A DNA stretch of 64,000 bases, from the NCBI GenBank assembly GCA_964483405.1, contig CAZABC010000004.1, positions 1,329 through 65,328 on the forward strand, written 5' to 3'. The notes under the pieces were generated by a model that did no database searches, was not told where the DNA came from, and saw only the letters and a list, made by a program, of their open reading frames with translations. The DNA is from an uncultured Anaerolineaceae bacterium. Lineage in GTDB: Bacteria > Chloroflexota > Limnocylindria > Limnocylindrales > CSP1-4. Positions within the stretch are counted from its first letter, which is position 1. Every line of letters begins with the position of its first letter. Positions 1-64,000 of the stretch are shown one piece after another. A program made the position numbers and the translations under genes.

Positions 1-1853
1 TCGCCGCGGCGCTCGGCGTCGGCCTGGGCGGCGAGGTTGAACGCCGCCCGCTCCTCGAGCCGGTCCGCCTCGAGCGAGAGCAGGCAGGCATGGGCGGCGT
101 ATCGGAGCCGGTCGGTCGTGAGCTCGGTCGGGTCGGGTCCGCTCCGGGCGTACAGGGCGATCGCGAGCGCCCGCGTCTCCTCGTCGAGGCCGTCGAGGAG
201 CCGGGCCCGCTCGAACCGACCGGGGACGCCGGCATCGTCGGGCGCCCGCATCAGGACGATCGCCCGGAACAGCTCGCGGGCGAGCGTCGAGGGGAGCTGA
301 TCGGGGGCGAGCTCGTCGACGACGGTGAGCTGGAGGTCGGGCACGAGCAGCAGCAGCCGGAGCAGCTCCGCCTCGACCGGCGTGATCGCCCGGACGACCT
401 CCTCGGGCGAGACCTGCTCGCGGGCGGCGAGGACCGCCCCGAGCGAGAGCCGCGCGCCGCCGTGCTCGCCGTCGCCGGCGAGGCCGCCGGGTCGCGGGAT
501 CGGGTTCGGCCGGGCGTGAAGGACCTCGAGCAGCGTCCGTTCCTCGAGCCCGGCCCGCCGGGCGAGGAGCTGGAGGTACGAGTCCCGCACGACCGGGTCG
601 GCGACCCGCCGCAGCGTCGGCATCACCCCGTCGACGAGGCGTTTGCGGCCCTCGGGCATCGCGAGGTCGACCTTCGCGGCGTGGTAGTCGATGAGGTAGG
701 CGAGGACCGGCACCGGGGCCCGGGTCGCCTCGCGCCAGAGGTCGGGATCCTCGCGGACGACCTCGTCGGGATCCTTGCCCTCGGGCAGCCGGACGACGCC
801 GACGTCGGTCAGCCCGACGCCCGCCTCGCCGACCTGGACCTCGCTGATGAGGGCGTTGAGCTCGGTCACGCCGAACGTGCCGGCGCTCTGCCCGGCCGGG
901 TCGACGTCGTAGGCGAGGGCGATCCGTTTGGCGTAGCGGGTCAGGACCGCGACCTGGCCGGGCGTGAGGGCCGTCCCGAGCGAGGCGACGACGTTGTCGA
1001 AGCCGGCCTGGTGGGCCATCAGCGCGTCGGTGTAGCCCTCGACGAGGACCGCCTGACCGGACTTGCGGATCGGCGCCTTCGCCCGGTCGATGAGGTACAG
1101 CGTCCGGCTCTTGTCGAAGAGCGGTGTGGCCGGCGAGTTGAGGTACTTCGGGCCGGGGTCCCGGCCGCCGCCCCGCTCGCGGGCCTCCGCCTCGCTGCCG
1201 AGGATCCGGCCGCCGAGCCCGACCGCTCCGCCGTTGGCGTCGCGGATCGGGAAGATCACCCTCGCGCGGAAGCGGTCGTAGACGCCGCCGCGGCTCCCCT
1301 GGCGGGCCGTCGCGAGGCCGACGGTCACGAGCTCCTCGGGCTTGACCTGGCGGCGCGCCTGGAGCTGGCGGGCGGCGACGTCCCAGCCGTCGGGCGCCCA
1401 GCCGAGCTGGAACCGCGCGATCGTCTCGTCGGTGAAGCCGCGGCCCCGGAGGTAATCGAGCGCCGGCTTGCCGGTCGGGTGGGACGTCAGGACCGTGTGG
1501 TAGAAGGCGATCGCCCCCTCGAGGACCTCGCGGAGTCGCGCCCGGTAGGCGTCCTGGGCCCGGGTCCGGTCGTCGAGCTCGACCCCCGCCTTCGCCGCGA
1601 GGACCTTGAGCGCGTCGGGGAACGACAGCCCGTCGCGCTCCATGACGAAGCTGAAGACGTCGCCGCCCTTGCCGCAGCCGAAGCACTTGTACGTTTCGCG
1701 GGCGGGTGTGACGACGAACGACGGCGTCTTCTCGCCGTGGAACGGGCAGAGCCCCTTGAACGTGGTCCCGGCCTTCTTCAGCTGGACCGTCTCGCCGACG
1801 ACGTCCACGATGCTGAGCCGGCCCTTGACCTCGGCTGCGACGCCGACCGCCAA
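1..1853 (-). CDS. dnaG: DNA primase DnaG. The N-terminus is in the window with a TTG start at 1853; the C-terminus runs off the window start.
   Basis: Reverse-strand translation reads MAVGVAAEVKGRLSIVDVVGETVQLKKAGTTFKGLCPFHGEKTPSFVVTPARETYKCFGCGKGGDVFSFVME, which is the CHC2 zinc finger, followed by Toprim-like segments (YLIDRAKAPIRKSGQAVLVEGYTDALMAHQAGFDNVVASLGTALT). It is not in the ORF track because there is no in-window stop. Confidence 0.85.
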   Translation of the reverse strand, partial: MAVGVAAEVKGRLSIVDVVGETVQLKKAGTTFKGLCPFHGEKTPSFVVTPARETYKCFGCGKGGDVFSFVMERDGLSFPDALKVLAAKAGVELDDRTRAQDAYRARLREVLEGAIAFYHTVLTSHPTGKPALDYLRGRGFTDETIARFQLGWAPDGWDVAARQLQARRQVKPEELVTVGLATARQGSRGGVYDRFRARVIFPIRDANGGAVGLGGRILGSEAEARERGGGRDPGPKYLNSPATPLFDKSRTLYLIDRAKAPIRKSGQAVLVEGYTDALMAHQAGFDNVVASLGTALTPGQVAVLTRYAKRIALAYDVDPAGQSAGTFGVTELNALISEVQVGEAGVGLTDVGVVRLPEGKDPDEVVREDPDLWREATRAPVPVLAYLIDYHAAKVDLAMPEGRKRLVDGVMPTLRRVADPVVRDSYLQLLARRAGLEERTLLEVLHARPNPIPRPGGLAGDGEHGGARLSLGAVLAAREQVSPEEVVRAITPVEAELLRLLLLVPDLQLTVVDELAPDQLPSTLARELFRAIVLMRAPDDAGVPGRFERARLLDGLDEETRALAIALYARSGPDPTELTTDRLRYAAHACLLSLEADRLEERAAFNLAAQADAERRG

Positions 1854-1927
1854 CCGCTACCTCCGGGTCCGGTCGTCGAGCCGCGCCCCCGCCTGGGCCC
1901 GCGATCGCCGCGCCGGACATGGCTACG

Positions 1928-1950
1928 GGCCTGTCAAGTCTTGACAGGCC
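1928..1950. promoter_or_regulatory. Perfect 11-1-11 palindrome GGCCTGTCAAG-T-CTTGACAGGCC in the dnaG upstream region. Two more TGTCAA half-sites (TGTCAAG, TGTCAAT) follow at about 1984-2003.
   Basis: Read directly from the sequence. It lies between the dnaG start (1853, minus strand) and the 3' end of the SulP gene (2053). The palindrome contains TTGACA -35-like hexamers on both strands. Confidence 0.4.
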
Positions 1951-2052
1951 GCGACGATCGGATGGTGCGCCCGATCGCGGGTCATGTCAAGGGTCTGTCA
2001 ATACCCCGTTGGAGTATCGCGCCAGGCGATACCCGGGCCGACGCCGGCGGGT

Positions 2053-3933
2053 CTAGCCGGGACCGCCGGCGGCCTCCAGCTCGGCCGTCAGGCGTCGCTC
2101 GAGGGCGAGGAGCGTCTCCCGGCCCGCGTCGCCCGTCCCCGGCCGGGCGGCTCGCTCGCGGATGAACGCCAGCAGATCGGCCAGGACCGCGACACGCTCG
2201 CGGGCGCCCGGCAACCGGAGGGCGAAGGCGAGGATCGCGTCGAGGTCGCCGGCGTGGACCCGGTCGACCCCGATCGCCGCGAGCGTGCCCGAGCGGTCGA
2301 GGAGATCGCGGACGCCGGGCCGGAGGTCGCTCAGCCAGAGCTCGATCCCATCGTCCGCGAGCCGTCCGTGGAGGTCTTCGAGCGCCTCGACGACCGGGAC
2401 GTCGACCTCCGGCGTGAGCGCCAGGTCGAGCAGCACGACCGTCGGTCGCGGGTCGGCCGCCTCGACGGCCTCGAGGACGCCGTCGCGGACCGCGGCGACG
2501 TTGGCGAAGAACAGCATGTCGTCGGGTCGGGCGATGAGCAGCCCCGGGATGGCCGCCGCCGGGTCCACCCGCAGGTCGACCGGGTCCAGGCCGCCGCTGG
2601 CCCGGCCGAGGAAGGTCAGGCGCCCTTCGCTCGTCCGCCAGACGAGGACCGCGAGCGACGCGACGACGGCGATGCCGAGGGCCTGGAGCGTCGGCACGAC
2701 GAGGACACCGACGAGGGCGATGATCGCCAGCCAGAAGTCGATCCGCCGAAGCTGCCACAGCCGGCGCAGCTTGCCGACCTTCATCATCCCGGTGACGGCG
2801 ACGATGACGACGGCGCCGAGGATCGGCTCGGGCAGCGGCTCGAAGAGGGGTGTCAGGAACAGCGCGACGAGGGCGGTCGCGGCGGCGGCCGTGACGAGCG
2901 ACGCCGGGGTCTTCGCGCCGGCGCGGTCGTTGGCCGCCGACTTCGAGAGCGACGACCCGATCGGGAAGCCCGAGTAGAGGCCGGCCCCGGTGTTGGCGGC
3001 GCCGATCGCGATGAGCTCGCGGTTCGGGTCGATCTTCCCGCCATGCTTCCGGGCGAACTCGTTGGCGGGGCCGATGGCCTCCGCGAACGCGACGAGCGCG
3101 ATCCCGATCGCCCCGGCGAGGAGGAGCGGCAGCGCCTCGAGCCCCACGCCGGGCAGCGACGGCCGCCCGAGGCCGGCCGGCAGGTCGCCGACGACGTGGA
3201 CGCCCAGCGCCTCGAAACCGACCGCCACCGACAGCCCGATGGAGACCAGCATGACGACGAGGGCGGCCGGCAGGCGCGGCACGAGCCGCTCCAGCGCCAA
3301 CAGGCCGGCGATGCCGGCCAGGCCGATCCCGAGCGTCAGGCCGTCCGTCTCGCCGAGCTTGGGCACGATGTCGAGGACCAGCTCGAGCGCACTCTCGCCC
3401 TCCGCCTCGATGCCGAGCAGCTTCGGGACCTGCTTGATCGAGATGAGCAGGGCCAGCCCGAAGACGAAGCCGATGAGGACCGACTCGGAGAAGAACTGGG
3501 CGATCCGACCGAGCCTGAGCACCCCGGCGGCGATCGAGACAAGACCGGCGAGGATCGCGAGGGCGGCGGTCAGGGCGATGTACTCGGGTGTCTCGGCCGG
3601 GGCGAGGGCCGAGATCGTCCCGGCCGACATGATCGCGATCGCCGACGACACGGCGACGACGAGCTGGCGCGAGCTGCCGAGCGCCGCGTAGGCGAGCAGC
3701 GCCACGGGGGCCGCGTAGAACGCGGTCTCCGGCGGGACCCCGGCCAGCTCGGCATAGGCCATGCCCTCGGGGACGAGGATCGCGCAGACGGTCAGCCCGG
3801 CGACGACGTCGAGCGGGAGCCATGCCCGCCGGTAGCCGGGCACCCAGGCGAAGATCGGCCAGGCCCGTCCGCCGGACGGCCGCGGGTCGCGGTCGCGCCC
3901 CTGGCCGCCTGTCGTCCTCGCCGGGTCCGTCAT
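2053..3933 (-). CDS. SulP-family sulfate/anion permease with a C-terminal STAS domain.
   Basis: 626 aa. N-terminal WVPGYRRAWLPLDVVAGLTV motif, many TM segments, and a C-terminal STAS-like region (VVLLDLALTPEVDVPVVEALEDL). Confidence 0.9.
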   Translation of the reverse strand: MTDPARTTGGQGRDRDPRPSGGRAWPIFAWVPGYRRAWLPLDVVAGLTVCAILVPEGMAYAELAGVPPETAFYAAPVALLAYAALGSSRQLVVAVSSAIAIMSAGTISALAPAETPEYIALTAALAILAGLVSIAAGVLRLGRIAQFFSESVLIGFVFGLALLISIKQVPKLLGIEAEGESALELVLDIVPKLGETDGLTLGIGLAGIAGLLALERLVPRLPAALVVMLVSIGLSVAVGFEALGVHVVGDLPAGLGRPSLPGVGLEALPLLLAGAIGIALVAFAEAIGPANEFARKHGGKIDPNRELIAIGAANTGAGLYSGFPIGSSLSKSAANDRAGAKTPASLVTAAAATALVALFLTPLFEPLPEPILGAVVIVAVTGMMKVGKLRRLWQLRRIDFWLAIIALVGVLVVPTLQALGIAVVASLAVLVWRTSEGRLTFLGRASGGLDPVDLRVDPAAAIPGLLIARPDDMLFFANVAAVRDGVLEAVEAADPRPTVVLLDLALTPEVDVPVVEALEDLHGRLADDGIELWLSDLRPGVRDLLDRSGTLAAIGVDRVHAGDLDAILAFALRLPGARERVAVLADLLAFIRERAARPGTGDAGRETLLALERRLTAELEAAGGPG

Positions 3934-4017
3934 GTCACCGAGTGAACCATACCGACGGAGGCGCCGTGCATCGCCCGTGGCGAGCGATGCCCCGACGCCC
4001 GCGGCCGATCGGCGTCC

Positions 4018-5715
4018 TCAACGGGCGATGTCCCGGCGCTCCATCCCCCAGGCGCCGAGCGAGATGCCGCCCGCCGCCAGGGCGACGCTCAGGACGATGC
4101 CGACCGGGTCGACCTGGCCGATCATCGGCTGCCCGAAGTGCGTCGTCAGGGCGAGCTCGGCGACCCAGTCCGGCAGCTCCAGCGCCGGGGCGAGGAGGGC
4201 GACGAGGAAGGTGACGACGACGAGCAGGGCGACGACCTCGGCGGCGAGCGAGGTCCGCCACAGCCCGCCGACGGCGACGCCGACGCCGATCAGGGCGATC
4301 GCGTAGAAGCCGATCACGAGGGTCCCGACGGTCGGCGCGATCACGTCGCCACCGGCGAAGATCGAGCCGAGCAGGATCCCGACCGCGACGAGGACGGTCG
4401 TGACGACCGCGGCGCCGATCGCGCTGATGCCGCCGGCCACGACCCAGGTCCGCCGGGTGAGGGGCGTCGCCAGGAGCTCCTCGAGGCGACCGCTGGTCTC
4501 GTCGCCGGCCCACCTGCCGACGAACGTCGCGGCGGCGAAGCCGATGACGATGATCCCCATCTCGACGAAGATCAGTTGGAGGAACCAGCCCGACGAGGTC
4601 ATGTCGCCCCCCGGGAAGACCGCCTCGAGGATCGTCTCGAAGGTCGGGAAGTCCGTCAGCAGCTGCTCGGAGAAGGTCCGGCTGACCGCGGCCATCATGA
4701 AGCCGAAGATGCCGATCCCGATGCCCCAGGCGAGGGCGCCCGGCAGCTGATCGCCGAACGCGCGTCCGACGGGCCCACGCGTCCCGAGGGTGGCCCGCGG
4801 GAGGCCCGGGACCGGTAGCCCGGTCATCACCCCGAGGTCGCGCCGAGCGAACAGCTCGACGCCGACCGCGAAGAGGACGACGGTGATCACCGCGACGACG
4901 GCCAGCGACGCCCAGTCGAACCGGCCTGCCAGCGGGACATGGTCGTACGTCCAGGCGAACCACGACAGATTGGCGATGCCCTCGAAGGCGGGCACGTGTG
5001 GGGCGTAGTTGCCGACGATGAAGGATGCGAGCATGACGCCGCCGGCGACGCCGGCCGCGCTGGCCCGGCCGACGATCGGTCCGAGGGCGAACGCGACCGA
5101 GCCCGAGACGAGGCCGAGCAGGCCGACCCAGAGCCCGAACCCGATCCCCTCGACCAGGGTGATCTCATCACCGAGCGCTGGGTCGCCGAAGGCGCTGGAG
5201 GACACGACCGCGGCGACGGCCATGACCGCCATCGCGACGACCATGATCGTGACGTGGGCGACGAGCTTCTCGAGGGCGATACGGCGCTTCCCGAACGGGG
5301 CGACCGCGACGAAGTCGAGGCTCGCCCGGCGCGCCTCGCCGGCCAGCGTCGAGGACAGGGCGAGGATCGACCAGAGCCCGGCGATGAAGATGAAGATCGG
5401 GCCGTACTTGTAGGTCAGGAAGCCGCCCATCGTCCCGACGTCGACCGGGTTGCCGGCGATCCCGGCCATGATCGGCGGGACGGCGTCGACGAGGGCCGCG
5501 ATCTCCGCCCGTGCCTCGGGGCTGGCGTAGGTGCTGCCCCAGACGCTGCCGAGGACGAGCATCAGGCCGGCGAAGAAACCGGTCATGATGATGAAGGCGA
5601 GCCGCGAATCGCGGATCGTCTTACCGTAGATGCTCCCGAAGCCGTAGAGCCGCCGGTGGAACGGGATCGCCGGGATCGCCGCCCCACGCGGCGGCAGGCG
5701 CGTCTCAACGGCCAT
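4018..5715 (-). CDS. ABC-2 type transporter permease.
   Basis: 565 aa polytopic membrane protein. Its start overlaps the upstream ATPase stop by 11 nt. Confidence 0.8.
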   Translation of the reverse strand: MAVETRLPPRGAAIPAIPFHRRLYGFGSIYGKTIRDSRLAFIIMTGFFAGLMLVLGSVWGSTYASPEARAEIAALVDAVPPIMAGIAGNPVDVGTMGGFLTYKYGPIFIFIAGLWSILALSSTLAGEARRASLDFVAVAPFGKRRIALEKLVAHVTIMVVAMAVMAVAAVVSSSAFGDPALGDEITLVEGIGFGLWVGLLGLVSGSVAFALGPIVGRASAAGVAGGVMLASFIVGNYAPHVPAFEGIANLSWFAWTYDHVPLAGRFDWASLAVVAVITVVLFAVGVELFARRDLGVMTGLPVPGLPRATLGTRGPVGRAFGDQLPGALAWGIGIGIFGFMMAAVSRTFSEQLLTDFPTFETILEAVFPGGDMTSSGWFLQLIFVEMGIIVIGFAAATFVGRWAGDETSGRLEELLATPLTRRTWVVAGGISAIGAAVVTTVLVAVGILLGSIFAGGDVIAPTVGTLVIGFYAIALIGVGVAVGGLWRTSLAAEVVALLVVVTFLVALLAPALELPDWVAELALTTHFGQPMIGQVDPVGIVLSVALAAGGISLGAWGMERRDIAR

Positions 5716-6619
5716 CGCCGGCCACCTCGACGGCCTGCCGGCCGTACTGGGCGAGGAACGTGTCCTCGAGGGACGGCTCGCGGCTCGTGACGTCGAGCAG
5801 CTCGTGGCGGGCGGCCGCCTGGACGACGGGCCCGATCGGCCCGCTGACGCGGAGCCGCATGACGTGGTCGTCGACCTCGACGTCGCTCACGCCGGGCAGG
5901 ACCTCGAACTCGGCCGCCGGCACCGGGCCGCTGAACCGGAGCTCGACCTGGTGGTGGGCGAGGTCGCGCAGCGCGTCGACCGTGCCGAGCCGGACGATGC
6001 GACCCTCGCGGATGATGGCGACGCGGCCGCAGGTCTTCTCGACCTCGCTCAGGATGTGGCTCGAAAGGAAGATCGTCGTCCCCTCGGCCGCCGTCTCGAG
6101 AATCGTCTCGAAGAAGCTCTGCTGGACGAGCGGGTCGAGGCCCGAGGTCGGCTCGTCGAGGATGAGCAGCTCCGGCCGGTGCTGGAGGGCGATGACGAGG
6201 CCGACCTTCTGCTTGTTGCCCTTCGAGTACTCCTTGAAGCGCCGGCTCGTGTCGAGGTCGAGCCGCTCGACGAGGGCCGCCTGGTAGGCCGGGTCGACCC
6301 CGCCGCGGAGGTTGGCGAAGTACTCGAGCGTCTGCTTGCCGGTGAGTCGGTCGTACAGGGCGAACTCGCCCGGGATGTAGCCGACCCGACGGTGGATCGA
6401 GACGGGGTCGACGGTCGACTCGACGCCGAACACGAGGGCCCGGCCGCTCGTCGGCTTGATCAGGTCGAGCATCGTCCGGATCGTCGTCGTCTTGCCGGCG
6501 CCATTGGGTCCGAGGAAGCCGAAGATCTCGCCGGCCGCCACCTCGAGGTCGACGTCGACGATGCCGCGGCTCGAGCCGTACGACTTGGTCAACCGCTCGA
6601 GCTGGATGACAGGGGGCAT
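5705..6619 (-). CDS. ABC transporter ATP-binding protein.
   Basis: Walker A (GPNGAGKTTT), ABC signature (YSKGNKQKV) and Walker B (LLILDEPTSGLD). Confidence 0.95.
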   Translation of the reverse strand: MPPVIQLERLTKSYGSSRGIVDVDLEVAAGEIFGFLGPNGAGKTTTIRTMLDLIKPTSGRALVFGVESTVDPVSIHRRVGYIPGEFALYDRLTGKQTLEYFANLRGGVDPAYQAALVERLDLDTSRRFKEYSKGNKQKVGLVIALQHRPELLILDEPTSGLDPLVQQSFFETILETAAEGTTIFLSSHILSEVEKTCGRVAIIREGRIVRLGTVDALRDLAHHQVELRFSGPVPAAEFEVLPGVSDVEVDDHVMRLRVSGPIGPVVQAAARHELLDVTSREPSLEDTFLAQYGRQAVEVAGDGR

Positions 6620-6631
6620 CGGGACTCCTTC

Positions 6632-7315
6632 TCAGGCGAACCAGCGGCGCAGGGTGGGCTCGTCGACGAGCTCGAACGACCCCGGCGGCAGCCCGAGGAT
6701 GCGCTCGAACGCCTCGTCGAACGCGGCGACGGCCGTCGCGACCTCGTCGTATGGGACGAGGCCGTCGAGCCGGGCGAGGAAGAGACGGCCGGTCGTGTCG
6801 CCGGCGCCCACCATGAGCGCGACGAGGATCGCCGCGGCGTGGTCGGCCGAGGTCGCCGTGAACGTGCCCTCGGCCTTGCCCTGACGGATGATCGTGGCGA
6901 AGAGCGGCGGCAGCCGCTCGCCGACGACCCGGGTGAACCGCTCGCGGACGAGCGCGTTGTCGTCGGCGTACCAGGCCCGCTGGACGGCGATCGTCAGGTC
7001 GCGCCGCTCGGCCTTCCAGCGACCGGCCGTCGCGAAGACGCCCCGGAGCTTGTCGAGTGCCGGCAGGTCCGGATCGCCCGCGATCGGCCGCATCGCCCCG
7101 ATCACCGCGTCGGTCATCCGGTCGATGACGGCGGTCAGCAGGTCCGCCTTCGAATCGAAGTAGTGGTAGAAGGCACCCTTCGACGTCCCGAGCTCCTCGA
7201 GCACGTCCTGGACGCTCATCCGCTCGTAGCCCTTCGTCCGGATGAGCCGCTCCGCGACATCGACGAAGGCATCCCGGCGGACGGCGTGCGCCGTCACGTC
7301 GACCGTGCGCGACAT
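6632..7315 (-). CDS. TetR/AcrR family transcriptional regulator.
   Basis: The N-terminal HTH region (RRDAFVDVAERLIRTKGYERMSVQDVLEELGTSKGAFYHYFDSKADLL) is typical of TetR. The ATG at 7315 (MSRTVDV) is the likely start. The longer 7558 ORF start adds a Pro/Arg-rich artifact. Confidence 0.85.
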   Translation of the reverse strand: MSRTVDVTAHAVRRDAFVDVAERLIRTKGYERMSVQDVLEELGTSKGAFYHYFDSKADLLTAVIDRMTDAVIGAMRPIAGDPDLPALDKLRGVFATAGRWKAERRDLTIAVQRAWYADDNALVRERFTRVVGERLPPLFATIIRQGKAEGTFTATSADHAAAILVALMVGAGDTTGRLFLARLDGLVPYDEVATAVAAFDEAFERILGLPPGSFELVDEPTLRRWFA

Positions 7316-7330
7316 GCGTCCCTCGAATGA

Positions 7331-7349
7331 CAGACCGACCGTCGGTCTG
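7331..7349. promoter_or_regulatory. Perfect 9-1-9 palindrome CAGACCGAC-C-GTCGGTCTG; candidate TetR operator.
   Basis: Sits 16 bp upstream of the TetR start codon, in the divergent region between the TetR gene and the aldolase gene. A TATAC -10-like element follows. Confidence 0.5.
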
Positions 7350-7440
7350 AGTATACGCCCTCGGCCGGGCGCGGCGCGCCGTCCAGCCGTCGTCGTGCTC
7401 GGCGCCGCGCGGATGGCGGCGTGACGCCCCGCGGGGCGGC

Positions 7441-8187
7441 GTGGCACGATCGTCGCCAGCGGAGGAGGCGGGCGCGATGGTGAGCACGACCGGCGGGAGC
7501 GAGACGTCCCGGACCGAGGGGCCGCGGGAGCGGGCACGCGCGGAGGTCCTTGCGGCATGCCGCCGGATGGCGGCGGAGCACCTCGTCCCGTTCACCGCCG
7601 GCAACGTCAGCGTCCGGGTGGCCGGCGAGCCCGGGGTGTTCGCGGTCACGCCGACCGCCCTGCCGTACGACGAGCTCGAGTCGGCCGACGTCGCGATCGT
7701 CGCAGCGACCGGCGCGGTCCTCGATGGACGGTGCCCGCCGACCTCCGAGCTGCCGCTCCACACGCTCGTCTATACCCGTCGGCCCGAGGTCGGGGCGATC
7801 GTCCACACCCACAGCACGGCCGCGATGGCGATGGCGGCACTCGGCCTGACGCTGCCGGCCTTCCTCACCGGCCTCGTCGACGCGACCGGCGGCGCGGTGG
7901 CGACGGCGCCGTACGCCCGCCCCGGGACCTCGGCAATGGCGGACGCCGTCGAGGCGGCGCTGCGCGAACGAGGCGCCTGCTTCCTCCGCCACCACGGCCT
8001 CCTCGCGATCGGCGCCGACATCGGGCGGGCGTACCGGGCGGCCGCGGTCACCGAGAGCGCCGCCGACGCGTACCTCCGTGCCCGCGCCGTCGGACCCGTG
8101 CCCGAGCTCGCACCCGAGGAGGTGGACTGGATCGCCGAGGGCTGGCGCGCCCAGTGGTCCGGCACCGCGGTCGCGACCCGGGGCTGA
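7441..8187 (+). CDS. Class II aldolase/adducin-family protein (L-fuculose-phosphate aldolase-like).
   Basis: LVPFTAGNVSVRV and HTHSTAAMAMAALG match the class II aldolase fold motifs. The start could instead be the ATG at 7477 (MVSTTGG). Confidence 0.8.
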   Translation: MARSSPAEEAGAMVSTTGGSETSRTEGPRERARAEVLAACRRMAAEHLVPFTAGNVSVRVAGEPGVFAVTPTALPYDELESADVAIVAATGAVLDGRCPPTSELPLHTLVYTRRPEVGAIVHTHSTAAMAMAALGLTLPAFLTGLVDATGGAVATAPYARPGTSAMADAVEAALRERGACFLRHHGLLAIGADIGRAYRAAAVTESAADAYLRARAVGPVPELAPEEVDWIAEGWRAQWSGTAVATRG

Positions 8188-8215
8188 GTCCGACCGGCAC
8201 CGCGGCCGGTCGTCA

Positions 8216-9886
8216 TCAGCCGGGCGCTGGCCCCGGGCGATCCACGCCGCGCCGCCGTTCCCGGATCCCGTCGACGAGCCGGCGCGCCATCCCGACCTCC
8301 GGGGCGCCGGAGCGCCACGAGAGGACGGCATAGAGCAGCGCCCCCGCGCCGCCCGCGACCCCGATGGCGATGACCCCCGCGATCGGGCCGTGGGGCGGGG
8401 CGTCGAAAGCGAGCAGTCGATCCGCCACGACGGCCGCCAGCAACCCGGCGAGGGTCGCGAAGGCGAGCGACCGAACGGCCGGACCGGCGGTCGTCCGCCA
8501 GGCCGGTCCGGGGACCCGCCGGACCAGCGCGACGACGAGGAGCGTCGCCGCGGCCGTGGCGCCGAGCGAGAAGGCCGCGGCGATCCCGTCGAGGCCGGCC
8601 CGACCGGTCAGGAAGACGAGGACGATCGTGGTGATCGAGAGATCGAGGCCCGCGGCCCCGACCGACGTCACCGTCCGGTCGGTCGCGTACAGCGCCCGGT
8701 TGGCGAACGCCGCGACCGAGGCGGCGGGCAGGCCGAGGAACAGCAGGGTGAGCGCGCCCGCCGTGAGCGCCACGGACGCGTCGTCGTACCGGCCGTGGCC
8801 GAAGAGCAGGTCCGCGATCTCGGGCGCCAGCCCGACGGCGAGGGCCGTCACCGGCAGGACGAGGAACAGGACGAGCCGGAGCGACGACGTCACGAGGCGG
8901 CCGAGCGACGCGGCCGCGCCCCGGGCGTGCTGGGCCGCCATCTCGGGGAGGGCCACGGTCCCGAGCGGGACCGCGAGCACCCCGGCCGGGATCTGGAAGA
9001 TCGTGTAGGCGATGGTGAACGCGGTGACCGATCCGGCGGGCAGCGTGCTGGCGAAGGCGAGGGCCAGGATGATCTTCAGCTGGTCGACCGAGAGCCCGAA
9101 CGCCCGCGGCCCGAGGAGGCCGATCGCGCGCCGGAGACCCGGGTCGGCGACGCCGAGCTCGGGACGGATCCGGAGACCCATGCCGTGGAGGGCCGGCAGC
9201 TGGACGACGAGGTAGGCGACGGACCCGCCGAAGACGCCGACCGAGAGCGCGTGCGGACCGAGCGGCCCGCTGAGGAGCAGCGCGCTGCCGACCGAGACGA
9301 CGTTGTAGGCGATCGGCCCGAGGATCGCCGGCCCGTAGCGCCGATCGGCCTGGAGGATCCCGCCGACCATCCCGCCGAGGCCCAGGAGCAGCGGCGCGAA
9401 GGCCAACTCCCGCGACAGGGCGATCGCGAGCTCGCGTGTCGCGGGATCGAACCCGGGCGCCAAGAGCGGGATGAGCAGCGGCGCGACGGCGACGATGAGG
9501 AGGCCGAACAGGGCGAGGCCGACCGCCGCCCAGGTCAGGAGCCCCGACGCCGTCCGCGACGCCTGCCCGTGCCCGCCACCGGCCAGCACGTGGGCGATCG
9601 GCGTGACGACGGCTGCGGCGAGAGCGCCGCTCGCGACGAGGCTGAGGACGAGGTCCGGGAGGCGGAAGGCGACGGAGAACGCATCGAGCTCGCGACCCGC
9701 GCCGAAGATCGCGGCGTAGACGAGCAGCCGGACGTAGCCAAGGGCCCGGGCGACGACGTACCCGACCAGGACGAGCGTCCCGGCCCGGGCCAGCGACGCC
9801 GCGAGAGCGCCGGGCAGCGCTGCCGACGCCGCGGCGTTTCCCGCGGGGCTCGGATCGTCGAGGCTCACCGGGCAAGTATCTTCCAC
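8216..9886 (-). CDS. murJ: Lipid II flippase MurJ (MviN family).
   Basis: 556 aa with about 14 TM segments. N-terminal LVGYVVARALGYVRLLVYAAIFGAG is the characteristic MurJ N-terminus. Confidence 0.85.
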   Translation of the reverse strand: MEDTCPVSLDDPSPAGNAAASAALPGALAASLARAGTLVLVGYVVARALGYVRLLVYAAIFGAGRELDAFSVAFRLPDLVLSLVASGALAAAVVTPIAHVLAGGGHGQASRTASGLLTWAAVGLALFGLLIVAVAPLLIPLLAPGFDPATRELAIALSRELAFAPLLLGLGGMVGGILQADRRYGPAILGPIAYNVVSVGSALLLSGPLGPHALSVGVFGGSVAYLVVQLPALHGMGLRIRPELGVADPGLRRAIGLLGPRAFGLSVDQLKIILALAFASTLPAGSVTAFTIAYTIFQIPAGVLAVPLGTVALPEMAAQHARGAAASLGRLVTSSLRLVLFLVLPVTALAVGLAPEIADLLFGHGRYDDASVALTAGALTLLFLGLPAASVAAFANRALYATDRTVTSVGAAGLDLSITTIVLVFLTGRAGLDGIAAAFSLGATAAATLLVVALVRRVPGPAWRTTAGPAVRSLAFATLAGLLAAVVADRLLAFDAPPHGPIAGVIAIGVAGGAGALLYAVLSWRSGAPEVGMARRLVDGIRERRRGVDRPGPAPG

Positions 9887-9971
9887 CGCGATCCGCCGGT
9901 CGCGGCTAGAATCCGGGTCGCGGCCACGGCGACAGACGTCACCGGGCCGCCGGCAACCCCGTCAGAGGCAC

Positions 9972-11483
9972 ATGGCACGAACACGCTACCCGGCGCGCCC
10001 GCCCGCGGCCGGGCCGCGGCGATCGCCCGGCATCGCGGCCTTCCTCAGCTTCCTCGTCCCCGGCCTCGGCACGGCATGGGCCGGCGAGCGCGAGCGGGGG
10101 ATCCGGATCAGCCTGCCGTTCGTCACGCTCGTCGTCGTCGCCCTGCTGGTCGCGCTCGTCGCCGGCGGCCTGACCGGCCTGGCCGGGCTCGTCGTCCAGC
10201 CGAGCGTGCTCCTCCTCATCGTCGTCCTCGACCTCGCCTGCCTCGTCTATCGAAGCTGGGCGATCGTCGACGGCTTCCGGGTGGCGCGGGGTCCGCGGAC
10301 CCGCCACGGATCGACCGCCGCGGGCGGCATGATCGTCGTCGCGGTCCTCCTCGCGATCACGGTCGCGACCCACGGCGCGGTCGCCTACGTCGGCTGGAAC
10401 GCCTACGACCTCGTCACCGGCGTCTTCAGCGCCGGCGGCGGCGAGGGACCCGCCTGGGGCGACGAGGTGAGCGCCGAACCGTCGCCCGACCCCTCCCCGA
10501 GCCCGGAACCGTCACCCGACGCCTCGGCGAGCTCGACGCCATCGCTCGCGCCGAGCCCGAGCCCGTCGCCGAGCCCCAGCCCGTCGCCCGACCCGTCGGC
10601 CCCGTACTGGGCGGACGACGGGCGGCTCAATCTCCTGCTCCTCGGCGGCGACGCCGGGCCAGGCCGCGAATCGATCCGGACCGACTCGATGATCCTCCTG
10701 ACGGTCGACCTGGCGACGGCCCGGGCCGCTCTCGCGAGCATCCCCCGCAACCTCCTGAACGTGCCCCTCCCCAAGCCGTACGCCCAGCGGTTCCGGAACG
10801 GCGTCTTCCCGGGCATGCTCAACGCGCTCTGGCGCTACGCGAACGACCGGCCGAAGCTGTTCCCGGGCAACGACGAGACCCGGGGCTTCCGGGCGATCTC
10901 GGCGGCCGTCGGCCACATCACCGGCACCCGGATCGACGGGCTCGCCTACGTCGACCTCAACGGCTTCGTCCGGGTCGTCGATGCCCTCGGCGGGCTCGAG
11001 ATCGACGTGCCGTACCGCGTCTACGACCAGCGCTACCCGAACGAGGACGGCAATGGCACCCGGGTGGTCGACATCCGGCCCGGGATCCAGACGCTCGACG
11101 GCTCGACGGTGCTGGCCTTCGCCCGGACCCGGCGCCAGGACTCGGACTACGGCCGGATCTCGCGCCAGCAGCTCGTCCTCCTCGCGTTCCGCCGGCAGGT
11201 GAACCCGTGCACCCTCCTGCCGCGGCTGCCCGAGCTCGTCGGGATCGCGAAGGAGACGATGTACACGAACATCCCGGTCGAGGAGCTGCCCCGTCTGCTC
11301 GCCCTGGCGACCGAGATCGAGACGTCGCGGATCGAGCGGATCGCCTTCACCCCGGCGAACGGCTACCCGGAGGTCGCGACGAAGGCGTCGGTCGAGAAGA
11401 TGCGGCGGGCGATCCGCGACGCCTTCAAGGGCGACCCGCCGCCCCCCGACGGTGGCCCGGACCTGTCGCTGCTGAGCTGCTGA
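9972..11483 (+). CDS. LytR-CpsA-Psr (LCP) family cell-envelope phosphotransferase.
   Basis: N-terminal TM segments, a Pro/Ser-rich linker (SPDPSPSPEPSPD...SPSPSPSPSPSPDPS), then the LCP core (LNLLLLGGDAGPGRESIRTDSMILLTVD...RTRRQDSDYGRISRQQ). Confidence 0.85.
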   Translation: MARTRYPARPPAAGPRRSPGIAAFLSFLVPGLGTAWAGERERGIRISLPFVTLVVVALLVALVAGGLTGLAGLVVQPSVLLLIVVLDLACLVYRSWAIVDGFRVARGPRTRHGSTAAGGMIVVAVLLAITVATHGAVAYVGWNAYDLVTGVFSAGGGEGPAWGDEVSAEPSPDPSPSPEPSPDASASSTPSLAPSPSPSPSPSPSPDPSAPYWADDGRLNLLLLGGDAGPGRESIRTDSMILLTVDLATARAALASIPRNLLNVPLPKPYAQRFRNGVFPGMLNALWRYANDRPKLFPGNDETRGFRAISAAVGHITGTRIDGLAYVDLNGFVRVVDALGGLEIDVPYRVYDQRYPNEDGNGTRVVDIRPGIQTLDGSTVLAFARTRRQDSDYGRISRQQLVLLAFRRQVNPCTLLPRLPELVGIAKETMYTNIPVEELPRLLALATEIETSRIERIAFTPANGYPEVATKASVEKMRRAIRDAFKGDPPPPDGGPDLSLLSC

Positions 11484-11514
11484 GCGGCTCGCCACCACGG
11501 CCGGGCTCGGTCGG

Positions 11515-13029
11515 TCAGCCGCGCGGCGCCGCCGTGATCGCGCCCTGTGGCTCGACGACCGTGAGCGTCCCGCCGTACATCCCCATCGAACAGGTGTAGG
11601 CGATCGTCCCGGGCTCGAGCGGCGGGAGGTCGATGACGTTCTCGCCCTTCGCGAGCGTCACGGCGATGTCGAGCGTCGGGACGACGAGGAAGACCGCGCA
11701 CGACCGCGGCTCGAGCGAGTCGACGATCCAGCGGGTCGGCAACCGCGCGTAGAGGGCCGTGTCGGCCGGCAGATAGCCGTCGGCGACCTGGAAGGTCCGC
11801 AGGGTCTGGACCCCGTCCTCGATCGTGACGACCGGGGTCGGGCCGCCGCCGGCCGCGTCCCCGCCGCCGGCTCCGCCGACGGTCGCGGCGACGGCGTCGA
11901 GCGATGGCGAGAGGCCGAGCAGCCGCAGGCCGGCCATCCCGTTGACGAGGGCGAACCCGAGGATGACGACGCCGATGACCCGCAGGAGCGTCGGTCGCGA
12001 CGCGGCCGGGAGCAGGTTCGGCAGCCCACCGAGGGCGAGAAGCCCGGGGGCGGTCCCGAGCGCGAAGACACCCATGATCGCGCCGGCATGGAGCGGCTCG
12101 CCGGTGGCGAGGGCGACGACCTGGACGGCCTGGGTGAAGCCGCAGGGCAGGAAGAACGAGGCGGCGCCGAGGACCGCGGCCCGCGTGTCCGAGTAGGTCG
12201 AGGCCGCCGAGGCGTCGACGCCGAGCGCCCGGGCGAGGCCCGTCGGGAGGGTCGGCGACCAGGCGGCGATGCGCGGCGAGATCCCCGTCAGGCGCGTCCC
12301 GAGGAGGGTCATCAGCAGCGCCACGACGATCATGAGGACCGCGGTGAGGACTGGCGGCATCGAGATCGAGGCGCCGACCGCGCCGAGGAGCGCTCCGAGC
12401 ACGGCGAAGCCGACGACGCGTCCGCCGACGAAGACGGCGCTCGGCCGGAGCCGCATGCCGATCGAGCCATCGGCCGTCTCCGGGTGGCGGGCGGCGAACG
12501 TAGCCGACAGGGCCAGGACGAGCCCGCCGACGAGCGCGAGGCAGGTCGAGACGCCCGCGGCGAGACCGAGGAGCAGGGCGACGACGAGGCCGCCCTCGGC
12601 GAGGTCGCCGGCGCTCGAGGCGAGATCGGTGAACCCCGTCAGCTCGGCGAGGGCGACGATGGCCGCGACGACGAGGAGGCCGAGCCCGGCCGTCGCCCAG
12701 ACGGCCCGGTCGCCCGAGAGCCACGGCGACCGGCCGATCGCGTAGCCCGCCGCCTCGATGGCGGCCGCGAGCTCGGCGGTCGACACCGGGCCGGCCGCCT
12801 TGATCCGGACCCTGCCCGCGACCGCCGACGCGGAGACGCCGACGACGTCGGGCAGGGCAGCGAGGTGGTGCTCGATCCGTCGCTCGCAGGTCCGGCAGGT
12901 CATCCCGGCGACCGGCACGTCGAACGAGGTTGGCACGGGCGCAGGCCGAACCGCCGCGGGCTTGTGCGCCTTCGCGGAGGACGCCGGTCGGGGACGACGG
13001 GACGCGCCGGACATGGGCCGAGCATGCAT
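11515..13029 (-). CDS. HMA-domain, DsbD_2/TauE-like membrane domain and C-terminal cupredoxin-like domain fusion. Putative copper-handling membrane protein.
   Basis: N-terminal heavy-metal-associated motif GMTCRTCERRIE, about 8 TM segments with FFLPCGFTQAV, and a C-terminal soluble domain with YTCSMGMYGGTLTVV. Confidence 0.75.
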   Translation of the reverse strand: MHARPMSGASRRPRPASSAKAHKPAAVRPAPVPTSFDVPVAGMTCRTCERRIEHHLAALPDVVGVSASAVAGRVRIKAAGPVSTAELAAAIEAAGYAIGRSPWLSGDRAVWATAGLGLLVVAAIVALAELTGFTDLASSAGDLAEGGLVVALLLGLAAGVSTCLALVGGLVLALSATFAARHPETADGSIGMRLRPSAVFVGGRVVGFAVLGALLGAVGASISMPPVLTAVLMIVVALLMTLLGTRLTGISPRIAAWSPTLPTGLARALGVDASAASTYSDTRAAVLGAASFFLPCGFTQAVQVVALATGEPLHAGAIMGVFALGTAPGLLALGGLPNLLPAASRPTLLRVIGVVILGFALVNGMAGLRLLGLSPSLDAVAATVGGAGGGDAAGGGPTPVVTIEDGVQTLRTFQVADGYLPADTALYARLPTRWIVDSLEPRSCAVFLVVPTLDIAVTLAKGENVIDLPPLEPGTIAYTCSMGMYGGTLTVVEPQGAITAAPRG

Positions 13030-13143
13030 GCGCCGGAGCGAATGCGTCGGGGCCCGACCGGCCCGAAGCGAGGGGCCGGTGGTCCCGTGCGAGCGCCGCC
13101 GACGGCGGCGCGGCGACGCCGCCCGGCCCTCGTCGGATCCGGC

Positions 13144-14250
13144 CTACCCCTGGCGCAATGGCGGCATCGGGACCGGGATGTCGAGCATCGTCGCACCGAC
13201 GCCGACGCCGCCCTCGCACGTGTTCGGTGGTTGTGTCCCGATACCGCGCGTCGAGGGCTTCTCGGCCGCCCAGAACATGAACCCGAGCATCCCGGGCGTC
13301 GCGCCCGCCAGCTTCGGCTCGACGGTCCGGACGAAGGTAGCCGTCGACTGCTGGAGCGAGGAGGCGAAGGTCGAGCACTCGGGCCGGACCCGCGAGCCTT
13401 CGGCCACGTAGACGCTGCCGGTGAACCTGGCCGGGGCGAGCGGCGGGATCGGCGGGTCGTACTGCGGCTTGCCGTCGACGTGCTCCTGCCAGTTCGCGAT
13501 CGCCGCGGAGGTCGACGGCTGCTTCGAGGGGACCATCGCATTCGCGTAGTCGAGGACCGGCGCGTCGGTCCGGAGCCAGTCGGCGGTCGCCTTGCGGGTG
13601 ATGCCGATGAGCCAACGGTCGCCCGCCGCGAGGTCGATCGTCAGCCGCGCCGCCGGGTTCGCGCCCGTCGCGTCATACGGATGGATCGCCCGGTAGGCGG
13701 TGATGAAGGCCTGCAGGCCGGTCAGGTCCGGGCTGCGGTTCTCCTCGTAGTCGATCTCGATGCCGACGCCGAGGTCCGTGGCCAGCTCGGCGGCCGCCCG
13801 ACCGAGGCCCGCCGCGTCCTTCGCGAGCGCCTGGTTCCAGGCCTTCGTGTAGGTGATGCCGCCGATCGACAGCATCACCCTGATCCCGTGTGACGTGAAG
13901 TACTCGACGATCGCCGGGGTCATCCCCTTCGGGACACCGCCGACCGTCGTCGCGTCGGTCGTCCCCTCGAGGAGCTTGAGCGGATGGACGAACGAGAGGA
14001 CGACGAGGTTGACCGACGGGCGTCCGTCGCCGCGGTCGACGAGCCAGTGGTTCATGGCATCGAACTCGTCGACCCCCCGGGCCCGGCCCCAGGTGCAGTA
14101 GTCGTCGGAACAGTGCCAGGCGCCGTAGACCTGGAGCTGGACGGCCTCGGCCGCCCGGACGCCCCGGGCGCCGGCGACCGGCGACCCGGTGCCAGCAAGG
14201 CCCGCGAGCATCGCGGCAAGGATCGAGATCGACACGAGGCGACGGCCCAT
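13144..14250 (-). CDS. Secreted glycoside hydrolase family 18-like (chitinase-like) protein.
   Basis: Signal peptide (MGRRLVSISILAAMLAGLAGTGSPVAGARG) and a GH18-like catalytic-motif region (LGVGIEIDYEE). The family assignment is tentative. Confidence 0.55.
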   Translation of the reverse strand: MGRRLVSISILAAMLAGLAGTGSPVAGARGVRAAEAVQLQVYGAWHCSDDYCTWGRARGVDEFDAMNHWLVDRGDGRPSVNLVVLSFVHPLKLLEGTTDATTVGGVPKGMTPAIVEYFTSHGIRVMLSIGGITYTKAWNQALAKDAAGLGRAAAELATDLGVGIEIDYEENRSPDLTGLQAFITAYRAIHPYDATGANPAARLTIDLAAGDRWLIGITRKATADWLRTDAPVLDYANAMVPSKQPSTSAAIANWQEHVDGKPQYDPPIPPLAPARFTGSVYVAEGSRVRPECSTFASSLQQSTATFVRTVEPKLAGATPGMLGFMFWAAEKPSTRGIGTQPPNTCEGGVGVGATMLDIPVPMPPLRQG

Positions 14251-14329
14251 CGTCTGCTCCTCCAGGGCGGCTCACCGACGGCAGCGTACGCCGCAGCGCG
14301 GGTGCGACGCCACGGCCGGACGGCCCCGA

Positions 14330-14347
14330 CGGTGCGACGACGCACCG
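14330..14347. terminator. Hairpin CGGTGCG-ACGA-CGCACCG downstream of the oxidase subunit I gene.
   Basis: 7-bp GC-rich stem with a 4-nt loop in the 150-bp gap after the oxidase stop (14402, minus strand). No U-tract follows. Confidence 0.2.
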
Positions 14348-14401
14348 GGGGCCGCGGCCCGACCGAGGCTCGTGATCCGATCGAGGGGCCGTGGCCTTGG
14401 C

Positions 14402-16045
14402 TCAGGCCGGCGTCGGCGCGCTCGTCGGCGGTGGCAGCAGCGAACCAGGGGCGAGCTTGGACGGCAGGAAGATCCCGATCGCCCCCTTCAGGCCGACGGT
14501 CATCACGATGTTCAGGAGGAACGCGAGGAGCGCGAGCAGCAGGAGCCCGCCGCAGAGTCCGGCCAGGATCATGAACAGCTCGTACTCGTCCTCGTAGTAG
14601 ATCGTCCGCCGGAGCATGCCCTGCAGCCCGGCCATGCCCATGAAGGCGCCCATCCCGATCCCGCCGACGAGATGGGCCCAGAAGTGGAAGGTCGCGAGCT
14701 TCTGGCTCCACAGCTTGGCCCCGTTGGTCAGGATGGGCAGCAGGAGATAGATGGCCGAGTAGAGGGTCATCGTCAGGCCGACGAGGACCGCGACGTGGAC
14801 GTGCGGGCCGATGACCCACTGCGTGTTGTGGAGGATGCGGTTGAGGCCGACGTCGGCCTGGAGGATGCCGGCGGCCACGCCGAGCCCGAACCCCGTCAGG
14901 CCACCGAGCAGGAACTTCAGCTCGTTGGTCATCTTGAGCGGCCTCGCGGTCCAGAGGGTCGCCAGCGTGATGAAGAAGGCCAGACCCTGGGTGACGAGCT
15001 CGAACGCGGTCACGAGCTCGCCGGAGACCACCTTGAGCATCGCCGGCTGGGCCTGGTCCGAGAGGAGGTGATGGGACCACACCGTCCACGACACGACGAG
15101 CTCGAGGAGCAGGGCGGCCCGGGCCACGTTGGCCATGAAGACCGGCTTACCGGTGATCAGGTTCGCGAGGAGGTACCAGGTGCCCGCGACCCAGATGAGG
15201 ACGAGACCGTCGGCGATGAGGTCGAGACCCCACCAGAAGAAGTTCTTGTAGAGGAGGGCGTCGACGATCGTCGACTGCAGGGAGATACCGACGGCCGCGG
15301 CGACGAGGAAGATGAGGATGAGGATGCCGCTCGCCAGGATGACGAACGAGTTGAGCAGCGCGTCGACGGCCCCGCGGGCGATCGCCGCCACCGCCAGCGG
15401 CACGGGCTCCTCGCTCTCCGGGCGCCGCCTGGCGATGTTGCGGAACCCGGTCAGGCCGATGGCCGACCGGAAGAGCGGACCCTTCGGCTGATGGGGCTCG
15501 CCCTTCGGCGTGTAGAGGATCGTCGCGAACACGTTGAGGACGAACAGCAGCGTCCCGAGCATCACGAGCGCAACGCCGACGATGAAGATCGAGCCCGCCA
15601 CCGGGTCGAACTGCGACGTGTCGGCCGGCAGCGGCCAGTACAGCGTGTACAGCGGGGCGTAGTGCGTGATGAAGCCGTCGAACCAGAACACGAAGGTGCC
15701 GATCGCGATCAGCCAGAACGTGGCCTGGGCCGCGCGGAAGCTCCAGAGTGGCTTCTTCATGAGGAACGGGACGAGGAACAGGAACGCCCCGAAGGCGATC
15801 ATGTAGGTCGAACCGAAGATGCCGACGAGCGGGTGCGCCGTCAGGATGCCGAAGTACTGGTCGGCCGGGATGAGCGGGATCGGCTCGACGGCGTAGATGC
15901 GCATGATCCCGCCCTCGATCGCGGCGAAGGCGTAGTAGACGAGACCGACGATCACGAAGCGAAGCGTCAGCTTCTGCATCGGGGTCATCGTCTCTGCCCG
16001 GAACGCGCGCTGGTTCCCCTGGACCAGCGTCTCGACGATCGTCAT
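14402..16045 (-). CDS. Heme-copper oxidase subunit I family protein (NOR-like or B-type oxidase catalytic subunit).
   Basis: 547 aa with 12 or more TM segments. The WSHHLLS HH motif (CuB ligands) and conserved His in HVHVAVL and HFWAHLVGG are present. The HPLVG motif lacks the A-family HPEVY tyrosine. Confidence 0.8.
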   Translation of the reverse strand: MTIVETLVQGNQRAFRAETMTPMQKLTLRFVIVGLVYYAFAAIEGGIMRIYAVEPIPLIPADQYFGILTAHPLVGIFGSTYMIAFGAFLFLVPFLMKKPLWSFRAAQATFWLIAIGTFVFWFDGFITHYAPLYTLYWPLPADTSQFDPVAGSIFIVGVALVMLGTLLFVLNVFATILYTPKGEPHQPKGPLFRSAIGLTGFRNIARRRPESEEPVPLAVAAIARGAVDALLNSFVILASGILILIFLVAAAVGISLQSTIVDALLYKNFFWWGLDLIADGLVLIWVAGTWYLLANLITGKPVFMANVARAALLLELVVSWTVWSHHLLSDQAQPAMLKVVSGELVTAFELVTQGLAFFITLATLWTARPLKMTNELKFLLGGLTGFGLGVAAGILQADVGLNRILHNTQWVIGPHVHVAVLVGLTMTLYSAIYLLLPILTNGAKLWSQKLATFHFWAHLVGGIGMGAFMGMAGLQGMLRRTIYYEDEYELFMILAGLCGGLLLLALLAFLLNIVMTVGLKGAIGIFLPSKLAPGSLLPPPTSAPTPA

Positions 16046-16638
16046 CGCGTCACACCCGCTTCCTCGGACGTCGTGCAGCCGGCGACCTCGACGGCGTCCT
16101 CGACGACCATCCGGTGCCCTTCGGGGCCGGAGTACTCGGTCGAGCGGATGTCGTAGACCCCGTTCTTGTCGAAGGTCCAGATCACGTCATTCCGATGACC
16201 CGGGACGACCTGCATCTGGAAGACCATCGAGTGGTCCTGTCGGAAGAGCCCGAAGCCGTACGTGAGATCCGCGGTCGTGACATCGAAGGCGACCATGTCG
16301 CCGCAATCGATGAGCAGCCGCTCGGCCGGCAGCGTGAAGGCGTGCTCGGCGACGGTGATCTCGAAGGTCTTGTCGGGGGTGACCGCCTCGCGATCGAGGT
16401 CGACCTCCACCCACGGGATCGTGTTCGCGCTCACGAGATGGAGCGACACCCCGGTGACGACGAGGACGCCCGCCCACCCGACGAAGAACCACGTCGGGAC
16501 CGTGTTCGACGAGCCGACCCTGGTCACCTTGTAGGCGAAGGCGCCGACCACGACGAGCACCGCGAGGGCGTACAGCGTGTAGACGAGCGCCTGCCCCCAC
16601 AGGACGACGCTCGAGTCGACAGGGCCTGGGTCGGGCAT
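16042..16638 (-). CDS. Heme-copper oxidase subunit II-like cupredoxin protein with a degenerate CuA site.
   Basis: One N-terminal TM segment plus a cupredoxin domain. The CuA-like segment reads STEYSGPEGHRM, with Ser where the CxExCG cysteines should be. The gene is translationally coupled to subunit I (4-nt overlap). Confidence 0.7.
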   Translation of the reverse strand: MPDPGPVDSSVVLWGQALVYTLYALAVLVVVGAFAYKVTRVGSSNTVPTWFFVGWAGVLVVTGVSLHLVSANTIPWVEVDLDREAVTPDKTFEITVAEHAFTLPAERLLIDCGDMVAFDVTTADLTYGFGLFRQDHSMVFQMQVVPGHRNDVIWTFDKNGVYDIRSTEYSGPEGHRMVVEDAVEVAGCTTSEEAGVTR

Positions 16639-16921
16639 GGGCGCGCACCTCCGGGCGGGCCGCCCCTCGCTCGGCTGGCCCTACACGAACGACGGCGCCA
16701 AGTCCGGGACGCTGGCGCCGCGGTCAGCATCGAAGGAGGGCGCCGCCGTCGACAGGGCCCTTCGGAGCGTCGCCCACGTCCACTCTTCCCGATCCGCCGT
16801 ACGATCGGCCCGACCCACAGCGCGGCCCGCGCGGACCGGTCGTTCGGGCGAAAGGACCCTCGACGGCCGCGCCGGCATGCCGGAAGACTCGGGCAGGACG
16901 TGAAGCGCATCGAGGAGGTCG

Positions 16922-17125
16922 ATGATGCAGGGCAAAGTCGGCGACCGGATCCTCGTCGAAACGGAGCGCGCCGGTCAGCGGGACCGATCGGGCGAGATCG
17001 TCGAGGTCCTCGAGGCATCGACCGGGATCCGCTACCGCGTCCGCTGGGACGATGGCCACGAGTCGGTCATCCAGCCCGCGGCCGGCAGCGCCCGGATCGT
17101 GGCCGCGACGAAGCGCCGGACCTGA
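16922..17125 (+). CDS. DUF1918 domain small protein.
   Basis: 67 aa. GDRILVETERAGQRDRSGEIVEVLEASTGIRYRVRWDDGHESVIQP matches the DUF1918 pattern. Confidence 0.7.
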   Translation: MMQGKVGDRILVETERAGQRDRSGEIVEVLEASTGIRYRVRWDDGHESVIQPAAGSARIVAATKRRT

Positions 17126-17134
17126 CCGCCCGGG

Positions 17135-18517
17135 GTGTCGGCGCCGACGGCTGGATCGCGTCCGACGCTCCCCTCTCCGCGCCGCATCGTCCGCGAGCTG
17201 CGGACGGAGTTCCCGCCGGTCGTCCAGGTCCTCGCGGCGGGCGACCTGGTCGCGAGCTTCGGCTTCAGCCTGTTCTTCCCGTACCTGACGATCTACCTCG
17301 TCGAGACGCTCGGCGCGACGGCGGCGATGGCCGGGCTCGTCATCGCCGCGTACTCGCTGTGCTCGATCGTCTCGGGGCTCGTCGGCGGCTGGCTGGCCGA
17401 TCGGATCGGCCGGCGACCCGTCCTCATCGGCTCGATCACCGCCACCGCGATCCTCGTCGCCTCGATGGCCTTCGCGACCGAGGTCTGGCAGGTCGCCCTG
17501 ATCTTCCTGCTCCTCGGCTCGATCGACCCGGCGTTCGCGCCGGCGGCCCGGGCGGCGATCGCCGACGTCGTGCCCGAGGAGCACCGCCCACGGGCCTACG
17601 GCCTGCTCGGCGTGGCGGCCGCCCTCGGCTGGATCGCCGGACCGACGATCGGCGCCGGCCTGTCGATCGTCGGCTACCCGCTCCTGTTCGGCGTGTCCGG
17701 CGCGCTCGTCGGCGGGTACACGCTCATCGCCTTGCGGTGGCTGCCCGAGACTCGGCCCGCCGGCGCCGGGCGACATGGACCACGGCCGGCCGTCGCCCGC
17801 CCGGAGCCCCGCATCGGCGCGGACGCGCGGATCGGCGCCGACCCGGAGGCGATCGGTCGGATCGACCCGGTCGAGCGACCCGCACCGACCGTCGCGGGCT
17901 CCGGCGATGCGTCCGCGTCCGACGCCGACCGCCTCCGGCGACGGGTCTTCGTCGCGCTCCTGCCGCTGCTCGTCCCGATCCACGCGGTGACCTTCATCTG
18001 GGTCACGACGCTGCCGATCCATGCGGCCGGCGACCTCGAGGTCGCCACACCGGTCTGGGGTGTCCTGTTCTCGATCAACGGCCTCCTCATCGTCCTCTTC
18101 CAGCTACGGATCTCGGGGCTGGCCGAGCGACGCTCGCGGCCGCGCGTCCTCGCGGGCTCGATGCTGCTGTACGCCACCGGGCTCGGGCTGGCCGCCGTCC
18201 TCTCGCCGACCACGGCCGTCGTCGGGCTCGCCGCGGTCATCGTCCTCGTCACCCTCGGCGAGATGCTCCTGATGCCGATCGAGCCGTCGCTCGTCTCGGA
18301 CATGTCGCCGGTCGCCCATCGCGGGGCCTACCAGGGGATGGCCCTCGCGGCCGGGAGCATCGGCGCCGCCCTCGGGCCGCCGCTCACCGGCCTCGCGCTC
18401 GACGGGGGCGCCGGCGGCGTGGTCTGGCTGGTCGCCGCGGCGATCCTCGTCGCCGTCGCGGGCGCGCTCGTCGCGCTCGCCCGTTGGACCGACCGGCTCC
18501 CGCCCGCACCGGCCTGA
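17135..18517 (+). CDS. MFS transporter.
   Basis: GTG start 10 nt after the DUF1918 stop. 12 TM segments with a GWLADRIGRRPV MFS motif, and a long central loop with a duplicated RIGADARIGAD. Confidence 0.85.
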   Translation: MSAPTAGSRPTLPSPRRIVRELRTEFPPVVQVLAAGDLVASFGFSLFFPYLTIYLVETLGATAAMAGLVIAAYSLCSIVSGLVGGWLADRIGRRPVLIGSITATAILVASMAFATEVWQVALIFLLLGSIDPAFAPAARAAIADVVPEEHRPRAYGLLGVAAALGWIAGPTIGAGLSIVGYPLLFGVSGALVGGYTLIALRWLPETRPAGAGRHGPRPAVARPEPRIGADARIGADPEAIGRIDPVERPAPTVAGSGDASASDADRLRRRVFVALLPLLVPIHAVTFIWVTTLPIHAAGDLEVATPVWGVLFSINGLLIVLFQLRISGLAERRSRPRVLAGSMLLYATGLGLAAVLSPTTAVVGLAAVIVLVTLGEMLLMPIEPSLVSDMSPVAHRGAYQGMALAAGSIGAALGPPLTGLALDGGAGGVVWLVAAAILVAVAGALVALARWTDRLPPAPA

Positions 18518-18543
18518 CGGATCGACCGGCCGGGCCCGCGGAG

Positions 18544-19254
18544 CTAGGCCGGCGCGACCTCGGCGACCGGCGGCTCGATCGCTGGCTCCGGCTCGATCTC
18601 GCCGCGGGCCAGGCGCTCGGCCCGGTCGCGGATGCCGCGGAGCATCGCCATCTCCATGAGGAAGTGGATGGGCTCGAGGCCGTACTGGTTGACGACGGCG
18701 CCGGCGGGGCTCGGCCGGTAGTCGCTCCGGAAGCGGACGACGAGCCGGCTGCCGAGCGGCGTCGGGCGGAGGACGAACGCCCAGCTCGGGTACGGCATGC
18801 CAGCCTCGAACGCGGCGGCGGCGTCACCGATCGGCCCGAGGACGAGGTGCCGCTCGGGCTCGAGCTCCTTGACCTCGAACGCGAGATCGGGCTGGGTGCC
18901 CTCCGGCACGAGCCGGATCCGGTCGCCGACCGCGAGGTTCTGCCACTCGGGGTGGATCGTGTCGGCGGAATGGAAGCCGAGCCCGGCGGCGTTCTCGAGA
19001 GCGTCGACGCTGTACAGGCCGCCCCGCCCGTGGCCCATCTGGACGATCCACGGCCAGACGTCCGACGGTGGCGCCGAGATGTCGATCGCCCGGGTCGAGA
19101 CCATCCTGGCGCCGGGGACGATGTCGTCGCCGGGGAGCGGTCCCTCGACCTCGGTCGCCGTGGCGCCCCAGCGCAGGAGCCGTGGGCGGGCGACGATCGC
19201 GTAGCCCGCCGCAGCGGCGGCCCCGATGACGAACAGACGCGTGAACGCGCTCAT
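18544..19254 (-). CDS. SRPBCC-superfamily (polyketide cyclase/START-like) protein with an N-terminal TM segment.
   Basis: 236 aa from the ATG at 19254 (MSAFTRLFVIGAAAAAGY...). The rest of the 591-aa ORF upstream is artifact. Confidence 0.55.
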   Translation of the reverse strand: MSAFTRLFVIGAAAAAGYAIVARPRLLRWGATATEVEGPLPGDDIVPGARMVSTRAIDISAPPSDVWPWIVQMGHGRGGLYSVDALENAAGLGFHSADTIHPEWQNLAVGDRIRLVPEGTQPDLAFEVKELEPERHLVLGPIGDAAAAFEAGMPYPSWAFVLRPTPLGSRLVVRFRSDYRPSPAGAVVNQYGLEPIHFLMEMAMLRGIRDRAERLARGEIEPEPAIEPPVAEVAPA

Positions 19255-19437
19255 GGCGTGCCACCTCGATCGATCAGCGGACCGCTCCGGCGGGAGGGGC
19301 CGGACGTCCGGAGAGGCCGAGTATCGCCCACCCCCGACCCGCCCGGCAGGGCCGGATGGCCGGGCCGGGGCCGTCGGGCCGGGCCGTCCGAACGCCGGTG
19401 GCAGACGGATCGACGGGCCGCTCGCCATACTCGGCCC

Positions 19438-20649
19438 ATGACCGACCACGCCGCCACCCACCCGCTCCTCGTCGAAGCTCGCGCCGACCTGCCCGCGATC
19501 GTGGCGGTCCGGCGGCGGCTCCATCGCCATCCGGAGGTCGGCCTCGAACTGCCCTGGACCCAGGCCGCCGTCGCCGAGGCGGTCGAGGGCCTCGGGCTCG
19601 CGCCGGCGCTCGGCCGGTCGGTCGGATCGGTGACCGCGACGATCGAGGGCGAGCGACCCGGCCCCACGATCCTCCTGCGGGCCGACATGGACGGCCTCCC
19701 GCTCCACGAGGACACCGGGCTCGACTTCGCCTCCGAGATCGACGGCCGGATGCACGCCTGCGGCCACGACACCCACGTCGCGATGCTCCTCGGCGGCGCC
19801 CGGCTCCTCCTGCGACGGCGAGCCCAGCTCCGCGGGCGGGTCCTGCTGATGTTCCAGCCCGGAGAGGAGGGGTTCCACGGGGCCCGGTCGATGCTCGAGG
19901 AGGGGCTGCTCGACACCGCGGCCGCCGCCCCGGTGACCCGGGCCTTCGCGATCCACATCAGCACCCAGTACGCCACCGGCGCGGTCCACCTCCGGGCGGG
20001 CGCGCTGCTCGCGAGCTCGGACACGATCCGGCTGACCGTCCGGGGCCGTGGCGGCCACGCCTCGGCTCCGCATGCCGCACTCGACCCGATCGCCGTGGCG
20101 GCCGAGATCGTCCTCGCCCTCCAGGCGATGGTCGGGCGGCGGATCGACGTGTTCGACCCGGCGGTCGTCACGATCGCCCGGTTCGCCGCCGGCACGACGA
20201 GCAACATCATCCCCGAGACCGCCGTGCTCGAGGGGACGTTCCGGACCGTCTCGGACGAGACGCGGGCGACGGTCCGCCGGCGCATCGGCGAGGTCGCCGA
20301 CGGGATCTGCGCCGCCCACGGCGCGACCGCCGAGCTCGAGATCGAGGCCGGCTACCCGGTGACGGTCAACGACGCGGCGGTGGCGGCCAGCGTCGCGGAC
20401 ACAGCGGCCGCGCTCGTCGGGGTCGCCGACGTGGCCGAGATGCCATCACCGATCATGGGCGCCGAGGACTTCTCGTACGTGCTCCAGCGGGTCCCGGGCG
20501 CGATGGCCTTCCTCGGCGCGACGCCCCGCGACGACGACCCGACGACCGCGCCGGCCAACCACTCGAACCGGGTCGTCTTCGACGAGGCCGCGCTGCCCGT
20601 CGGCGCCGCCCTCTACGCCGCGGTCGCGCTCGAGCACCTCGCCGGCTGA
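19438..20649 (+). CDS. M20D-family amidohydrolase (hippurate hydrolase / aminoacylase-like).
   Basis: LRADMDGLPLHEDTGLDFASEIDGRMHACGHDTH metal-binding signature. ATG at 19438 inside a longer artifact ORF. Confidence 0.85.
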   Translation: MTDHAATHPLLVEARADLPAIVAVRRRLHRHPEVGLELPWTQAAVAEAVEGLGLAPALGRSVGSVTATIEGERPGPTILLRADMDGLPLHEDTGLDFASEIDGRMHACGHDTHVAMLLGGARLLLRRRAQLRGRVLLMFQPGEEGFHGARSMLEEGLLDTAAAAPVTRAFAIHISTQYATGAVHLRAGALLASSDTIRLTVRGRGGHASAPHAALDPIAVAAEIVLALQAMVGRRIDVFDPAVVTIARFAAGTTSNIIPETAVLEGTFRTVSDETRATVRRRIGEVADGICAAHGATAELEIEAGYPVTVNDAAVAASVADTAAALVGVADVAEMPSPIMGAEDFSYVLQRVPGAMAFLGATPRDDDPTTAPANHSNRVVFDEAALPVGAALYAAVALEHLAG

Positions 20650-20657
20650 TGGTCGGC

Positions 20658-20677
20658 GACCGGCGCCGACGCCGGTC
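20658..20677. terminator. Hairpin GACCGGCG-CCGA-CGCCGGTC between convergent genes.
   Basis: 8-bp GC stem spanning the 27-bp gap between the M20D stop (20649) and the PDO-rhodanese stop (20676). Confidence 0.3.
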
Positions 20678-22133
20678 AGGCCGGGACCGCCGCCTCGGCC
20701 GCCTCGGCCGACCCGAGGGCGGCCTCGAAGCGCTCGGCCCAGCCGACGACCCCGCCGCGCCCGACGAGGCGGGCCGGGATCCCCGCGGCGTCGAGCAGGC
20801 TCGCCGCCATCGACGCTCGGTGGCCGGTGGTACAGACGACCCACCACTCGCGGTCCCCCGCGAGGCGGTCGATCGCGCCCGGCAGGTCGGCGACGAAGAT
20901 CCGCTCGGCCCCCGCGATCGCCCCGTCGTCGCGCCACTCGACGGGCTGGCGGACGTCGAGGATCGCCACGTCGCGGCCCGCCTCGACCCGGGTCTCGAAC
21001 AGCTCGCGCATCGTCGCGGTCGGGTACGAGCGGAGCTCGCGGCCGCTCGCGACCCAGGTGTCGACGCCGCCCGCGAGGCGCCCGACGATCCGGCCGTAGC
21101 CGATCCGGAGGAGCTGGACGACGGCCTCCTCGGCCGCCTCGGCGGCCCGGCTCGCCGGCTCGGGCAGGACCAGGACGACCGGCGCGTCGAACGGCAGCAG
21201 CCAGCCGACGTACGTCGAGAACGCCTCGGTCAGCTCGATGTTGACCGAGCCCGGGAGGTGGCCGGCGGCGAACTCGGCCCGGTCGCGGGTGTCGACGACG
21301 ACCGCGCCGGCCATGGCGAGCCGCTCCACCTGGGCGGGTGGCAGCGCGGCGACCGGCCGGGGCGCGCCGACGACCGGCGGGCCGGCCCGGTTGATCGGGC
21401 CCATGTGGGCGTAGTACGCCGGGAACCGGCCGAGGACCCGGAGCTGCTCGTCGAAGAAGGCGGCCTCGTCGGCGGCCAGCATCGCGGCGTTCGTCCGGCG
21501 CTCACGGCCGACGCTCGTGACCTGGCCGGCGCCGGGCACGTTGGCGACGCAGAACGAGCCGGCGCCGTGGGTCGGGTAGACGTCGACATCGTCGGGCAGC
21601 GCGGCGAACGCCCGGATCGTGGCGAACTGGGCCCGGGTCAACGCCTCGGTCGCCTCGGGCCCGACGAGGTCGGTCCGGCCGGCGCTGCCGATCAGCAGGC
21701 TCCCGCCGCTGAAGATGCCCTCGGGCGCCTGGTCCGGCAGGCCCGGGATCCGCTTGCCCGCACCGTCGAGCCGGTGGAGGTCCCAGGCGACGTGCTCGAA
21801 CGTGTGGCCGGGCGTCGCCCGGGCGACGAGCCGGAGTCCGCCGACCTCGACCGCCTCGCCGGCCTCGACGGGCCGATGCGGGAAGGCGTAGCCACCGAGC
21901 GCGGGGGCCAGGATCTCCGCGCCGGTCGCCGCGCGGACCTCGAGCGCGCCCGACACGTAGTCGTTGTGGGCGTGGGTCTCGAGGACGTACCGGACGCGCC
22001 AGCCGCGGCGCTCGGCGACCGACAGGAAGCGCCACGCATCGCGCTGCGGGTCGACGAGCGCGGCCTCGCCCGCCGAGGCGACGAGGTACGAGCTGTCCCC
22101 GAGCCCCGGGGTGGTGAAGACTTCCAGGTCCAC
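20676..22133 (-). CDS. Persulfide dioxygenase (MBL-fold) fused to tandem rhodanese domains (CstB-like).
   Basis: ETHAHNDYVSG HxHxDH metal site and MBL fold, followed by two rhodanese domains. The second has the active-site motif VVCTTGHRAS. GTG start at 22133, 6 bp after the TusA stop. Confidence 0.85.
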   Translation of the reverse strand: MDLEVFTTPGLGDSSYLVASAGEAALVDPQRDAWRFLSVAERRGWRVRYVLETHAHNDYVSGALEVRAATGAEILAPALGGYAFPHRPVEAGEAVEVGGLRLVARATPGHTFEHVAWDLHRLDGAGKRIPGLPDQAPEGIFSGGSLLIGSAGRTDLVGPEATEALTRAQFATIRAFAALPDDVDVYPTHGAGSFCVANVPGAGQVTSVGRERRTNAAMLAADEAAFFDEQLRVLGRFPAYYAHMGPINRAGPPVVGAPRPVAALPPAQVERLAMAGAVVVDTRDRAEFAAGHLPGSVNIELTEAFSTYVGWLLPFDAPVVLVLPEPASRAAEAAEEAVVQLLRIGYGRIVGRLAGGVDTWVASGRELRSYPTATMRELFETRVEAGRDVAILDVRQPVEWRDDGAIAGAERIFVADLPGAIDRLAGDREWWVVCTTGHRASMAASLLDAAGIPARLVGRGGVVGWAERFEAALGSAEAAEAAVPA

Positions 22134-22138
22134 GCCGG

Positions 22139-22378
22139 CTACGCGCTCTTGCGGACGTAGAACACGAGGGCGCCGTCCTCTTCGCCGCTCGCGACGAGCT
22201 CGTTGCCCGTGTCGTCCGCCCAGGCGGGCACGTCGGCCCTCGCCCCGCGGTCGGTCGCGAGGAGCTTCACGACCTGGCCGGGCTCGGCTGCTCGCAGCTC
22301 CCTGTTGAGCATGACGATCGGCATCGGACAGAGATGGCCGCGGGCATCGAGCACGCGGTCGGCGACGATCGGATCCAT
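22139..22378 (-). CDS. TusA-like sulfurtransferase (SirA/YedF/YeeD family).
   Basis: 79 aa with the CPxP motif LDARGHLCPMPIV. Confidence 0.8.
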   Translation of the reverse strand: MDPIVADRVLDARGHLCPMPIVMLNRELRAAEPGQVVKLLATDRGARADVPAWADDTGNELVASGEEDGALVFYVRKSA

Positions 22379-22392
22379 GGTCCCTCGGACGG

Positions 22393-23085
22393 TCAGATGA
22401 ACAGGGTGACGTGCGACTTGCGGGCCTCGGAGAGGAACGCGGCCGCGCCACCGAACTCGACGCCGTCGATGAACTGGTCCTCGGCGAAGCCGAAGACCTC
22501 CATCGTCATCTGGCAGGCGATGAGCCGGACGCCGGAGTCACGGGCGACGTCGAGGAGCTCGCGGATGCTCGCCACGCCCTTGCCCTTGAACTTGGACTTC
22601 ATCATCGACGTCGCCATCGGCGTCATCCCCGGCAGCGCGGTCACGAGCTGCGGCATCGGTACCGGCATCGGCATCGCCGGGTTGCCGGTCGTGCCGACCT
22701 GGAGCCGCGACTCGAAGTCGCGGTGGATGATATTGAGCCCGTAGAAGGTGAAGAAGATCGCGGTCTCCATCCCGGCCGCGGCCGCCGCGGTCGACAGGAT
22801 GAGCGGCGGGTAGGCCCAGTCGAGCGTGCCCTTGCTCGCGATGAGCATCGCCCGCTTCTTTGCGGGGTCGGTCCGGAACGCGCGCTCGACCTCCTCGCGG
22901 ACGATCCGGCGAACGTCGTCCTCGTCCACCGCGACGGCCCGGGGGCCAGGTTCGAGCGCCGTCAGGACCGGGGGCGCAGCCTGGGCACGCACCGGATCGG
23001 CAAGCGTCATCGGTGTCCTCCCTGCCGGTGCCACCCACCGGGGCGCGCGTCTCCGGGCGGGACGCGCAGAAAGCATACCGGACAA
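22393..23085 (-). CDS. DsrE/DsrF-like family protein.
   Basis: KKRAMLIASKGTLDWAYPPLILSTAAAAAGMETAIFFTFYGLNIIH core and a conserved Cys in RLIACQMTMEVFGF. The true start may be the internal ATG (MTLADPV, about 23010). Confidence 0.75.
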   Translation of the reverse strand: MSGMLSARPARRRAPRWVAPAGRTPMTLADPVRAQAAPPVLTALEPGPRAVAVDEDDVRRIVREEVERAFRTDPAKKRAMLIASKGTLDWAYPPLILSTAAAAAGMETAIFFTFYGLNIIHRDFESRLQVGTTGNPAMPMPVPMPQLVTALPGMTPMATSMMKSKFKGKGVASIRELLDVARDSGVRLIACQMTMEVFGFAEDQFIDGVEFGGAAAFLSEARKSHVTLFI

Positions 23086-23143
23086 GTAGGGATTATGCGA
23101 GCCGGCGCCCGTCCCGGCGCCCGGCTCCGCGTGCTCGACGCGG

Positions 23144-23794
23144 TCAGCCCTCGACCGGGGCCGACACGCCGCGCCGGTCCTCGGGGTGCTCGCCGCTCGG
23201 CGGACCGACCTCGTGGTGGCGGTTGCAGCGCGCCTCGTACGTCTCGATCGCGTGATCGTCGAGCCCGCCGATGACCACCAGCGGGTCGTCGAGCGCGGCC
23301 GGCCGGCCGTTGACCAGACGCTGCGTCCGGGTCGCGGTCTCGCCGCAGATGACGCAGATCGCGGTGAGGGTCGTCACGTCGTCCGCCCGGGCGAGGAGCT
23401 CCGGCATCGGCCCGAACGGCCGACCCGCGAAGTCGAGGTTGAGGCCGGTGACGATGACGTGCCGACCGCTGCGGCGGATCGCCTCGACGACGTCGACGAT
23501 CTCGGGAACGAAGAACTCCGCCTCGTCGATGCCGACGAGGTCCGCGTCGGACTCGCGGGCGAGGGCGAGGATCTGCCAGGGGTCGCCGGTCGGGACGACC
23601 CGGCTCGGATAGCGGGCCTTGCTCCGGCTCTCGGCGAACTCGGGTGGGGTCCGGGTGTCGATGTCGGGCCGGACGAGGAGGACCCGACGCCGGGCGATCT
23701 CGGCGCGGCGGAGGAGGCGGAACAGCTCGTCCGACTTCCCGGACGACATGCAGCCGGCGATGACGTGGAGCCAGGGGTCGGCGCGATAGAACAC
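23144..23794 (-). CDS. tdk: Thymidine kinase.
   Basis: P-loop VIAGCMSSGKSDEL and a C-terminal zinc ribbon (CVICGETATRTQRL...CNRHH). Confidence 0.85.
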   Translation of the reverse strand: MFYRADPWLHVIAGCMSSGKSDELFRLLRRAEIARRRVLLVRPDIDTRTPPEFAESRSKARYPSRVVPTGDPWQILALARESDADLVGIDEAEFFVPEIVDVVEAIRRSGRHVIVTGLNLDFAGRPFGPMPELLARADDVTTLTAICVICGETATRTQRLVNGRPAALDDPLVVIGGLDDHAIETYEARCNRHHEVGPPSGEHPEDRRGVSAPVEG

Positions 23795-23875
23795 GGCGAT
23801 ATGAGAGGGTAGCGGGTCCGAGCCGCCCCGCGCGCGGTATCGTCGTCACCGACGTCCACCGCGCCAGGAGCCCCC

Positions 23876-25264
23876 ATGCACCCCGACCCATCCGCCGACG
23901 CCATCCGACGCGACCGTCTCGCCGAGCTCGCCCGCGCGCTCGGCGACCGCCTCGTCCGCCCCGGCGACGCCGACTACGAGACCGGCCGGCAGGTCCTGAA
24001 CGCCGCGATCGACCGGCATCCCGCCGCGATCGTCCGAGCCACCGGCGTCGACGACGTGGTCCGAGCCGTGACGCTCGCCCGCGCGGGCGGCGTGCCGCTC
24101 GCGGTCCGCGGCGGCAGCCACAGCGAGGCGGGCTTCGGGACGGTCGACGGCGGGGTCGTGCTCGACATGGCGGGCCTCGACGAGCTGGCGATCGATCCCG
24201 CCCGGCGCGTCGCCCGGGTCGGCGGCGGCGTCCGGGCGGGCGCGTACGTCGAGGCGGCGGCGGCACACGGCCTCGTCACCCCGTTCGGCGACACGGCGAC
24301 GGTCGGGATCGCCGGCCTCACCCTTGGCGGCGGGGTCGGCTGGCTCAGCCGCCGGCACGGCCTGACGATCGACAGCCTCCGCGCCGTCGAGCTGGTGACG
24401 GCCGATGGCGAGCGGGTCACCGCGAGCGCGACCGAGCACCCCGACCTGTTCTGGGCGCTCCGCGGCGGCGGTGGCAACTTCGGCGTCGTGACCGCGCTCG
24501 AGCTCGATCTCCACCCGCTCGGCCCGGTCTACGGCGGTGCCCTGTTCCTGCCGCTCACGTCGGCCGTCGTCCGCGGCGTCGTCGACCTCGCGGCGGTCGC
24601 CCCGGACGAGCTGACGATCATCGCCGCCGCGATGCGGATGCCGCCCGCGCCGTTCGTCCCCGCCGAGCTCATCGGGACCCCGGCCTTCGCCATCCTGCCC
24701 GCCTTCGCCGGCGATCTCGAGGAGGGCGCCCGGGTCCTCGCGCCGTTCCGGGCCCTCGCGACCCCGCTCGTCGACGGGCTCGCCCCGCTGCCGTTCCCGG
24801 CGATGTACGCGATGACGGCCGAGGGGTCGAAGCGTCAGGCCGGGGTGATCCGGTCGCACTTCCTCGCCGCGCTCGATGCCGCGGGGATCGAGGCGATCGT
24901 CGAGACCCTGCCGACCGCGCCGACGTCCATGGCGATGGTCCAGGTCCGGGTGCTCGGCGGCGCGATCGCCCGCGTGCCGGCCGATGCGACGGCGTACGCC
25001 CACCGCGACGCCGGCCTCCTCGTCGCCGTCATCGCCGCCGGCCACGATCCGGCGCGTACGCCCGAGGTCGCGGCATGGGCCGAGCGGCTCGCGGCGGCGA
25101 TCGCCCCGGACCCGGTCGGCGCCTACGTCAACTTCCTCGGCGACGAGGGCGAGGCCCGGGTCCGGGCCGCCTATGGCGAGGCGACGTGGACACGGCTCCT
25201 CGAGGTCAAGCGGCGCTGGGACCCGACGAACCTGTTCCGGTCCAACCAGAACCTCCGGGCCTGA
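23876..25264 (+). CDS. FAD-binding oxidoreductase (FAD_binding_4 / BBE-like).
   Basis: AVRGGSHSEAGFGTVDGGVVLDM and WALRGGGGNFGVVT motifs. C-terminal BBE-like region. Confidence 0.8.
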   Translation: MHPDPSADAIRRDRLAELARALGDRLVRPGDADYETGRQVLNAAIDRHPAAIVRATGVDDVVRAVTLARAGGVPLAVRGGSHSEAGFGTVDGGVVLDMAGLDELAIDPARRVARVGGGVRAGAYVEAAAAHGLVTPFGDTATVGIAGLTLGGGVGWLSRRHGLTIDSLRAVELVTADGERVTASATEHPDLFWALRGGGGNFGVVTALELDLHPLGPVYGGALFLPLTSAVVRGVVDLAAVAPDELTIIAAAMRMPPAPFVPAELIGTPAFAILPAFAGDLEEGARVLAPFRALATPLVDGLAPLPFPAMYAMTAEGSKRQAGVIRSHFLAALDAAGIEAIVETLPTAPTSMAMVQVRVLGGAIARVPADATAYAHRDAGLLVAVIAAGHDPARTPEVAAWAERLAAAIAPDPVGAYVNFLGDEGEARVRAAYGEATWTRLLEVKRRWDPTNLFRSNQNLRA

Positions 25265-25994
25265 CGCCGACGAAGACGACCCGGCCCCAGGGATCGGTCT
25301 CGGCCCGGGCCTCGAAGCCGACCTCGGCGAGCAGGCCGAGCCACTCGTCGCGTCCGAAGAGCCCCTCCTCGTGGCGATCGTGCTCGACGTGGACCGAGCC
25401 GTCGGCCTCGCGGATGGCGATCACGAAGTCCGTGACGCAGGTCGTGTCGGCCGGATCGGGGTCGGTGGACCACTCGAGGTAGCGGAGGCCGCGTCCGTCG
25501 GGCGCGTCGTGCCCGCCATGGTCCGTCGACGGCGCGAACGTCTCGCGCAGGTCGTCGGGCATCAGGACGGTCGCCCCGCCGGGCCGGAGGTGGACGAAGA
25601 CCGTCTCGAGCGCCGCCCGGAGGTCGGCCGGCGTCGTCATGTAGCCGATCGCGTCGTGGACGAGGACCGCATCGAACGTCCGGTCGAGTCGGAGCGTCCG
25701 CATGTCGCCGACGACGTGCTCGACCCCGGGATTGATCGTCGCGCTCAGGGCGAGCATCTCGGGCGAGCGGTCGGTCAGCGTCAGCTCGAACCGGTCGCGC
25801 AGATGACTCGCGGTGTTGCCGCCGCCGCTGCCGAGCTCGAGGAGCGTCAGGACGGGTCCCTCGGCGGCGGCCTCGAGCAGCCCCACGACGTGGGCGGCCT
25901 CCTCCGCGTAGTCCTCGGGGGCGGTCAGGAGGTGGAACCAGGGCGCGAGGTCCGCGTACATCCGCGGGAGGCGCGACATCGGGTCACCCGTCAC
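25206..25994 (-). CDS. Class I SAM-dependent methyltransferase.
   Basis: LLELGSGGGNTASHL glycine-rich SAM motif. Its 3' end overlaps the convergent FAD-oxidoreductase gene by about 59 bp. Confidence 0.75.
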   Translation of the reverse strand: MTGDPMSRLPRMYADLAPWFHLLTAPEDYAEEAAHVVGLLEAAAEGPVLTLLELGSGGGNTASHLRDRFELTLTDRSPEMLALSATINPGVEHVVGDMRTLRLDRTFDAVLVHDAIGYMTTPADLRAALETVFVHLRPGGATVLMPDDLRETFAPSTDHGGHDAPDGRGLRYLEWSTDPDPADTTCVTDFVIAIREADGSVHVEHDRHEEGLFGRDEWLGLLAEVGFEARAETDPWGRVVFVGVRPGGSGWTGTGSSGPSAA

Positions 25995-27228
25995 GCAACT
26001 GGTACACGGTGCCGCCGGCCAGGTCGGTGACGTAGAGGTAGCCGGCGTCGTCCTGGCCGAAGCCGCCGATCCGGAGCGACGTGTCGAGCAGCCGACGGAG
26101 CGAGGCCGGCGAGGCCGCCGTCGCCGCCACCGAGAAGATCTCGCCGGTGCAGTAGTCGGCGAAGAAGTAGCCGCCGACCATGTCCGGGTAGGCCGTCCCG
26201 CGGTAGACGTAGCCGCCCGTCACCGAGCAGCGCCCGCCCGCGTGGGCGTACTCGACGAGCGGCAGGACCTTGCCGGTCGTCGAACAGCCGGTCGCCGGCG
26301 CGTAGCAGTGGCGGCCCTCCATGACCCGCCAGCCGTAGTTCGCGGCGCGTCCCGCGGCCACCGCGCTCCCCTTCACCGACCGGTCGACCTCCTCCCACGA
26401 GGCCTGGCCGACGTCGCCGATCCAGAGGTCGCCGGTCTGCCGGTCGAACGACCAGCGCCACGGGTTCCGAAGGCCGCGCGACCAGATGAGGTCGAGCCCG
26501 GCCTTGCCGACGTACGGGTTGGTCGCCGGGATCCCGTACGGCAGCGTCCCGGTCCGGCCGTCGACGTCGATCCGGAGCATCTTGCCCAGGTACGACTCGA
26601 GGCTCTGGGCGCGGTTGCCGGGGTCGCCGGCGCTGCCGCCATCGCCCATCCCGATGTACAGGTAGCCGTCCGGCCCGAAGGCGATCATGCCGCCGTTGTG
26701 GTTCGCGTACGGCTGGTCGATCCGGAGCAGCGTCCGGCCGGTCGTGGCGGCCCGGTCGGGGCTCGTCGACGAGCGCCGGTACTCGGCAACGACCGTATCG
26801 CCCGCGGTGTCGGTGTAGTTGACGTAGAAGCGGCCGTTCGTCTTGTACGACGGATGGAAGGCCAGCCCGAGGAGCCCCTGCTCGCCGCCCTTCGAGACCT
26901 TCGCCGAGAGGTCGAGGAACGGCGTGGCGAGCAGGACCGGCGGACTGCCCTTGACGATCCGGATCCGCCCGCCCTTCTCGACGATGAACTTCCGGTTCGT
27001 GCCGTCGCGGGCACCGGTCAGCAGGACCGGCTGGCTGAGGCCCCTGGCCAGGAGCGAGAGCCGGAGCGACACCTTGCCGGGGTCGAACGCCGTCGGGGAC
27101 GGCGAGACCGCGCCGGCGGTCGACGGGAGGCCGACGGCCACGGCGAGGACGACCGCCGCGGCGATGAGCGACCGGGCTCGGCGGGCCGGGCCGGCGGCCG
27201 GCCGCGGGCGGCGGTGGAGGGTGCGCAT
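25984..27228 (-). CDS. Secreted PQQ-dependent sugar dehydrogenase (soluble aldose dehydrogenase / YliI-like beta-propeller).
   Basis: Signal peptide from the ATG at 27228 (MRTLHRRPRPAAGPARRARSLIAAAVVLAVA). Motifs QPYANHNGGMIAFGPDGYLYIGMGDGG and NPWRWSFDRQTGDLWIGDVGQ. Confidence 0.8.
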   Translation of the reverse strand: MRTLHRRPRPAAGPARRARSLIAAAVVLAVAVGLPSTAGAVSPSPTAFDPGKVSLRLSLLARGLSQPVLLTGARDGTNRKFIVEKGGRIRIVKGSPPVLLATPFLDLSAKVSKGGEQGLLGLAFHPSYKTNGRFYVNYTDTAGDTVVAEYRRSSTSPDRAATTGRTLLRIDQPYANHNGGMIAFGPDGYLYIGMGDGGSAGDPGNRAQSLESYLGKMLRIDVDGRTGTLPYGIPATNPYVGKAGLDLIWSRGLRNPWRWSFDRQTGDLWIGDVGQASWEEVDRSVKGSAVAAGRAANYGWRVMEGRHCYAPATGCSTTGKVLPLVEYAHAGGRCSVTGGYVYRGTAYPDMVGGYFFADYCTGEIFSVAATAASPASLRRLLDTSLRIGGFGQDDAGYLYVTDLAGGTVYQLRDG

Positions 27229-27286
27229 CGTCGGATGGTCGCACGAGCCGCTGCCCGGCGCCATCACCGCCGGGATGGCTCGATGG

Positions 27287-28570
27287 TCACCGTCCCGGCC
27301 GGTCGTCCCGGACGACGACGCCACCCTTGACGACGACGACCGGGCGCTCGAGGACGGTCACGTCGGCGAGCGGGTCGCCCTCGACGGCGACGAGGTCGGC
27401 GAACCGCCCGGGGGCGAGCGAGCCGACCCGGTCGGACCAGCCCATGAGCTCGGCCGCCCAGAGCGTCGCCATCCGGATCGCCGTCAGCGGGCGCAGCCCG
27501 AGGCGAACGAGATAGGCGAACTGGCGGGCGACCCAGGCGTGGGGGTAGACGCCGCTGTCGGTCCCGTAGGCGAGCCGGACGCCGGCGGCGGCGGCCCGTC
27601 GCAGACCGTCGCGCTGCGCGTCGGTCGTCGCGTCGTTCTTGCGGAGCGTCTCGGCCGGCCAGCCCTCGCGCCGGCCGACCTCGGCGATCCAGTCGCCGTC
27701 GTACACGTCGGCGACGAGGTAGGTCCCGTGGCGCAGCAGGAGCTCGATCCCCTCGTCGTCGAGGAGGCTGCCGTGCTCGATCGAGCGGACGCCGGCGCGG
27801 GTCGCGGCCTTGATGCCCTCCGCGCCGTGGGCGTGGGCGGCGACGTACGCACCACGCTCGGCCGCGGTCTCGACCGCGACGCGGAGCTGGGCCTCGCTCA
27901 GCTCGGCCGCGCCGAGGGCCGTCCCGCGGGTGAGGACGGCGCCGGTCGCGATGCACTTGACGAGGTCGGCCCCGCCGGCGAGCAGGCGATGGACGACATG
28001 CCGCACGTCGGTCTCGTCGCGGACGACGCCGAGGCGGAGGTCCCACGGCAGGACGACGTCCCCGGCGAGCCCGGTCACCTCGCCCCCGCCGCCCGGAGCC
28101 GTGACATAGGCGCCCGCGCACTGCATCCGCGGCCCGGGGGTCCAGCCCGCGTCGATCGCGTCGCGCAACGCGCAGTCGACGAACGCCCGGAACGTGCCCA
28201 GGTCGCGGACGGTCGTGAAGCCCGCCTCGAGCGTCAGCCGGGCGTTGCGGACGCCGAGCATCGCCTCCTCGGCGGCCGAGGTCGTCGAACCCGGCACGCC
28301 CGCGTGCTCGAGCTCGCCGACGAGGTGGCTGTGGGCGTCGATCAGCCCCGGCAGGACGGTCAGGCCGGTGAGGTCGAGGACGGTCGCGCCCTCGGGCAGC
28401 CGTGTCGAGCCCGCCTCGATCCCCGAGACCCGGTCGCCGGCCAGGAGGAGGAGGCGATCGTCGAGGCGCTCGCCGGTCGCGACGTCGAGGAGCCGGCCGG
28501 CCCGGACGGCCGAGACGGGCGGCGACGGGCGGGGCTGCGGGATGGCCGAGGGGCGATCGGGTTCGAGCAT
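27287..28570 (-). CDS. Amidohydrolase-family metal-dependent hydrolase.
   Basis: VLPGLIDAHSHL metal-binding start, then AAHAHGAEGI and a later AYGTDSGVYPH motif typical of the amidohydrolase superfamily. Confidence 0.85.
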   Translation of the reverse strand: MLEPDRPSAIPQPRPSPPVSAVRAGRLLDVATGERLDDRLLLLAGDRVSGIEAGSTRLPEGATVLDLTGLTVLPGLIDAHSHLVGELEHAGVPGSTTSAAEEAMLGVRNARLTLEAGFTTVRDLGTFRAFVDCALRDAIDAGWTPGPRMQCAGAYVTAPGGGGEVTGLAGDVVLPWDLRLGVVRDETDVRHVVHRLLAGGADLVKCIATGAVLTRGTALGAAELSEAQLRVAVETAAERGAYVAAHAHGAEGIKAATRAGVRSIEHGSLLDDEGIELLLRHGTYLVADVYDGDWIAEVGRREGWPAETLRKNDATTDAQRDGLRRAAAAGVRLAYGTDSGVYPHAWVARQFAYLVRLGLRPLTAIRMATLWAAELMGWSDRVGSLAPGRFADLVAVEGDPLADVTVLERPVVVVKGGVVVRDDRPGR

Positions 28571-28600
28571 GCCCGCAGGATACGACCCACGGACGGCGCG

Positions 28601-29398
28601 TCAGGCGGCGACGGGCGCGGCCGGCGGGGGTGCCGCCCGGCGCGGCCGGGCGCGACGGCGGACGGCCGCGGCGATGGCGACGACGAGCATCGTGGCGGCC
28701 CCGGCGGCCGCCACGAAGGCGACGGGCACCACGTCGACCTCCCTGACGGCGATGCCGGCGTAGGCCCAGACGATGACCAGGCCGTAGGCGGCGTCGCGGG
28801 TCAGCCAGGCGGCCATCCCGGCGATCGCCAGCCCGACGAGGAGGACGGCGGCGGCCCAGGGCTCGGGCGCGATCCCGAGCCCGGTGAAGCCGGCCCACGC
28901 CAGGACGGCCGCGACGTTCGTGATCGTGGCGACGGTGATCCAGCCGGTGTAGACGCTGAACGGGATCCGAACGGCCCACCGGGCGACGCCGGCCTCCGCC
29001 TCCCCACCGGCGCGGATGCGCCCGCCGATCGCGAGGAGCGTGACGAGCAGGCCGACCATCACGACGAGCGTCGCCGCGAGGATCTCCCAGTGCCAGAGGA
29101 CGATCCAGCCGGCGTTGAGGACGGCGACCATCGCCGGCAGGTAGCCGAGGCGCCGCAGCAGCGGGTCGTCGCGGCGCGACGGGAGGGCCTGGAAGGCCGT
29201 GAACGCGAGCTGGCCGAGATAGATGAGGCCCCAGATCGCGAAGACATAGCCGGCCGGGATGACGAGGACCTCGAATCGGTCGGAGATCTCGCCGGTCCGC
29301 AGGCCGTTGAGCGGCAGGGCGTTGGTCATGCCGTTGACGGCGATCGTGACGATGAACGCCAGGACGGTCACGACCTGGCGGAGGAGGTCTCGGGACAT
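28601..29398 (-). CDS. TspO/MBR-like tryptophan-rich membrane protein.
   Basis: 266 aa from the ATG at 29398 (MSRDLLRQV...). Five TM segments, with PAGYVFAIWGLIY and Trp-rich loops. The rest of the 497-aa ORF is artifact. Confidence 0.6.
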   Translation of the reverse strand: MSRDLLRQVVTVLAFIVTIAVNGMTNALPLNGLRTGEISDRFEVLVIPAGYVFAIWGLIYLGQLAFTAFQALPSRRDDPLLRRLGYLPAMVAVLNAGWIVLWHWEILAATLVVMVGLLVTLLAIGGRIRAGGEAEAGVARWAVRIPFSVYTGWITVATITNVAAVLAWAGFTGLGIAPEPWAAAVLLVGLAIAGMAAWLTRDAAYGLVIVWAYAGIAVREVDVVPVAFVAAAGAATMLVVAIAAAVRRRARPRRAAPPPAAPVAA

Positions 29399-29476
29399 GC
29401 TCGGGCTCCGGCGAGGCTTGGGTTCGCACCGACGATACGCGCGACGCTGCCGCGCGGATGGCGGTACCCTCCGCCG

Positions 29477-30256
29477 ATGACCGATACCCACGAGCTGCCC
29501 GAGCACGTCGCCCGGAACCGCGAGGCCTGGGACCGGTTCGCCGCCGACTACGTCGGCCCCGGCGAGCGGGCGTGGACCGAGGCCGAGCCCTCCTGGGGGA
29601 TCTTCGGCATCCCCGAGGCCGAGGTCGGCTTGCTGCCCGACGTCGACGGCCTCGACGTCATCGAGCTCGGCTGCGGCACGGGCTACGTGTCGGCCTGGCT
29701 CGCCCGGCGCGGGGCCCGGCCGGTCGGCATCGACAACTCGCCGAAGCAGCTCGAGACCGCCGCCCGCCTCCAGCGCGAGCACGGCATCGACTTCCCGCTC
29801 CTCCTCGGCAACGCCGAGCGGGTCCCCTACCCCGACGCCTCGTTCGACCTCGCGATCTCGGAGTACGGCGCGGCCCTGTGGGCCGACCCGCACGCCTGGA
29901 TCCCCGAGGCGGCCAGGCTGCTCCGGCCGGGCGGTCGGCTCGTCTTCCTGACCAACCACGTCCTCGCCTACCTGTGCGTGCCGGACATCGAGACCGACGG
30001 CCCGCCGGACGAGCGGATGAAGCGCCCCTACTTCGGGATGGGCCGGACGGAGTGGCCCGACAGCGAGGGCGAGATCGAGTTCCACCTGACCCATGGCGAC
30101 TGGATCCGGCTCCTCGTGGCCAGCGGCTTCGAGGTCGAGGATCTCGTCGAGCTGCGACCCGGGCCGGAGGCGACGACCACCTACCAGTGGATGTCGCTCG
30201 ACTGGGCCCGCCGCTGGCCGTGCGAGGAGGCCTGGAAGGCCCGCCGGCGCGGCTAG
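29477..30256 (+). CDS. Class I SAM-dependent methyltransferase.
   Basis: VIELGCGTGYVSAWLA SAM motif. ATG at 29477 inside a long artifact ORF. Confidence 0.8.
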   Translation: MTDTHELPEHVARNREAWDRFAADYVGPGERAWTEAEPSWGIFGIPEAEVGLLPDVDGLDVIELGCGTGYVSAWLARRGARPVGIDNSPKQLETAARLQREHGIDFPLLLGNAERVPYPDASFDLAISEYGAALWADPHAWIPEAARLLRPGGRLVFLTNHVLAYLCVPDIETDGPPDERMKRPYFGMGRTEWPDSEGEIEFHLTHGDWIRLLVASGFEVEDLVELRPGPEATTTYQWMSLDWARRWPCEEAWKARRRG

Positions 30257-30296
30257 CCGGCGCGGTCGCGGTGGTCCGAGGGGTCGGCTGCGGCGG

Positions 30297-32609
30297 CTAC
30301 CATAGGACGTCGAATCGGAGCAGCCGGATGACGTCGGACCGATCGTCGGTCAGCGGGCTCGCCGCCGGCTCGACGACCGACCAGCCGCGCTCGGTGAACC
30401 AGGCCACGTCCTCGGCGTCGGCGGTCGCCACGACCCAGTCTGAGGTCGTGATCCCGCGCTCGGCCTCGGCGTCGGTCGGGTCGTGCAGCCGTTCGAGCGC
30501 CGTCATCCCGAGCGGGGCGACCCCGGCGGCGATGGCCGGGGCGAGGGTGTAGTAGCGGCTCGAGACGTTCACGGCGAGGAGGCCGTCGTCATCGAGGACT
30601 CGGACGGCGTCCGCGAGCGCCTCCGCGGTGATCAGATGGACCGGCACCGCGTCCGAGGCGAAGGCGTCGAGGACGACGAGGTCCGCCGAGCCGGTCGGGG
30701 CCCGCTCGAGCTCGAGCCGCCCGTCGCCGATGACGACCGCGGCCGGCTGCTCCGCGTCGGCGAGGTAGGTGAACAGCGCCGCATCCTCGGCGACCCGTCG
30801 CATGACCTCGTCGATCTCGATGAACGTCATCGAATCGCCGGGGCGCTGGTAGGCCGCGATCGTGCCGGCCCCGAGGCCGGTCACGATCGTCCGGCGGGGC
30901 GCATCGGCAAGCCGCTCGTCGACCCGGACGACGACATCGCCGAGGGGGCCCTCGCGGCTGAAGTAGCCGGCCGGTTCGGCCCGCAGGGCGGGGTCGGCCG
31001 CCTGGAGCGAGTGGACGGTCGTCCCGTGACGGAGGACGGTGAAGTCCGGCGGCTCGGGCTGGAGGGCCTCGACGACGCCGAAGAAGCTCCGGTCGCGGAA
31101 CAGCGTCGGCGGCGGGTTCGCGACGGTGATGACGAGGACCCCGCCGAGGACGACGGTGAAGACCCGGACGTCACCGCCGAAGACGAGGATCGACGCTCCG
31201 ATGATCAGCCACAGGCTCGCGTCGGCGACCGCGACCGAGCGCGACATCGTGAGGAGGACGCCGAGGAGGCCGGCGACCGCGAGGTAGACCGTCAGGCGTC
31301 GGGTCGCCCCGGCGGTCGCCGGGGCGAGGTCGAGGAAGCGCGAGCGCGGCCGCCGGCGCCGGACCGGGGCGGCCGCGGCGGCGGCCAGGGTCGGGGTCAC
31401 GACCATCGCGACGCCGGCCGCGACGAGGAGGATCGGGTACTCCCAGACGGCCGGGAACAGCGACGGGGCGAGGACGCCGACGAACGCCCCGCCGATGACG
31501 CCGCCGAGCGCGACCGCGAGGTAGAAGGCGGTCAGGCGCGACGACGCGGGGCGGTCGTCGGCGAGGCCGCCGTGGAGGACGACGCCGACGATCGCCAGGC
31601 CGCCGTACTGCACCGCCAGGAGCGGCAGGACCGGCCAGTCGAGGGGCGCCGCGTACGGGACGGCGAGCAGGGTCAGCGCGATCGGGACGAGCCAGGCGAG
31701 CCGCCGCGCGATCGCCGGTCCGCGGCCGCCGAAGGCGACGACGAGGGTGACGAGGTAGGTCCCGAGCGGCCCGATCCACAGCAGCGGCGCGGAGATGAGG
31801 TCGGTCGCGATGAAGTTGGTGACGGCCGAGAGGAGGCCCGCGGGCACCGCCGCAAGGAGCAGCCAGCGGGCGACCCGGGCCGGGGCGAGTCGCTCCGCGG
31901 CCACGATGCCGGCACCCGTGCCCGGGCCCGCGGTCGGTCCTTCCGGCGCCGGGCGGACGGTCCGGGTCGCGACGACGACCCAGCCGATCAGCCCGGCGAG
32001 GACGACCAGCCCGCCGCCGAACAGCAGCCGCTGGAGACCGATCCCGGCGAGCGGCTCGACGACGAACGGGTAGGCGACGACCGCGACGAGGGAGCCCGCG
32101 TTGGAGACGGCGTAGAGGCGGTACGGGTCGCGACGGATGGCGTCCGCACCGCCGGGCTCGGCATCGGCGGCCGCGGGAGGCTCGCCGGCCGCCGTTCGCG
32201 ACGCCGGCAGCCAGCTCGAGAGGAGCGGCGTGGTCGCCGCGAGCGCGACCGCCACCGGCCCGACGGTCAGCGCGAGGACCCGCAACAGGTCGAGGACCGG
32301 CGGCAGCGACTCGACCCGCACATCGACGAACCGGTCGGGGGCGAGGACGAAGACGACGATCGCCCCGCCGAGCACGACGAGGTGGAGGAGGCCGCCGCGG
32401 CGGGGCCCGAGCCGGGTCGCCGAGACGTGGGCGTAGGCGTAGCCGGCAAGGAGCGCCGCCTGGAACGCGACGAGGACGGTCGCCCAGGCGGCCGGTGCGC
32501 CGCCGTAGGCCGGCAGGACGAGCCGGCCGACGAGCGGCTGGACCGCGAAGAGGAGGAACGCCGAGAGGGCGATCGCGGCGGCGGCGGGGACGATCGCGCG
32601 GGTCGGCAC
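30297..32609 (-). CDS. Fused multi-TM domain plus spermidine-synthase-like (polyamine aminopropyltransferase fold) protein.
   Basis: 770 aa. About 14 N-terminal TM segments, then a soluble C-terminal domain (TIVTGLGAGTIAAYQRPGDSMTFIEIDEVM...VVLDAFASD) of spermidine synthase/MTase fold. Confidence 0.75.
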   Translation of the reverse strand: MPTRAIVPAAAAIALSAFLLFAVQPLVGRLVLPAYGGAPAAWATVLVAFQAALLAGYAYAHVSATRLGPRRGGLLHLVVLGGAIVVFVLAPDRFVDVRVESLPPVLDLLRVLALTVGPVAVALAATTPLLSSWLPASRTAAGEPPAAADAEPGGADAIRRDPYRLYAVSNAGSLVAVVAYPFVVEPLAGIGLQRLLFGGGLVVLAGLIGWVVVATRTVRPAPEGPTAGPGTGAGIVAAERLAPARVARWLLLAAVPAGLLSAVTNFIATDLISAPLLWIGPLGTYLVTLVVAFGGRGPAIARRLAWLVPIALTLLAVPYAAPLDWPVLPLLAVQYGGLAIVGVVLHGGLADDRPASSRLTAFYLAVALGGVIGGAFVGVLAPSLFPAVWEYPILLVAAGVAMVVTPTLAAAAAAPVRRRRPRSRFLDLAPATAGATRRLTVYLAVAGLLGVLLTMSRSVAVADASLWLIIGASILVFGGDVRVFTVVLGGVLVITVANPPPTLFRDRSFFGVVEALQPEPPDFTVLRHGTTVHSLQAADPALRAEPAGYFSREGPLGDVVVRVDERLADAPRRTIVTGLGAGTIAAYQRPGDSMTFIEIDEVMRRVAEDAALFTYLADAEQPAAVVIGDGRLELERAPTGSADLVVLDAFASDAVPVHLITAEALADAVRVLDDDGLLAVNVSSRYYTLAPAIAAGVAPLGMTALERLHDPTDAEAERGITTSDWVVATADAEDVAWFTERGWSVVEPAASPLTDDRSDVIRLLRFDVLW

Positions 32610-32803
32610 GGCGGCATCGTGCCACGCCGCCGGTCGACGCGCCGACGGCGGCTCGGCCCGGGTCGGACGGCGGGCCGTCGGTCGCCCCGGCCCGCGGCGA
32701 ACGGGACCTTCGGACCGTGGACCGGCGGCCGCGCGTCCACGACCCTTGTGGCGAGCGACGCCCCGCGTCCCCGCGTGGCTCGACCGACGGAAGGGATCTG
32801 ATC

Positions 32804-33295
32804 GTGTCCATCGTCCGGCGCCTCGGCCGGCTCCATCCGGCCATCATCCTGATGGCGCTCGACACCTTCGGGCTCGTCGTCGCCTCGTACCTCTCGGTCG
32901 TCGAGCTCCAGGGCGAGCTGCCGTACTGCGGGCCGCTGTCGGGCTGCGAGACGGTCGCCCTCTCCGAGTACGCCCGGATCGGCGGGCCCGACGGCATCCC
33001 GGTCGCCGTCTTCGGTGTCGGGCTGTCGGTCGCGCTCCTCGCGCTCGCCTTCGCCTGGTGGCGGACGAACGCGACCTGGGCGCTCGCGGGCCACTACGGC
33101 CTGTCGCTCGTCGGCGTGCTCTTCGAGGTCTACTTCACCTTCGTCGAGCTGTTCATCATCGGCGCGGTCTGCATCTGGTGCGCGCTCTACGGGATCAGCC
33201 TGGTGCTGCGCTTCCTCATCGCCCTCGCGATCTGGATCCGGCGCCCGCGGACCGTCGCCGGCGAGATCTTCCAGCCGGAGGGACCCTCGGCCTGA
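32804..33295 (+). CDS. Vitamin K epoxide reductase (VKOR) family protein.
   Basis: Loop cysteines CGPLSGC and the CXXC active site CIWC in a TM helix. GTG start at 32804, preceded by GGAAGGGA. Confidence 0.7.
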   Translation: MSIVRRLGRLHPAIILMALDTFGLVVASYLSVVELQGELPYCGPLSGCETVALSEYARIGGPDGIPVAVFGVGLSVALLALAFAWWRTNATWALAGHYGLSLVGVLFEVYFTFVELFIIGAVCIWCALYGISLVLRFLIALAIWIRRPRTVAGEIFQPEGPSA

Positions 33296-33313
33296 CCCGG
33301 CGCAGCCCCGCCG

Positions 33314-33850
33314 CTACGTCACGGTCGCGGGGTCGGCCGCCAGCGGCTCGCCCGGCGCGACGAGCGCCTCGCCGATCCCGCCCGCCCAGGACCGGACCCC
33401 CTCGAGGTCGCGATAGTCGCCGGCCGCCCCCGCGCGGACCATCAGCCGCTCGACGAACCCACGGGCGTCGGGCGCGAGGGCGCCACCGAACCAGGCGTGA
33501 CCCCGAGCGTCGACCCGCCCGGCCACGTCGCGGACGTGCTTGATGGGGTCGAGCGCCTGGGTCTCGGCCGAGTGGTCGAGCGGTCCGCTCGAGAACAGCC
33601 AGACGGCCCGCTCGAGGAGCGCGCCGCGGTGGCGCTCGACGAAGGCCAGCGCTTCCGGGCGCCAGCGCATCGCGTAGACGGCGCTCCCGATCACGACCGC
33701 GTCGTACGGGTCGACCGATCGGACCTCGGCGACCGGCAGGAGGTCGACCGCGCAACCGGCTCGTCGAAGCCCGTCGGCGGCCGTGGCGGCGATCTCCGCG
33801 GTCGAGCCGTGCTTCGAGGCGTACGCGATCAGGACGCGGGGGCTGGGCAT
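33314..33850 (-). CDS. Flavodoxin-domain protein (HemG/NAD(P)H-quinone-oxidoreductase-like).
   Basis: From the internal ATG (MPSPRVLIAYASKHGSTAEIA...). Frame bookkeeping puts this ATG at 33850, but direct sequence reading placed it at 33851, so the start is uncertain by 1 nt. Flavodoxin-like fold signature. Confidence 0.7.
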   Translation of the reverse strand: MPSPRVLIAYASKHGSTAEIAATAADGLRRAGCAVDLLPVAEVRSVDPYDAVVIGSAVYAMRWRPEALAFVERHRGALLERAVWLFSSGPLDHSAETQALDPIKHVRDVAGRVDARGHAWFGGALAPDARGFVERLMVRAGAAGDYRDLEGVRSWAGGIGEALVAPGEPLAADPATVT

Positions 33851-34020
33851 GGGCTGGCTCCTCGCTCGCCGGGCGGGATGGGCCGCGACCGACAGACCCG
33901 ATCGTGCCGGCCGCTCGGCGCGTCGGATAGGGTCGGGAGGCCCCGCGTCCGCGGTCCGAAGGGTCCGGGTCGCCCGGACCACGGCGGCCGCGGTCAGACG
34001 GCCGCCGGCCGCAGCCGCTG

Positions 34021-34716
34021 TCAGGCGGCCCGGGGAAGCGCCGGCGACGGCAGGCGACCGACCGCCGCCTCGTCGAGCTCGGGGTAGGTCGGGGTCTCGA
34101 GGATCCCGAAGGCGGCGACCGGCCAGTAGCGGAGCCAGGCCCGGCCGATGACCGACGACGTCGGCACCGGGCCGAACGTCCGCGAATCGGCCGACGCTCC
34201 CCGATGGTCGCCCATGACGAAGATCTCGTCGGGCGGGATCGTCCAGCGGCTCTGGCCGCCCGTCGGCTCGGTCGGCTGGCTGGAGCCGTCCGCCTCCTGG
34301 TAGACGTAGGGCTCCTCGATGGCGACGTCGTTCACGAAGACCCGGCCGTCGCGGAGCTCGATCGTGTCGCCGGCGACGCCGATGACCCGCTTGATGAACG
34401 GGGTCCGGTCGCCATCGCTCGCCCAGGCGGACGGGGGCTCGAAGACGATGATGTCGCCCCGGTCGTAGGCGTCCCAGCGCGGGGTGAGCTTGTCGACGAG
34501 GACGTACTCACCGGGCAGCAGCGTCTGCTCCATCGACTGCTGGCGGACCTGGTACGGCTGGGCGATGAACGTCTGGATGACGAAGAAGATGACGATCGTC
34601 AGGACGAGCGTCTCGACGACCTCGAAGACGCACCCGAGCGCCTTGCGGGTCGGCGACGGCTCGGCCGGGGCGGGCGCGACCGGCGGCTGGGCCGGCTCGG
34701 GGAACGGGGAGGTCAC
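34021..34716 (-). CDS. lepB: Signal peptidase I.
   Basis: Catalytic Ser region in GEYVLVDKLTPRW, plus IKRVIGVAGDTIELRDGRVFVND and MGDHRGASADSRTFG boxes. Confidence 0.85.
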   Translation of the reverse strand: MTSPFPEPAQPPVAPAPAEPSPTRKALGCVFEVVETLVLTIVIFFVIQTFIAQPYQVRQQSMEQTLLPGEYVLVDKLTPRWDAYDRGDIIVFEPPSAWASDGDRTPFIKRVIGVAGDTIELRDGRVFVNDVAIEEPYVYQEADGSSQPTEPTGGQSRWTIPPDEIFVMGDHRGASADSRTFGPVPTSSVIGRAWLRYWPVAAFGILETPTYPELDEAAVGRLPSPALPRAA

Positions 34717-34773
34717 GGGAGCGGAGTATAGGGGCCGGGTCGGAACGCCGCCGGTCCCGCGAGACCGGGTCGG

Positions 34774-35713
34774 TCAGCCGCGGGTGGCGCGCGGGTCGTG
34801 CGGCCCGCCATCGGGCAGGGTGACCGGCCGATGGACGACCGGCTCGAGCGGCAGCGTCTCGACCCACGCCGCGACCTCCGCACAGGTCGTGACCCACATC
34901 CCGTCGATCGACCTCGCCCGCGCGATGAGCTGCTCGAGCGCGACGGCCCGCGACGCCCGGCCCGAGACGAACGGGTGCATCGTGAGGTCGAACAGCCCGC
35001 CCTCGGCCGCGAGGGCCTCGAGCTCGAGGGTCCAGCGCTCGAGCACGGCGCTCGGGCTGTGGATGACGCCGGAGCCGGTCAGGCCCGGGTAGTGGTTGTA
35101 GGCGCCCCAGTCGTCGAGGCTCCAGTGGGTCGGGATCTCGACGATCGTCGGGCCAGCCGGGTCGCCGGTCGCCGCGAGCCGGTACGGCCAGTCGCTGTCC
35201 ATGAGCCCCGCGTCGTACCGGAAGCCGTGGCGGGCGAGGAGCGACGGCAGTCGCCAGGTCATCTCCCATGACGGGGCCCGGTAGCCGACCGGGCGGACGC
35301 CGAGGACCGTGTCGAGCGCCTCCAGGCCCCGGAGGAGCCGCGCCTCCTCGGTCGCCTCGTCCGCCCCGCGCGAACCCTCGTGGAGGTAGCCGTGGTGGGC
35401 GATCTCGTGGCCGGCGTCGCGGATCGACCGAGCCACGGCGGGCCAGTGCTCGGCGGTGTAGCCGGGGATGAAGAACGTCGCCCGGATCGCCTGGCGGTCG
35501 AGGAGCCGGAGGAGCCGCGGGACGGCCGTCCGGGGTCCGTACGCCTGGTGGGCCATCACGTCGAGGTGGGCCGCCGTCTCCGGGTGATCCCACAGCATCG
35601 CGCTCTCGGCATCGAGGTCGTAGGTGAACACGGCGGCGGCGCGGATGCCATGCGGCCAGCGGAAGCCGGGCGGCAGCGGTGAGGCGGCGGTGGGATCGAC
35701 GGAAGCGGACATC
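34774..35713 (-). CDS. Polysaccharide deacetylase (NodB-homology) family protein.
   Basis: FTYDLDAESAM and IAHHGYLHE motifs. Start taken at the ATG at 35713 (MSASVDP); upstream in-frame ATGs exist up to 35759. Confidence 0.8.
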
Positions 35714-35766
35714 GGCGGCTCCGGTGGCATCGGCACGCGACGATGGTAGCGGCGTAGCATGCCGGC

Positions 35767-36864
35767 ATGCGTGCCGCCGTCCTCACCGCCCCCGGTCGAC
35801 CCCTCGCCATCGAGGACCTCGAGCTCGACCCGCCGCGAGCAGGCGAGGTCCGCGTCCGGATGACCGCGTCCGGCGTCTGCCACTCCGACCTCCACGTCCG
35901 CGACGGCGACTGGGAGCGCGAGACGCCATGCGTGCTCGGCCACGAGGGGGCCGGGATCGTCGAGGCGGTCGGGCCGGGCGGGCCGGACGACCTCGTCGGG
36001 CGCCTCGTCGCCCTGTCGTGGTACTGGCCATGCCTGACCTGTCGCGCCTGCCAGACCGGCCGCCAGTGGCTGTGCGCCGGCTCCAGCTCGGTCCGCCATC
36101 GCCAGGCCGACGGCACGACGCGGCTCCATCGACCCGGCGGCGATGACGTCTTCTCGTATCTCTCCATCGGCACCTTCGCCGAGGCGACGGTGGTCCCGAT
36201 CGGGGCGGCCATCCCGATGCCCGCGGGCACGCCCGACGCGGTCGCCGCGCTGATCGGCTGCTGCGTCTCGACCGGCGTCGGCGCCGTCCTCAAGACCGCC
36301 GAGGTGCCGGCTGGCTCGACGGTCGCCGTGTGGGGCCTCGGCGGCGTCGGGCTGTCGGTCGTGATGGGCGCGGTGCTGGCGGGGGCGGCGAGGATCGTCG
36401 CCGTCGACCGGGTGCCGGCCAAGCTCGAGCTCGCCCGCGCGCTCGGCGCGACCGACGGCGTCCTCGCCGGCGACGACGACGTGGCGACGATCGCGGCGGT
36501 CCGCGAGGCGACCGGCGGCGGTCCCGAGTACGCCTTCGAGGCGATCGGCCGACCGGCGACGATCGAGGCGGCGATCGCCTCCCTGCCGCCCGGCGGCACG
36601 GCCGTCCTCGTCGGGCTCACGGCATTCGGCCGGCGGGCCTCGTTCGACGCCTTCCCGTTCGTCGACGGCAGCCGCCGGATCCTCGGCTCGAACTACGGGT
36701 TCGCGGTCGCGGCCGTCGACTTCCCGCGCTACGCGGAGCTCCACCTCGCGGGTCGGCTGCCGATCGACCGCCTCGTCGACGGACGGATCGGGCTGGACGA
36801 CCTCGAGCCGGCGTTCGACCGGATGCGGCGGGGCGACGGCGTCCGCCTCGTCATCACGCCGTAG
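35767..36864 (+). CDS. Zinc-dependent alcohol dehydrogenase (MDR family).
   Basis: GVCHSDLH, GHEGAG, and the structural-zinc cysteines CLTCRACQTGRQWLC. Confidence 0.9.
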   Translation: MRAAVLTAPGRPLAIEDLELDPPRAGEVRVRMTASGVCHSDLHVRDGDWERETPCVLGHEGAGIVEAVGPGGPDDLVGRLVALSWYWPCLTCRACQTGRQWLCAGSSSVRHRQADGTTRLHRPGGDDVFSYLSIGTFAEATVVPIGAAIPMPAGTPDAVAALIGCCVSTGVGAVLKTAEVPAGSTVAVWGLGGVGLSVVMGAVLAGAARIVAVDRVPAKLELARALGATDGVLAGDDDVATIAAVREATGGGPEYAFEAIGRPATIEAAIASLPPGGTAVLVGLTAFGRRASFDAFPFVDGSRRILGSNYGFAVAAVDFPRYAELHLAGRLPIDRLVDGRIGLDDLEPAFDRMRRGDGVRLVITP

Positions 36865-36970
36865 GCGCCGCCCGGCGGGCCCGGCGACGGTCGGGCCCGG
36901 ACCACCGGGCGGCGCGCGGGCCGACGAAGGTCCCATCGACCCGGGCCGCGGCGGCCCGCTAGGGTGGTCA

Positions 36971-37000
36971 CTGCGCGCAACAAGTGGCAACAACGCGCAG
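36971..37000. promoter_or_regulatory. Hairpin / direct-repeat element CTGCGCG-CAACAA-GTGG-CAACAA-CGCGCAG.
   Basis: 7-bp inverted repeat flanking two CAACAA direct repeats, in an unusually AT-rich stretch. It sits immediately upstream of the GGAG RBS and ATG (37017) of the GGDEF-EAL gene. Confidence 0.3.
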
Positions 37001-37016
37001 TCGGAGCCCCAAGCCG

Positions 37017-39671
37017 ATGACGACGCCGGCCGAGCCCACGGCCGAGACGGACCTCGCCGGGCGCCGCCCGGACGCCGACCCATGGATCGGGATCGACGCC
37101 GCGGCGGCGCATCTCGGGATCCCGGTCCGGACGCTCTACCGCCTCGCCCAGCGCGGCAAGGTCCCGGCCGCCAAGGTGGGCCGGACGTGGCGGTTCCGCG
37201 CGTCGCTGCTCGACGCCCACCTCGCGGCCAACGGGGCCGGCCCGGCCGTGGCCGAGCGGACCCCGGTCCCGGCCGAGCGGGTCGAGCGCCCGGACCCGGT
37301 CCGGATGCTGACCGAGCTCGCCGACCTCGCCCTGTCCCTCGCTGAGCGCCGGGACCCGACGGACATCGCCGACCTTCTCGCTCGCGGGCTGACCCGCAGC
37401 TTCGGCGTGGACCTGGCCGGTCTCGTCCAGCGTGACGGTGAGATGGTCCGGACCGTCGTCGGGCACGCCGGCCGCGACCGCGCGGTGGGTCCGGTCACCC
37501 GGGACCACCGGTCCGTCGCCGACGGCGAGCGTCGCTTCCCGCTGCGGGCGCACGAGGGCCTGCGGCGGGTCATCGAGGACGGAGCCGTCCTCGTCCTCGA
37601 TGACGCCGGGCGGGTCAGCGGCCCGGCGGCGTCGATCGTCGCGGCGCTCGGGATCCACTCGGCGCTCGTCGTGCCGATCCCCGAGCGCGACGCGATCTGG
37701 GGCGCCCTCGGGATCGCCAGCCGGACGCCGCGGACGTTCACCGCGTTCGAGATCGAGCGGCTGTCCGGCGTCGCCACGCAGGTCGGCCTCGCGCTCACGA
37801 ACGGTCGGCTCCTCGCCGACGCCCACCGCTGGTCCGAGCATCTCGAGGGCATCGAGGCCCTGAGCCGCGAGCTCAACCGGTCCCGCGGCGTGGCCGAGGT
37901 CGGCGAGGCCGTCGCCCGCGAGATCGACGCGGTCATCGACTGGGACGGTGTCCGCTTCTACGTGCTCCAGCCGGACGGCGAGACGCTCGAGGCGACGACG
38001 CTCCGGGCGCGGGTCCCCTACTACGCCGACGAGACGCCGGAGATGGTCCGGCTCCGCCTGGGCGAGGGCCTCGGTGGGACGCTCGCCGCCGCCAGGCGGG
38101 CCGAGATCGTCGGCGACGTGCTCCACGACCCGCGGATGCAGGACATCCCGGGCACCGACGACGTCGACGAGTCGATGATCGTCGTGCCGCTGGTCTTCGA
38201 GGAGCGCGTCCTCGGGGTCCTCGAGGTCTCGCGGCTCGGGCTCGACATGTTCGACGCCGAGGATCTCCGGCTCCTCCAGATCATCGGGGCGCAGGCGGCC
38301 GTCGCCCTCGCCAACGCCCACCAGGTGGAGGAGCTCGAGCGACGGGCCCGGACCGACGCGCTCACCGGCCTCGCGAACCGGGCGTACTTCACCGAGCGGG
38401 TCGACCAGGCCCTCGCCCGCCGGGCCCGGGTCGGCGGCTCGATCGCGGTCCTGTTCCTCGACCTCGACGGGTTCAAGCTCATCAACGACAGCCTCGGCCA
38501 CGCCGCCGGCGACGCCCTGCTCGCGAGCGTCGCCGAGCGGTTCCGGCGGACGGTCCGCGGCGCCGACACGATCGCCCGCCTCGGCGGCGATGAGTTCGGG
38601 GTCCTGCTCGAGGACGTCACCGACCCCGGCCAGCCGATCGTCGCGGCCGAGCGGATCGGCGAGACGCTCCGGGCCCCGCTGCGGCTGGCCACCCGGCTCG
38701 TGCCGATCCGGGCGAGCATCGGCGTCGTCATCGACGCCGGGGAGGCCCGCTCGGCCGACGAGCTGCTCCGCAACGCCGACGTCGCCATGTACCGGGCGAA
38801 GGCCGCCGGGCGCGGCTCGTACGCGGTCTTCGAGCCCTCGATGCACGCCGCACAGCTGGCGCGCCTCGAGCTCGAGGGCGAGCTTCGCGTCGCGATCGAG
38901 CGCGGCGAGTTCGCCCTGCGGTTCCAGCCCGTCGTCGACCTGCGGACCGGTGACCTCGCATCCGTCGAGGCCCTCCTCCGCTGGGAGCACCCGCACCGCG
39001 GCACGATCTCGCCGCTCGATTTCATCCCGCTCGCGGAGGAGACGGGCCAGATCGTCCCGATCGGGGCCTGGGTCCTCCGCGATGCTTGCCGCCAGCTCGC
39101 CCGGTGGGACCGCGGCGGGATCGTCGGCCCCGCCGTCCGGGTCTCGGTCAACCTCTCGGCCCGCCAGCTCCTCGACGACGCGTTCCTCGACGAGGTCGAC
39201 GCCGCCCTGGCCGAGACCGGCCTGTCGCCCGAGCGGCTCGTCCTCGAGGTGACCGAGAGCGTCATGCTCGTGGACGGCTCGAGCGCGGTCGCGGTCCTCG
39301 ATCGGCTGCGGAGCCAGGGGGTCCACATCGCCCTCGACGACTTCGGCACGGGCTACTCGTCGCTCGGCTATCTCCGATCGCTGCCGGCCGACGGGATCAA
39401 GCTCGACCGGACGTTCACCGAGGGCCTCGGCGTCGAGCGCGAGCGGACCGCGATCGTGGAGGCGGCCATCGCCTTCGCCCACGCCCTCGACCTGAGCGTC
39501 GCCGCCGAGGGGATCGAGACCGACGACCAGCTCGACCATCTCCGTCGGCTCGACTGCGACCTCGGCCAGGGCTTCCGCTTCGCCGCGCCGCTGCCGGCGC
39601 GCGACCTCGAGGCGCTCCTGCGCACCCGGACGACCTTCCTACCGTCGCCCGCGGCTCGCACCGTCGCCTGA
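37017..39671 (+). CDS. Excisionase/MerR-type HTH, GAF, GAF, GGDEF and EAL multidomain protein (c-di-GMP cyclase/phosphodiesterase).
   Basis: N-terminal IDAAAAHLGIPVRTLYRLAQRGKVPAAKVGRTWRF helix-turn-helix. Intact GGDEF (RLGGDEF) and EAL (ALLRWEHP...DDFGTGYSSL...KLD) motifs. Confidence 0.9.
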   Translation: MTTPAEPTAETDLAGRRPDADPWIGIDAAAAHLGIPVRTLYRLAQRGKVPAAKVGRTWRFRASLLDAHLAANGAGPAVAERTPVPAERVERPDPVRMLTELADLALSLAERRDPTDIADLLARGLTRSFGVDLAGLVQRDGEMVRTVVGHAGRDRAVGPVTRDHRSVADGERRFPLRAHEGLRRVIEDGAVLVLDDAGRVSGPAASIVAALGIHSALVVPIPERDAIWGALGIASRTPRTFTAFEIERLSGVATQVGLALTNGRLLADAHRWSEHLEGIEALSRELNRSRGVAEVGEAVAREIDAVIDWDGVRFYVLQPDGETLEATTLRARVPYYADETPEMVRLRLGEGLGGTLAAARRAEIVGDVLHDPRMQDIPGTDDVDESMIVVPLVFEERVLGVLEVSRLGLDMFDAEDLRLLQIIGAQAAVALANAHQVEELERRARTDALTGLANRAYFTERVDQALARRARVGGSIAVLFLDLDGFKLINDSLGHAAGDALLASVAERFRRTVRGADTIARLGGDEFGVLLEDVTDPGQPIVAAERIGETLRAPLRLATRLVPIRASIGVVIDAGEARSADELLRNADVAMYRAKAAGRGSYAVFEPSMHAAQLARLELEGELRVAIERGEFALRFQPVVDLRTGDLASVEALLRWEHPHRGTISPLDFIPLAEETGQIVPIGAWVLRDACRQLARWDRGGIVGPAVRVSVNLSARQLLDDAFLDEVDAALAETGLSPERLVLEVTESVMLVDGSSAVAVLDRLRSQGVHIALDDFGTGYSSLGYLRSLPADGIKLDRTFTEGLGVERERTAIVEAAIAFAHALDLSVAAEGIETDDQLDHLRRLDCDLGQGFRFAAPLPARDLEALLRTRTTFLPSPAARTVA

Positions 39672-39852
39672 GCCCGGTCCCGATCGGCCGGTCGGGCGTG
39701 GGCCATCCGGCCCGCCCGACGTCCCCTCCCGCATCCGCTCCGGTGGCCGCATCGGCCCTTGCCGCCGGACGCCGGGTGGGCGACGCTTCCGCTCGGTGAC
39801 GCCTACCGGTCGGCGATCCGGCCCGGTGGTCGTCGCCGAGCGAGGTGAGGCC

Positions 39853-40563
39853 ATGAAGGTCGAAGCACTCATGCACCGCGACGTCGTCACCGTGCGGCGG
39901 GACACGCCGCTCCGGGAGGTCGCCCGGCTGCTCGTCGAGCACCGCGTGTCGGGGCTGCCGGTCGTCGACGACGCGGGCGCGGTCGTCGGCGTCGTGTCGG
40001 AGGCCGACTTCCTCATCCGGGAGCGAGGGGAGCCGACCGAGCGCCCGCGCTGGCTCGAACGGGTCTTCCGCGGCGGGGAGGGCCTGACGGCCGAGGAGCT
40101 CGTCAAGGTCCGGGCGATGACCGCCGGCGAGGCGATGACCGCGCCCGCGATCGTCGTCGACCCGGCGACGACCGTCGAGTCGGCGGCCCGGACGATGATC
40201 GAGCGGCGGATCAACCGGCTGCCGGTCGTCAGCCGCGGCCGGCTCGTCGGCATCGTCACCCGGGCCGACGTCGTGCGGGCCTTCGTCCGCACGGACGACG
40301 AGCTTCGCGAGGCGATCATCGACGACGTGGTCCGGCGCGCGATGTGGCTCGACGGTCGCGACCTGACGATCACCGTCACGGACGGGGTCGTCCGGATCGC
40401 CGGAACGCTGGAGCGACGCACCGACGTGGCGACGATCGAACAGCTCGTCCGGGCGGTCCCGGGCGTCCTCGACGTCACCGTCGAGGCCGACTGGCGGGTC
40501 GACGATCAGCGGGTCGAGGCGCCGGTCGTCGACATGGTCAGCCCACCCTACGGGCCGCGCTGA
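39853..40563 (+). CDS. CBS-pair plus BON domain protein.
   Basis: Two CBS motifs (VVTVRRDTPLREVARLL...LPVVDDAGAVVGVVS, and a second pair) and a C-terminal BON-like domain. ATG at 39853 with a GAGGTGAGG RBS. Confidence 0.8.
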   Translation: MKVEALMHRDVVTVRRDTPLREVARLLVEHRVSGLPVVDDAGAVVGVVSEADFLIRERGEPTERPRWLERVFRGGEGLTAEELVKVRAMTAGEAMTAPAIVVDPATTVESAARTMIERRINRLPVVSRGRLVGIVTRADVVRAFVRTDDELREAIIDDVVRRAMWLDGRDLTITVTDGVVRIAGTLERRTDVATIEQLVRAVPGVLDVTVEADWRVDDQRVEAPVVDMVSPPYGPR

Positions 40564-40593
40564 GCCCGGCCCCGGCGCGGCCGATGGCGACCC

Positions 40594-43005
40594 TCAGCGC
40601 CCCCGGCGGTCCTTCGCCTTCGACTTCGAGGCCGTGCGGGGGGTGCCGGCGTCAGGGCGGCTCGCCCTGGCGAACGCCGCGAGCCGCGCCTCCACGGCCG
40701 CGTGGACCGCGGACGCCCGGCGGCCGGTGAGGAGCTCGAGCGCCTCGTCGAGCGTCTCGACCGCCCACAGCCGGAACCGGCCCTCGCCGGCCGCGTCCAC
40801 GATCGCCGGCCGGAGCATCAGGTTCCGGGCGTTGGCGGCGGGGAGGACGACCCCTTGCTCGCCGAGCGTCCCGCGGACCTCGCAGACGTCGTAGAAACCC
40901 TCGACCTTCTCGTTGACCCCGCCGACCGGCTGGACCCGGCCCCATTGGTCGACCGAGCCGGTCACCGCGATCGACTGGCGCAGGGGTACCTCGCCGATCG
41001 CCGAGAGGAGCGCGCAGATCTCGGCGAGCGACGCGCTGTCCCCGTCGACGCCACCGTACGACTGCTCGAAGCCGATCGAGGCCCGGATGCTCAACGGACG
41101 CTCCGCCCCGTACCGGCCGCCGAGGTACCCCGCGAGGATGAGGACGCCCTTGCTGTGGATCGGTCCGCCCAGGTCGACCTCGCGCTCGATGTCGACGACC
41201 TCGCCGCCCCCCACGCGGACCCGCGCGGTGATCCGCGACGGCCAGCCGAAGGCCTCGTCGCCCAGCTGGTGGACCGAGAGGCCGTTGACCTGCCCGACCG
41301 CCGTGCCGTCGGTCTCGATGAGGAAGGTGCCGTCACGGATGGCGTCGAGGAGCAGGCCGCGCCGCCGGCCGAGCCGCTTCCGGCGGGCCGCGAGGGCGGC
41401 TTCGACGTCGGCGGCCTCGACCCGCTCGCGTCCGGCGAGCCCGGCCCAGTGATCGGCCTCGCCGACGAGGTCGGCCAGCGCCCGCATCCCCGTCGACAGC
41501 CGCATGCCGTCGCCGGCCACGCGGGCCTGGTGCTCGATGAGCGCCGCGACCGCGGCCGCGGCCAGCGGGCGCCCGCCGACGGAGCGGCTCATCGTCGCCA
41601 TGACCCGGGCGAACAGCCGATCGGCCTCCGGGCTCCGGGCGACCGCGTCGTCGAAGTCGGCGGCCACCCGGAACAGCTCGGGGAACTCCGGGTCGAGCGC
41701 GGTCAGCACATCGAAGAGACGGCGCTCGCCGATGAGCGCGACCTTGACCCGCAGCGGGATCGGGTCGGGCTCGAGGCTGACCGTGTCGACGAGCGTCAGC
41801 GCCCGGGCGATGGACTCGATCCGGATCTCGCCCGCCCGCAGCGCCCGCTTGAGGCCATCCCAGGCGTATGGCTCGACGAGGACCTTGCGGGCCTCGAGGA
41901 TCAGGTAGCCTCCAGCCGCCCGGTGGAGCGCCCCCGCCCGGATGAGGGTGAAGTTCGTCGCCATCGTCCCGAGCTGGCTGACGTGCTCGACCCGGCCGAC
42001 CAGGTTCGCGTAGGTCGGGTGGTCCTCGTAGACGACCGGCGCGCCGGTCTCGCCGCCGTGGTCGACGACGAGGTTGACCACGTACCGCCGAAGCGACACG
42101 GCCTCCTCGGTCGCGACGGCCCGCATCGCGGCCGGCGTCGGGTCGCCCGCCATCGACGCCGCGATGAACTCCTCGGCGTGGGCGACCGCATCGGCCTCGA
42201 CCTCGCCGAGGTGGGCGACGACGTCGGGCAGGTCGGCGACCGTCTCGCGGACCGCGGCGACGGCCGGACCGACGGTCGCCCGGACGACCTCGCGGTGGAG
42301 CGCGGCGAGCTGGTCGCGACCCTCCTGCTCGAGCGTGGGGAGGTGCCGGACGATGACCTGGAGGTCGCCCTCGAGCCGCTCGAGCTCGGCCCGCCGCCGG
42401 GCCTGCTCGTCGGGCGGAAGCGCCTTGAAGGCCTCGGGCTCGAGGACGGCCTCGCCATCGGTCATCGCGAGCCCAAGGCCCATCGGCGTCCGGATCAGGG
42501 CGACGCCGGCGGTCCGGGCACGCTGGTCGAACGCCTCGAGCGTCTCGTCGCGCCGCGCACGCAGGTCGCCCTCGAGCGCCTCTCGCCGGGCCCGGTACGA
42601 CTCGCTCTCGAAGGCCGCCGGGAGCGCCCGCCGCAGCTCGACGACGAGGCGCTCCATCGCGTCGCGGAACGGCCGACCCCGGCCCGCCGGGAGCCGGAGT
42701 GCCCTGGGTCGCTGCGGGTCGCCGAAGCGGTGGACGTAGCACCAGTCGTCGGCCGCCGGCGCGCCGGCGGCCGCACGGCCGAGCGCGTCGCGGATGAGCG
42801 TCGTGCGGCCGCTCCCCTCCGGCCCCTGGACGAACAGGTTGTAGCCGTCGGGTCGCATCGCGATGGCGAACTCGACCGCCTCGACGGCCCGGTCCTGGCC
42901 GACGATCCCCTCGACGGGCTCGAGGTCGGCGGTCGTCCCGAACCCGAGCGAGTCCGGGTCGCAGGGCGTCCGCAGTGCGGTCGTCGGCAGTGGGTCGAGC
43001 GGCAT
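40594..43005 (-). CDS. Lon-like ATP-dependent protease (LonB/COG1067-type AAA plus S16 protease).
   Basis: P-loop-like GPEGSGRTT, with Arg in the usual Lys position. C-terminal Lon protease domain with the Ser region GVDGDSAS and the Lys region PVGGVNEKVEG. Confidence 0.85.
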   Translation of the reverse strand: MPLDPLPTTALRTPCDPDSLGFGTTADLEPVEGIVGQDRAVEAVEFAIAMRPDGYNLFVQGPEGSGRTTLIRDALGRAAAGAPAADDWCYVHRFGDPQRPRALRLPAGRGRPFRDAMERLVVELRRALPAAFESESYRARREALEGDLRARRDETLEAFDQRARTAGVALIRTPMGLGLAMTDGEAVLEPEAFKALPPDEQARRRAELERLEGDLQVIVRHLPTLEQEGRDQLAALHREVVRATVGPAVAAVRETVADLPDVVAHLGEVEADAVAHAEEFIAASMAGDPTPAAMRAVATEEAVSLRRYVVNLVVDHGGETGAPVVYEDHPTYANLVGRVEHVSQLGTMATNFTLIRAGALHRAAGGYLILEARKVLVEPYAWDGLKRALRAGEIRIESIARALTLVDTVSLEPDPIPLRVKVALIGERRLFDVLTALDPEFPELFRVAADFDDAVARSPEADRLFARVMATMSRSVGGRPLAAAAVAALIEHQARVAGDGMRLSTGMRALADLVGEADHWAGLAGRERVEAADVEAALAARRKRLGRRRGLLLDAIRDGTFLIETDGTAVGQVNGLSVHQLGDEAFGWPSRITARVRVGGGEVVDIEREVDLGGPIHSKGVLILAGYLGGRYGAERPLSIRASIGFEQSYGGVDGDSASLAEICALLSAIGEVPLRQSIAVTGSVDQWGRVQPVGGVNEKVEGFYDVCEVRGTLGEQGVVLPAANARNLMLRPAIVDAAGEGRFRLWAVETLDEALELLTGRRASAVHAAVEARLAAFARASRPDAGTPRTASKSKAKDRRGR

Positions 43006-43309
43006 CGGTGGTCACCTCCGGGCCGGGGCGCAGGCCGACCCTACACCCGCCGCGGGTCGCCGGGCAGGGCCATCCGCCCGGGCCGTCGGGCACGATCGCG
43101 AGACCGCTCGAACCCGGACCGATCCATGGCGACGGGTCCTCCGAACAGGAGGGTGACACCGCCGCGACAAGGTGTCCCGCACCCGGATCGCCCGCTCCTC
43201 CTCCCTCACGGGCGATCCCCTCCTCCTCCCTCGCGAACGCCGGGCCTCAGCCCGGCGTTCGTGCGTTCCCGCGGTCCGGTCGGCCCGGCGCCCGCGATAC
43301 CCTGTCGGC

Positions 43310-44482
43310 ATGACCCAGACCGCCGAGATCGTCGTCGTCGGGGCGGGCGTCCAGGGCGCCAGCCTCGCCTTCCACCTCGCCCGGCGTGGCGCCGACGTGC
43401 TCATCGTCGAACGGACGGCCGTCGCCGCCGGCGCGACCGGCCGGTCGAGCGGCTTCGTCCGGATGCACTACGACCTGCTCGCCGAGTCCCGGATCGCCTG
43501 GGCGTCGCTGCCGTACTTCCGCGAATGGGCCGAGCGGGTCGGCCACGGCGACCCGATGTTCGTCGAGACCGGCTTCATCCAGCTCATCGGCGCGCCGTAC
43601 GCCGATGCCCTCCGGGCGAACGTCGCCGCCCAGCAGGCCGCCGGGATCCGGACCGAGGTCCTCGACCCGGCCGGGGTGCGGGCGCTCGTCCCAGGGCTCG
43701 TCGTCGCCGACGACGAGATCGCGGCGTACGAGCCGCTGTCGGGCTACGCGGATCCGACCGCGACCGCGACGGGCTTCCTGGCGGCGGCGCGCGCCGCCGG
43801 TGCGCGGTATCTCGCCGGATCCGAGGTCGCCGCCGTCCGGACCGCCGGCGACCGCGTGATCGGCGTCTCGACCGGCCACGGCGACATCGACGCGCCGATC
43901 GTCGTCGACGCCGCCGGTCCATGGGCGGCGAGGCTCGCCGCGACGGCGGGCGTCGACATCCCGGTCGTGACCTGGCGGCACGACACCGGCTACCTCGGCA
44001 GGCCCGACGGCTTCGCGGCGTCCTTCCCGATCATCATCGACCACCCCGGTGCCGCGTACTTCCGACCCGAAGGCGAGTCGCTCGTCCTCATCGGGCTCGA
44101 GGACGACAACGAGATCGGCGGCTCGCCCGACCGGCCGACCGGCTCGGCGGCGCCGACCTTCACCGAGCGGGCGGCCGAGCGGATCGTGCGGCGGCTGCCA
44201 GCGATGCGCGACGGGACCTTCCACAGCGCCCACAGCGGCCACGACGGGATCACCCCCGACCAGCGCGCCATCCTCGGCCCGGCCGGACCCCAGGGGTTCT
44301 TCCTGGTCTGCGGCTTCTCGGGCACGGGCTTCAAGACCGCGCCGGCGGTCGGGCTCGCGATGAGCGAGCGGATCCTCGACGGCGCGGCGACGAGCGTCGA
44401 CATCGCGCCGTTCGACCCCGGCCGGTTCGCCGCTGGGCGGCCGTTGACCGGCGAGCACCCCTACGAGGCGCTCTGGCGCTGA
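43310..44482 (+). CDS. FAD-dependent oxidoreductase (DAO family; sarcosine/glycine oxidase-like).
   Basis: N-terminal dinucleotide fold IVVVGAGVQGASLAFHLARRG. ATG at 43310. Confidence 0.85.
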   Translation: MTQTAEIVVVGAGVQGASLAFHLARRGADVLIVERTAVAAGATGRSSGFVRMHYDLLAESRIAWASLPYFREWAERVGHGDPMFVETGFIQLIGAPYADALRANVAAQQAAGIRTEVLDPAGVRALVPGLVVADDEIAAYEPLSGYADPTATATGFLAAARAAGARYLAGSEVAAVRTAGDRVIGVSTGHGDIDAPIVVDAAGPWAARLAATAGVDIPVVTWRHDTGYLGRPDGFAASFPIIIDHPGAAYFRPEGESLVLIGLEDDNEIGGSPDRPTGSAAPTFTERAAERIVRRLPAMRDGTFHSAHSGHDGITPDQRAILGPAGPQGFFLVCGFSGTGFKTAPAVGLAMSERILDGAATSVDIAPFDPGRFAAGRPLTGEHPYEALWR

Positions 44483-44552
44483 GCGGCGGCCGCCGGGCCG
44501 GCCGTGGGTGGGCCGGCGCGACCCTCGGGGCGAGAGCCTCCGGCCCTCGCCG

Positions 44553-45557
44553 TCAGCCGATCGCGAGGACCGCCGCGCCTTCGACCCGGCCGGTCGCGAG
44601 CCGCTCGAGCGCGAGTCCGCCGTCGGCGAGCGGGTGGACCTCTACCGCCGTCCGGATCGGGATGGTCGCGGCGAGCTCGAGGAACTCGCGGGCGTCCGCG
44701 CGGGTCACGTTCGCGACGCTCGCCAGCGAGCGCTCCCACCACAGGAGCTCGTACGGGAAGGCCGGGATGCCGTCGAGGTGGATCGCGTTGACGACGACCG
44801 TGGCGCCGCGATCGACGGCCCGGAGCGCCTCGACGACGACGGCCCCGGCCGGGGCGAACGTGATCGCGGCGTCGAGCGGCGCCCCGGCCGGGGCGCCGTA
44901 GGGGCCCGCCCAGGCGGCGCCGAGGTCGCGCGCCCTCGCCTGCTCGACGGGGGAGCGGGTCCAGACGTGGATCTCGCAGCCCCAGTGCCGGGCGACCTGG
45001 ATCGCGAGGAGCGCGCTCGCCCCGAAGCCGAACAGCCCGAGCCGGCCGCCCGGCCGGATCCCCGAGCGGCGGAGCGCCCGGTAGCCGATGACCCCGCCGC
45101 ACATGAGCGGCGCCGCCTCGAGGTCGCCGAACCCGGCCGGGATGGGGACGGCGACGTCGGCCCGGACGACCATCCGCTCTGCGAAGCCGCCGTCGCGGTC
45201 CCAGCCGGTGAACCGGGCGTCCGCGCAGAGGTTCTCGCGTCCCGTCGCGCAGCGGTCACAGGCGTCGCAGGCCCCGCCGAGCCAGGTGACCCCGGCCCGG
45301 TCGCCGACGGACCAGCCCGAGACGCCGGCGCCGACCGCGTCGACGCGCCCGACGGCCTGGTGGCCGGGCACGATCGGCAGCCGCCGGGCGGCCAGGTCGC
45401 CCTCGACGATCTGGAGGTCGGTCCGGCAGACGCCGCACGCGGCGACCCGCAGGGCGAGCTCACCCGGCCCGGGCTCGGGATCGGACCGCGACGCGAGCCG
45501 GAGCGGCCGTGAGGCGGCCGGGCCCGGGCGGTCGAGGACGAGGGCGTGCATCGCCAT
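44553..45557 (-). CDS. Zinc-dependent alcohol dehydrogenase.
   Basis: GVCRTDLQ, GHQAVG, and CDACDRCATGRENLC. The ATG at 45557 (MAMHALVLD); the remaining upstream ORF is artifact. Confidence 0.85.
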   Translation of the reverse strand: MAMHALVLDRPGPAASRPLRLASRSDPEPGPGELALRVAACGVCRTDLQIVEGDLAARRLPIVPGHQAVGRVDAVGAGVSGWSVGDRAGVTWLGGACDACDRCATGRENLCADARFTGWDRDGGFAERMVVRADVAVPIPAGFGDLEAAPLMCGGVIGYRALRRSGIRPGGRLGLFGFGASALLAIQVARHWGCEIHVWTRSPVEQARARDLGAAWAGPYGAPAGAPLDAAITFAPAGAVVVEALRAVDRGATVVVNAIHLDGIPAFPYELLWWERSLASVANVTRADAREFLELAATIPIRTAVEVHPLADGGLALERLATGRVEGAAVLAIG

Positions 45558-45656
45558 CGTGGTACCACCCGACCCGACCGGGCGGCAAGGGTCGCTCGGC
45601 CGGTGGGGTCGGTCCCGTCGGCGGCCCGTCGCGGCGCGCCGGTGTATCGTCGGGCC

Positions 45657-46217
45657 ATGGCCAGACGCCTCCATCGCTTCGACACGCCCGACCGCTTCGT
45701 CGCCGGCACCGTCGGTCAGCCCGGCCAGCGGACGTTCTACCTCCAGGCCCGCGACGGAGCGCGGATCGTGAGCGCCTCGCTCGAGAAGATCCAGGTCGCG
45801 GCCCTCGCCGACCGGCTCGAAGCGCTCCTCGAGGAGCTCGAGCGTCGCGGCGTCGCGCCCGCGGGCGACACGCCACCCCCGGCCGACGTGCGGCCGCTCG
45901 ACGAGCCACTCAACGAGGCGTTCCGGGCCGGGACGCTGACGATCGGCTGGGACCCCGGCGAGGGCTCGATCGTCATCGAGGCGCTCGACATCGAAGCCGA
46001 CGAAACGGACGATGCGGACGTCGGTGACATCGACGACGACGATCCCGACGGCCCGGACCTCCTGCGGGTGCGGCTCGATCTCCCCCAGGCGCGTGCGTTC
46101 ATCGAGCGGGCGCGGCGGATCGTCGCCGCCGGTCGGCCCCCGTGCCCGCTGTGTGGTCGGCCGCTCGACCCCGGGGGGCACATCTGCCCACGACGCAACG
46201 GGACCTACCTGAACTGA
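45657..46217 (+). CDS. DUF3090 family protein.
   Basis: FDTPDRFVAGTVGQPGQRTFYLQA N-terminus and the C-terminal CPLCGRPLDPGGHICPRRNG motif. Confidence 0.75.
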   Translation: MARRLHRFDTPDRFVAGTVGQPGQRTFYLQARDGARIVSASLEKIQVAALADRLEALLEELERRGVAPAGDTPPPADVRPLDEPLNEAFRAGTLTIGWDPGEGSIVIEALDIEADETDDADVGDIDDDDPDGPDLLRVRLDLPQARAFIERARRIVAAGRPPCPLCGRPLDPGGHICPRRNGTYLN

Positions 46218-47029
46218 GCGACCCGGCTGAGCGCGCCGCGGCGTGGCCGCCGCCGCTGACCGTCGACGACGCGACCGCGCTGGCGGTCCTCCGGGACGGC
46301 TCGCTCGAGCTCGTCGGCCGGCTGGTGGCCTCGTCGAACAACGCGATGGTCGGGATCGTCTCCGCGGCCCAGGCCCCCGGCGACGCCGGTCCCATGACCG
46401 CCGATGAGCGTGATCACGCGGCCGGCGCGATCGTCGTCCCGTGCGTCTACAAGCCGACGCTCGGCGAGCGGCCGCTCTGGGATTTCCCCGACGGAACGCT
46501 CGCCGATCGCGAGGCGGCGGCGTTCCTCGTCTCGGCGGCGACGCCGTGGCGGATCGTCCCGCCGACGGTCCTCCGCGACGGCCCGTTCGGCCGCGGGATG
46601 GTCCAGCTCTGGCTCGAGGCCGACCCCACGGCCGACCCGGTCGCGATGGTCGTCGAGGGCGACGAGCGCCTGCGCCGGATCGCGCTCTTCGATGCCGTCG
46701 TCAACAACGCCGACCGGAAGATCGGGCACCTGCTGCCGATGCCCGACGGCCACGTCGGCGGCGTGGACCACGGGATCTGCTTCAACGAGGAGCCGAAGCT
46801 CCGGACCGTCCTCTGGATGTGGCGGGGCGACCCGCTCCGCGACGACGAGCTGGCGGTCCTGCGGGCGCTCCGCGTCGCCCTGCTCGGCGACCTCGGCCGA
46901 GCGCTCGGCGAGCGGCTGGCGCCGGCCGAGGTCGCCGCGACGGCCGCCCGGGTCGACGACCTCCTGGCCGACGGCCGTTTCCCGCACCCGGACCCCGACC
47001 GACCGGCCATCCCCTGGCCGCCGTACTGA
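46214..47029 (+). CDS. SCO1664-family protein (PI3/PI4-kinase-like fold).
   Basis: LVGRLVASSNNAMVG, VVNNADRKIGHLL and DHGICFN motifs. The start codon is uncertain (a possible CTG at 46214 overlapping the DUF3090 stop); the region has no clean ATG/GTG. Confidence 0.65.
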   Translation: MSDPAERAAAWPPPLTVDDATALAVLRDGSLELVGRLVASSNNAMVGIVSAAQAPGDAGPMTADERDHAAGAIVVPCVYKPTLGERPLWDFPDGTLADREAAAFLVSAATPWRIVPPTVLRDGPFGRGMVQLWLEADPTADPVAMVVEGDERLRRIALFDAVVNNADRKIGHLLPMPDGHVGGVDHGICFNEEPKLRTVLWMWRGDPLRDDELAVLRALRVALLGDLGRALGERLAPAEVAATAARVDDLLADGRFPHPDPDRPAIPWPPY

Positions 47030-47054
47030 GCGGTCGGGCGCGTATCCTCGATCG

Positions 47055-48617
47055 ATGGCCGACCGGCTCCTCGCGATCGACGTCGGGACGCAGAGCGTCC
47101 GGGCCCTCCTGTTCGACCCGCGCGGCGAGCTGCTCGCCGGCGCCCGGGTCGCGATCGAGCCCTACGTGTCGCCGGTCCCGGGCTGGGCCGAGCAGGACCC
47201 CGACGTCTACTGGCGGGCGATGGCCGAGGCGACGGCGCGGCTCCGGACCGACCCGGCGGCCCGGCCGGTCGACGCCATCGCAGGCGTCGCCCTCACGACC
47301 CAGCGCGGGACCGTCGTCGTCACCGACGGGGCCGGCCGGCCGCTCCGACCGGCGATCGTCTGGCTCGACCAGCGGCGGACGGAAGGACTCCCGCCGATCG
47401 GCGGGCTGTACGGGCTCGGCTTCCGGGTCCTCGGCGTCCGCCGGACCGTCGCCGCCTTCCAGGCCGATGCCGAGGCGAACTGGATCGCCCGCCACGAGCC
47501 GGATGTCTGGGCCCGGACCGAGCGGTTCCTGCTCCTGTCGGGCTATCTCGTCCACCGGCTCGTCGGCCGGTTCGTCGACGCCGACGCCTCGCAGGTCGGC
47601 TACGTCCCGTTCGACTTCCGGCGCCGTCGCTGGGCCGCCGCCCGCGACTGGCGCTGGCAGGTCGCCCCGTTCGACCGGCGCCAGCTGCCCGAGCTGGTCC
47701 CGAGCACGGGCCGGCTCGGCGGGCTGACGACCGAGGCGGCCGAGGCGCTCGGGCTGCCGGTCGGCCTGCCGGTCGTCGCCGCGGCCGCCGACAAGGCCTG
47801 CGAGGTCCTGGGGTCGGGCGCGCTCGAGCCGCGGATCGCGGCGCTGTCGCTCGGCACGACCGCGACGGTCAACACGACCCACGCCCGGTACGTCGAGGCC
47901 TTCCCGCTCGTGCCGCCGTACCCGGCCGCGCTGCCCGGCCTCTACTCGCTCGAGGTGAACGTCTACCGCGGCTTCTGGCTCGTCGAGTGGTTCAAGCGCC
48001 AGTTCGGCGATCGCGAGATCGCCCGGGCGCTCGAAGCCGGCGTCGAGACCGAGGCGCTCTTCGACGAGCTCCTCGAGATGACGCCGCCCGGAGCCCTCGG
48101 GCTGGTCCTCCAGCCGACCTGGTCGCCGGGGGTCCGGATCCCCGGGCCCGAGGCGAAGGGTGCGATCGTCGGCTTCGGCGACGTCCACGCCCGCGAGCAC
48201 CTCTACCGGGCGATCCTCGAGGGGCTCGCCTACGCCCTCCGCGAGGGCCTCGAGCGGTGCGAGCGCCGGAGCGGCGTCCGGGCGACCGAGCTCCGGCTGT
48301 CGGGCGGTGGCGCTCGCTCGCGGCAGGTCCTCCAGCTCGCCGCCGACGTCTTCGGCCGGCCGGCGGCCCGACCGCACACGACCGAGACGTCGGGGCTCGG
48401 CGCGGCGATCGCCCTCGCCATCGGCCTCGGGATCCACCCCGACGCCGCGACCGCGGTCCGCGAGATGACCCGGGTGGCCGAGACGCGCGACCCGTCGCCG
48501 GCCACGAGCCGGATGTACGACGAGCTCTACCGGCGGGTCTATCGACGCCTCTACGGCTCGCTCCAGCCGCTCTACGAGGAGATCGCCCGGATCACCGGCT
48601 ACCCGGCGGGCTTCTGA
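47055..48617 (+). CDS. FGGY-family carbohydrate kinase.
   Basis: LAIDVGTQSVRALLFD N-terminal motif and a C-terminal LRLSGGGARS. ATG at 47055 inside a longer artifact ORF. Confidence 0.85.
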   Translation: MADRLLAIDVGTQSVRALLFDPRGELLAGARVAIEPYVSPVPGWAEQDPDVYWRAMAEATARLRTDPAARPVDAIAGVALTTQRGTVVVTDGAGRPLRPAIVWLDQRRTEGLPPIGGLYGLGFRVLGVRRTVAAFQADAEANWIARHEPDVWARTERFLLLSGYLVHRLVGRFVDADASQVGYVPFDFRRRRWAAARDWRWQVAPFDRRQLPELVPSTGRLGGLTTEAAEALGLPVGLPVVAAAADKACEVLGSGALEPRIAALSLGTTATVNTTHARYVEAFPLVPPYPAALPGLYSLEVNVYRGFWLVEWFKRQFGDREIARALEAGVETEALFDELLEMTPPGALGLVLQPTWSPGVRIPGPEAKGAIVGFGDVHAREHLYRAILEGLAYALREGLERCERRSGVRATELRLSGGGARSRQVLQLAADVFGRPAARPHTTETSGLGAAIALAIGLGIHPDAATAVREMTRVAETRDPSPATSRMYDELYRRVYRRLYGSLQPLYEEIARITGYPAGF

Positions 48618-48844
48618 GCCCACGACGGGCGACCCGCGCGGCCGGACCGTTTGACAGGTCGGCGGCGCGGCCCCATGCTCGACCGGTATCGCCCGACGTG
48701 CCGGCGGCTCGCACCGAGCCATCTCACGCTCCGCAGCCGACCGCCCGGGCTCCATCGCGCTCCGACCCCCGACCCCGGGTCGTGCGAAGCGCACCACGGC
48801 CGGCCGCCCACCCCGCGGACCGCCACGAAAGGAATCGAGTCACC

Positions 48845-49030
48845 ATGCTCTCGCGTTCCGCGACGATGCATCTCAGCCGGCGATCGTCGGCCATGCGCCG
48901 CCAACGCCGCCGCTCGCACACGAGCGCGCTCTACTGCGCGACGAACGGTTGCGCGAGCTTCCTCGTCGTCGACCCGATGACGAGCGTCGCCACCTGCCCG
49001 ATCTGCGGCTTCACCCGGCAGGCCGGCTGA
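48845..49030 (+). CDS. Small basic zinc-ribbon protein (candidate; not a separate entry in the ORF track).
   Basis: 61 aa: MLSRSATMHLSRRSSAMRRQRRRSHTSALYCATNGCASFLVVDPMTSVATCPICGFTRQAG. CxxxxC...CxxC pattern and a GAAAGGA RBS 8 nt upstream of the ATG. It is the C-terminal tail of the 47987-49030 artifact ORF. Confidence 0.4.
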   Translation: MLSRSATMHLSRRSSAMRRQRRRSHTSALYCATNGCASFLVVDPMTSVATCPICGFTRQAG

Positions 49031-49170
49031 CCCGTCCGGCGGCGTCGCCGACCGGACCGGCAATCCGCCGGGCCCCGTCTCCCGAATACCCGTCAGAACC
49101 GAGCGCAGCGACCGCGCCGCCCAAGGCCGGCAGCGACTCGGAGCGACGAGAACAAGGGAGACACCACCCG

Positions 49171-50022
49171 ATGCACCGCCGCTTCGGCCGCCTTGCGGCC
49201 CTCCTTGGCGCCGGGGCCCTCGCCCTGGCCATCACCGCCCCGGTCCTCGCGGCCGATCCCGCGAAGCTGACCGCCGTCGTCGCGGTCGACAGCACCGACG
49301 CTCCCGAGGCCGGCAAGGCCTGGGTCCGCGTCCTCCACGCCTCGCCCGACGCCCCCGCGGTCGACGTCAAGGCCAACGACGCCAACATCCTCGAGAACGT
49401 CCCCTTCGGCACGATCTCCGAGTACCTCCCGGTCGACGCCGGGACCTACAACATCAAGGTCTGCGCGACCGGCACCGACACCTGCGTGATCGACGCCGAC
49501 CTGACCTTCGCCGATGGCAAGAAGTACACCGTCGCCGCGACCGACCTGGTCGCCCAGATCAAGCCGCAGGTCCTCGAGGACACCGCCGCCGCGGTCGCCG
49601 ACAAGGCCCAGGTCCGCGTCGTCCACTTCTCGGCCGACACCCCCGCCGTCGACGTCCTGACCCAGGACGGCTCGGCCAAGGTCGTCGAGAACCTGGAGTT
49701 CCCGGACGCCACCGAGTACCTCGCCCTCGACGCCGGGTCGTACGACCTCAAGGTCTGCGCCACCGCCGACAACACCGTCTGCCCGCTCGATCCGGGCGCC
49801 CTCGACCTCGCGGCCGACACGGCCTACAGCGTCTTCGCGATCGGCTCGCTCGCCGCGACGCTCGAGCCGGCGCCGACCACCCCGCCGACCGACACGATCG
49901 GCTCGACCGAGACCGGCTCGACCGGCAACGGCATCGCCGTCGCCCTCGCGCTCCTCGGCCTCGCGGCCCTCGGCGGCGCCCTCGCCGTCCGCCGCCTCGC
50001 GACCCGCCGCGTCGAGCGGTAG
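49171..50022 (+). CDS. Secreted DUF4397 domain protein with a C-terminal membrane anchor.
   Basis: AAGGGAG RBS and signal peptide MHRRFGRLAALLGAGALALAITAPVLA. Two internal repeats (AWVRVLHASPDAPAVDV / AQVRVVHFSADTPAVDV). C-terminal TM segment plus an RRLATRR tail. Confidence 0.65.
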   Translation: MHRRFGRLAALLGAGALALAITAPVLAADPAKLTAVVAVDSTDAPEAGKAWVRVLHASPDAPAVDVKANDANILENVPFGTISEYLPVDAGTYNIKVCATGTDTCVIDADLTFADGKKYTVAATDLVAQIKPQVLEDTAAAVADKAQVRVVHFSADTPAVDVLTQDGSAKVVENLEFPDATEYLALDAGSYDLKVCATADNTVCPLDPGALDLAADTAYSVFAIGSLAATLEPAPTTPPTDTIGSTETGSTGNGIAVALALLGLAALGGALAVRRLATRRVER

Positions 50023-50182
50023 TCGCCCCCCCTCCCCCGCCACCGGAAGGCCGGCCCGGATCCCCGGGCCGGCCTTCGCACGTCCGGCGCCGAGGCCGCC
50101 GACCCCGGAGCGGCCCGGCACGCGGCGCCGAGAACGGCGAATATCAGCGGCGACAGCGACGCCCCACCGAGGTGACCGAGCC

Positions 50183-51556
50183 GTGACCGCCGCCGACGCC
50201 CACGTCACCCTCGACCGCGAGCGACTCGAGCGCCTGATGGCCCGCGAGCTCGCGGCCTTCGACGCGGCGAACCCCCGCTCGAAGGCGCTCTGGGAGCGGG
50301 CCAAGGGCTCCCTCCTCGCCGGCGTTCCGATGAACTGGATGGTGAAGTGGGCCGGCGGCTTCCCGCTCTTCGTCGACACGGCGTCCGGCGCCCGGTTCAC
50401 CGACGTCGACGGGCATGCCTACGTCGACTTCTGCCTCGGCGACACCGGCGCGATGACGGGCCACGGCCCGGCGGCGACGATCCGGGCCGTCGAGGCGCAG
50501 CTCCCCCGCGGGATCAGCCACATGCTGCCGACCGAGGACGCCATCGTCGTCGGCGAGGAGCTCCAGCGGCGGTTCGGGCTCGCCTGGTGGCAGTTCACCC
50601 TCTCGGCGACGGACGCAAACCGGTTCGCCATCCGCCTGGCCCGGATGATCACCGGCCGGCCGAGGGTCCTCTTCCACGAGCACTGCTACCACGGCTCGGT
50701 CGACGAGTCGTTCGCCTGGCTCGACCCGGACGGCCAAGTCGTCCCCCGCCGGGGCAACATCGGGCCGCCGGTGGACCCGGCGGTCACCACCCGGATCGTC
50801 CCGTTCAACGACCTCGAGGCGCTCGAGCGCGAGCTCGCCCACGGCGACGTGGCCGTGGCGATCATGGAGCCGGCGCTGACCAACGTCGGCATCGTCCTGC
50901 CCGACCCTGAATATCACGCCGGCGTCCGCAAGCTGACCCGCCGCTACGGGACGCTCCTCCTGATCGACGAGACGCACACGATCTGCGCGGGGCCGGGTGG
51001 CTACACCCGGGCCTACGGGCTCGATCCGGACCTGCTCGTCATCGGCAAGTCGATCGGCGGCGGGGTGCCCTGCGGGACGTACGGCTTCACCCGGGCCATC
51101 GGCGAACGGATCACCGAGATGATCTCCTGGGAGGATTCCGACGTCGGCGGGGTCGGTGGCACGCTCGCGGGCTACGCCCTGTCGATGGCGGCGATGCGGG
51201 CGACGCTCGCCGAGGTCCTGACCGACGAGGCGTTCGAGCGGATGATCCCGCTCGCCGAGCGGTGGGCGGCCGGCGTGGACGCGGTGCTGCGCTCGCGGCG
51301 GGTGCCGTGGCACGTGACCCGCCTCGGCGCCCGGGCCGAGTACCACTTCATGCCCGAGCTGCCGCGCAACGGCGCCGACCAGTGGGCGCATGGCGACACC
51401 GAGCTCGAGCGGTTCCTGCACCTCTACGCGATGAACCGCGGGATCCTCATGACGCCGTTCCACAACATGGCGCTCATGAGCCCGGCGACGACCGAGGCGG
51501 ACGTCGACCGCCACACGGAGGTCTTCGCGGCCGCGGTCGACGAGCTGTTCGGCTAG
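50183..51556 (+). CDS. Class III aminotransferase family protein (glutamate-1-semialdehyde aminomutase-like).
   Basis: FCLGDTGAMTGHG and LLIDETHT, with the PLP lysine region VIGKSIGGG. Confidence 0.85.
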   Translation: MTAADAHVTLDRERLERLMARELAAFDAANPRSKALWERAKGSLLAGVPMNWMVKWAGGFPLFVDTASGARFTDVDGHAYVDFCLGDTGAMTGHGPAATIRAVEAQLPRGISHMLPTEDAIVVGEELQRRFGLAWWQFTLSATDANRFAIRLARMITGRPRVLFHEHCYHGSVDESFAWLDPDGQVVPRRGNIGPPVDPAVTTRIVPFNDLEALERELAHGDVAVAIMEPALTNVGIVLPDPEYHAGVRKLTRRYGTLLLIDETHTICAGPGGYTRAYGLDPDLLVIGKSIGGGVPCGTYGFTRAIGERITEMISWEDSDVGGVGGTLAGYALSMAAMRATLAEVLTDEAFERMIPLAERWAAGVDAVLRSRRVPWHVTRLGARAEYHFMPELPRNGADQWAHGDTELERFLHLYAMNRGILMTPFHNMALMSPATTEADVDRHTEVFAAAVDELFG

Positions 51557-52056
51557 CCCTCGGGCGAGGCGCGGACCGGAGCCCGACCCGGGTCCGGCCG
51601 GCCAGCGTGGATCTCGCCCAGCCGGGCGAGCTCGGCCGCGCGGTCGAGGTGTGGCCGGTGCTGGGCCGGCGTCGGCGCCTCCTGCTCGAGGCGGAAGGCC
51701 AGCCGCTCGTGGGTCGCGACGAGCCCAGCGAGCTCGTCGCGGTCGCGCTGGTCGGCGAGCGGCGACGACCGCGACGCCCGGTCGAGGAGCCGGTCGATCC
51801 GCCCGAGGACGTCGCGCAGCTCGCGGTCGGTCTCGATCCACGGCGGGGCGACCCGGGCCTGCCGGAGGAGGTGGTCGGCGATCGATCGCTCGTCGGTCAC
51901 CGTCGGATCGTCCTGGACCGGCAGGCGCCGGCCGGCGTACGCGGTCTCGTCGAACTCGCCGGCGGCCATGGCCTCGCGGATCTGGCGGTCGATGAGCGAC
52001 TCCCAGGTCGGGGCGGCCTGGCGCTTCCCTTCGCCGTCGCGGCGCATCGGGCTCAT
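51553..52056 (-). CDS. DUF1992 domain protein.
   Basis: WESLIDRQIREAMAAGEFD motif. Start taken at the ATG of MSPMRRDG. Confidence 0.55.
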   Translation of the reverse strand: MSPMRRDGEGKRQAAPTWESLIDRQIREAMAAGEFDETAYAGRRLPVQDDPTVTDERSIADHLLRQARVAPPWIETDRELRDVLGRIDRLLDRASRSSPLADQRDRDELAGLVATHERLAFRLEQEAPTPAQHRPHLDRAAELARLGEIHAGRPDPGRAPVRASPEG

Positions 52057-52154
52057 GCCCGGCAGCGTACACGGGTGCAACAACGGCGGGCGTCGGGCGT
52101 CTGATCCACAGGAAGCGCCGGATGTGCCCCGGCGCGACGCCCTGGGGTGGCGGA

Positions 52155-52508
52155 ATGGTCATCGTTCGGGCCGGCATCATCGTCCCGGCCGCGCTGATCG
52201 TCGTCATGGTGGCGAGCGCGTCGCCTGCGCGCGCCGCGACGTTCGCCGGGCCGGACACGGCGCCGACGGCCGCCGACGAGGTCGCGTGCCCCGTCCTCGA
52301 CGGCCCGCCTGGCGTCGATCCGCCCACCGGCATCCACCGGCCCAGGCCCCTCCCCGACGTCCGACTGCTCCTCGCCTGCCTCGGGGCCATCCTCGTGGCG
52401 GCGGCGATCGCCGGGAACCGCCTCCGGAGCCGCGACGACCCGGAGGCGCCCGGCCATCATCGGCACCGGGTCGACCGTGACCGGCGAGGGGGCATCCACC
52501 TCGGCTAG
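52155..52508 (+). CDS. Small secreted/membrane-anchored hypothetical protein.
   Basis: High GC3 codon usage. Signal-like N-terminus MVIVRAGIIVPAALIVVMVASASPARA and a C-terminal TM segment LLLACLGAILVAAAIAG. The stop sits 9 nt before the helicase GTG. Confidence 0.35.
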   Translation: MVIVRAGIIVPAALIVVMVASASPARAATFAGPDTAPTAADEVACPVLDGPPGVDPPTGIHRPRPLPDVRLLLACLGAILVAAAIAGNRLRSRDDPEAPGHHRHRVDRDRRGGIHLG

Positions 52509-52517
52509 CCTTGGCGG

Positions 52518-55500
52518 GTGCATCGCCACGGGGACGGTCCGCTCGTCGCCTCCGCCACCGACCTCGTCGGCTTCCTCGCCTGCGACCACCTGACCACGCT
52601 GGAGCTCGGCGCGGTCGCCGGCACCTGGCCGCGCCCCCACGAGCGCGAGGATCCCGAGGTCCTCCTGCTCCAGGAGCGAGGCCTCGCCCACGAGCAGGCG
52701 TTCCTCGCCCGGCTCCGTGCCGAGGGCCGGACCGTCGTCGAGATCGCTCGTCCCGAGCCGCGGACGCCGGACGGCTACCGGGCGGCGGAGGCCGAGACCG
52801 TCGCGGCCATGCGCGCCGGTGCGGGGGCCGTCTACCAGGCGACGCTCTTCGACGGGCGGTGGCTCGGGTACGCCGACTTCCTGCTCCGCGTCGAGCGACC
52901 GAGCCCCGCCTTCGGCGCCTGGAGCTACGAGGTCGCCGACACGAAGCTGGCCCGCTCGGTGAAGGCCTCGGCCGTCCTCCAGGTCTGCAGCTACTCCGCG
53001 CGGCTCGCGACGCTCCAGGGCGTCGAGCCCGAGCGGGTCCACGTCGTGACCGGCGATTCGGCCACGACGACGCTCCGGCTGGACGACTTCGGGGCGTACT
53101 TCCGGGCGGCGCGCGCGCGGTTCGAGACGGTCGTCGGCGGCGACCCGGAGCGTGGCATCGCGGCGCGCGACCCGGGGTCCGCCGCGACCTATCCCGATCC
53201 CGTCGACCACTGCCGCGTCTGCGCCTGGTTCCCGGTCTGCATCGACCGCCGTCGGGCCGACGACCACCTCTCGCTCGTCGCCGGGATGACCCGGGCCGCG
53301 ACCGGGGCGCTCGTCGGCGCCGGGGTCGGGACCCTGGCCGAGCTCGGCCGGCTCGACCCCGCCCGTTCGGTCGCGGACCTGGCCGCCCGGACGCTCGGCC
53401 GCCTTCGCGAGCAGGCCCGGATCCAGCTCCGCGGCCGCGAGCTCGGCCGATCGCCCGAGCAGCCGATCCATGAGCGGATCCCGCCGCGGCCCGAGGAGCC
53501 CGGGACCGGTCTCGCCGGCCTGCCCGAGCCATCGCCGCTCGACATCTTCTTCGACATCGAGGCCGACCCGTGGCTCGACGAGACGGGTCGGGAGTACCTC
53601 CTCGGCGTCCTGACGGTCGACGAGGGGGCGCCGGCCTACCGCGCCCTGTGGGGCCACTCGCCGGCGGAGGAGCGGCGGGCGTTCGAGGCGTTCGTCGACC
53701 TGGTCATCGATCGGCTCGCCACGGACCCGACGATGCACGTCTACCACTACGGGGCGTACGAGCGAGCCGCGATCACCCGGCTCATGTCGCGACACTCGAC
53801 CCGCGAGGAGGCCGTCGACCGGATCCTCCGGGGCGGGGTCCTCGTCGACCTCTACACGGCGGTCCGGCAGGGGATCCGGGCATCGGTCGAGTCGTACTCG
53901 CTCAAGCAGGTCGAGCACCTGTTCGGCTTCGTTCGGGCCGGCGGGATCACCCGGGCCGGCTTCTCGGTCGTCGAGTACGAGGCGTACCTCCGCGACGGCG
54001 ACCCGGTCCACCTCGACGCGCTCGCCGCGTACAACCGCGACGACACCCTCGCGACGCTCGGCCTCCGCGACTGGCTCGAGGGCCAGCGACGCGAGGCCAT
54101 CGACGAGGGCTGGGATCTGCCGCGTCCGCTGCCGCGCTCGGGCGATCCCGGCGAGACGGTCGCCGCGCAGGCGGCCGAGACCGCCGCCCGGATCGCGGCG
54201 CTCCTCGCCGGCGTGCCCGAGCCGCCCGACGAGCTCGACGAGGCCGGCCGGGCTCGCCGCCTCCTCGCCGGCCTGCTCGACTACCACCGCCGCGAGGCCA
54301 AGCCCGAGTGGTGGCGCTGGTACGAGCTGCGCGACGGCCGGACCGCCGAGGAGCTCGTCGAGGAGAGCGACGCGATCGGCCTCCTCGCCTGGGAGGCGGA
54401 CGTCGGGACGGAGGCGAAGAGCGTCCTGTCGCGGTTCCGATACCCGCCGCAGGACCACCGGTTCCGACGTGGCGACACGCCGATCGATCCGGCGACCGGG
54501 TCGGGGGCCGGGACGATCGTCGAGATCGACGACATCGCTGGGACGCTCGTCCTGAAGCGGGGCCGGGCGAGGGCCGGCGAGCGGCCGACCGCCCTGATCC
54601 CGGCGACGCCCGTCCCCACGGACGCCCTGCGAGCCGGCCTCGGTCGGCTGGCCGACCATGTCATCGAGCACGGGATCGACCCGCAGGTCGGCGGCGGGGC
54701 CGCCGACGCGTACCGGGCGGCGACCGACCTGCTCGCCGGCCGCCCGCCCCGGATCGCGGCCGCGGTGGATGGCGGCGAGCTGCGCCGCGCCGGCGAGTCG
54801 GCCGCCGACGCCGGGATGCGGCTCGTCGCCGGACTCGACGCGTCGACGCTCGCGATCCAGGGCCCGCCGGGCACCGGCAAGACGTACACCGGCGCCCGGA
54901 TGGTCCTCGCCGCGCTGCGGGCCGGGATGGGACCGGTCGGGGTGACGGCCCAGTCGCACAAGACGATCACCAACTTCCTCGAAGCGCTCGTCGCGGCCTC
55001 CGCGGAGACCGGCGACGAGATCCGGATCCTCCAGCGCTGCGAGACCGGTGACGACGGGAGTCATCTCCCGGGCGTCCGGCTGGCGACGAACGTGGAGATC
55101 GAGGCGGCCGTGGTCGCCGGCACCGTCGACGTCGTCGCCGGGACGGCCTGGCTGCTCTCAAGGCCCGGGTTCGACGGCCGGCTCGGGCTGCTCGTGGTCG
55201 ACGAGGCCGGCCAGCTCGCCCTGGCGACCGTGCTCGCGATGAGCGGCGCGGCCCGGTCGATCCTCCTGCTCGGCGACCCGAACCAGCTCGCCCAGGTGAC
55301 CCAGGGTCTCCATCCGCGGGGCGCGGACGCGTCGGCCCTCGGCCATCTCCTCGGCGAGTCGACGACGCTGCCGCCCGAGCGCGGCCTGTTCCTCGACGAG
55401 ACGCGCCGGATGCACCCGGACGTCAACGCCTACGTCTCGCCGACGTTCTACGCCGGGCGGCTGGGCACGCACGCCTCGACGGCCGGGCAGCGGGTCCTCG

Positions 55501-56033
55501 CGCCGGGGCCGGCCGGGGGGACCGGGATCCGCTGGCACCCGGTCGTCCACGCCCGCAACGAGCAGCGCTCCCGGGAGGAGGCCGAGGCGGTCGCGCGGAT
55601 CGTCGATGCGCTCATCGGCGAGCCCTGGACGGACGCGCTCGGCGTCACGAGGTCCCTCACGATCGACGATCTCCTCGTCGTCGCGCCATACAACGCCCAC
55701 GTCGCCGAGGTCCAGCGGGCGATCGAGGCCAGGCTCGGGCCGGTCGCCCACGACCGCGTCGGGACGGTCGACAAGTTCCAGGGCCGGGAGGGCGCGGTCG
55801 CGATCTACACCATGGCGGCCTCGTCGGCCGAGGATGCGCCGCGCGGCCTCGACTTCCTCTACGACCGGCACCGCCTCAATGTCGCCGTCTCGCGGGCGCG
55901 GGCGGTCGCGATCGTCGTCGCCAGCCCGGCGCTCCTCCGCGTGCGAGCCCGCACACCGGAGCAGATGCGCCTCGCGAACGCGCTCGCCCGACTCGTGGAG
56001 GTGGCCGAGCTGCAGGCGCAGGCGCGCCGCTGA
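52518..56033 (+). CDS. RecB-like (Cas4-type Fe-S) nuclease fused to an SF1 Upf1-like helicase; Dna2/Nhi-like nuclease-helicase.
   Basis: N-terminal PD-(D/E)xK nuclease region with the four-Cys pattern C...CRVCAWFPVC. C-terminal helicase motifs GPPGTGKT (I), VVDEAGQ (II), LLGDPNQL, VDKFQGRE and NVAVSRAR (VI). Confidence 0.85.
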   Translation: MHRHGDGPLVASATDLVGFLACDHLTTLELGAVAGTWPRPHEREDPEVLLLQERGLAHEQAFLARLRAEGRTVVEIARPEPRTPDGYRAAEAETVAAMRAGAGAVYQATLFDGRWLGYADFLLRVERPSPAFGAWSYEVADTKLARSVKASAVLQVCSYSARLATLQGVEPERVHVVTGDSATTTLRLDDFGAYFRAARARFETVVGGDPERGIAARDPGSAATYPDPVDHCRVCAWFPVCIDRRRADDHLSLVAGMTRAATGALVGAGVGTLAELGRLDPARSVADLAARTLGRLREQARIQLRGRELGRSPEQPIHERIPPRPEEPGTGLAGLPEPSPLDIFFDIEADPWLDETGREYLLGVLTVDEGAPAYRALWGHSPAEERRAFEAFVDLVIDRLATDPTMHVYHYGAYERAAITRLMSRHSTREEAVDRILRGGVLVDLYTAVRQGIRASVESYSLKQVEHLFGFVRAGGITRAGFSVVEYEAYLRDGDPVHLDALAAYNRDDTLATLGLRDWLEGQRREAIDEGWDLPRPLPRSGDPGETVAAQAAETAARIAALLAGVPEPPDELDEAGRARRLLAGLLDYHRREAKPEWWRWYELRDGRTAEELVEESDAIGLLAWEADVGTEAKSVLSRFRYPPQDHRFRRGDTPIDPATGSGAGTIVEIDDIAGTLVLKRGRARAGERPTALIPATPVPTDALRAGLGRLADHVIEHGIDPQVGGGAADAYRAATDLLAGRPPRIAAAVDGGELRRAGESAADAGMRLVAGLDASTLAIQGPPGTGKTYTGARMVLAALRAGMGPVGVTAQSHKTITNFLEALVAASAETGDEIRILQRCETGDDGSHLPGVRLATNVEIEAAVVAGTVDVVAGTAWLLSRPGFDGRLGLLVVDEAGQLALATVLAMSGAARSILLLGDPNQLAQVTQGLHPRGADASALGHLLGESTTLPPERGLFLDETRRMHPDVNAYVSPTFYAGRLGTHASTAGQRVLAPGPAGGTGIRWHPVVHARNEQRSREEAEAVARIVDALIGEPWTDALGVTRSLTIDDLLVVAPYNAHVAEVQRAIEARLGPVAHDRVGTVDKFQGREGAVAIYTMAASSAEDAPRGLDFLYDRHRLNVAVSRARAVAIVVASPALLRVRARTPEQMRLANALARLVEVAELQAQARR

Positions 56034-56099
56034 CCGGCCATCGGGCGGGTCGGCGCCGTCGGCGGCCGGGGATGATCGGGGCCCCGCGGGCCGCGGGGT

Positions 56100-56327
56100 C
56101 TAGAGGGCGCGGCGGAGGACGATCAGCCCGCCGACCAGGAGCAACGCCGCGAGCGCGACGATGGCGATCGGCGGCAGCCCAGATGCCGCCGAGGCGTCGT
56201 TCACGAGGGCCGACGCCATCGCCACGAGGTTGCCGCCGGCGTCGACACCGGTCCCGCCGCCGGCCCCGCCGCCGGTCCCGCCGACGACGTCCGTCGCCGT
56301 GCCGACGCCTTGCCCGTACTCGACCAT
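56100..56327 (-). CDS. Small Gly-rich protein with a C-terminal hydrophobic anchor (hypothetical).
   Basis: 75 aa, strongly GC3-biased codons. GGTGGGAGGGTG N-terminal region, C-terminal LPPIAIVALAALLLVGGLIVLRRAL. Confidence 0.35.
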   Translation of the reverse strand: MVEYGQGVGTATDVVGGTGGGAGGGTGVDAGGNLVAMASALVNDASAASGLPPIAIVALAALLLVGGLIVLRRAL

Positions 56328-56564
56328 GGCCGAATCCTACGCCCGGCGGCAAGCGCCGCGCGCGGATGCTGCCGCCGGTCGATGGACCGCCGGTCCCGAC
56401 TGCCGTCGGACCTCCACGGGCCGAGGACAGGGACGCCATCAGGACGGGCGCGGCGCGTGGGCGGATGACCGGTCGCGCGACGGCGCTCGTCGGGCGCAGC
56501 CCCGCGACCGGGTGGCTGACGGGCTCGGATCGGCACCCCCCGGTGGCCCGTATCATCGGCCACC

Positions 56565-57818
56565 ATGGCCCACATCCCCGAGGACCCGGCGACGCTCGCC
56601 CGGCTGCGCCGCCGCGCGACCGGCACGCTGGTCGCCGGGGTCGCGCTCGGCAGCACCGGCTACATCGCCGCCGTGACGGTGGCGACGATCGCGGCCGAGG
56701 AGCTGGCCGGATCGTCGGCCTGGGCGGGGGTGCCCGGAGCGGCGGCCGTGCTCGGCGCCGCGGGCGGCTCGATCCTCCTGTCGTGGATCATGGTCCGGGC
56801 CGGGCGCCGCGCAGGCCTCACGGCCGGCTACAGCCTCGGCGCGATCGGAGCCCTCGTCGCGGTCGCGGCGCTCCTCGACGGCTCGTTCGCGCTCCTGCTC
56901 GGCGGCACGGTCCTCATCGGGATCGCCAACGCCGCCTCGAACCTCTCGCGGTATGCGGCGGCCGACCTCGTGCCCCCGGCACGACGGGCGGCGGCCCTCG
57001 GGACGGTCGTCTGGGCGGCGACGGTCGGAGCGGTGGTCGGGCCGAATCTCGTCGCCGGCGCGGGGACCGCCGCCGAAGCGCTCGGCCTGCCGCGGCTGAC
57101 CGGGGCCTACGTCCTCCCGGCGATCTTCGTGACCGCCTCGGCGATCCTGACGTTCGTCCTGCTCCGGCCCGACCCGTATCGCCTCGCCGACCCATCGGCC
57201 CGGCTCGTCTCGTCCGACGGCGAGGGTGACCCGGTCCGGGCGCTCCTCCGCCGGCCGACCGTCGTCATCGCCCTCGTCGCGCTCATCGCGAACCAAGCGG
57301 TGATGGTGCTCGTGATGACGATGACCCCGCTCCACATGATCGAGCACGGGCACGGACTGGCCGCGATCGGGCTCGTCATCAGCGCCCACACGTTCGGCAT
57401 GTTCGCCCTGTCGCCGGTCTCCGGCCGCCTCGCCGACGCGTTCGGGCCGTCGCCGGTCGTCGTGGCTGGGCTCGTCGTCGCCGGGTCCGCGGCGGTCCTC
57501 TCGGCCGCGGCGCCGCCCGACGGCGGCGTCGTCCTCGGACTCGCCCTGTTCCTGCTCGGGTTCGGCTGGAACCTCGGCTACGTCGCGGGCAGCTCGATCC
57601 TCACCCACGGGCTGGCGATCCGCGAGCGGACCCGGCTCCAGGGTGCCGCCGACGCGCTCGTCTGGAGCTCCTCGGCGATCGCCAGCCTCGCGTCGGGACT
57701 CGTCGTCGCGGCCGCGGGGTTCACGGCGCTCGGCCTCCTCGGCGCCGCGCTCGTCGCCGTCCCGGTCTGGCTCGTCGTCGGGCGACGGGCCAGCCTCGAG
57801 GCGGTCAGCCGGACCTGA
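56565..57818 (+). CDS. MFS transporter.
   Basis: 12 TM helices and a typical MFS loop motif. Confidence 0.85.
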   Translation: MAHIPEDPATLARLRRRATGTLVAGVALGSTGYIAAVTVATIAAEELAGSSAWAGVPGAAAVLGAAGGSILLSWIMVRAGRRAGLTAGYSLGAIGALVAVAALLDGSFALLLGGTVLIGIANAASNLSRYAAADLVPPARRAAALGTVVWAATVGAVVGPNLVAGAGTAAEALGLPRLTGAYVLPAIFVTASAILTFVLLRPDPYRLADPSARLVSSDGEGDPVRALLRRPTVVIALVALIANQAVMVLVMTMTPLHMIEHGHGLAAIGLVISAHTFGMFALSPVSGRLADAFGPSPVVVAGLVVAGSAAVLSAAAPPDGGVVLGLALFLLGFGWNLGYVAGSSILTHGLAIRERTRLQGAADALVWSSSAIASLASGLVVAAAGFTALGLLGAALVAVPVWLVVGRRASLEAVSRT

Positions 57819-59079
57819 GCTCGGTCGACAGCCAGGCGGCGATCGCGCGGGCGCAGCCGACGACGTCGTCCATCGGGACGTGCTCGTCGGCGCTGTGGGC
57901 GACCGCGACGTCGCCCGGCCCGAACATCGCCGTCGGCGTCCGGCCCTGGTGGACCAGGAGGCGCATGTCGGCGCCGTACGGCGCGCCGAGCCGGGCCGGC
58001 TCGCGCCCGAGGGTCGACCGGATGGCGGCCGCGAGCCCGGCGACGAGCGGGCCGCCGGGATCGACCCGGGCCGAGCCGAACCGCCCCCCGGTGACCGCGA
58101 CGGTCGCGGGGTGCTCCGCGAGCCACGGGTCGGCCGCACAGGCCGCGTCGATCGCGGCCCGCAGGTCGGCCTCGGCCTCGCCGGCCGTCTGCCCGAGCCG
58201 GACGCCGTAGCGACCCTCGGCCACCACGCGGTCGAGGACGGTCGAGGCCCACTCGCCTCCGGCCACCTTGCCGACGATCGTCGGGTACGGGAGGCCGAGG
58301 GCCGTCATGAGCGGATCAGTCTCGGTGGCGTTGCGGGCGGCCTCGTCGGCCTCGAGGGCGCCGAGGAGGAGGGCCAGCTTGTCGAGCGCCGACACGCCCT
58401 CGCGACGCATCGACGCGTGGGCGGCGCGGCCGGGGACCTCGAGCCGGAAGGTGATCGCGCCGGCGTGGGCGACGATGAGCTCCATCCGGGTAGGCTCGGT
58501 GATGACGGCGCCGTCGCCGACCGAGCCGTCGGGACGGGCGAGCGCCCGGACGGCCGCCAGCATCCCCGCGCCGCCGTCCTCCTCCGACGGGACGAGGGCG
58601 ACGACGATCTCGTCGTCGAGTCCGTCCGTCGGCGCGACCTCGCCGAGCGCCCGGACGGCGCCGAGGATCGACGCGACACCACCCTTCATGTCGCAGGCGC
58701 CGCGCCCGTACAGCCGGCCGTCGCGGACCTCGGCGCCCCACGGGTCGACGGTCCAGGTCGCCGGGTCGCCGACCGGGACGACGTCGAGGTGGCCGACGAG
58801 GACGAGCCGGCGACCGCCCGGCCGGCCGACCCGGCCGACGACGAGGGGCAGGGCCGTGCGAGGCATCTCCTCGCCGGGGAAGTCGGGGTCGGCCCGGATG
58901 ATGTCGGCGTCGACGTCGAACCGCTCCACCCTCGCCCCGGCGGCAGCGAGCAGGTCGGCCGCGAGGTCGGCCGCGGCCCCTTCCCCGCCGGTGATCGACG
59001 GCGTCCGAACGAGCGCGCGGAGGTCGGCTGCGACGGCGGCGGGATCGACCGCCGCCGCGGCCGTGGCCGGGCCGCTCAT
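57805..59079 (-). CDS. M20-family peptidase (ArgE/DapE-like deacylase).
   Basis: LVGHLDVVPVGD and GRGACDMKGG motifs. ATG at 59079 (MSGPATAAA); the remaining upstream ORF is artifact. Confidence 0.85.
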   Translation of the reverse strand: MSGPATAAAAVDPAAVAADLRALVRTPSITGGEGAAADLAADLLAAAGARVERFDVDADIIRADPDFPGEEMPRTALPLVVGRVGRPGGRRLVLVGHLDVVPVGDPATWTVDPWGAEVRDGRLYGRGACDMKGGVASILGAVRALGEVAPTDGLDDEIVVALVPSEEDGGAGMLAAVRALARPDGSVGDGAVITEPTRMELIVAHAGAITFRLEVPGRAAHASMRREGVSALDKLALLLGALEADEAARNATETDPLMTALGLPYPTIVGKVAGGEWASTVLDRVVAEGRYGVRLGQTAGEAEADLRAAIDAACAADPWLAEHPATVAVTGGRFGSARVDPGGPLVAGLAAAIRSTLGREPARLGAPYGADMRLLVHQGRTPTAMFGPGDVAVAHSADEHVPMDDVVGCARAIAAWLSTELRSG

Positions 59080-59945
59080 CCGCGCAGGACCGGCCGGGTC
59101 ATGCAGGTCGGACCGCCCGAGCCGTTGACCCCGACCTCGGTCGCCGGGTACGCATGGATCTCGCAACCGGCGGCCGCGAGCGCCGCGGCGGTCGCCGGGT
59201 TGCCCTCGGCGACGATGACCACGCCCGGCCGGACCGCCAGGACGTTGCAGCCGAGCGTGCCGAACTCGTCGTCGGGGACGTTGATGGTCCGGATGCCGAG
59301 GTCGCCGAGGAGTTCCCACAGACCGACGGGCAGGAGCGGCAGGTAGACCACGGCGAGGTCATCGGCGACCGGGCTGACGACCGAGAGCAGGTGGATCAGC
59401 TCGTCGGCGCCGCGCCAGTACGGGACGTCGAACACGCGGACGTCGCCGCCGACGAGCTCGGCCAGCGCCCGCGCGCCGGTCGTGTTCGTCCGCAGCGTCC
59501 GGCCGATGCAGAACAGGTCCGGGCGGAGCCAGAACGTGTCGCCGCCCTCGACGGTGCCGGGGTCGTCGATCCGGCCGAGCGTCGGGATCCCGCGGGCGCT
59601 CATCCAGGCCTCGATCGCCCGCTCCTCGCCGACCCGGTTCGGCTTGCCGGGGCGGAGCGGGATCGCCCCGCGGTCGGTGACGAGCAGCGGGTCGAACGTA
59701 TAGACGAGGTCCGGCGACGCGGTCTCGGTCCCGAGCTCGTGGACCTCGACGCCGAGCCGGGCGAGGAGGTCGGTGAACGTGTCGTGCTCGCGCTGCGCGA
59801 CGGCGAGGTCGACCGGGTGGAGGAACCCGTGGGCGGGATCGTCGAACGCCCGGCCGAACGCCGGCCCGGGCCGCTTGACGAGGACCGTCCGCAACGGGGC
59901 GGTCATGCTCTGGGCGCCGTACGTCCGGTCGGTCGCGGCGGTCAT
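59076..59945 (-). CDS. Dimethylarginine dimethylaminohydrolase / amidinotransferase-superfamily protein.
   Basis: DDAH-like fold with the C-terminal catalytic Cys region GGPTCMTRP. The stop overlaps the M20 start (ATGA). Confidence 0.8.
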   Translation of the reverse strand: MTAATDRTYGAQSMTAPLRTVLVKRPGPAFGRAFDDPAHGFLHPVDLAVAQREHDTFTDLLARLGVEVHELGTETASPDLVYTFDPLLVTDRGAIPLRPGKPNRVGEERAIEAWMSARGIPTLGRIDDPGTVEGGDTFWLRPDLFCIGRTLRTNTTGARALAELVGGDVRVFDVPYWRGADELIHLLSVVSPVADDLAVVYLPLLPVGLWELLGDLGIRTINVPDDEFGTLGCNVLAVRPGVVIVAEGNPATAAALAAAGCEIHAYPATEVGVNGSGGPTCMTRPVLRG

Positions 59946-60078
59946 CGGGGGCGCCCTCCTCGCGCGTCGGTCGCCGGGCGACGGCCGGGCGACGGGTCCG
60001 CAGTGTAGCCCCGGGTCGACCCCGGCGGCACCATCACCGGGACTTCCCCGGCGCGTCGCGGGCCGCTACTCTCCGACG

Positions 60079-60408
60079 ATGGTCAGGGCGACGGTCGACC
60101 TGCTCCCCGTGATCGTCCCGCTCGACGGCCCGGCCGGTCGGACGGTCGGCGGCGGATGGGGCCCGGCGTTCGAGTCCGGCTCGGCGTATGCGGTCGCGGC
60201 CCGGGTCGGCCGAACGCCGGTCCGGGCGATCGGGTCCGGCGGCGACCGGTCGGAGCCGGCGAGCGATGCCCGGATCGAGCCGCTCCGTCTGCCGACGATG
60301 GCCGACCTGCGCGACCGACGGGCGAGGCTGGCCGACCGGCTCGACGAGCTTCGCGTCGCGCTGGCGCAGACGACGTTCTACGTCACGGACCCCGAGTCCT
60401 GGCGCTGA
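60079..60408 (+). CDS. Hypothetical protein (weak call).
   Basis: About 109 aa: MVRATVDLLPVIVPLDGPAGRTVGGGWGPAFESGSAYAVAARVGRTPVRAIGSGGDRSEPASDARIEPLRLPTMADLRDRRARLADRLDELRVALAQTTFYVTDPESWR. No recognisable family. Confidence 0.25.
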   Translation: MVRATVDLLPVIVPLDGPAGRTVGGGWGPAFESGSAYAVAARVGRTPVRAIGSGGDRSEPASDARIEPLRLPTMADLRDRRARLADRLDELRVALAQTTFYVTDPESWR

Positions 60409-60421
60409 GGCGCCCGCGCGG

Positions 60422-60787
60422 TCAGGGGCAGTCGGCGCTCGAGGACAGCTGGTTGCCGTCCTGATCGACGGCGATGACGGTGAGCGTCCCGTTCGGGTCG
60501 TGCTTGGCGAGGCTGTCCTTGACGTTCGAGCACATGAACAATCCGACGCCGGCACTGCCGAAGCCGTTCACGATGACGAGCGTCACCGTCGTGCCTTCGA
60601 CCGACCCCTCGATCATCGAGGTGCCGAAGGCGAACTGGGCCTCGGCGATCACCTTCTGGGCGTCGGCGCCACCGCCACCCTCGCTCCCGGCCGCGCCACC
60701 GCAGGCGGCGACGATGAGGAGCGCGGCGCTCGCGACGACCGCGAGACGTCCGAGGCGGCGGTCGGTCCGCGGGGCGGCGTGGTCCAT
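60422..60787 (-). CDS. Small lipoprotein (hypothetical).
   Basis: AGGGAG RBS. Signal peptide with lipobox LLIVAACGG, and a 121-aa mature domain with two Cys (FMCSNV...SADCP). Confidence 0.5.
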   Translation of the reverse strand: MDHAAPRTDRRLGRLAVVASAALLIVAACGGAAGSEGGGGADAQKVIAEAQFAFGTSMIEGSVEGTTVTLVIVNGFGSAGVGLFMCSNVKDSLAKHDPNGTLTVIAVDQDGNQLSSSADCP

Positions 60788-60994
60788 ATGTGGCTCCCTG
60801 TCCGACGTCCTGCCGCGCCCGGCACCGGCGGCCTTGGACGTTGGGCGGATGATAGGGGCTCCCATCGCCGAGCGGAAGGGGGTGATCCCGGGCGGTCGTC
60901 CTCGCGTCACGCCGCCGGGCGGACGGGAGTCTCGCCGAGCCGGGCCCCGTCGTCCGTCGTCGGTCCCTACACTCGGACCGTGGACTACCGCCGG

Positions 60995-62125
60995 ATGCCG
61001 ATCGAGATCGAATCGCCCGAGCAGCTCGGCTACGGGCGGATCGCCAACAACCTCGCCGAGAGCTCGGTCGCCGACGCGACGCTCGCCGAGGTCGCCGACG
61101 ACCTCGACCTCGGCTCGCTCGTCCTCCAGTACGGCGATCACGCCGGACACCCGGACCTCCGGGCGGCGATCGCGGCCGACGCCGGCGGCGACCCGGCCGC
61201 CGGCCGGGCAGCGCCCCTCGGGGCCGGCGACGTCCTCCTGGCCCCCGGGGCCGCGGCCGCGCTGTTCATCGTCGCGACGAGCCTGCTCGGTCGCGGCGAC
61301 CGCGTGCTCGTCGTCCGGCCGAACTACGCGACGAACCTCGAGACGCCGAGGGCGATCGGCGCGGTCGTCGACCACCTCGACCTCCGGTTCGAGGACGGCT
61401 GGCGGGTCGACCCGGGGCGGATCGAGGCGCTCCTCCGACCCGACACGCGGCTCATCAGCCTCACGAGCCCCCACAACCCGACCGGCCAGGTCCTCGGGCC
61501 GGCCGAGCTGGCCGACATCGTCGGCCTCGTCGAGCGCCACGGGGGGGCCCGGCTCCTCCTCGACGAGACGTACCGCGACATGACCTACGACCCTCGACTC
61601 CCGTCGGTCGCGGCGCTCTCGGAGCGCGCGATCGCGGTGTCGTCGCTGTCGAAGACCGACGGGCTGCCCGGGATCCGGCTCGGCTGGCTGGCGACCCGCG
61701 ACGGCGACCTCCAGGAGCGGTTCCTCGCGGCGAAGGAGCAGATGCTGATCACCGGCTCGGTCGTCGACGAGGCGATCGGGGCGGCGGCATTCGCGCGGCG
61801 GCCGGAGCGGCTGACCCGGATCCGGGCGGGCATCGACGCCGCGCTGGCGACGACGCGGGCCTGGATCGCCGCCGGGGACGTCTTCGAATGGGTCGAGCCA
61901 CGTGGCGGTGTCGTCGGCTTCCCGCGGGTCCGCCCCGGCGTGCCGGTCGATCCCGACCGGTTCTACCGGATCCTGTTCGAGCGGTACGGGACGATCGTCG
62001 GGCCGGGCCACTGGTTCGACCAGCCGCGGACCCACTTCCGGCTCGGCTATGGCTGGCCGACGCCCGACCGGCTCGCCGCCGGGCTCGCCGCCCTCGACGC
62101 CGCCGCGCGCGACGTCCTCGCCTGA
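60995..62125 (+). CDS. PLP-dependent aminotransferase (class I/II fold).
   Basis: SLSKTDGLPGIRLGW PLP-lysine motif and VVRPNYATN. ATG at 60995 inside an artifact ORF. Confidence 0.85.
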   Translation: MPIEIESPEQLGYGRIANNLAESSVADATLAEVADDLDLGSLVLQYGDHAGHPDLRAAIAADAGGDPAAGRAAPLGAGDVLLAPGAAAALFIVATSLLGRGDRVLVVRPNYATNLETPRAIGAVVDHLDLRFEDGWRVDPGRIEALLRPDTRLISLTSPHNPTGQVLGPAELADIVGLVERHGGARLLLDETYRDMTYDPRLPSVAALSERAIAVSSLSKTDGLPGIRLGWLATRDGDLQERFLAAKEQMLITGSVVDEAIGAAAFARRPERLTRIRAGIDAALATTRAWIAAGDVFEWVEPRGGVVGFPRVRPGVPVDPDRFYRILFERYGTIVGPGHWFDQPRTHFRLGYGWPTPDRLAAGLAALDAAARDVLA

Positions 62126-62128
62126 GCG

Positions 62129-62878
62129 TCAGCGAGCCCAGACGCCGACCGGGGTCCAGACGAGCGGGACGTCGACGAGGATGACCTCGGACAGCGCGGC
62201 CGCGGCGATCCGGAGCTCGGCCTCGTCGAAGACCCTCGCCGCGGCGCCGGTCGCGATGGGCTCGCCCGGGGTGTCGGACGCGTCGCCGAGCGTGGCTCGG
62301 CCCTCGATGAGGTAGACGTACGCCCCGCGGCCCGGCCCGATCGGGTGGCGGACCTCGTCCCCGGCGTCGAGCCGGGCGACGTGGACCGATGCGTCCTGGT
62401 GGACGAAGACCGGGTCGTCGGGGCGGGGGCCGGCGACCCGGAGGAGTCGGCCGGTGCGGTCCTCGATCGTGAACTCGCGCTGCTCGACCGACGGCGTGAG
62501 GTCCGCGGTGTCGGGGAGGATCCAGAACTGGAGGAAGCGCATCGGCGCATCGGCCGAGCCGTTGCGCTCGGAGTGCCACATCCCGGAGCCGAGGGTCGCC
62601 CGCTGGATCGCGCCGGGTCGGAGGACCCCGCCGTTGCCGAGCGAGTCGGCGTGCTCGAACGTCCCCTCGATGACGTAGGTGATGCCCTCGACGTCCCGGT
62701 GCGGGTGGAGCGGCCAGACGGCACCCGGCACGAGCCGGTCGTCGTTGAAGACGCGGAGCGGCCCGAAGCCCATCTGCTCGGGGTCGCGGTAGTCGCCGAA
62801 CGAGAAGTGCCAACGCGCGGCGAACCAGCCGCCGTCGACGGCGTGGATCGAGTCGGGTGGGCGGACGAGGACGGTCAT
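62129..62878 (-). CDS. Pirin-family protein.
   Basis: Cupin motifs HPHRDVEGITYVIEG and MWHSERN. ATG of MTVLVRPPDS. Confidence 0.85.
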   Translation of the reverse strand: MTVLVRPPDSIHAVDGGWFAARWHFSFGDYRDPEQMGFGPLRVFNDDRLVPGAVWPLHPHRDVEGITYVIEGTFEHADSLGNGGVLRPGAIQRATLGSGMWHSERNGSADAPMRFLQFWILPDTADLTPSVEQREFTIEDRTGRLLRVAGPRPDDPVFVHQDASVHVARLDAGDEVRHPIGPGRGAYVYLIEGRATLGDASDTPGEPIATGAAARVFDEAELRIAAAALSEVILVDVPLVWTPVGVWAR

Positions 62879-62957
62879 CGGGATGGCTCGCGATCTGTGG
62901 TCGGGGGTGGGCCCCGGCCCGGGACGCCGGACCGGGGCCTCCTGGTGGAGTGGTCGA

Positions 62958-63539
62958 TCAGGCGCCGGCAGGAGCGGCGGTCGTGCCCTCGGTCGCGCCC
63001 TCGGCGACCGCGACCTCGTCGGCCGCGACGTCGATCTCGATCTTGACCTCGCGCCCGACGAGCCAGCCACCGGCCTCGAGGGCGACGTTCCAGGTCAGGC
63101 CCCAGTCCTCGCGGTCGATCTTCGTCCGCGCCGTGAGCCCCAGGTGGCGGGCGCCGGTCATGCCCGTCGTGATCCCACCGAGCTCGACATCGAACTCGAC
63201 CTCGCGGGTCACGTCGCGGATGGTCAGGTCGCCGACGACCTTCCAGTCGCTCCCGAGCGGAACGACCTTCGTCGCGACGAACCGGATCGACGGGTACTGC
63301 TCCGCGTCGAAGAAGTCGGCCGAGCGGAGGTGGCCGTCGCGCTGGGCGACGCCGGTGTTGAGGCTCGCGCTCCCGACGATGAACTCGCCGCCCGATCGCG
63401 TCGGGTCGGCCTCGTCGAGCCGGAGGGTCCCCTCGACCTCGTGGAACTTGCCACGGACGGTCGAGACCATCATGTGCTTAGCGGAGAAGAGGATGTCGGT
63501 GTGGGCGGGGTCGATCTTCCAGATGCTCAGTGTGCTCAC
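62958..63539 (-). CDS. YceI-family periplasmic/polyisoprenoid-binding protein.
   Basis: WKIDPAHTDILFSAKHMMVSTVRGKF YceI signature. GTG start at 63539. Confidence 0.8.
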   Translation of the reverse strand: MSTLSIWKIDPAHTDILFSAKHMMVSTVRGKFHEVEGTLRLDEADPTRSGGEFIVGSASLNTGVAQRDGHLRSADFFDAEQYPSIRFVATKVVPLGSDWKVVGDLTIRDVTREVEFDVELGGITTGMTGARHLGLTARTKIDREDWGLTWNVALEAGGWLVGREVKIEIDVAADEVAVAEGATEGTTAAPAGA

Positions 63540-63606
63540 GGTGCTCGTCGGTCCTTCTCGGCGTCTGCCGGGGTCGCGGTCCGTCCGGCGGGTCCCGCGT
63601 GATTGA

Positions 63607-63646
63607 TTGACTACGCAACTATATGCCGATATGATTGCGCTGTCAA
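63607..63646 (+). promoter_or_regulatory. Candidate promoter TTGACT-N17-TATGAT embedded in a 12-bp imperfect inverted repeat (TTGACTACGCAA ... TTGCGCTGTCAA).
   Basis: The most AT-rich stretch in the window (63601-63660), between the divergent YceI gene and the MarR-family gene. The inverted repeat overlaps the -35 and -10 elements. Confidence 0.45.
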
Positions 63647-63729
63647 CTACTTGCCGAGGGTTCGCGAGACACGGTACGATCGGCCGAGCGCGGCCCGACC
63701 GAGCCGGCGCCGCCACCCCCGAAGGGACC

Positions 63730-64000
63730 ATGCCGACCACCGACGCGCCCCCGGCCCCCGCCAGGATCGACCCCCGCGACCCGCGGATCGTCGCCTGGCG
63801 CGCCTTCCTCGAAGCGCACGCGCTCGTGGCGCGGCGGCTCGACGATGAGCTGCGGGCCGAGCACGGGCTGTCGCTGGCCGAGTATGGCGCGCTCCTCGTC
63901 CTCGCCGAGGCGCCGGATCGCCGACTGCGGATGAACCAGCTCGCCGATCACGTAATCCTCTCCCGCAGCGGGATCACCCGGCTCATCGATCGGCTCGTGG
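63730..64000 (+). CDS. MarR-family transcriptional regulator (N-terminal part; it runs off the window end).
   Basis: GAAGGGA RBS then ATG. MPTTDAPPAPARIDPRDPRIVAWRAFLEAHALVARRLDDELRAEHGLSLAEYGALLVLAEAPDRRLRMNQLADHVILSRSGITRLIDRLV is a MarR winged helix. Confidence 0.7.
   Translation, partial: MPTTDAPPAPARIDPRDPRIVAWRAFLEAHALVARRLDDELRAEHGLSLAEYGALLVLAEAPDRRLRMNQLADHVILSRSGITRLIDRLV

Follow-up and report, generated by a model that had tools for sequence, protein, structure and literature searches.

The window analysed here, a 64-kb stretch with a GC content of 74%, carries on its reverse strand a pair of genes for a cupredoxin-type subunit II and a heme-copper oxidoreductase (HCO) catalytic subunit I (Table 1). 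The coordinates that the first-pass annotation had assigned to this oxidase pair are exact, and both open reading frames (ORFs) are real and intact. The stop codon of the subunit II gene and the start codon of the subunit I gene overlap in an ATGA, which may couple the two genes translationally. GC3 of both ORFs (0.92-0.96) is of the coding type, and a GGAGG precedes the ATG of subunit II by 8 nt. Full-length homologs number in the thousands. The family forms a tight clade with 67-85% identity across phyla, and the pairing of subunit II with subunit I is kept in 82 of 83 loci. The family is present in at least 494 species representatives, mainly of the Bacteroidales, Chloroflexota, and Actinomycetota; these dominating taxa are not classical denitrifiers. 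In public annotations the homologs are named cytochrome c oxidase or cbb3-type oxidase subunit I.

Table 1. Position of the gene pair, its putative cofactor-binding segments, and the upstream region in the window.
Feature	Position	Strand	Description and basis
Subunit II (NorH-like)	16042..16638	(-)	198-aa ORF; two transmembrane helices at the N-terminus, periplasmic cupredoxin domain that has no CuA site
Subunit I (NorG-like)	14402..16045	(-)	547-aa ORF; 12-helix heme-copper-oxidoreductase catalytic subunit
Helix VI active-site segment W271-WGLDLIADG-280	15206..15235	(-)	Translation and alignments
H325-H326, helix VII ligands of the non-heme metal	15068..15073	(-)	Align to ba3 H282/H283; invariant
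H71 in LTAHPLVG (residues 68-75), helix II axial ligand of the low-spin heme	15833..15835	(-)	Aligns to ba3 H72 and CyoB H106; invariant
H415-V-H417, helix X	14795..14803	(-)	Align to ba3 H384/H386 and cbb3 H-V-H; invariant
Degenerate CuA loop R165-STEYSGPEGHR-M177	16108..16146	(-)	Translation and hhalign ligand mapping
283-bp intergenic region upstream of subunit II, presumed promoter region	16639..16921	(-)	Shared with a divergent DUF1918 gene

Subunit II is a cupredoxin without CuA ligands

The AF2 model of subunit II (pLDDT 83.4) consists of two helices (residues 9-39 and 49-73) and a beta-sandwich (residues 90-186). Its best PDB matches in Foldseek were the ba3 subunit II/CuA domain, COX2, CyoA, and the CuA domain of N2OR, which bears out the cupredoxin fold proposed from the sequence. 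Subunit II aligned to subunit II of the Thermus thermophilus ba3 oxidase with an hhalign probability of 88% and scored 28.5 bits with the NCBIfam model CoxB (cutoff 147.7). At the position of the CuA loop it reads RSTEYSGPEGHRM. Mapping of the ligands by hhalign places S166 and S170 on the ba3 CuA ligands Cys149 and Cys153, Y127 on His114, G174 on His157, and M177 on Met160; of the five CuA side-chain ligands, M177 alone is thus kept, and four are replaced (His by Y127, Cys by S166, Cys by S170, His by G174). The first-pass annotation had read serine in both cysteine positions and concluded that the protein cannot bind CuA, and the mapping agrees with it on both points. The serine substitutions are not due to chance: all 78 related loci have RSTEYSG without variation, and so do 32 database homologs. 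C112 and C188 are the only cysteines of subunit II. The protein has no CxxCH heme c motif, and no cytochrome c gene recurrently adjoins the pair among the neighbours of the related loci.

Helix VI of subunit I has aspartate in place of the active-site histidine

Subunit I matches Pfam COX1 (2.7e-54), and its AF2 model (pTM 0.82) has 12 long helices. Foldseek compared this model with subunit I of aa3/bo3 oxidases at a TM score of ~0.7 and with subunit I of ba3 at ~0.63. This search does not tell the HCO families apart, and with A-family structures ranked above ba3, an affinity to the B family is not evident from structure. The best sequence-profile match is the ba3-like group (hhalign probability 100%, E 7.8e-48, 470 columns), represented by a profile of ba3 and 10 ba3-like relatives; the ba3 sequences used match 1EHK_A and 1EHK_B exactly. 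Searches of the PDB with single sequences or family profiles aligned only the helix X region or cross-aligned cbb3 oxidases along their pseudo-symmetric helix bundles, and were uninformative on helix VI.

D275 occupies the position of the helix VI histidine that binds CuB or FeB (ba3 H233) in the hhalign alignment to ba3 alone, in a MAFFT alignment of 17 HCOs, and in the profile-profile alignment; a dissenting register is given by a weaker alignment to E. coli CyoB (probability 93.7%), where a one-residue shift brings L274 to the histidine position. The profile-profile alignment further places D279 on ba3 Y237, the position of the cross-linked tyrosine, with G280 as a one-residue insertion, whereas the MAFFT alignment has G280 in the tyrosine column and D279 as the insertion; neither alignment yields a tyrosine. 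WWGLD.IADG and all histidine ligands are invariant in 23 members that extend down to 39% identity, represent both subfamilies, and include archaea. According to the alignments, H415 binds the high-spin heme, and the low-spin heme has H417 as its second ligand.

The first-pass annotation had rightly recognized the CuB motif WSHHLLS in subunit I. It was also right that the active-site tyrosine is missing, but for the wrong reason: HPLVG, which it had taken as the counterpart of HPEVY, is the helix II region around the low-spin heme ligand H71, and it is the true helix VI, WWGLDLIADG, that has neither histidine nor tyrosine. The replacement of histidine by aspartate in helix VI is more unusual than the loss of tyrosine and had been missed.

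In the alignment of 17 HCOs, neither a D channel nor the K-channel residues of ba3 are conserved in subunit I. The ba3 K-channel positions S309, T312, T315, and Y244 are taken by Q353, A356, I359, and A287, and only Y291 (ba3 Y248) is kept. The invariant E44 aligns to CyoB D75, a quinol-site residue of bo3, and Q63 to H98, in what is a low-identity alignment.

Gene neighbourhood and regulation

An Rrf2-type regulator gene lies 3-119 bp upstream of the pair on the same strand in 47 of 80 loci; the 64-kb window has no Rrf2 gene. The Rrf2 regulators pass the superfamily model only; with the NsrR model they reach 48-59 bits, where the cutoff is 182. Upstream of the Rrf2 genes, a search for inverted repeats gave only loosely similar AT-rich palindromes ~40-55 bp before the Rrf2 start and no recognizable NsrR box. 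Hemerythrin/DUF438/PAS_10 and DUF1858 proteins recur near the related loci. In the window, the region upstream of subunit II contains no match to the sigma-70 consensus; the identity of the divergent DUF1918 gene was confirmed by Pfam. Promoter and terminator scans and folding of the 151-nt spacer that follows subunit I revealed nothing significant (z = -1.1).

Genes for nitrite, N2O, or nitrate reductases are absent from the window and do not recur in the set of 141 genes nearest to the pair at the related loci. The commonest neighbour family is Sulf_transp (YeeE/YedE-like; 9 of 141 ORFs), and rhodaneses are found near the pair in Bacteroidota loci. The window itself encodes DsrE_2, TusA, and a Lactamase_B-rhodanese protein 4-6.5 kb from the pair. 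The genes for a GH18-like protein (368 aa; Pfam E 0.0044, below cutoff) and for an HMA-DsbD_2-cupredoxin protein, reported before as lying upstream of the pair, do exist, but on the coding strand their position is downstream. The copper-linked envelope module that had been proposed on their account is rejected, because these neighbours are not conserved beside the pair: they adjoin it only in contigs identical to the window and are absent within +/-10 kb in 80 of 80 related loci, including those of 77-85% identity.

Proposed assignment to the gNOR family

The gNOR family has been defined by an aspartate in place of an active-site histidine, a cupredoxin subunit without CuA, and putative quinol oxidation; it is related to the B family, occurs in Bacteria and Archaea, and is, as a whole, only predicted to reduce NO to N2O (Murali et al. 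2024, PMC11214002). Elsewhere, the residue at the tyrosine position of gNOR is listed as 'D' (PMC8756737) and norGH is termed 'quinone-oxidizing' (PMC8906906). A preprint reports gNORs mostly from sulfidic habitats and describes a His-to-Glu change of a heme ligand.

Since gNOR has been defined by the aspartate-for-histidine replacement together with a cupredoxin subunit that lacks CuA, the gene pair probably encodes a two-subunit gNOR (NorGH), that is, an HCO putatively derived from a B-type (ba3-like) oxidase that would no longer perform O2 chemistry. Membership is proposed from the defining sequence features and not from a tree, and every published sequence-level feature of the definition is found here. 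An A-family aa3/bo3 oxidase was rejected on account of the absent helix VI GHPEVY, a CtaD score of 105 bits (cutoff 671), and the absent CuA ligands, and a B-family ba3 oxidase on account of the changes of H233 and Y237 to D275 and D279, the lack of CuA, and the K-channel positions Q353/A356/I359/A287. A C-family cbb3 oxidase does not fit either (ccoN 68 bits, cutoff 583; the partner is a cupredoxin and not a cytochrome c such as CcoO/CcoP), nor does cNOR/qNOR (two histidines and an aspartate instead of three histidines and a glutamate; no heme c motif; cupredoxin as subunit II in place of the cytochrome c subunit NorC or a fused N-terminal domain). The SoxB equivalog scored 34 bits with subunit I (cutoff 700). 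The first-pass annotation had set the pair apart from classical aa3 oxidases and placed it with NOR-like, presumably quinol-oxidizing enzymes. The former holds in view of helix VI, the CtaD score, and the missing CuA ligands, and the latter is upheld at the level of the sequence, with the features of gNOR specifically. The family has reportedly also been credited to Hemp & Gennis (2008) and Sievert et al. (2008), and we know of no gNOR member that has ever been purified. With P0122, a relative of 47% identity, as query, the matches were archaeal and bacterial MAGs, and there was no cultured reference among them.

Discussion

Reduction of NO by the gene pair is a prediction from the literature, and the following pathway is proposed accordingly as a working model. 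Electrons would be drawn from membrane quinol, as there is no entry point by CuA or cytochrome c. Quinol, in these phyla menaquinol, would be oxidized on subunit I, possibly near the invariant E44, a site suggested by a low-identity alignment. From there, electrons could pass via the low-spin heme (H71/H417) to the centre of heme and non-heme metal. The second metal would be bound by H325 and H326 with Asp275 as a third ligand, and Asp279 would stand in place of the redox-active cross-linked tyrosine. Such a coordination by two histidines and one or two carboxylates would suit Fe(II), for which FeB of cNOR (three His and one Glu) offers a parallel, and two NO could be reductively coupled at the metal centre to N2O and H2O. 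The K-channel residues of ba3 are not conserved, and the enzyme is therefore probably not a proton pump. The pair recurs as a self-contained unit, preceded in many lineages by the gene of an Fe-S-type Rrf2 regulator, and this pattern fits an inducible module for NO detoxification or NO respiration rather than a part of a denitrification operon.

It is conceivable, though rather unlikely, that the pair is a gNOR-family enzyme with another reaction, be it with N2O, nitrite, or peroxide, NO dismutation, or a sulfide-tolerant, sulfur-linked electron sink. The pair is not linked to denitrification genes, sulfur genes recur nearby (Sulf_transp and rhodaneses at related loci; DsrE_2, TusA, and Lactamase_B-rhodanese in the window), gNORs are mostly known from sulfidic habitats according to the preprint, and the high cross-phylum identity points to a very constrained mechanism. 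However, the sulfur genes are near a minority of the loci, and in the window unrelated genes intervene between them and the pair. Fe-S Rrf2 regulators and hemerythrin/DUF438 proteins are, moreover, typical of nitrosative-stress responses. All proven NORs of the superfamily combine the loss of the tyrosine with a carboxylate-containing site for the second metal (PMC11214002), which argues for NO as the substrate of the putative gNOR.

That the pair forms a bo3-like quinol oxidase that still reduces O2 by an unconventional active site is very unlikely. Subunit II is degenerate like E. coli CyoA, the public annotations are those of oxidases, and the top Foldseek matches are O2 reductases, but known O2-reducing HCOs all keep the three CuB histidines and the His-Tyr cofactor (PMC11214002), whereas here both the histidine and the tyrosine position are invariantly aspartate, the equivalog scores (CtaD, CcoN, SoxB) are far under their cutoffs, and conservation extends neither to a D channel nor to the ba3 K-channel residues. 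The probability that the pair is a decayed oxidase remnant without catalytic function, or two ORFs paired by chance, is negligible even in a 74% GC window, which yields many long spurious ORFs on all strands, and this reading is rejected because of the conservation data, i.e., thousands of full-length homologs with high identity across phyla, cofactor ligands that are all invariant, and synteny in nearly all loci, in addition to the coding-type GC3.

The enzyme design is genuinely odd but already known, and the locus would be a typical member of the gNOR clade. The outcome is mainly a correct classification and not a discovery. Under the database label of an oxidase, the organism would be credited with an additional O2 reductase and scored as lacking a NOR. 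Several NO reductase families, gNOR among them, have been predicted and may jointly contribute a large share of environmental N2O; the locus, from a Chloroflexota lineage rich in GC, provides a clean example of full length. A wider reading, which we regard as unlikely, is that the gNOR clade is far broader than reported and that its invariant 2-His/2-Asp heme-metal centre carries out chemistry other than canonical NO reduction. This could be a sulfide-tolerant or sulfur-linked reaction, in view of the genes for sulfur transport, rhodanese, DsrE, and TusA that recur near the pair; alternatively, the family could be an N2O source that has escaped attention in non-denitrifying anaerobes. WWGLD.IADG, RSTEYSG, the cross-phylum conservation, the linkage to Rrf2, and the missing linked nir/nos genes offer targets for work on expression, mutagenesis, and regulation.

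Comparison with known systems

With cNOR and qNOR (NorCB, NorZ) the pair shares the predicted reaction, the lack of a tyrosine cofactor, and a carboxylate-containing site for the non-heme metal; in cNOR, too, a carboxylate follows four residues past the first metal ligand (E211, corresponding to D279 here). It differs from them by its two histidines and aspartate, its ba3-like lineage, and its cupredoxin partner. E. coli bo3 has a CuA-less cupredoxin in CyoA with the same Ser-x-x-Tyr-Ser-Gly-Pro loop (SASYSGPGFSGM in CyoA, RSTEYSGPEGHRM here) and uses quinol as electron donor, as predicted for the present enzyme, whose invariant E44 falls on bo3 D75. In contrast, bo3 keeps H284 and Y288, reduces O2, and has D and K channels as well as subunits III and IV; of its other quinol-site residues, R71 and Q101 are unmatched (F40 and G66 here) and H98 is met only by the polar Q63.

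The T. thermophilus ba3 oxidase (PDB 1EHK) has in common with the pair the 12 helices of subunit I, the heme ligands (ba3 H72, H384, H386), the HH pair, the FWW-x-x-[H/D] register of helix VI, Y248 (Y291 here), and a cupredoxin subunit II that is the best structural match. It departs from the pair in H233 and Y237, which are D275 and D279 here with a one-residue insertion, in its CuA ligands, which are lost here, and in the K channel, which here reads Q/A/I/A. Subunit II has two transmembrane helices here and one in ba3, and the present subunit I has an additional cytoplasmic segment inserted between its helices IV and V (residues ~178-216).

From gNOR as described, the pair is set apart by the absence in subunit I of the His-to-Glu change of a heme ligand reported in the preprint, and by its host, a GC-rich, Limnocylindrales-like member of the Chloroflexota, whereas gNOR was first noted in Campylobacterota, Aquificota, and NC10. 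The pair shares with gNOR the aspartate for the helix VI histidine, the aspartate at the tyrosine position with both helix VII histidines kept, the cupredoxin subunit II without CuA ligands, the lack of heme c, a putative relation to B-type oxidases, the non-conserved K channel, the occurrence in Bacteria and Archaea, and the link to sulfidic or anoxic habitats.

Family assignment and coding status

Compared with the published description of gNOR (NorGH), a branch of heme-copper oxidoreductases (HCO) predicted to reduce NO, the two minus-strand genes for a NorH-like subunit II and a NorG-like subunit I very probably encode a member of this family. The open reading frames coincide exactly with the pair delimited by the first-pass annotation, and the stop of subunit II overlaps the start of subunit I at GTGACGCGATGACG, which indicates translational coupling. 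Their GC3 values of 0.92 and 0.96 are of coding type in a window of 74% GC. Other long ORFs, including those at 8078-11599, 16114-20649 and 19356-22160 (all +), are artefacts of this GC content and not genes; they reach up to 1511 aa, are rich in Arg, Pro, Gly and Asp, and overlap real genes in other frames or strands.

Subunit I matches Pfam COX1 (2.7e-54) and lies far under every cutoff of the curated oxidase equivalogs (CtaD, 105 bits vs 671; CcoN, 68 vs 583; SoxB, 34 vs 700). The Pfam search of subunit II gave zero matches, its CoxB match being sub-threshold.

Locations of the gene pair, its diagnostic residues and neighbouring genes (ba3, Thermus thermophilus ba3 oxidase, 1EHK; CyoB, E. 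coli bo3 subunit I; L numbers, related genomic loci)
Feature	Location	Strand	Description
Subunit II	window 16042-16638	-	198 aa
C112	window 16303-16305	-	subunit II
C188	window 16075-16077	-	subunit II
CuA positions	Y127, S166, E168, S170, G174, M177		subunit II; on ba3 H114, C149, Q151, C153, H157, M160, respectively (hhalign)
Subunit I	window 14402-16045	-	547 aa
LTAHPLVG	residues 68-75		helix II heme ligand H71; on ba3 H72 and CyoB H106
WWGLDLIADG	residues 271-280		subunit I; HPEVY counterpart
WSHHLL	H325/H326		subunit I; on ba3 H282/H283
GPHVHV	H415/H417		subunit I; on ba3 H384/H386
504-aa fusion	window 11515-13029	-	N-terminal HMA (CopZ-like), DsbD_2/CcdA-like six-helix membrane domain, C-terminal Cupredoxin_1-like
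368-aa protein	window 13144-14250	-	signal-peptide-like N-terminus; marginal GH18/chitinase similarity
Other flanking genes	window		LCP-family protein, MFS transporter, DUF1918 protein
Sulfur genes	window 20676-23085	-	DsrE_2, TusA, metallo-beta-lactamase-rhodanese fusion; 4-6.5 kb from pair
Rrf2 regulators	L019:8892-9338, L022:8941-9354, L028:8945-9349		examples; 44 other loci
Downstream genes	L032:12111-13358, L076:12111-13376, L076:13364-13879, L040:14249-14617		DUF438-hemerythrin-PAS_10 proteins, DUF1858+DUF2249 protein, small cupin
Bacteroidota sulfur genes	L028:11923-13155, L032:5740-6348, L076:4129-5166

Active site of subunit I

The HPLVG motif singled out by the first-pass annotation exists, as does its HH motif (WSHHLLS), but HPLVG lies in helix II, where H71 aligns with the axial ligand of the low-spin heme in ba3 and CyoB, and is not the counterpart of HPEVY. 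The true counterpart is WWGLDLIADG, whose register was judged from four alignments. The family profile against ba3 alone (hhalign, prob 97%) places D275 on H233; MAFFT with 12 distant full-length relatives, ba3 and CyoB places it in an otherwise universal His column; and the profile-profile alignment with ba3 and ten ba3-like relatives (prob 100%, E 7.8e-48, 470 columns) matches D275 to H233 and D279 to Y237 and leaves G280 as a one-residue insertion. In the weaker CyoB comparison (prob 93.7%) the helix VI register is off by one residue. W271-G280 and all five His stay unchanged across 23 aligned sequences, archaeal members among them, at identities down to 39%.

By sequence, the second-metal site comprises D275, H325 and H326, with D279 one helical turn off on the same face; subunit I has two hemes with standard ligation and no Tyr cofactor, and the pair has no CuA or heme c entry. 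The canonical 12 long helices are all present in the AF2 model of subunit I (pTM 0.82), with an added cytoplasmic insertion that separates helices IV and V; Foldseek confirmed the oxidase subunit I fold and did not tell the families apart.

A cupredoxin subunit without CuA

The proposed cupredoxin fold of subunit II is borne out by its AF2 model (pLDDT 83.4; two N-terminal transmembrane helices, then a beta-sandwich), since the PDB structures that it matches best are ba3 subunit II, the isolated CuA domain of ba3, aa3 COX2, bo3 CyoA and the CuA domain of N2O reductase. Aligned with ba3 subunit II (reference verified identical to 1EHK_B), it lacks four of the five CuA side-chain ligands, which at the sequence level excludes a binuclear CuA centre; both Cys are Ser, as had been noticed at first reading. 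The loop, though degenerate, is not decaying: RSTEYSG is unchanged in 78 of 78 related loci, and DLTYGFG and QMQVxP are likewise invariant. At the position of this remnant the CuA-less quinol oxidase subunit CyoA has SASYSGPGFSGM. A scan of subunit II for CxxCH gave none. Its only two Cys, C112 and C188, co-vary across homologs (in an 'IDCGD' strand and a C-terminal 'GC'; where one is absent, both are), which points to a facultative disulfide on the periplasmic side.

Distribution and database labels

Public metagenome and MAG collections hold proteins with 100% identity to subunit I under the name 'cytochrome c oxidase subunit 1'. Relatives amount to 3436 matches in the protein search, and the genome-collection scan places them in at least 494 of 185,579 species genomes. 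Their similarity is striking: identity is 67-85% for the top 80 genomic loci, although these span many phyla: Chloroflexota (Limnocylindrales-like, closest), Actinomycetota, many Bacteroidales and Prolixibacteraceae, Ignavibacteria, Chlorobiota, Aminicenantes and Marinimicrobia. One full-length representative and P0122 (47%) are all that is left of the family in a library clustered at 50% identity; the P0122 subfamily carries the same motif as WWGLDMIADG and has members in Thermoprotei and Methanomethylicia. Other full-length proteins follow at just 23-35% identity. Helix VI is unusual in these nearest outside relatives too: P0216 has WVALRFYLQGG, where Arg occupies the CuB His column, and P0189, from Nitrospinota/Nitrospirota MAGs, has WWGLHSYVNQM, which keeps the His, shows Asn/Gln close to the Tyr position and shares the one-residue insertion. 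Both may represent further unusual HCO families.

Homologs are uniformly named 'cbb3-type cytochrome c oxidase subunit I' or 'cytochrome c oxidase subunit 1/2'. This is a mis-label: neither the absence of the CuB His, Tyr and CuA nor the cupredoxin partner agrees with it, and automated metabolic reconstructions will wrongly count these genes as O2 reductases.

Genomic context

The pair is kept in 82 of 83 loci, and the window's flanking genes adjoin it only in contigs identical to the window. The copper-linked envelope module proposed earlier from the GH18-like and HMA-cupredoxin genes is therefore unsupported. The 504-aa fusion, whose Cupredoxin_1-like domain is under cutoff (E 1.4e-4), showed no linkage to the pair in other genomes, and homologs of the 368-aa protein (GH18 Pfam E 0.0044, sub-threshold; PDB chitinases E 0.04) were seen solely in those identical contigs.

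The only widely conserved neighbour is an Rrf2-family regulator (~137 aa, C-x6-C-x5-C-x-H). In 47 of 80 loci, most of them from Bacteroidota, it precedes subunit II by 3-119 bp in the same orientation; it is absent from the window. These regulators pass the Rrf2 superfamily model only, with NsrR, IscR and RirA all under cutoff. Loosely similar AT-rich inverted repeats (e.g. AAAATAnnnnnTATTTT) lie ~40-55 bp upstream of the Rrf2 start. Rarer neighbours are DUF438-hemerythrin-PAS_10, DUF1858/DUF2249, cupin, rhodanese and YeeE/YedE-type sulfur-transport proteins, the first three kinds lying downstream of the pair, at a distance of a few kb, in several loci of Bacteroidales. Sulfur-trafficking genes are found near the pair in unrelated lineages, in Bacteroidota as split YeeE/YedE-type Sulf_transp and rhodanese proteins; they are consistent with the preference of gNOR for sulfidic habitats described in the preprint version of Murali et al. 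2024. Genes for nitrite, nitrate or N2O reductase were neither recurrent near the pair in related loci nor present within the 64-kb window.

Proposed function and comparison with gNOR

For gNOR as a whole family, NO reduction is a prediction of the literature; for the present pair we regard this predicted function as somewhat favoured. Menaquinol would be oxidised on subunit I, in which the invariant E44 aligns with bo3 D75 (CyoB comparison, prob 93.7%), and electrons would pass via the low-spin heme and reach a heme/non-heme-iron centre, at which two NO would be coupled to N2O. Proton pumping is unlikely, because the ba3 K-channel residues S309, T312, T315 and Y244 are replaced by Q353, A356, I359 and A287 (MAFFT). 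Standing alone and linked in many loci to a regulator, the pair looks more like an inducible system for NO detoxification or respiration than like part of a dedicated denitrification operon.

gNOR is the sole HCO family in which an active-site His is replaced, by Asp; it has a cupredoxin subunit without CuA residues, likened to cytochrome bo3, is probably quinol-oxidising, is related to the B family and is found in Bacteria and Archaea (Murali et al. 2024, PMC11214002). Its Tyr position is 'D' (PMC8756737), and the gene name norGH denotes a quinone-oxidising, non-electrogenic enzyme (PMC8906906). A His-to-Glu heme ligand remarked on for gNOR in a preprint is not seen in subunit I. Asp for His, Asp at the Tyr position and a CuA-less cupredoxin are all found in the pair. 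The NOR-like reading of the first-pass annotation thus stands, without its copper module and its equation of HPLVG with HPEVY, and by its sequence the locus adds a member to a known, uncharacterised enzyme family.

Follow-up and report, generated by a model that had tools for sequence, protein, structure and literature searches.

A dsrE2-like, tusA and CstB-like operon with a probable role in sulfane-sulfur handling and with glycine at the canonical iron-ligand position of the persulfide dioxygenase homologue

Three intact, co-oriented genes on the minus strand, encoding a DsrE2-like protein, a TusA-family protein and a CstB-like enzyme, form an operon for reactive sulfane sulfur in the 64-kb window, by which we mean the whole stretch of DNA that was analysed. 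The operon is real and ordinary in kind. Its CstB-like enzyme carries Gly144 where canonical persulfide dioxygenases (PDOs) have the aspartate ligand of their iron, and belongs to a large clade that shares this change. We think it fairly likely that the three proteins together clear sulfane sulfur (persulfide/polysulfide) in the cytoplasm, like an unfused version of the Staphylococcus aureus CstA/CstB pair. For this genome, that would be a housekeeping route to clear sulfane sulfur, and the practical meaning is modest.

Results

Gene models

The initial annotation described three genes packed on the minus strand, and domains were found for all of them (table 1). Pfam models matched the first protein as DrsE_2 (E=3.4e-50), the second as TusA (PF01206, E=2.5e-21, 75.7 bits against a cut-off of 28.6) and the third as Lactamase_B (E=8.5e-10) followed by two Rhodanese stretches (E=5.5e-19). 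The spacers had been given as 6 to 14 bp; they measure 14 nt between dsrE2 and tusA and 5 nt between tusA and the GTG at 22133, which is consistent with an operon. GC3 of the three genes is 0.91-0.98, as in coding sequence, and independent gene calls of 205, 79 and 485 aa in sister contigs back our gene models. A listed open reading frame of 591 aa was rejected for the PDO, the actual product being 485 aa long. We also rejected a 230-aa frame from TTG 23085 as the dsrE2 gene. The start at ATG 23010 is supported by the Shine-Dalgarno sequence, by the N-termini of homologues and by the conserved non-coding element that the longer frame contains. Overall GC is lower in dsrE2 and tusA (0.69-0.70) than in the PDO gene (0.77). 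Horizontal transfer of dsrE2-tusA was considered and set aside: their GC3 of 0.91-0.94 matches the genome, and the lower GC arises because their conserved sequence is rich in Met, Lys and Phe.

Table 1. Positions of genes, domains and sequence elements of the operon in the window
Feature	Position	Strand	Description	Basis
dsrE2-like carrier gene	22393..23010	-	205 aa	DrsE_2 match, homologue starts
tusA-family carrier gene	22139..22378	-	79 aa, CPMP motif	Pfam TusA
CstB-like gene	20676..22133	-	485 aa, GTG start	PDB 3tp9/3r2u matches, AF2
MBL/PDO domain	21369..22133	-	aa 1-255 of CstB-like protein	alignments, clade conservation
Middle pseudo-rhodanese domain	21036..21350	-	aa ~262-366 of CstB-like protein	Pfam Rhodanese, 3tp9 middle-domain alignment
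C-terminal catalytic rhodanese	20724..21020	-	aa ~372-470 of CstB-like protein	Pfam Rhodanese residues 374-468
DsrE2-like N-terminal helix	22873..22923	-	E30-R46, EDDVRRIVREEVERAFR	homologue conservation, AF2
Shine-Dalgarno GGGAGG	23017..23022	-	6 nt ahead of ATG 23010	read in sequence
Conserved upstream element	23070..23094	-	AATCCCTACTTGTCCGGTATGCTTT; candidate promoter (-10 TATGCT) and overlapping operator	
GC hairpin CCGGCG-TCGG-CGCCGG	20660..20675	.	26-nt gap between convergent PDO and M20 peptidase genes	read in sequence

Flanking elements and regulators

The element AATCCCTACTTGTCCGGTATGCTTT lies about 60 nt ahead of the dsrE2 start. When the window is compared with a related locus that has the same cassette (L183), the sequences upstream have otherwise diverged and this element is their only conserved block. 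It is also found upstream of a lone PDO gene in the syntenic relative L096, and a variant precedes dsrE2 in L108, L117 and L118. When about 3 Mb were searched, all ten matches preceded these sulfur genes, and the window has one occurrence against 0.02 expected. This conservation argues for regulation in trans: the three genes would be transcribed as a unit of their own from this promoter/operator-like element, under a regulator encoded elsewhere. A scan for sigma-70 consensus promoters found none. Rfam returned nothing for 20400-23400 at E<=1, so no known riboswitch or leader was recognised there. The CsoR/CstR operator ATACC-N6-GGTAT, allowing up to 2 mismatches, occurs twice in the window against 3.2 expected, in neither case at the promoter. 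In the gap between tdk and dsrE2 the GC palindrome CCCGGCGCC is the only inverted repeat, and a dyad like the ArsR-locus box TCAATTGACTAATTGA was not found. Downstream, the GC hairpin has no T-run and is possibly a bidirectional terminator; a consensus terminator scan did not call it and gave a single chance-level match, inside dsrE2.

The initial annotation noted that no regulator or SQR is adjacent to the operon, and this holds across the whole 64-kb window: no CsoR/CstR (Trns_repr_metal), ArsR/BigR (HTH_5) or SQR gene was found among its 49 called genes, TauE is absent as well, and tblastn of the window with ArsR queries was negative. A SulP gene at 2053-3933 is the sole related gene elsewhere in the window. 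The further description of the operon as self-contained and atypical is only partly apt; the regulator and SQR are indeed absent, but in relatives a Gly-type PDO gene often stands alone with no regulator.

The DsrE2-like and TusA proteins

The DsrE2-like protein consists of a variable, disordered segment (residues 1-29), a conserved amphipathic helix (30-46, AF2 pLDDT about 84) and a DsrE/DrsE_2 core (51-205). It matches PDB entries 2qs7 and 3pnx by both sequence and fold, and 3mc3, 1jx7 and 2hy5 by fold, so that it aligns and folds like DsrE/YchN proteins as expected. The same annotation had credited it with an unusual extension of about 70 aa. Counted from ATG 23010, about 50 aa precede the DrsE_2 domain, and the sequence DEDDVRRIVREEVERAF was confirmed by direct reading of the operon. 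Residues R34, I36, V37, E39, E40 and A44 of the helix are invariant among 38 homologues, and the consensus E..VRRIVREEIERAF is common to 120 DsrE2-like homologues. The closest DsrE2 subgroup conserves this helix throughout, so it is a trait of the clade and no oddity of this gene. It is missing from the classical proteins encoded in the order tusA then dsrE2. The single cysteine, the catalytic Cys166 ('IACQ', codon 22515-22513), is invariant in the 38 homologues.

DsrE2A proteins are defined by two strictly conserved cysteines (Liu et al. 2014, PMC4175335). The window protein keeps one of them, C166 in ACQMT, and has Ala in place of the first, which lies in LC[IL]E in classical proteins. With the NCBIfam model DsrE2 (NF047629) it scores 201.3 bits, under the curated equivalog cut-off of 210 bits; its subgroup scores 184-214 bits and classical proteins 266-283 bits. 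Judged by these sequence features, one cysteine, the N-terminal helix and a score under the cut-off, it is a member of a subgroup that is sister to classical DsrE2. Annotation pipelines merge the two subgroups.

The TusA protein has the 79 residues and the CPxP motif that had been described, read as C17-P-M-P (Cys17 codon 22330-22328). It is not the E. coli-type TusA equivalog of NCBIfam, with 48 bits against a 78-bit cut-off. A tusA gene adjoins the DsrE2-subgroup gene, directly downstream, in nearly all related loci.

The CstB-like enzyme and its iron site

The assignment of the third protein as a CstB-like PDO is well founded, as it matches CstB-type structures over its full length (3tp9, E=3.6e-62, residues 3-465; 3r2u, S. 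aureus CstB, E=8e-37). The AF2 model (pLDDT 88.6) has a TM of 0.80 to 3tp9 and a TMt of 0.87 to 3r2u, and its closest structural neighbours are all PDOs. The nearest named relatives are from Candidatus Limnocylindrales MAGs (about 63% identity). The first rhodanese domain was said to lack the catalytic cysteine and the second to carry CTTGHR, and the sequence agrees: the middle domain has no cysteine at all, and the last has the CxxGxR loop C434-T-T-G-H-R439 (Cys codon 20834-20832), of which C434, G437 and R439 are invariant in homologues. Within the MBL/PDO domain we find H54-A-H56-N57-D58-Y59, H110, G143-G144, R153, H189 and Cys195. This cysteine ('GSFC', codon 21551-21549) is invariant, and the low pLDDT of the loop that holds it fits a mobile segment; the residue after it is Val here and S, V or A across the clade, and so is not the Gly of CstB. 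The enzyme retains the equivalents of CstB H56, H58, H119, R154, C201 and C408.

The textbook view of persulfide dioxygenases is that of non-heme iron enzymes with a 2-His-1-carboxylate site, and this site had been named beforehand as the test of the assignment. The canonical triad is H56/H119/D145 in CstB, where crystal structures define the ligands and the role of C201 (2026 preprint, PMC12934615), and H79/H135/D154 in hETHE1. In the window PDO the two histidines are present as H54 and H110, but the carboxylate is absent on alignment: Gly144 (codon 21704-21702) takes its place, in an alignment that is free of gaps and anchored by F-S/T-G and GR(T/P)DL. The iron site therefore cannot be the canonical His2Asp triad. 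A second aspartate, in GDxGR of canonical proteins, is also gone, and the histidine of HxHxDH is Tyr. We searched near the D145 position for an alternative carboxylate and found none; E113 is not clade-specific, and is His in Streptomyces. The 120 closest homologues all have glycine at the position, as do about 109 of the 150 best representatives at 50% identity. The change covaries with HxH-N-D-Y, and conservation of H54, H56, N57, D58, H110 and H189 is 97% or higher in this Gly clade.

The sole characterised member of the clade that we found in the literature searched is ScPDO (SCO0618) of Streptomyces coelicolor, which consumes O2 with GSSH (Vmax 1.19 umol/min/mg, Km 94 uM) and whose deletion raises cellular sulfane sulfur (PMC7533328). 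The published sco0618 sgRNA ACCGGCGGTTCGCTGCTGAT, encoding TGGSLLI (PMC7533328), matches Streptomyces genes that share 40-43% identity with residues 3-451 of the window PDO and are followed by TauE, in agreement with the publication. ScPDO carries the signature of the clade (TGGSLL, HxHNDY, THGxGSFC). Because a Gly-clade enzyme is reported active, the missing Asp does not make the window protein a non-PDO; it probably works as a dioxygenase whose iron site is non-canonical, on the analogy of a protein that is about 41% identical to it and whose reported activity is modest.

Discussion

How might such a module work? TusA (Cys17) and the DsrE2-like protein (Cys166) would hold sulfane sulfur as protein persulfides and hand it on to the CstB-like protein. 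There, Cys195 in the flexible loop of the MBL domain would become persulfidated and, by oxidation with Fe(II) and O2, a Cys-S-sulfonate. This group might then pass to persulfidated Cys434 of the C-terminal rhodanese, with release of thiosulfate (or sulfite), while the cysteine-free middle domain may be structural. A shuttle of S-sulfonate from C201 to C408 is the mechanism described for CstB (PMC12934615). The iron ligands are most likely H54/H56/H110 (3-His), or His2 with the clade-specific Asn57. As a wider proposal, which we rate as somewhat less likely than not, a large Gly clade of CstB-like PDOs in Actinomycetota and Chloroflexota, undescribed in the literature searched, may use one of these two iron sites; here it may be fed by a dedicated protein-persulfide relay of TusA and the single-Cys, N-helix DsrE2 rather than by low-molecular-weight persulfides, and the same pair may elsewhere serve an uncharacterised cytoplasmic molybdoenzyme.

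The clearance reading has a precedent in the Bacillus yrkE-ydfQ cluster, in which DsrE, TusA and PDO-Rhod homologues protect from sulfane sulfur (PMC9918477). It is also backed by functional linkage: dsrE2-tusA lies beside PDO-type genes in many arrangements that are independent of one another, and L183 keeps the three-gene cassette next to a different upstream neighbour. Counting against it are the absent carboxylate, the replacement of the Cys-Gly glutathione mimic of CstB by Cys-Val, and the lack of an SQR, a sulfite/thiosulfate exporter or a sensor in the 64 kb. In addition, archaeal DsrE2B of the 2qs7 family reacted in vitro with no sulfur compound and showed no interaction with TusA (PMC4175335).

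The genomic context in relatives raises the question whether dsrE2-tusA is instead a detached accessory of a Psr/Phs/Soe-like, cytoplasm-facing Mo-oxidoreductase encoded elsewhere, which would oxidise the sulfite made by the PDO, so that sulfane sulfur ends as sulfate in a dissimilatory or detoxifying route. In relatives the N-helix subgroup usually follows a molybdopterin-oxidoreductase operon with an ArsR-type regulator, so the primary partner of this DsrE2 may not be the PDO. In at least 12 loci the N-helix dsrE2 overlaps the stop of a NarJ-like chaperone gene, after Fer4+NrfD and a molybdopterin subunit of about 980 aa; this subunit is 73-75% identical across loci and has no Tat motif, and TauE or SulP closes these operons. 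Among loci in which a Gly-type PDO is fused, the closest one (L101, 55% identity) likewise has the chaperone gene upstream. We nevertheless regard this explanation as unlikely for the window, where no Mo-enzyme, NrfD or NarJ-like gene is found in the 64 kb and where the cassette has its own upstream element, used too by the lone PDO of L096; four sister contigs retain TK immediately upstream of dsrE2. The top NCBIfam matches of the Mo-enzyme are also far below their cut-offs. An accidental neighbourhood of decaying genes with no shared function might be suggested by L096, which lacks dsrE2-tusA, and by the lower GC of the pair. The frames are intact, however, with coding-type GC3, conserved catalytic residues and operon-like spacing. 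Both the sister contigs and L183 conserve the cassette, and this conservation effectively refutes the idea, to which we give almost no weight.

A further rival reading is that the Gly-clade MBL domain is no dioxygenase in this organism. It could be a hydrolase (of thiosulfonate, persulfide or thioester, possibly with another metal) or a non-catalytic rhodanese scaffold, the operon then being a sulfurtransferase relay only, for example in thiosulfate assimilation or in cofactor or tRNA thiolation. The loss of both aspartates and of the HxHxDH histidine would fit, and the remaining 3-His site 1 is the hydrolytic Zn site in beta-lactamases. TusA is known to act in Moco and tRNA thiolation. A role in sulfur assimilation was proposed for BpPRF, as cited in PMC7533328. 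Moreover, a Streptomyces locus (L071) retains an Asp-type paralogue beside the Gly-type PDO, which suggests non-redundant functions. We consider this quite improbable, given that the clade includes ScPDO, which consumes O2 with GSSH and the deletion of which raises cellular sulfane sulfur, that the loop and rhodanese cysteines of the oxidative CstB mechanism are invariant, and that the nearest structural neighbours are without exception PDOs.

Beyond this genome, the Gly clade comprises more than 100 clusters at 50% identity in which the carboxylate has become Gly with covarying changes, and yet it includes the reportedly active ScPDO. How O2 is activated in these enzymes is a testable question, for which G144D, N57A and H56A are mutational targets. 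The N-helix, single-Cys DsrE2 subgroup has distinct partners, namely a PDO, Gly-type or split, and a cytoplasmic Mo-oxidoreductase, and this set could help to assign a function to DsrE2.

Relation to known systems

Archaeal DsrE2B (Mcup_0682; SSO1126, PDB 2qs7) is the best solved-structure match of the DsrE2-like protein and also has a single conserved Cys, but it is only about 29% identical, has no N-terminal helix and occurs in an sHdr context. In Allochromatium vinosum rhd-tusA-dsrE2 (Alvin_2599-2601), a DsrE2 family gene is likewise paired with TusA and rhodanese, and the highly conserved NPAMPMPVPMP...LPGM..MAT.MMK loop and ACQMT cysteine of its DsrE2A are shared. The window differs in the order dsrE2 then tusA, in keeping one of the two DsrE2A cysteines, in the extra helix, in its score below the classical range and in having no Dsr or sHdr context. 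In Burkholderia phytofirmans PRF (5ve3) an MBL PDO is likewise joined to a catalytic rhodanese, but this protein has two domains and a canonical His2Asp site, is GSSH-specific and has a much lower overall TM-score (0.42).

The S. coelicolor circuit ScCsoR-ScPDO-TauE-Rhod (Lu et al. 2020, PMC7533328) contains a PDO of the same Gly-type clade as the window (about 41% identity over residues 3-451). In Streptomyces the PDO gene is accompanied by TauE and by a CsoR-like repressor, whose binding sites are ATACC-N6-GGTAT boxes, and dsrE2-tusA is lacking; the window has neither such a promoter box nor CsoR nor TauE. In the Bacillus cluster yrkD-yrkE-yrkF-yrkH-yrkI-yrkJ, DsrE, TusA and PDO-rhodanese homologues are clustered as they are here; this cluster confers protection from sulfane sulfur and cysteine stress (PMC9918477). 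It adds a CstR-like repressor, a TusA-Rhod fusion, TauE, thioredoxin, NreBC, SQR and a second PDO, whereas the window has three genes only.

The S. aureus cst system comprises CstB (PDO-RHD-Rhod), CstA (a Rhod-TusA-DsrE fusion), CstR and SQR. In the window DsrE and TusA are separate, with no CstR, SQR or TauE nearby, and the DsrE protein is of the DsrE2 type with an extra N-terminal helix. Its enzyme has Gly144 for Asp145, HxHNDY for HxHADF and Cys-Val for Cys-Gly. What the two systems share is the three-domain architecture and fold of CstB, together with the DsrE and TusA modules that CstA contains.

Operon organisation

Three co-oriented genes form a genuine operon for the handling of sulfane sulfur. 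They have coding-type GC3 (0.91-0.98; window G+C 72-77%) and encode a DsrE2-like protein, TusA and a CstB-like persulfide dioxygenase (PDO). The first of these starts at ATG 23010. A Shine-Dalgarno sequence, GGGAGG, lies 6 nt 5' of this codon, homologue N-termini match its position, the identical protein is on record for the source contig with 205 aa, and the gene calls in sister contigs are 205, 79 and 485 aa. These observations, and the conserved non-coding element that falls within the longer ORF, place the start there rather than at TTG 23085.

The flanks show no relation to sulfur metabolism. Upstream, on the same strand, lies a thymidine kinase gene; downstream is a convergent M20 peptidase gene, then genes for an FAD/BBE oxidase, a methyltransferase, GSDH, an amidohydrolase, an MFS transporter, DUF1918 and a COX1-like protein. 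The gap between the PDO and M20 genes, 26 nt long, is largely taken up by a hairpin, a possible bidirectional terminator without a T-run. The initial annotation had reported no adjacent regulator or SQR, and this holds more widely: no CsoR/CstR, ArsR/BigR/SqrR, SQR or TauE gene is found among all 49 called genes of the 64-kb window. The sole related gene there is SulP, about 17 kb away.

Features of the window and of the comparison contigs (L numbers)
Feature	Position	Strand	Description
Operon	20676-23010	-
dsrE2-like gene	ATG 23010 to TGA 22393	-	Pfam DrsE_2/DsrE, E=3.4e-50; 14-nt spacer to tusA, from sequence
tusA	ATG 22378 to TAG 22139	-	Pfam TusA, E=2.5e-21; 5-nt spacer to PDO gene, from sequence
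CstB-like PDO gene	from GTG 22133	-	Pfam Lactamase_B and two Rhodanese stretches
Hairpin	20660-20675		CCGGCG-TCGG-CGCCGG, 6-bp GC stem
Conserved upstream element	23094-23070	-	AATCCCTAC-NN-GTCC-N-GTATG-N-TTT
Element matches	L183:385-399; L096:7793-7807; L108:652-667; L117:4008-4023		AATCCCTAC-NN-GTCC-N-GTATG
AT-rich palindrome	L099:7931-8001; L119:1882-1952; L121:2039-2110; L122; L123		TCAATTGACTAATTGA
Mo-operon	L180:3567-12103; L181:3351-12875; L182:3535-9594; L099:1226-7931; also L102, L103, L114, L119, L121-L123		Acidobacteriota-/Actinomycetota-like contigs
Gly-type and Asp-type CstB-like paralogues	L071:1546-2823 and 3848-5179		about 1 kb apart in one Streptomyces genome
Lone PDO locus	L096:6681-9407
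Copper-/respiration-flavoured run	11515-16638	-	includes DsbD_2, HMA and cupredoxin fusion protein; 368-aa protein without clear family; divergent COX1-like protein (547 aa); 198-aa protein without known family
ORFs of 393 and 770 aa	28601-29782; 30297-32609	-	strong coding GC3; no Pfam match at E<=0.01
HTH_17-GAF-GAF-GGDEF-EAL signalling protein	36984-39671	+	adjoins a CBS-BON protein; unrelated to operon
LonC/LonB-like AAA protease	40594-43005	-	adjoins CBS-BON protein; unrelated to operon

The dioxygenase and its iron site

Over its full length the 485-aa PDO matches 3tp9, the structure of an Alicyclobacillus MBL-rhodanese protein (E=3.6e-62), as well as S. aureus CstB (3r2u, E=8e-37). AlphaFold models it with confidence (pLDDT 88.6), the TM to 3tp9 being 0.80, and the remaining top structural matches are all persulfide dioxygenases. 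As the initial annotation had read it, the first rhodanese domain lacks the catalytic Cys, the middle domain being cysteine-free, and the second carries CTTGHR, which we locate at C434 in the C-terminal domain. S. aureus CstB has the same arrangement.

The CstB structures of 2026 identify H56, H119 and D145 as the iron ligands and show that self-S-sulfonation takes place on loop Cys201, with a shuttle to Cys408 (PMC12934615). After correction of the numbering for the 24-residue tag of 3r2u, CstB H56, H58, H119, R154, C201 and C408 correspond to window H54, H56, H110, R153, C195 and C434, but D145 corresponds to Gly144. The column is gap-free and anchored by GR(T/P)DL, with F-S-G-G in the window against F-S-G-D in CstB, and D154 of human ETHE1 falls in it as well. 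Gly144 is not confined to this protein. Each of the 120 best homologues combines (T/S)GGSLL with HxH-N-D-Y, and among the best 150 representatives at 50% identity about 109 have Gly (90 with Asn57), while the 38 with Asp carry Ala or Glu at position 57. A-G, S-G and E-G states are also seen. A neighbour-joining tree separates the two types at a single split, with 38/38 Asp-type sequences on one side and 78/81 Gly-type sequences on the other. Canonical Asp-type proteins are, among others, 3tp9, CstB, the products of the split MBL genes located after dsrE2-tusA in other phyla, and a second Streptomyces paralogue.

H54, H56, N57, D58, H110 and H189 are each at least 97% conserved, and the iron is probably held by three histidines or by two histidines and an asparagine. 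A strict covariation links N57/G144 versus A/D and suggests that Asn57 may occupy the space of the missing Asp. The pair of paralogues in one Streptomyces genome suggests that Gly- and Asp-type active sites are not redundant.

Activity in the Gly clade is known from S. coelicolor SCO0618 (ScPDO). The purified enzyme consumes O2 in a GSSH-dependent manner (Vmax 1.19 umol/min/mg, Km 94 uM), and cellular sulfane sulfur rises when sco0618 is deleted (PMC7533328). The published sco0618 sgRNA, ACCGGCGGTTCGCTGCTGAT (PMC7533328), encodes T-G-G-S-L-L-I, and its 20-mer matches about 70 Streptomyces genomes, within genes 40-43% identical to the window PDO over residues 3-451. Since these genes bear Gly-type motifs and match the window PDO, the characterised enzyme sits in the Gly clade. 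TauE follows the Streptomyces gene, in agreement with PMC7533328. The change of iron ligand is mentioned neither in that paper nor in the CstB preprint (PMC12934615).

The sulfur carriers

The DsrE2-like protein scores 201 bits against the NCBIfam model 'sulfur carrier protein DsrE2', just under the 210 cut-off, and its nearest structures by sequence and fold are DsrE2B 2qs7 and 3pnx. From metagenome loci, DsrE2 can be split into two classes. Classical proteins (about 155 aa, 266-283 bits) are encoded after tusA, have two conserved cysteines and lack an N-terminal helix, whereas those of the window class (178-208 aa, 184-214 bits) are encoded before tusA, have only the cysteine of ACQMT and carry a conserved helix, E..VRRIVREEIERAF..DPA, after a variable tail. 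In the window protein the single, invariant cysteine is C166 in IACQMT, and AF2 predicts residues 1-29 to be disordered and residues 30-46 to form the helix. The N-terminal extension had at first been called unusual; since the helix is conserved across the window class, it is a hallmark of the subgroup instead. DsrE2A is defined by 'two strictly conserved cysteines' (PMC4175335), a pair absent from the window protein.

Gene neighbourhoods

The order thymidine kinase-dsrE2-tusA-PDO-M20 is kept in same-species contigs, and in a more distant contig (L183), whose PDO is 66% identical, the cassette stands behind a divergent gene. L096 is a syntenic relative in which only the PDO is present. It shares the methyltransferase-FAD/BBE-thymidine kinase flank, with the kinase reduced to an 84-aa fragment, and has an opposite-strand alpha/beta hydrolase in place of dsrE2-tusA; this lineage has therefore recently acquired or lost the carrier pair.

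In most other loci the DsrE2 with the N-terminal helix overlaps the end of a NarJ-like chaperone gene. The order of this Mo-operon is an Fer4+NrfD fusion, a molybdopterin oxidoreductase of about 980 aa, the chaperone, DsrE2, TusA, an Asp-type MBL protein, a double rhodanese and finally either TauE or SulP, usually with an ArsR/BigR-like regulator at the front. The oxidoreductase is 73-75% identical between loci and has no Tat motif. The best NCBIfam matches, PhsA and TtrB, are far below their cut-offs. The Mo-operon appears to encode an uncharacterised oxidoreductase system for sulfur compounds in the cytoplasm. None of its genes occurs within the 64-kb window. In Micromonospora-like loci a Gly-type PDO gene is divergent from the regulator instead.

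Upstream element and regulation

The conserved element is the only block shared by the upstream regions of the window and L183, which have diverged outside it. It recurs 5' of the lone PDO in L096, and a palindromic variant lies 5' of dsrE2 in L108, L117 and L118; in L108 and L117 it is part of an inverted repeat, CAACTACG-N14-CGTAGTTG. All 10 of the 10 matches in the roughly 3 Mb searched stand before dsrE2 or Gly-type PDO genes, and the window holds one against 0.02 expected. The element contains TATGnT, a -10-like hexamer; it is distinct from the ScCsoR box and from the ArsR-locus palindrome. We infer that it would serve as promoter and operator for a regulator encoded elsewhere. The AT-rich palindrome, found in the short gap between an ArsR-type regulator gene and a divergent Gly-type PDO gene, is likely the operator of that regulator.

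Comparison with known systems

Two family-defining traits are missing from the locus: one is the His2Asp triad, the other the pair of DsrE2A cysteines together with a score above the NCBIfam cut-off. We therefore class it as a variant of the CstB-type and DsrE2 families and not as an ordinary member. Its chemistry, metal ligands, direction of sulfur flow and regulation are inferred. The closest systems in logic are S. aureus CstA/CstB and Bacillus yrkE-I (PMC9918477), and the closest in enzyme lineage is ScPDO.
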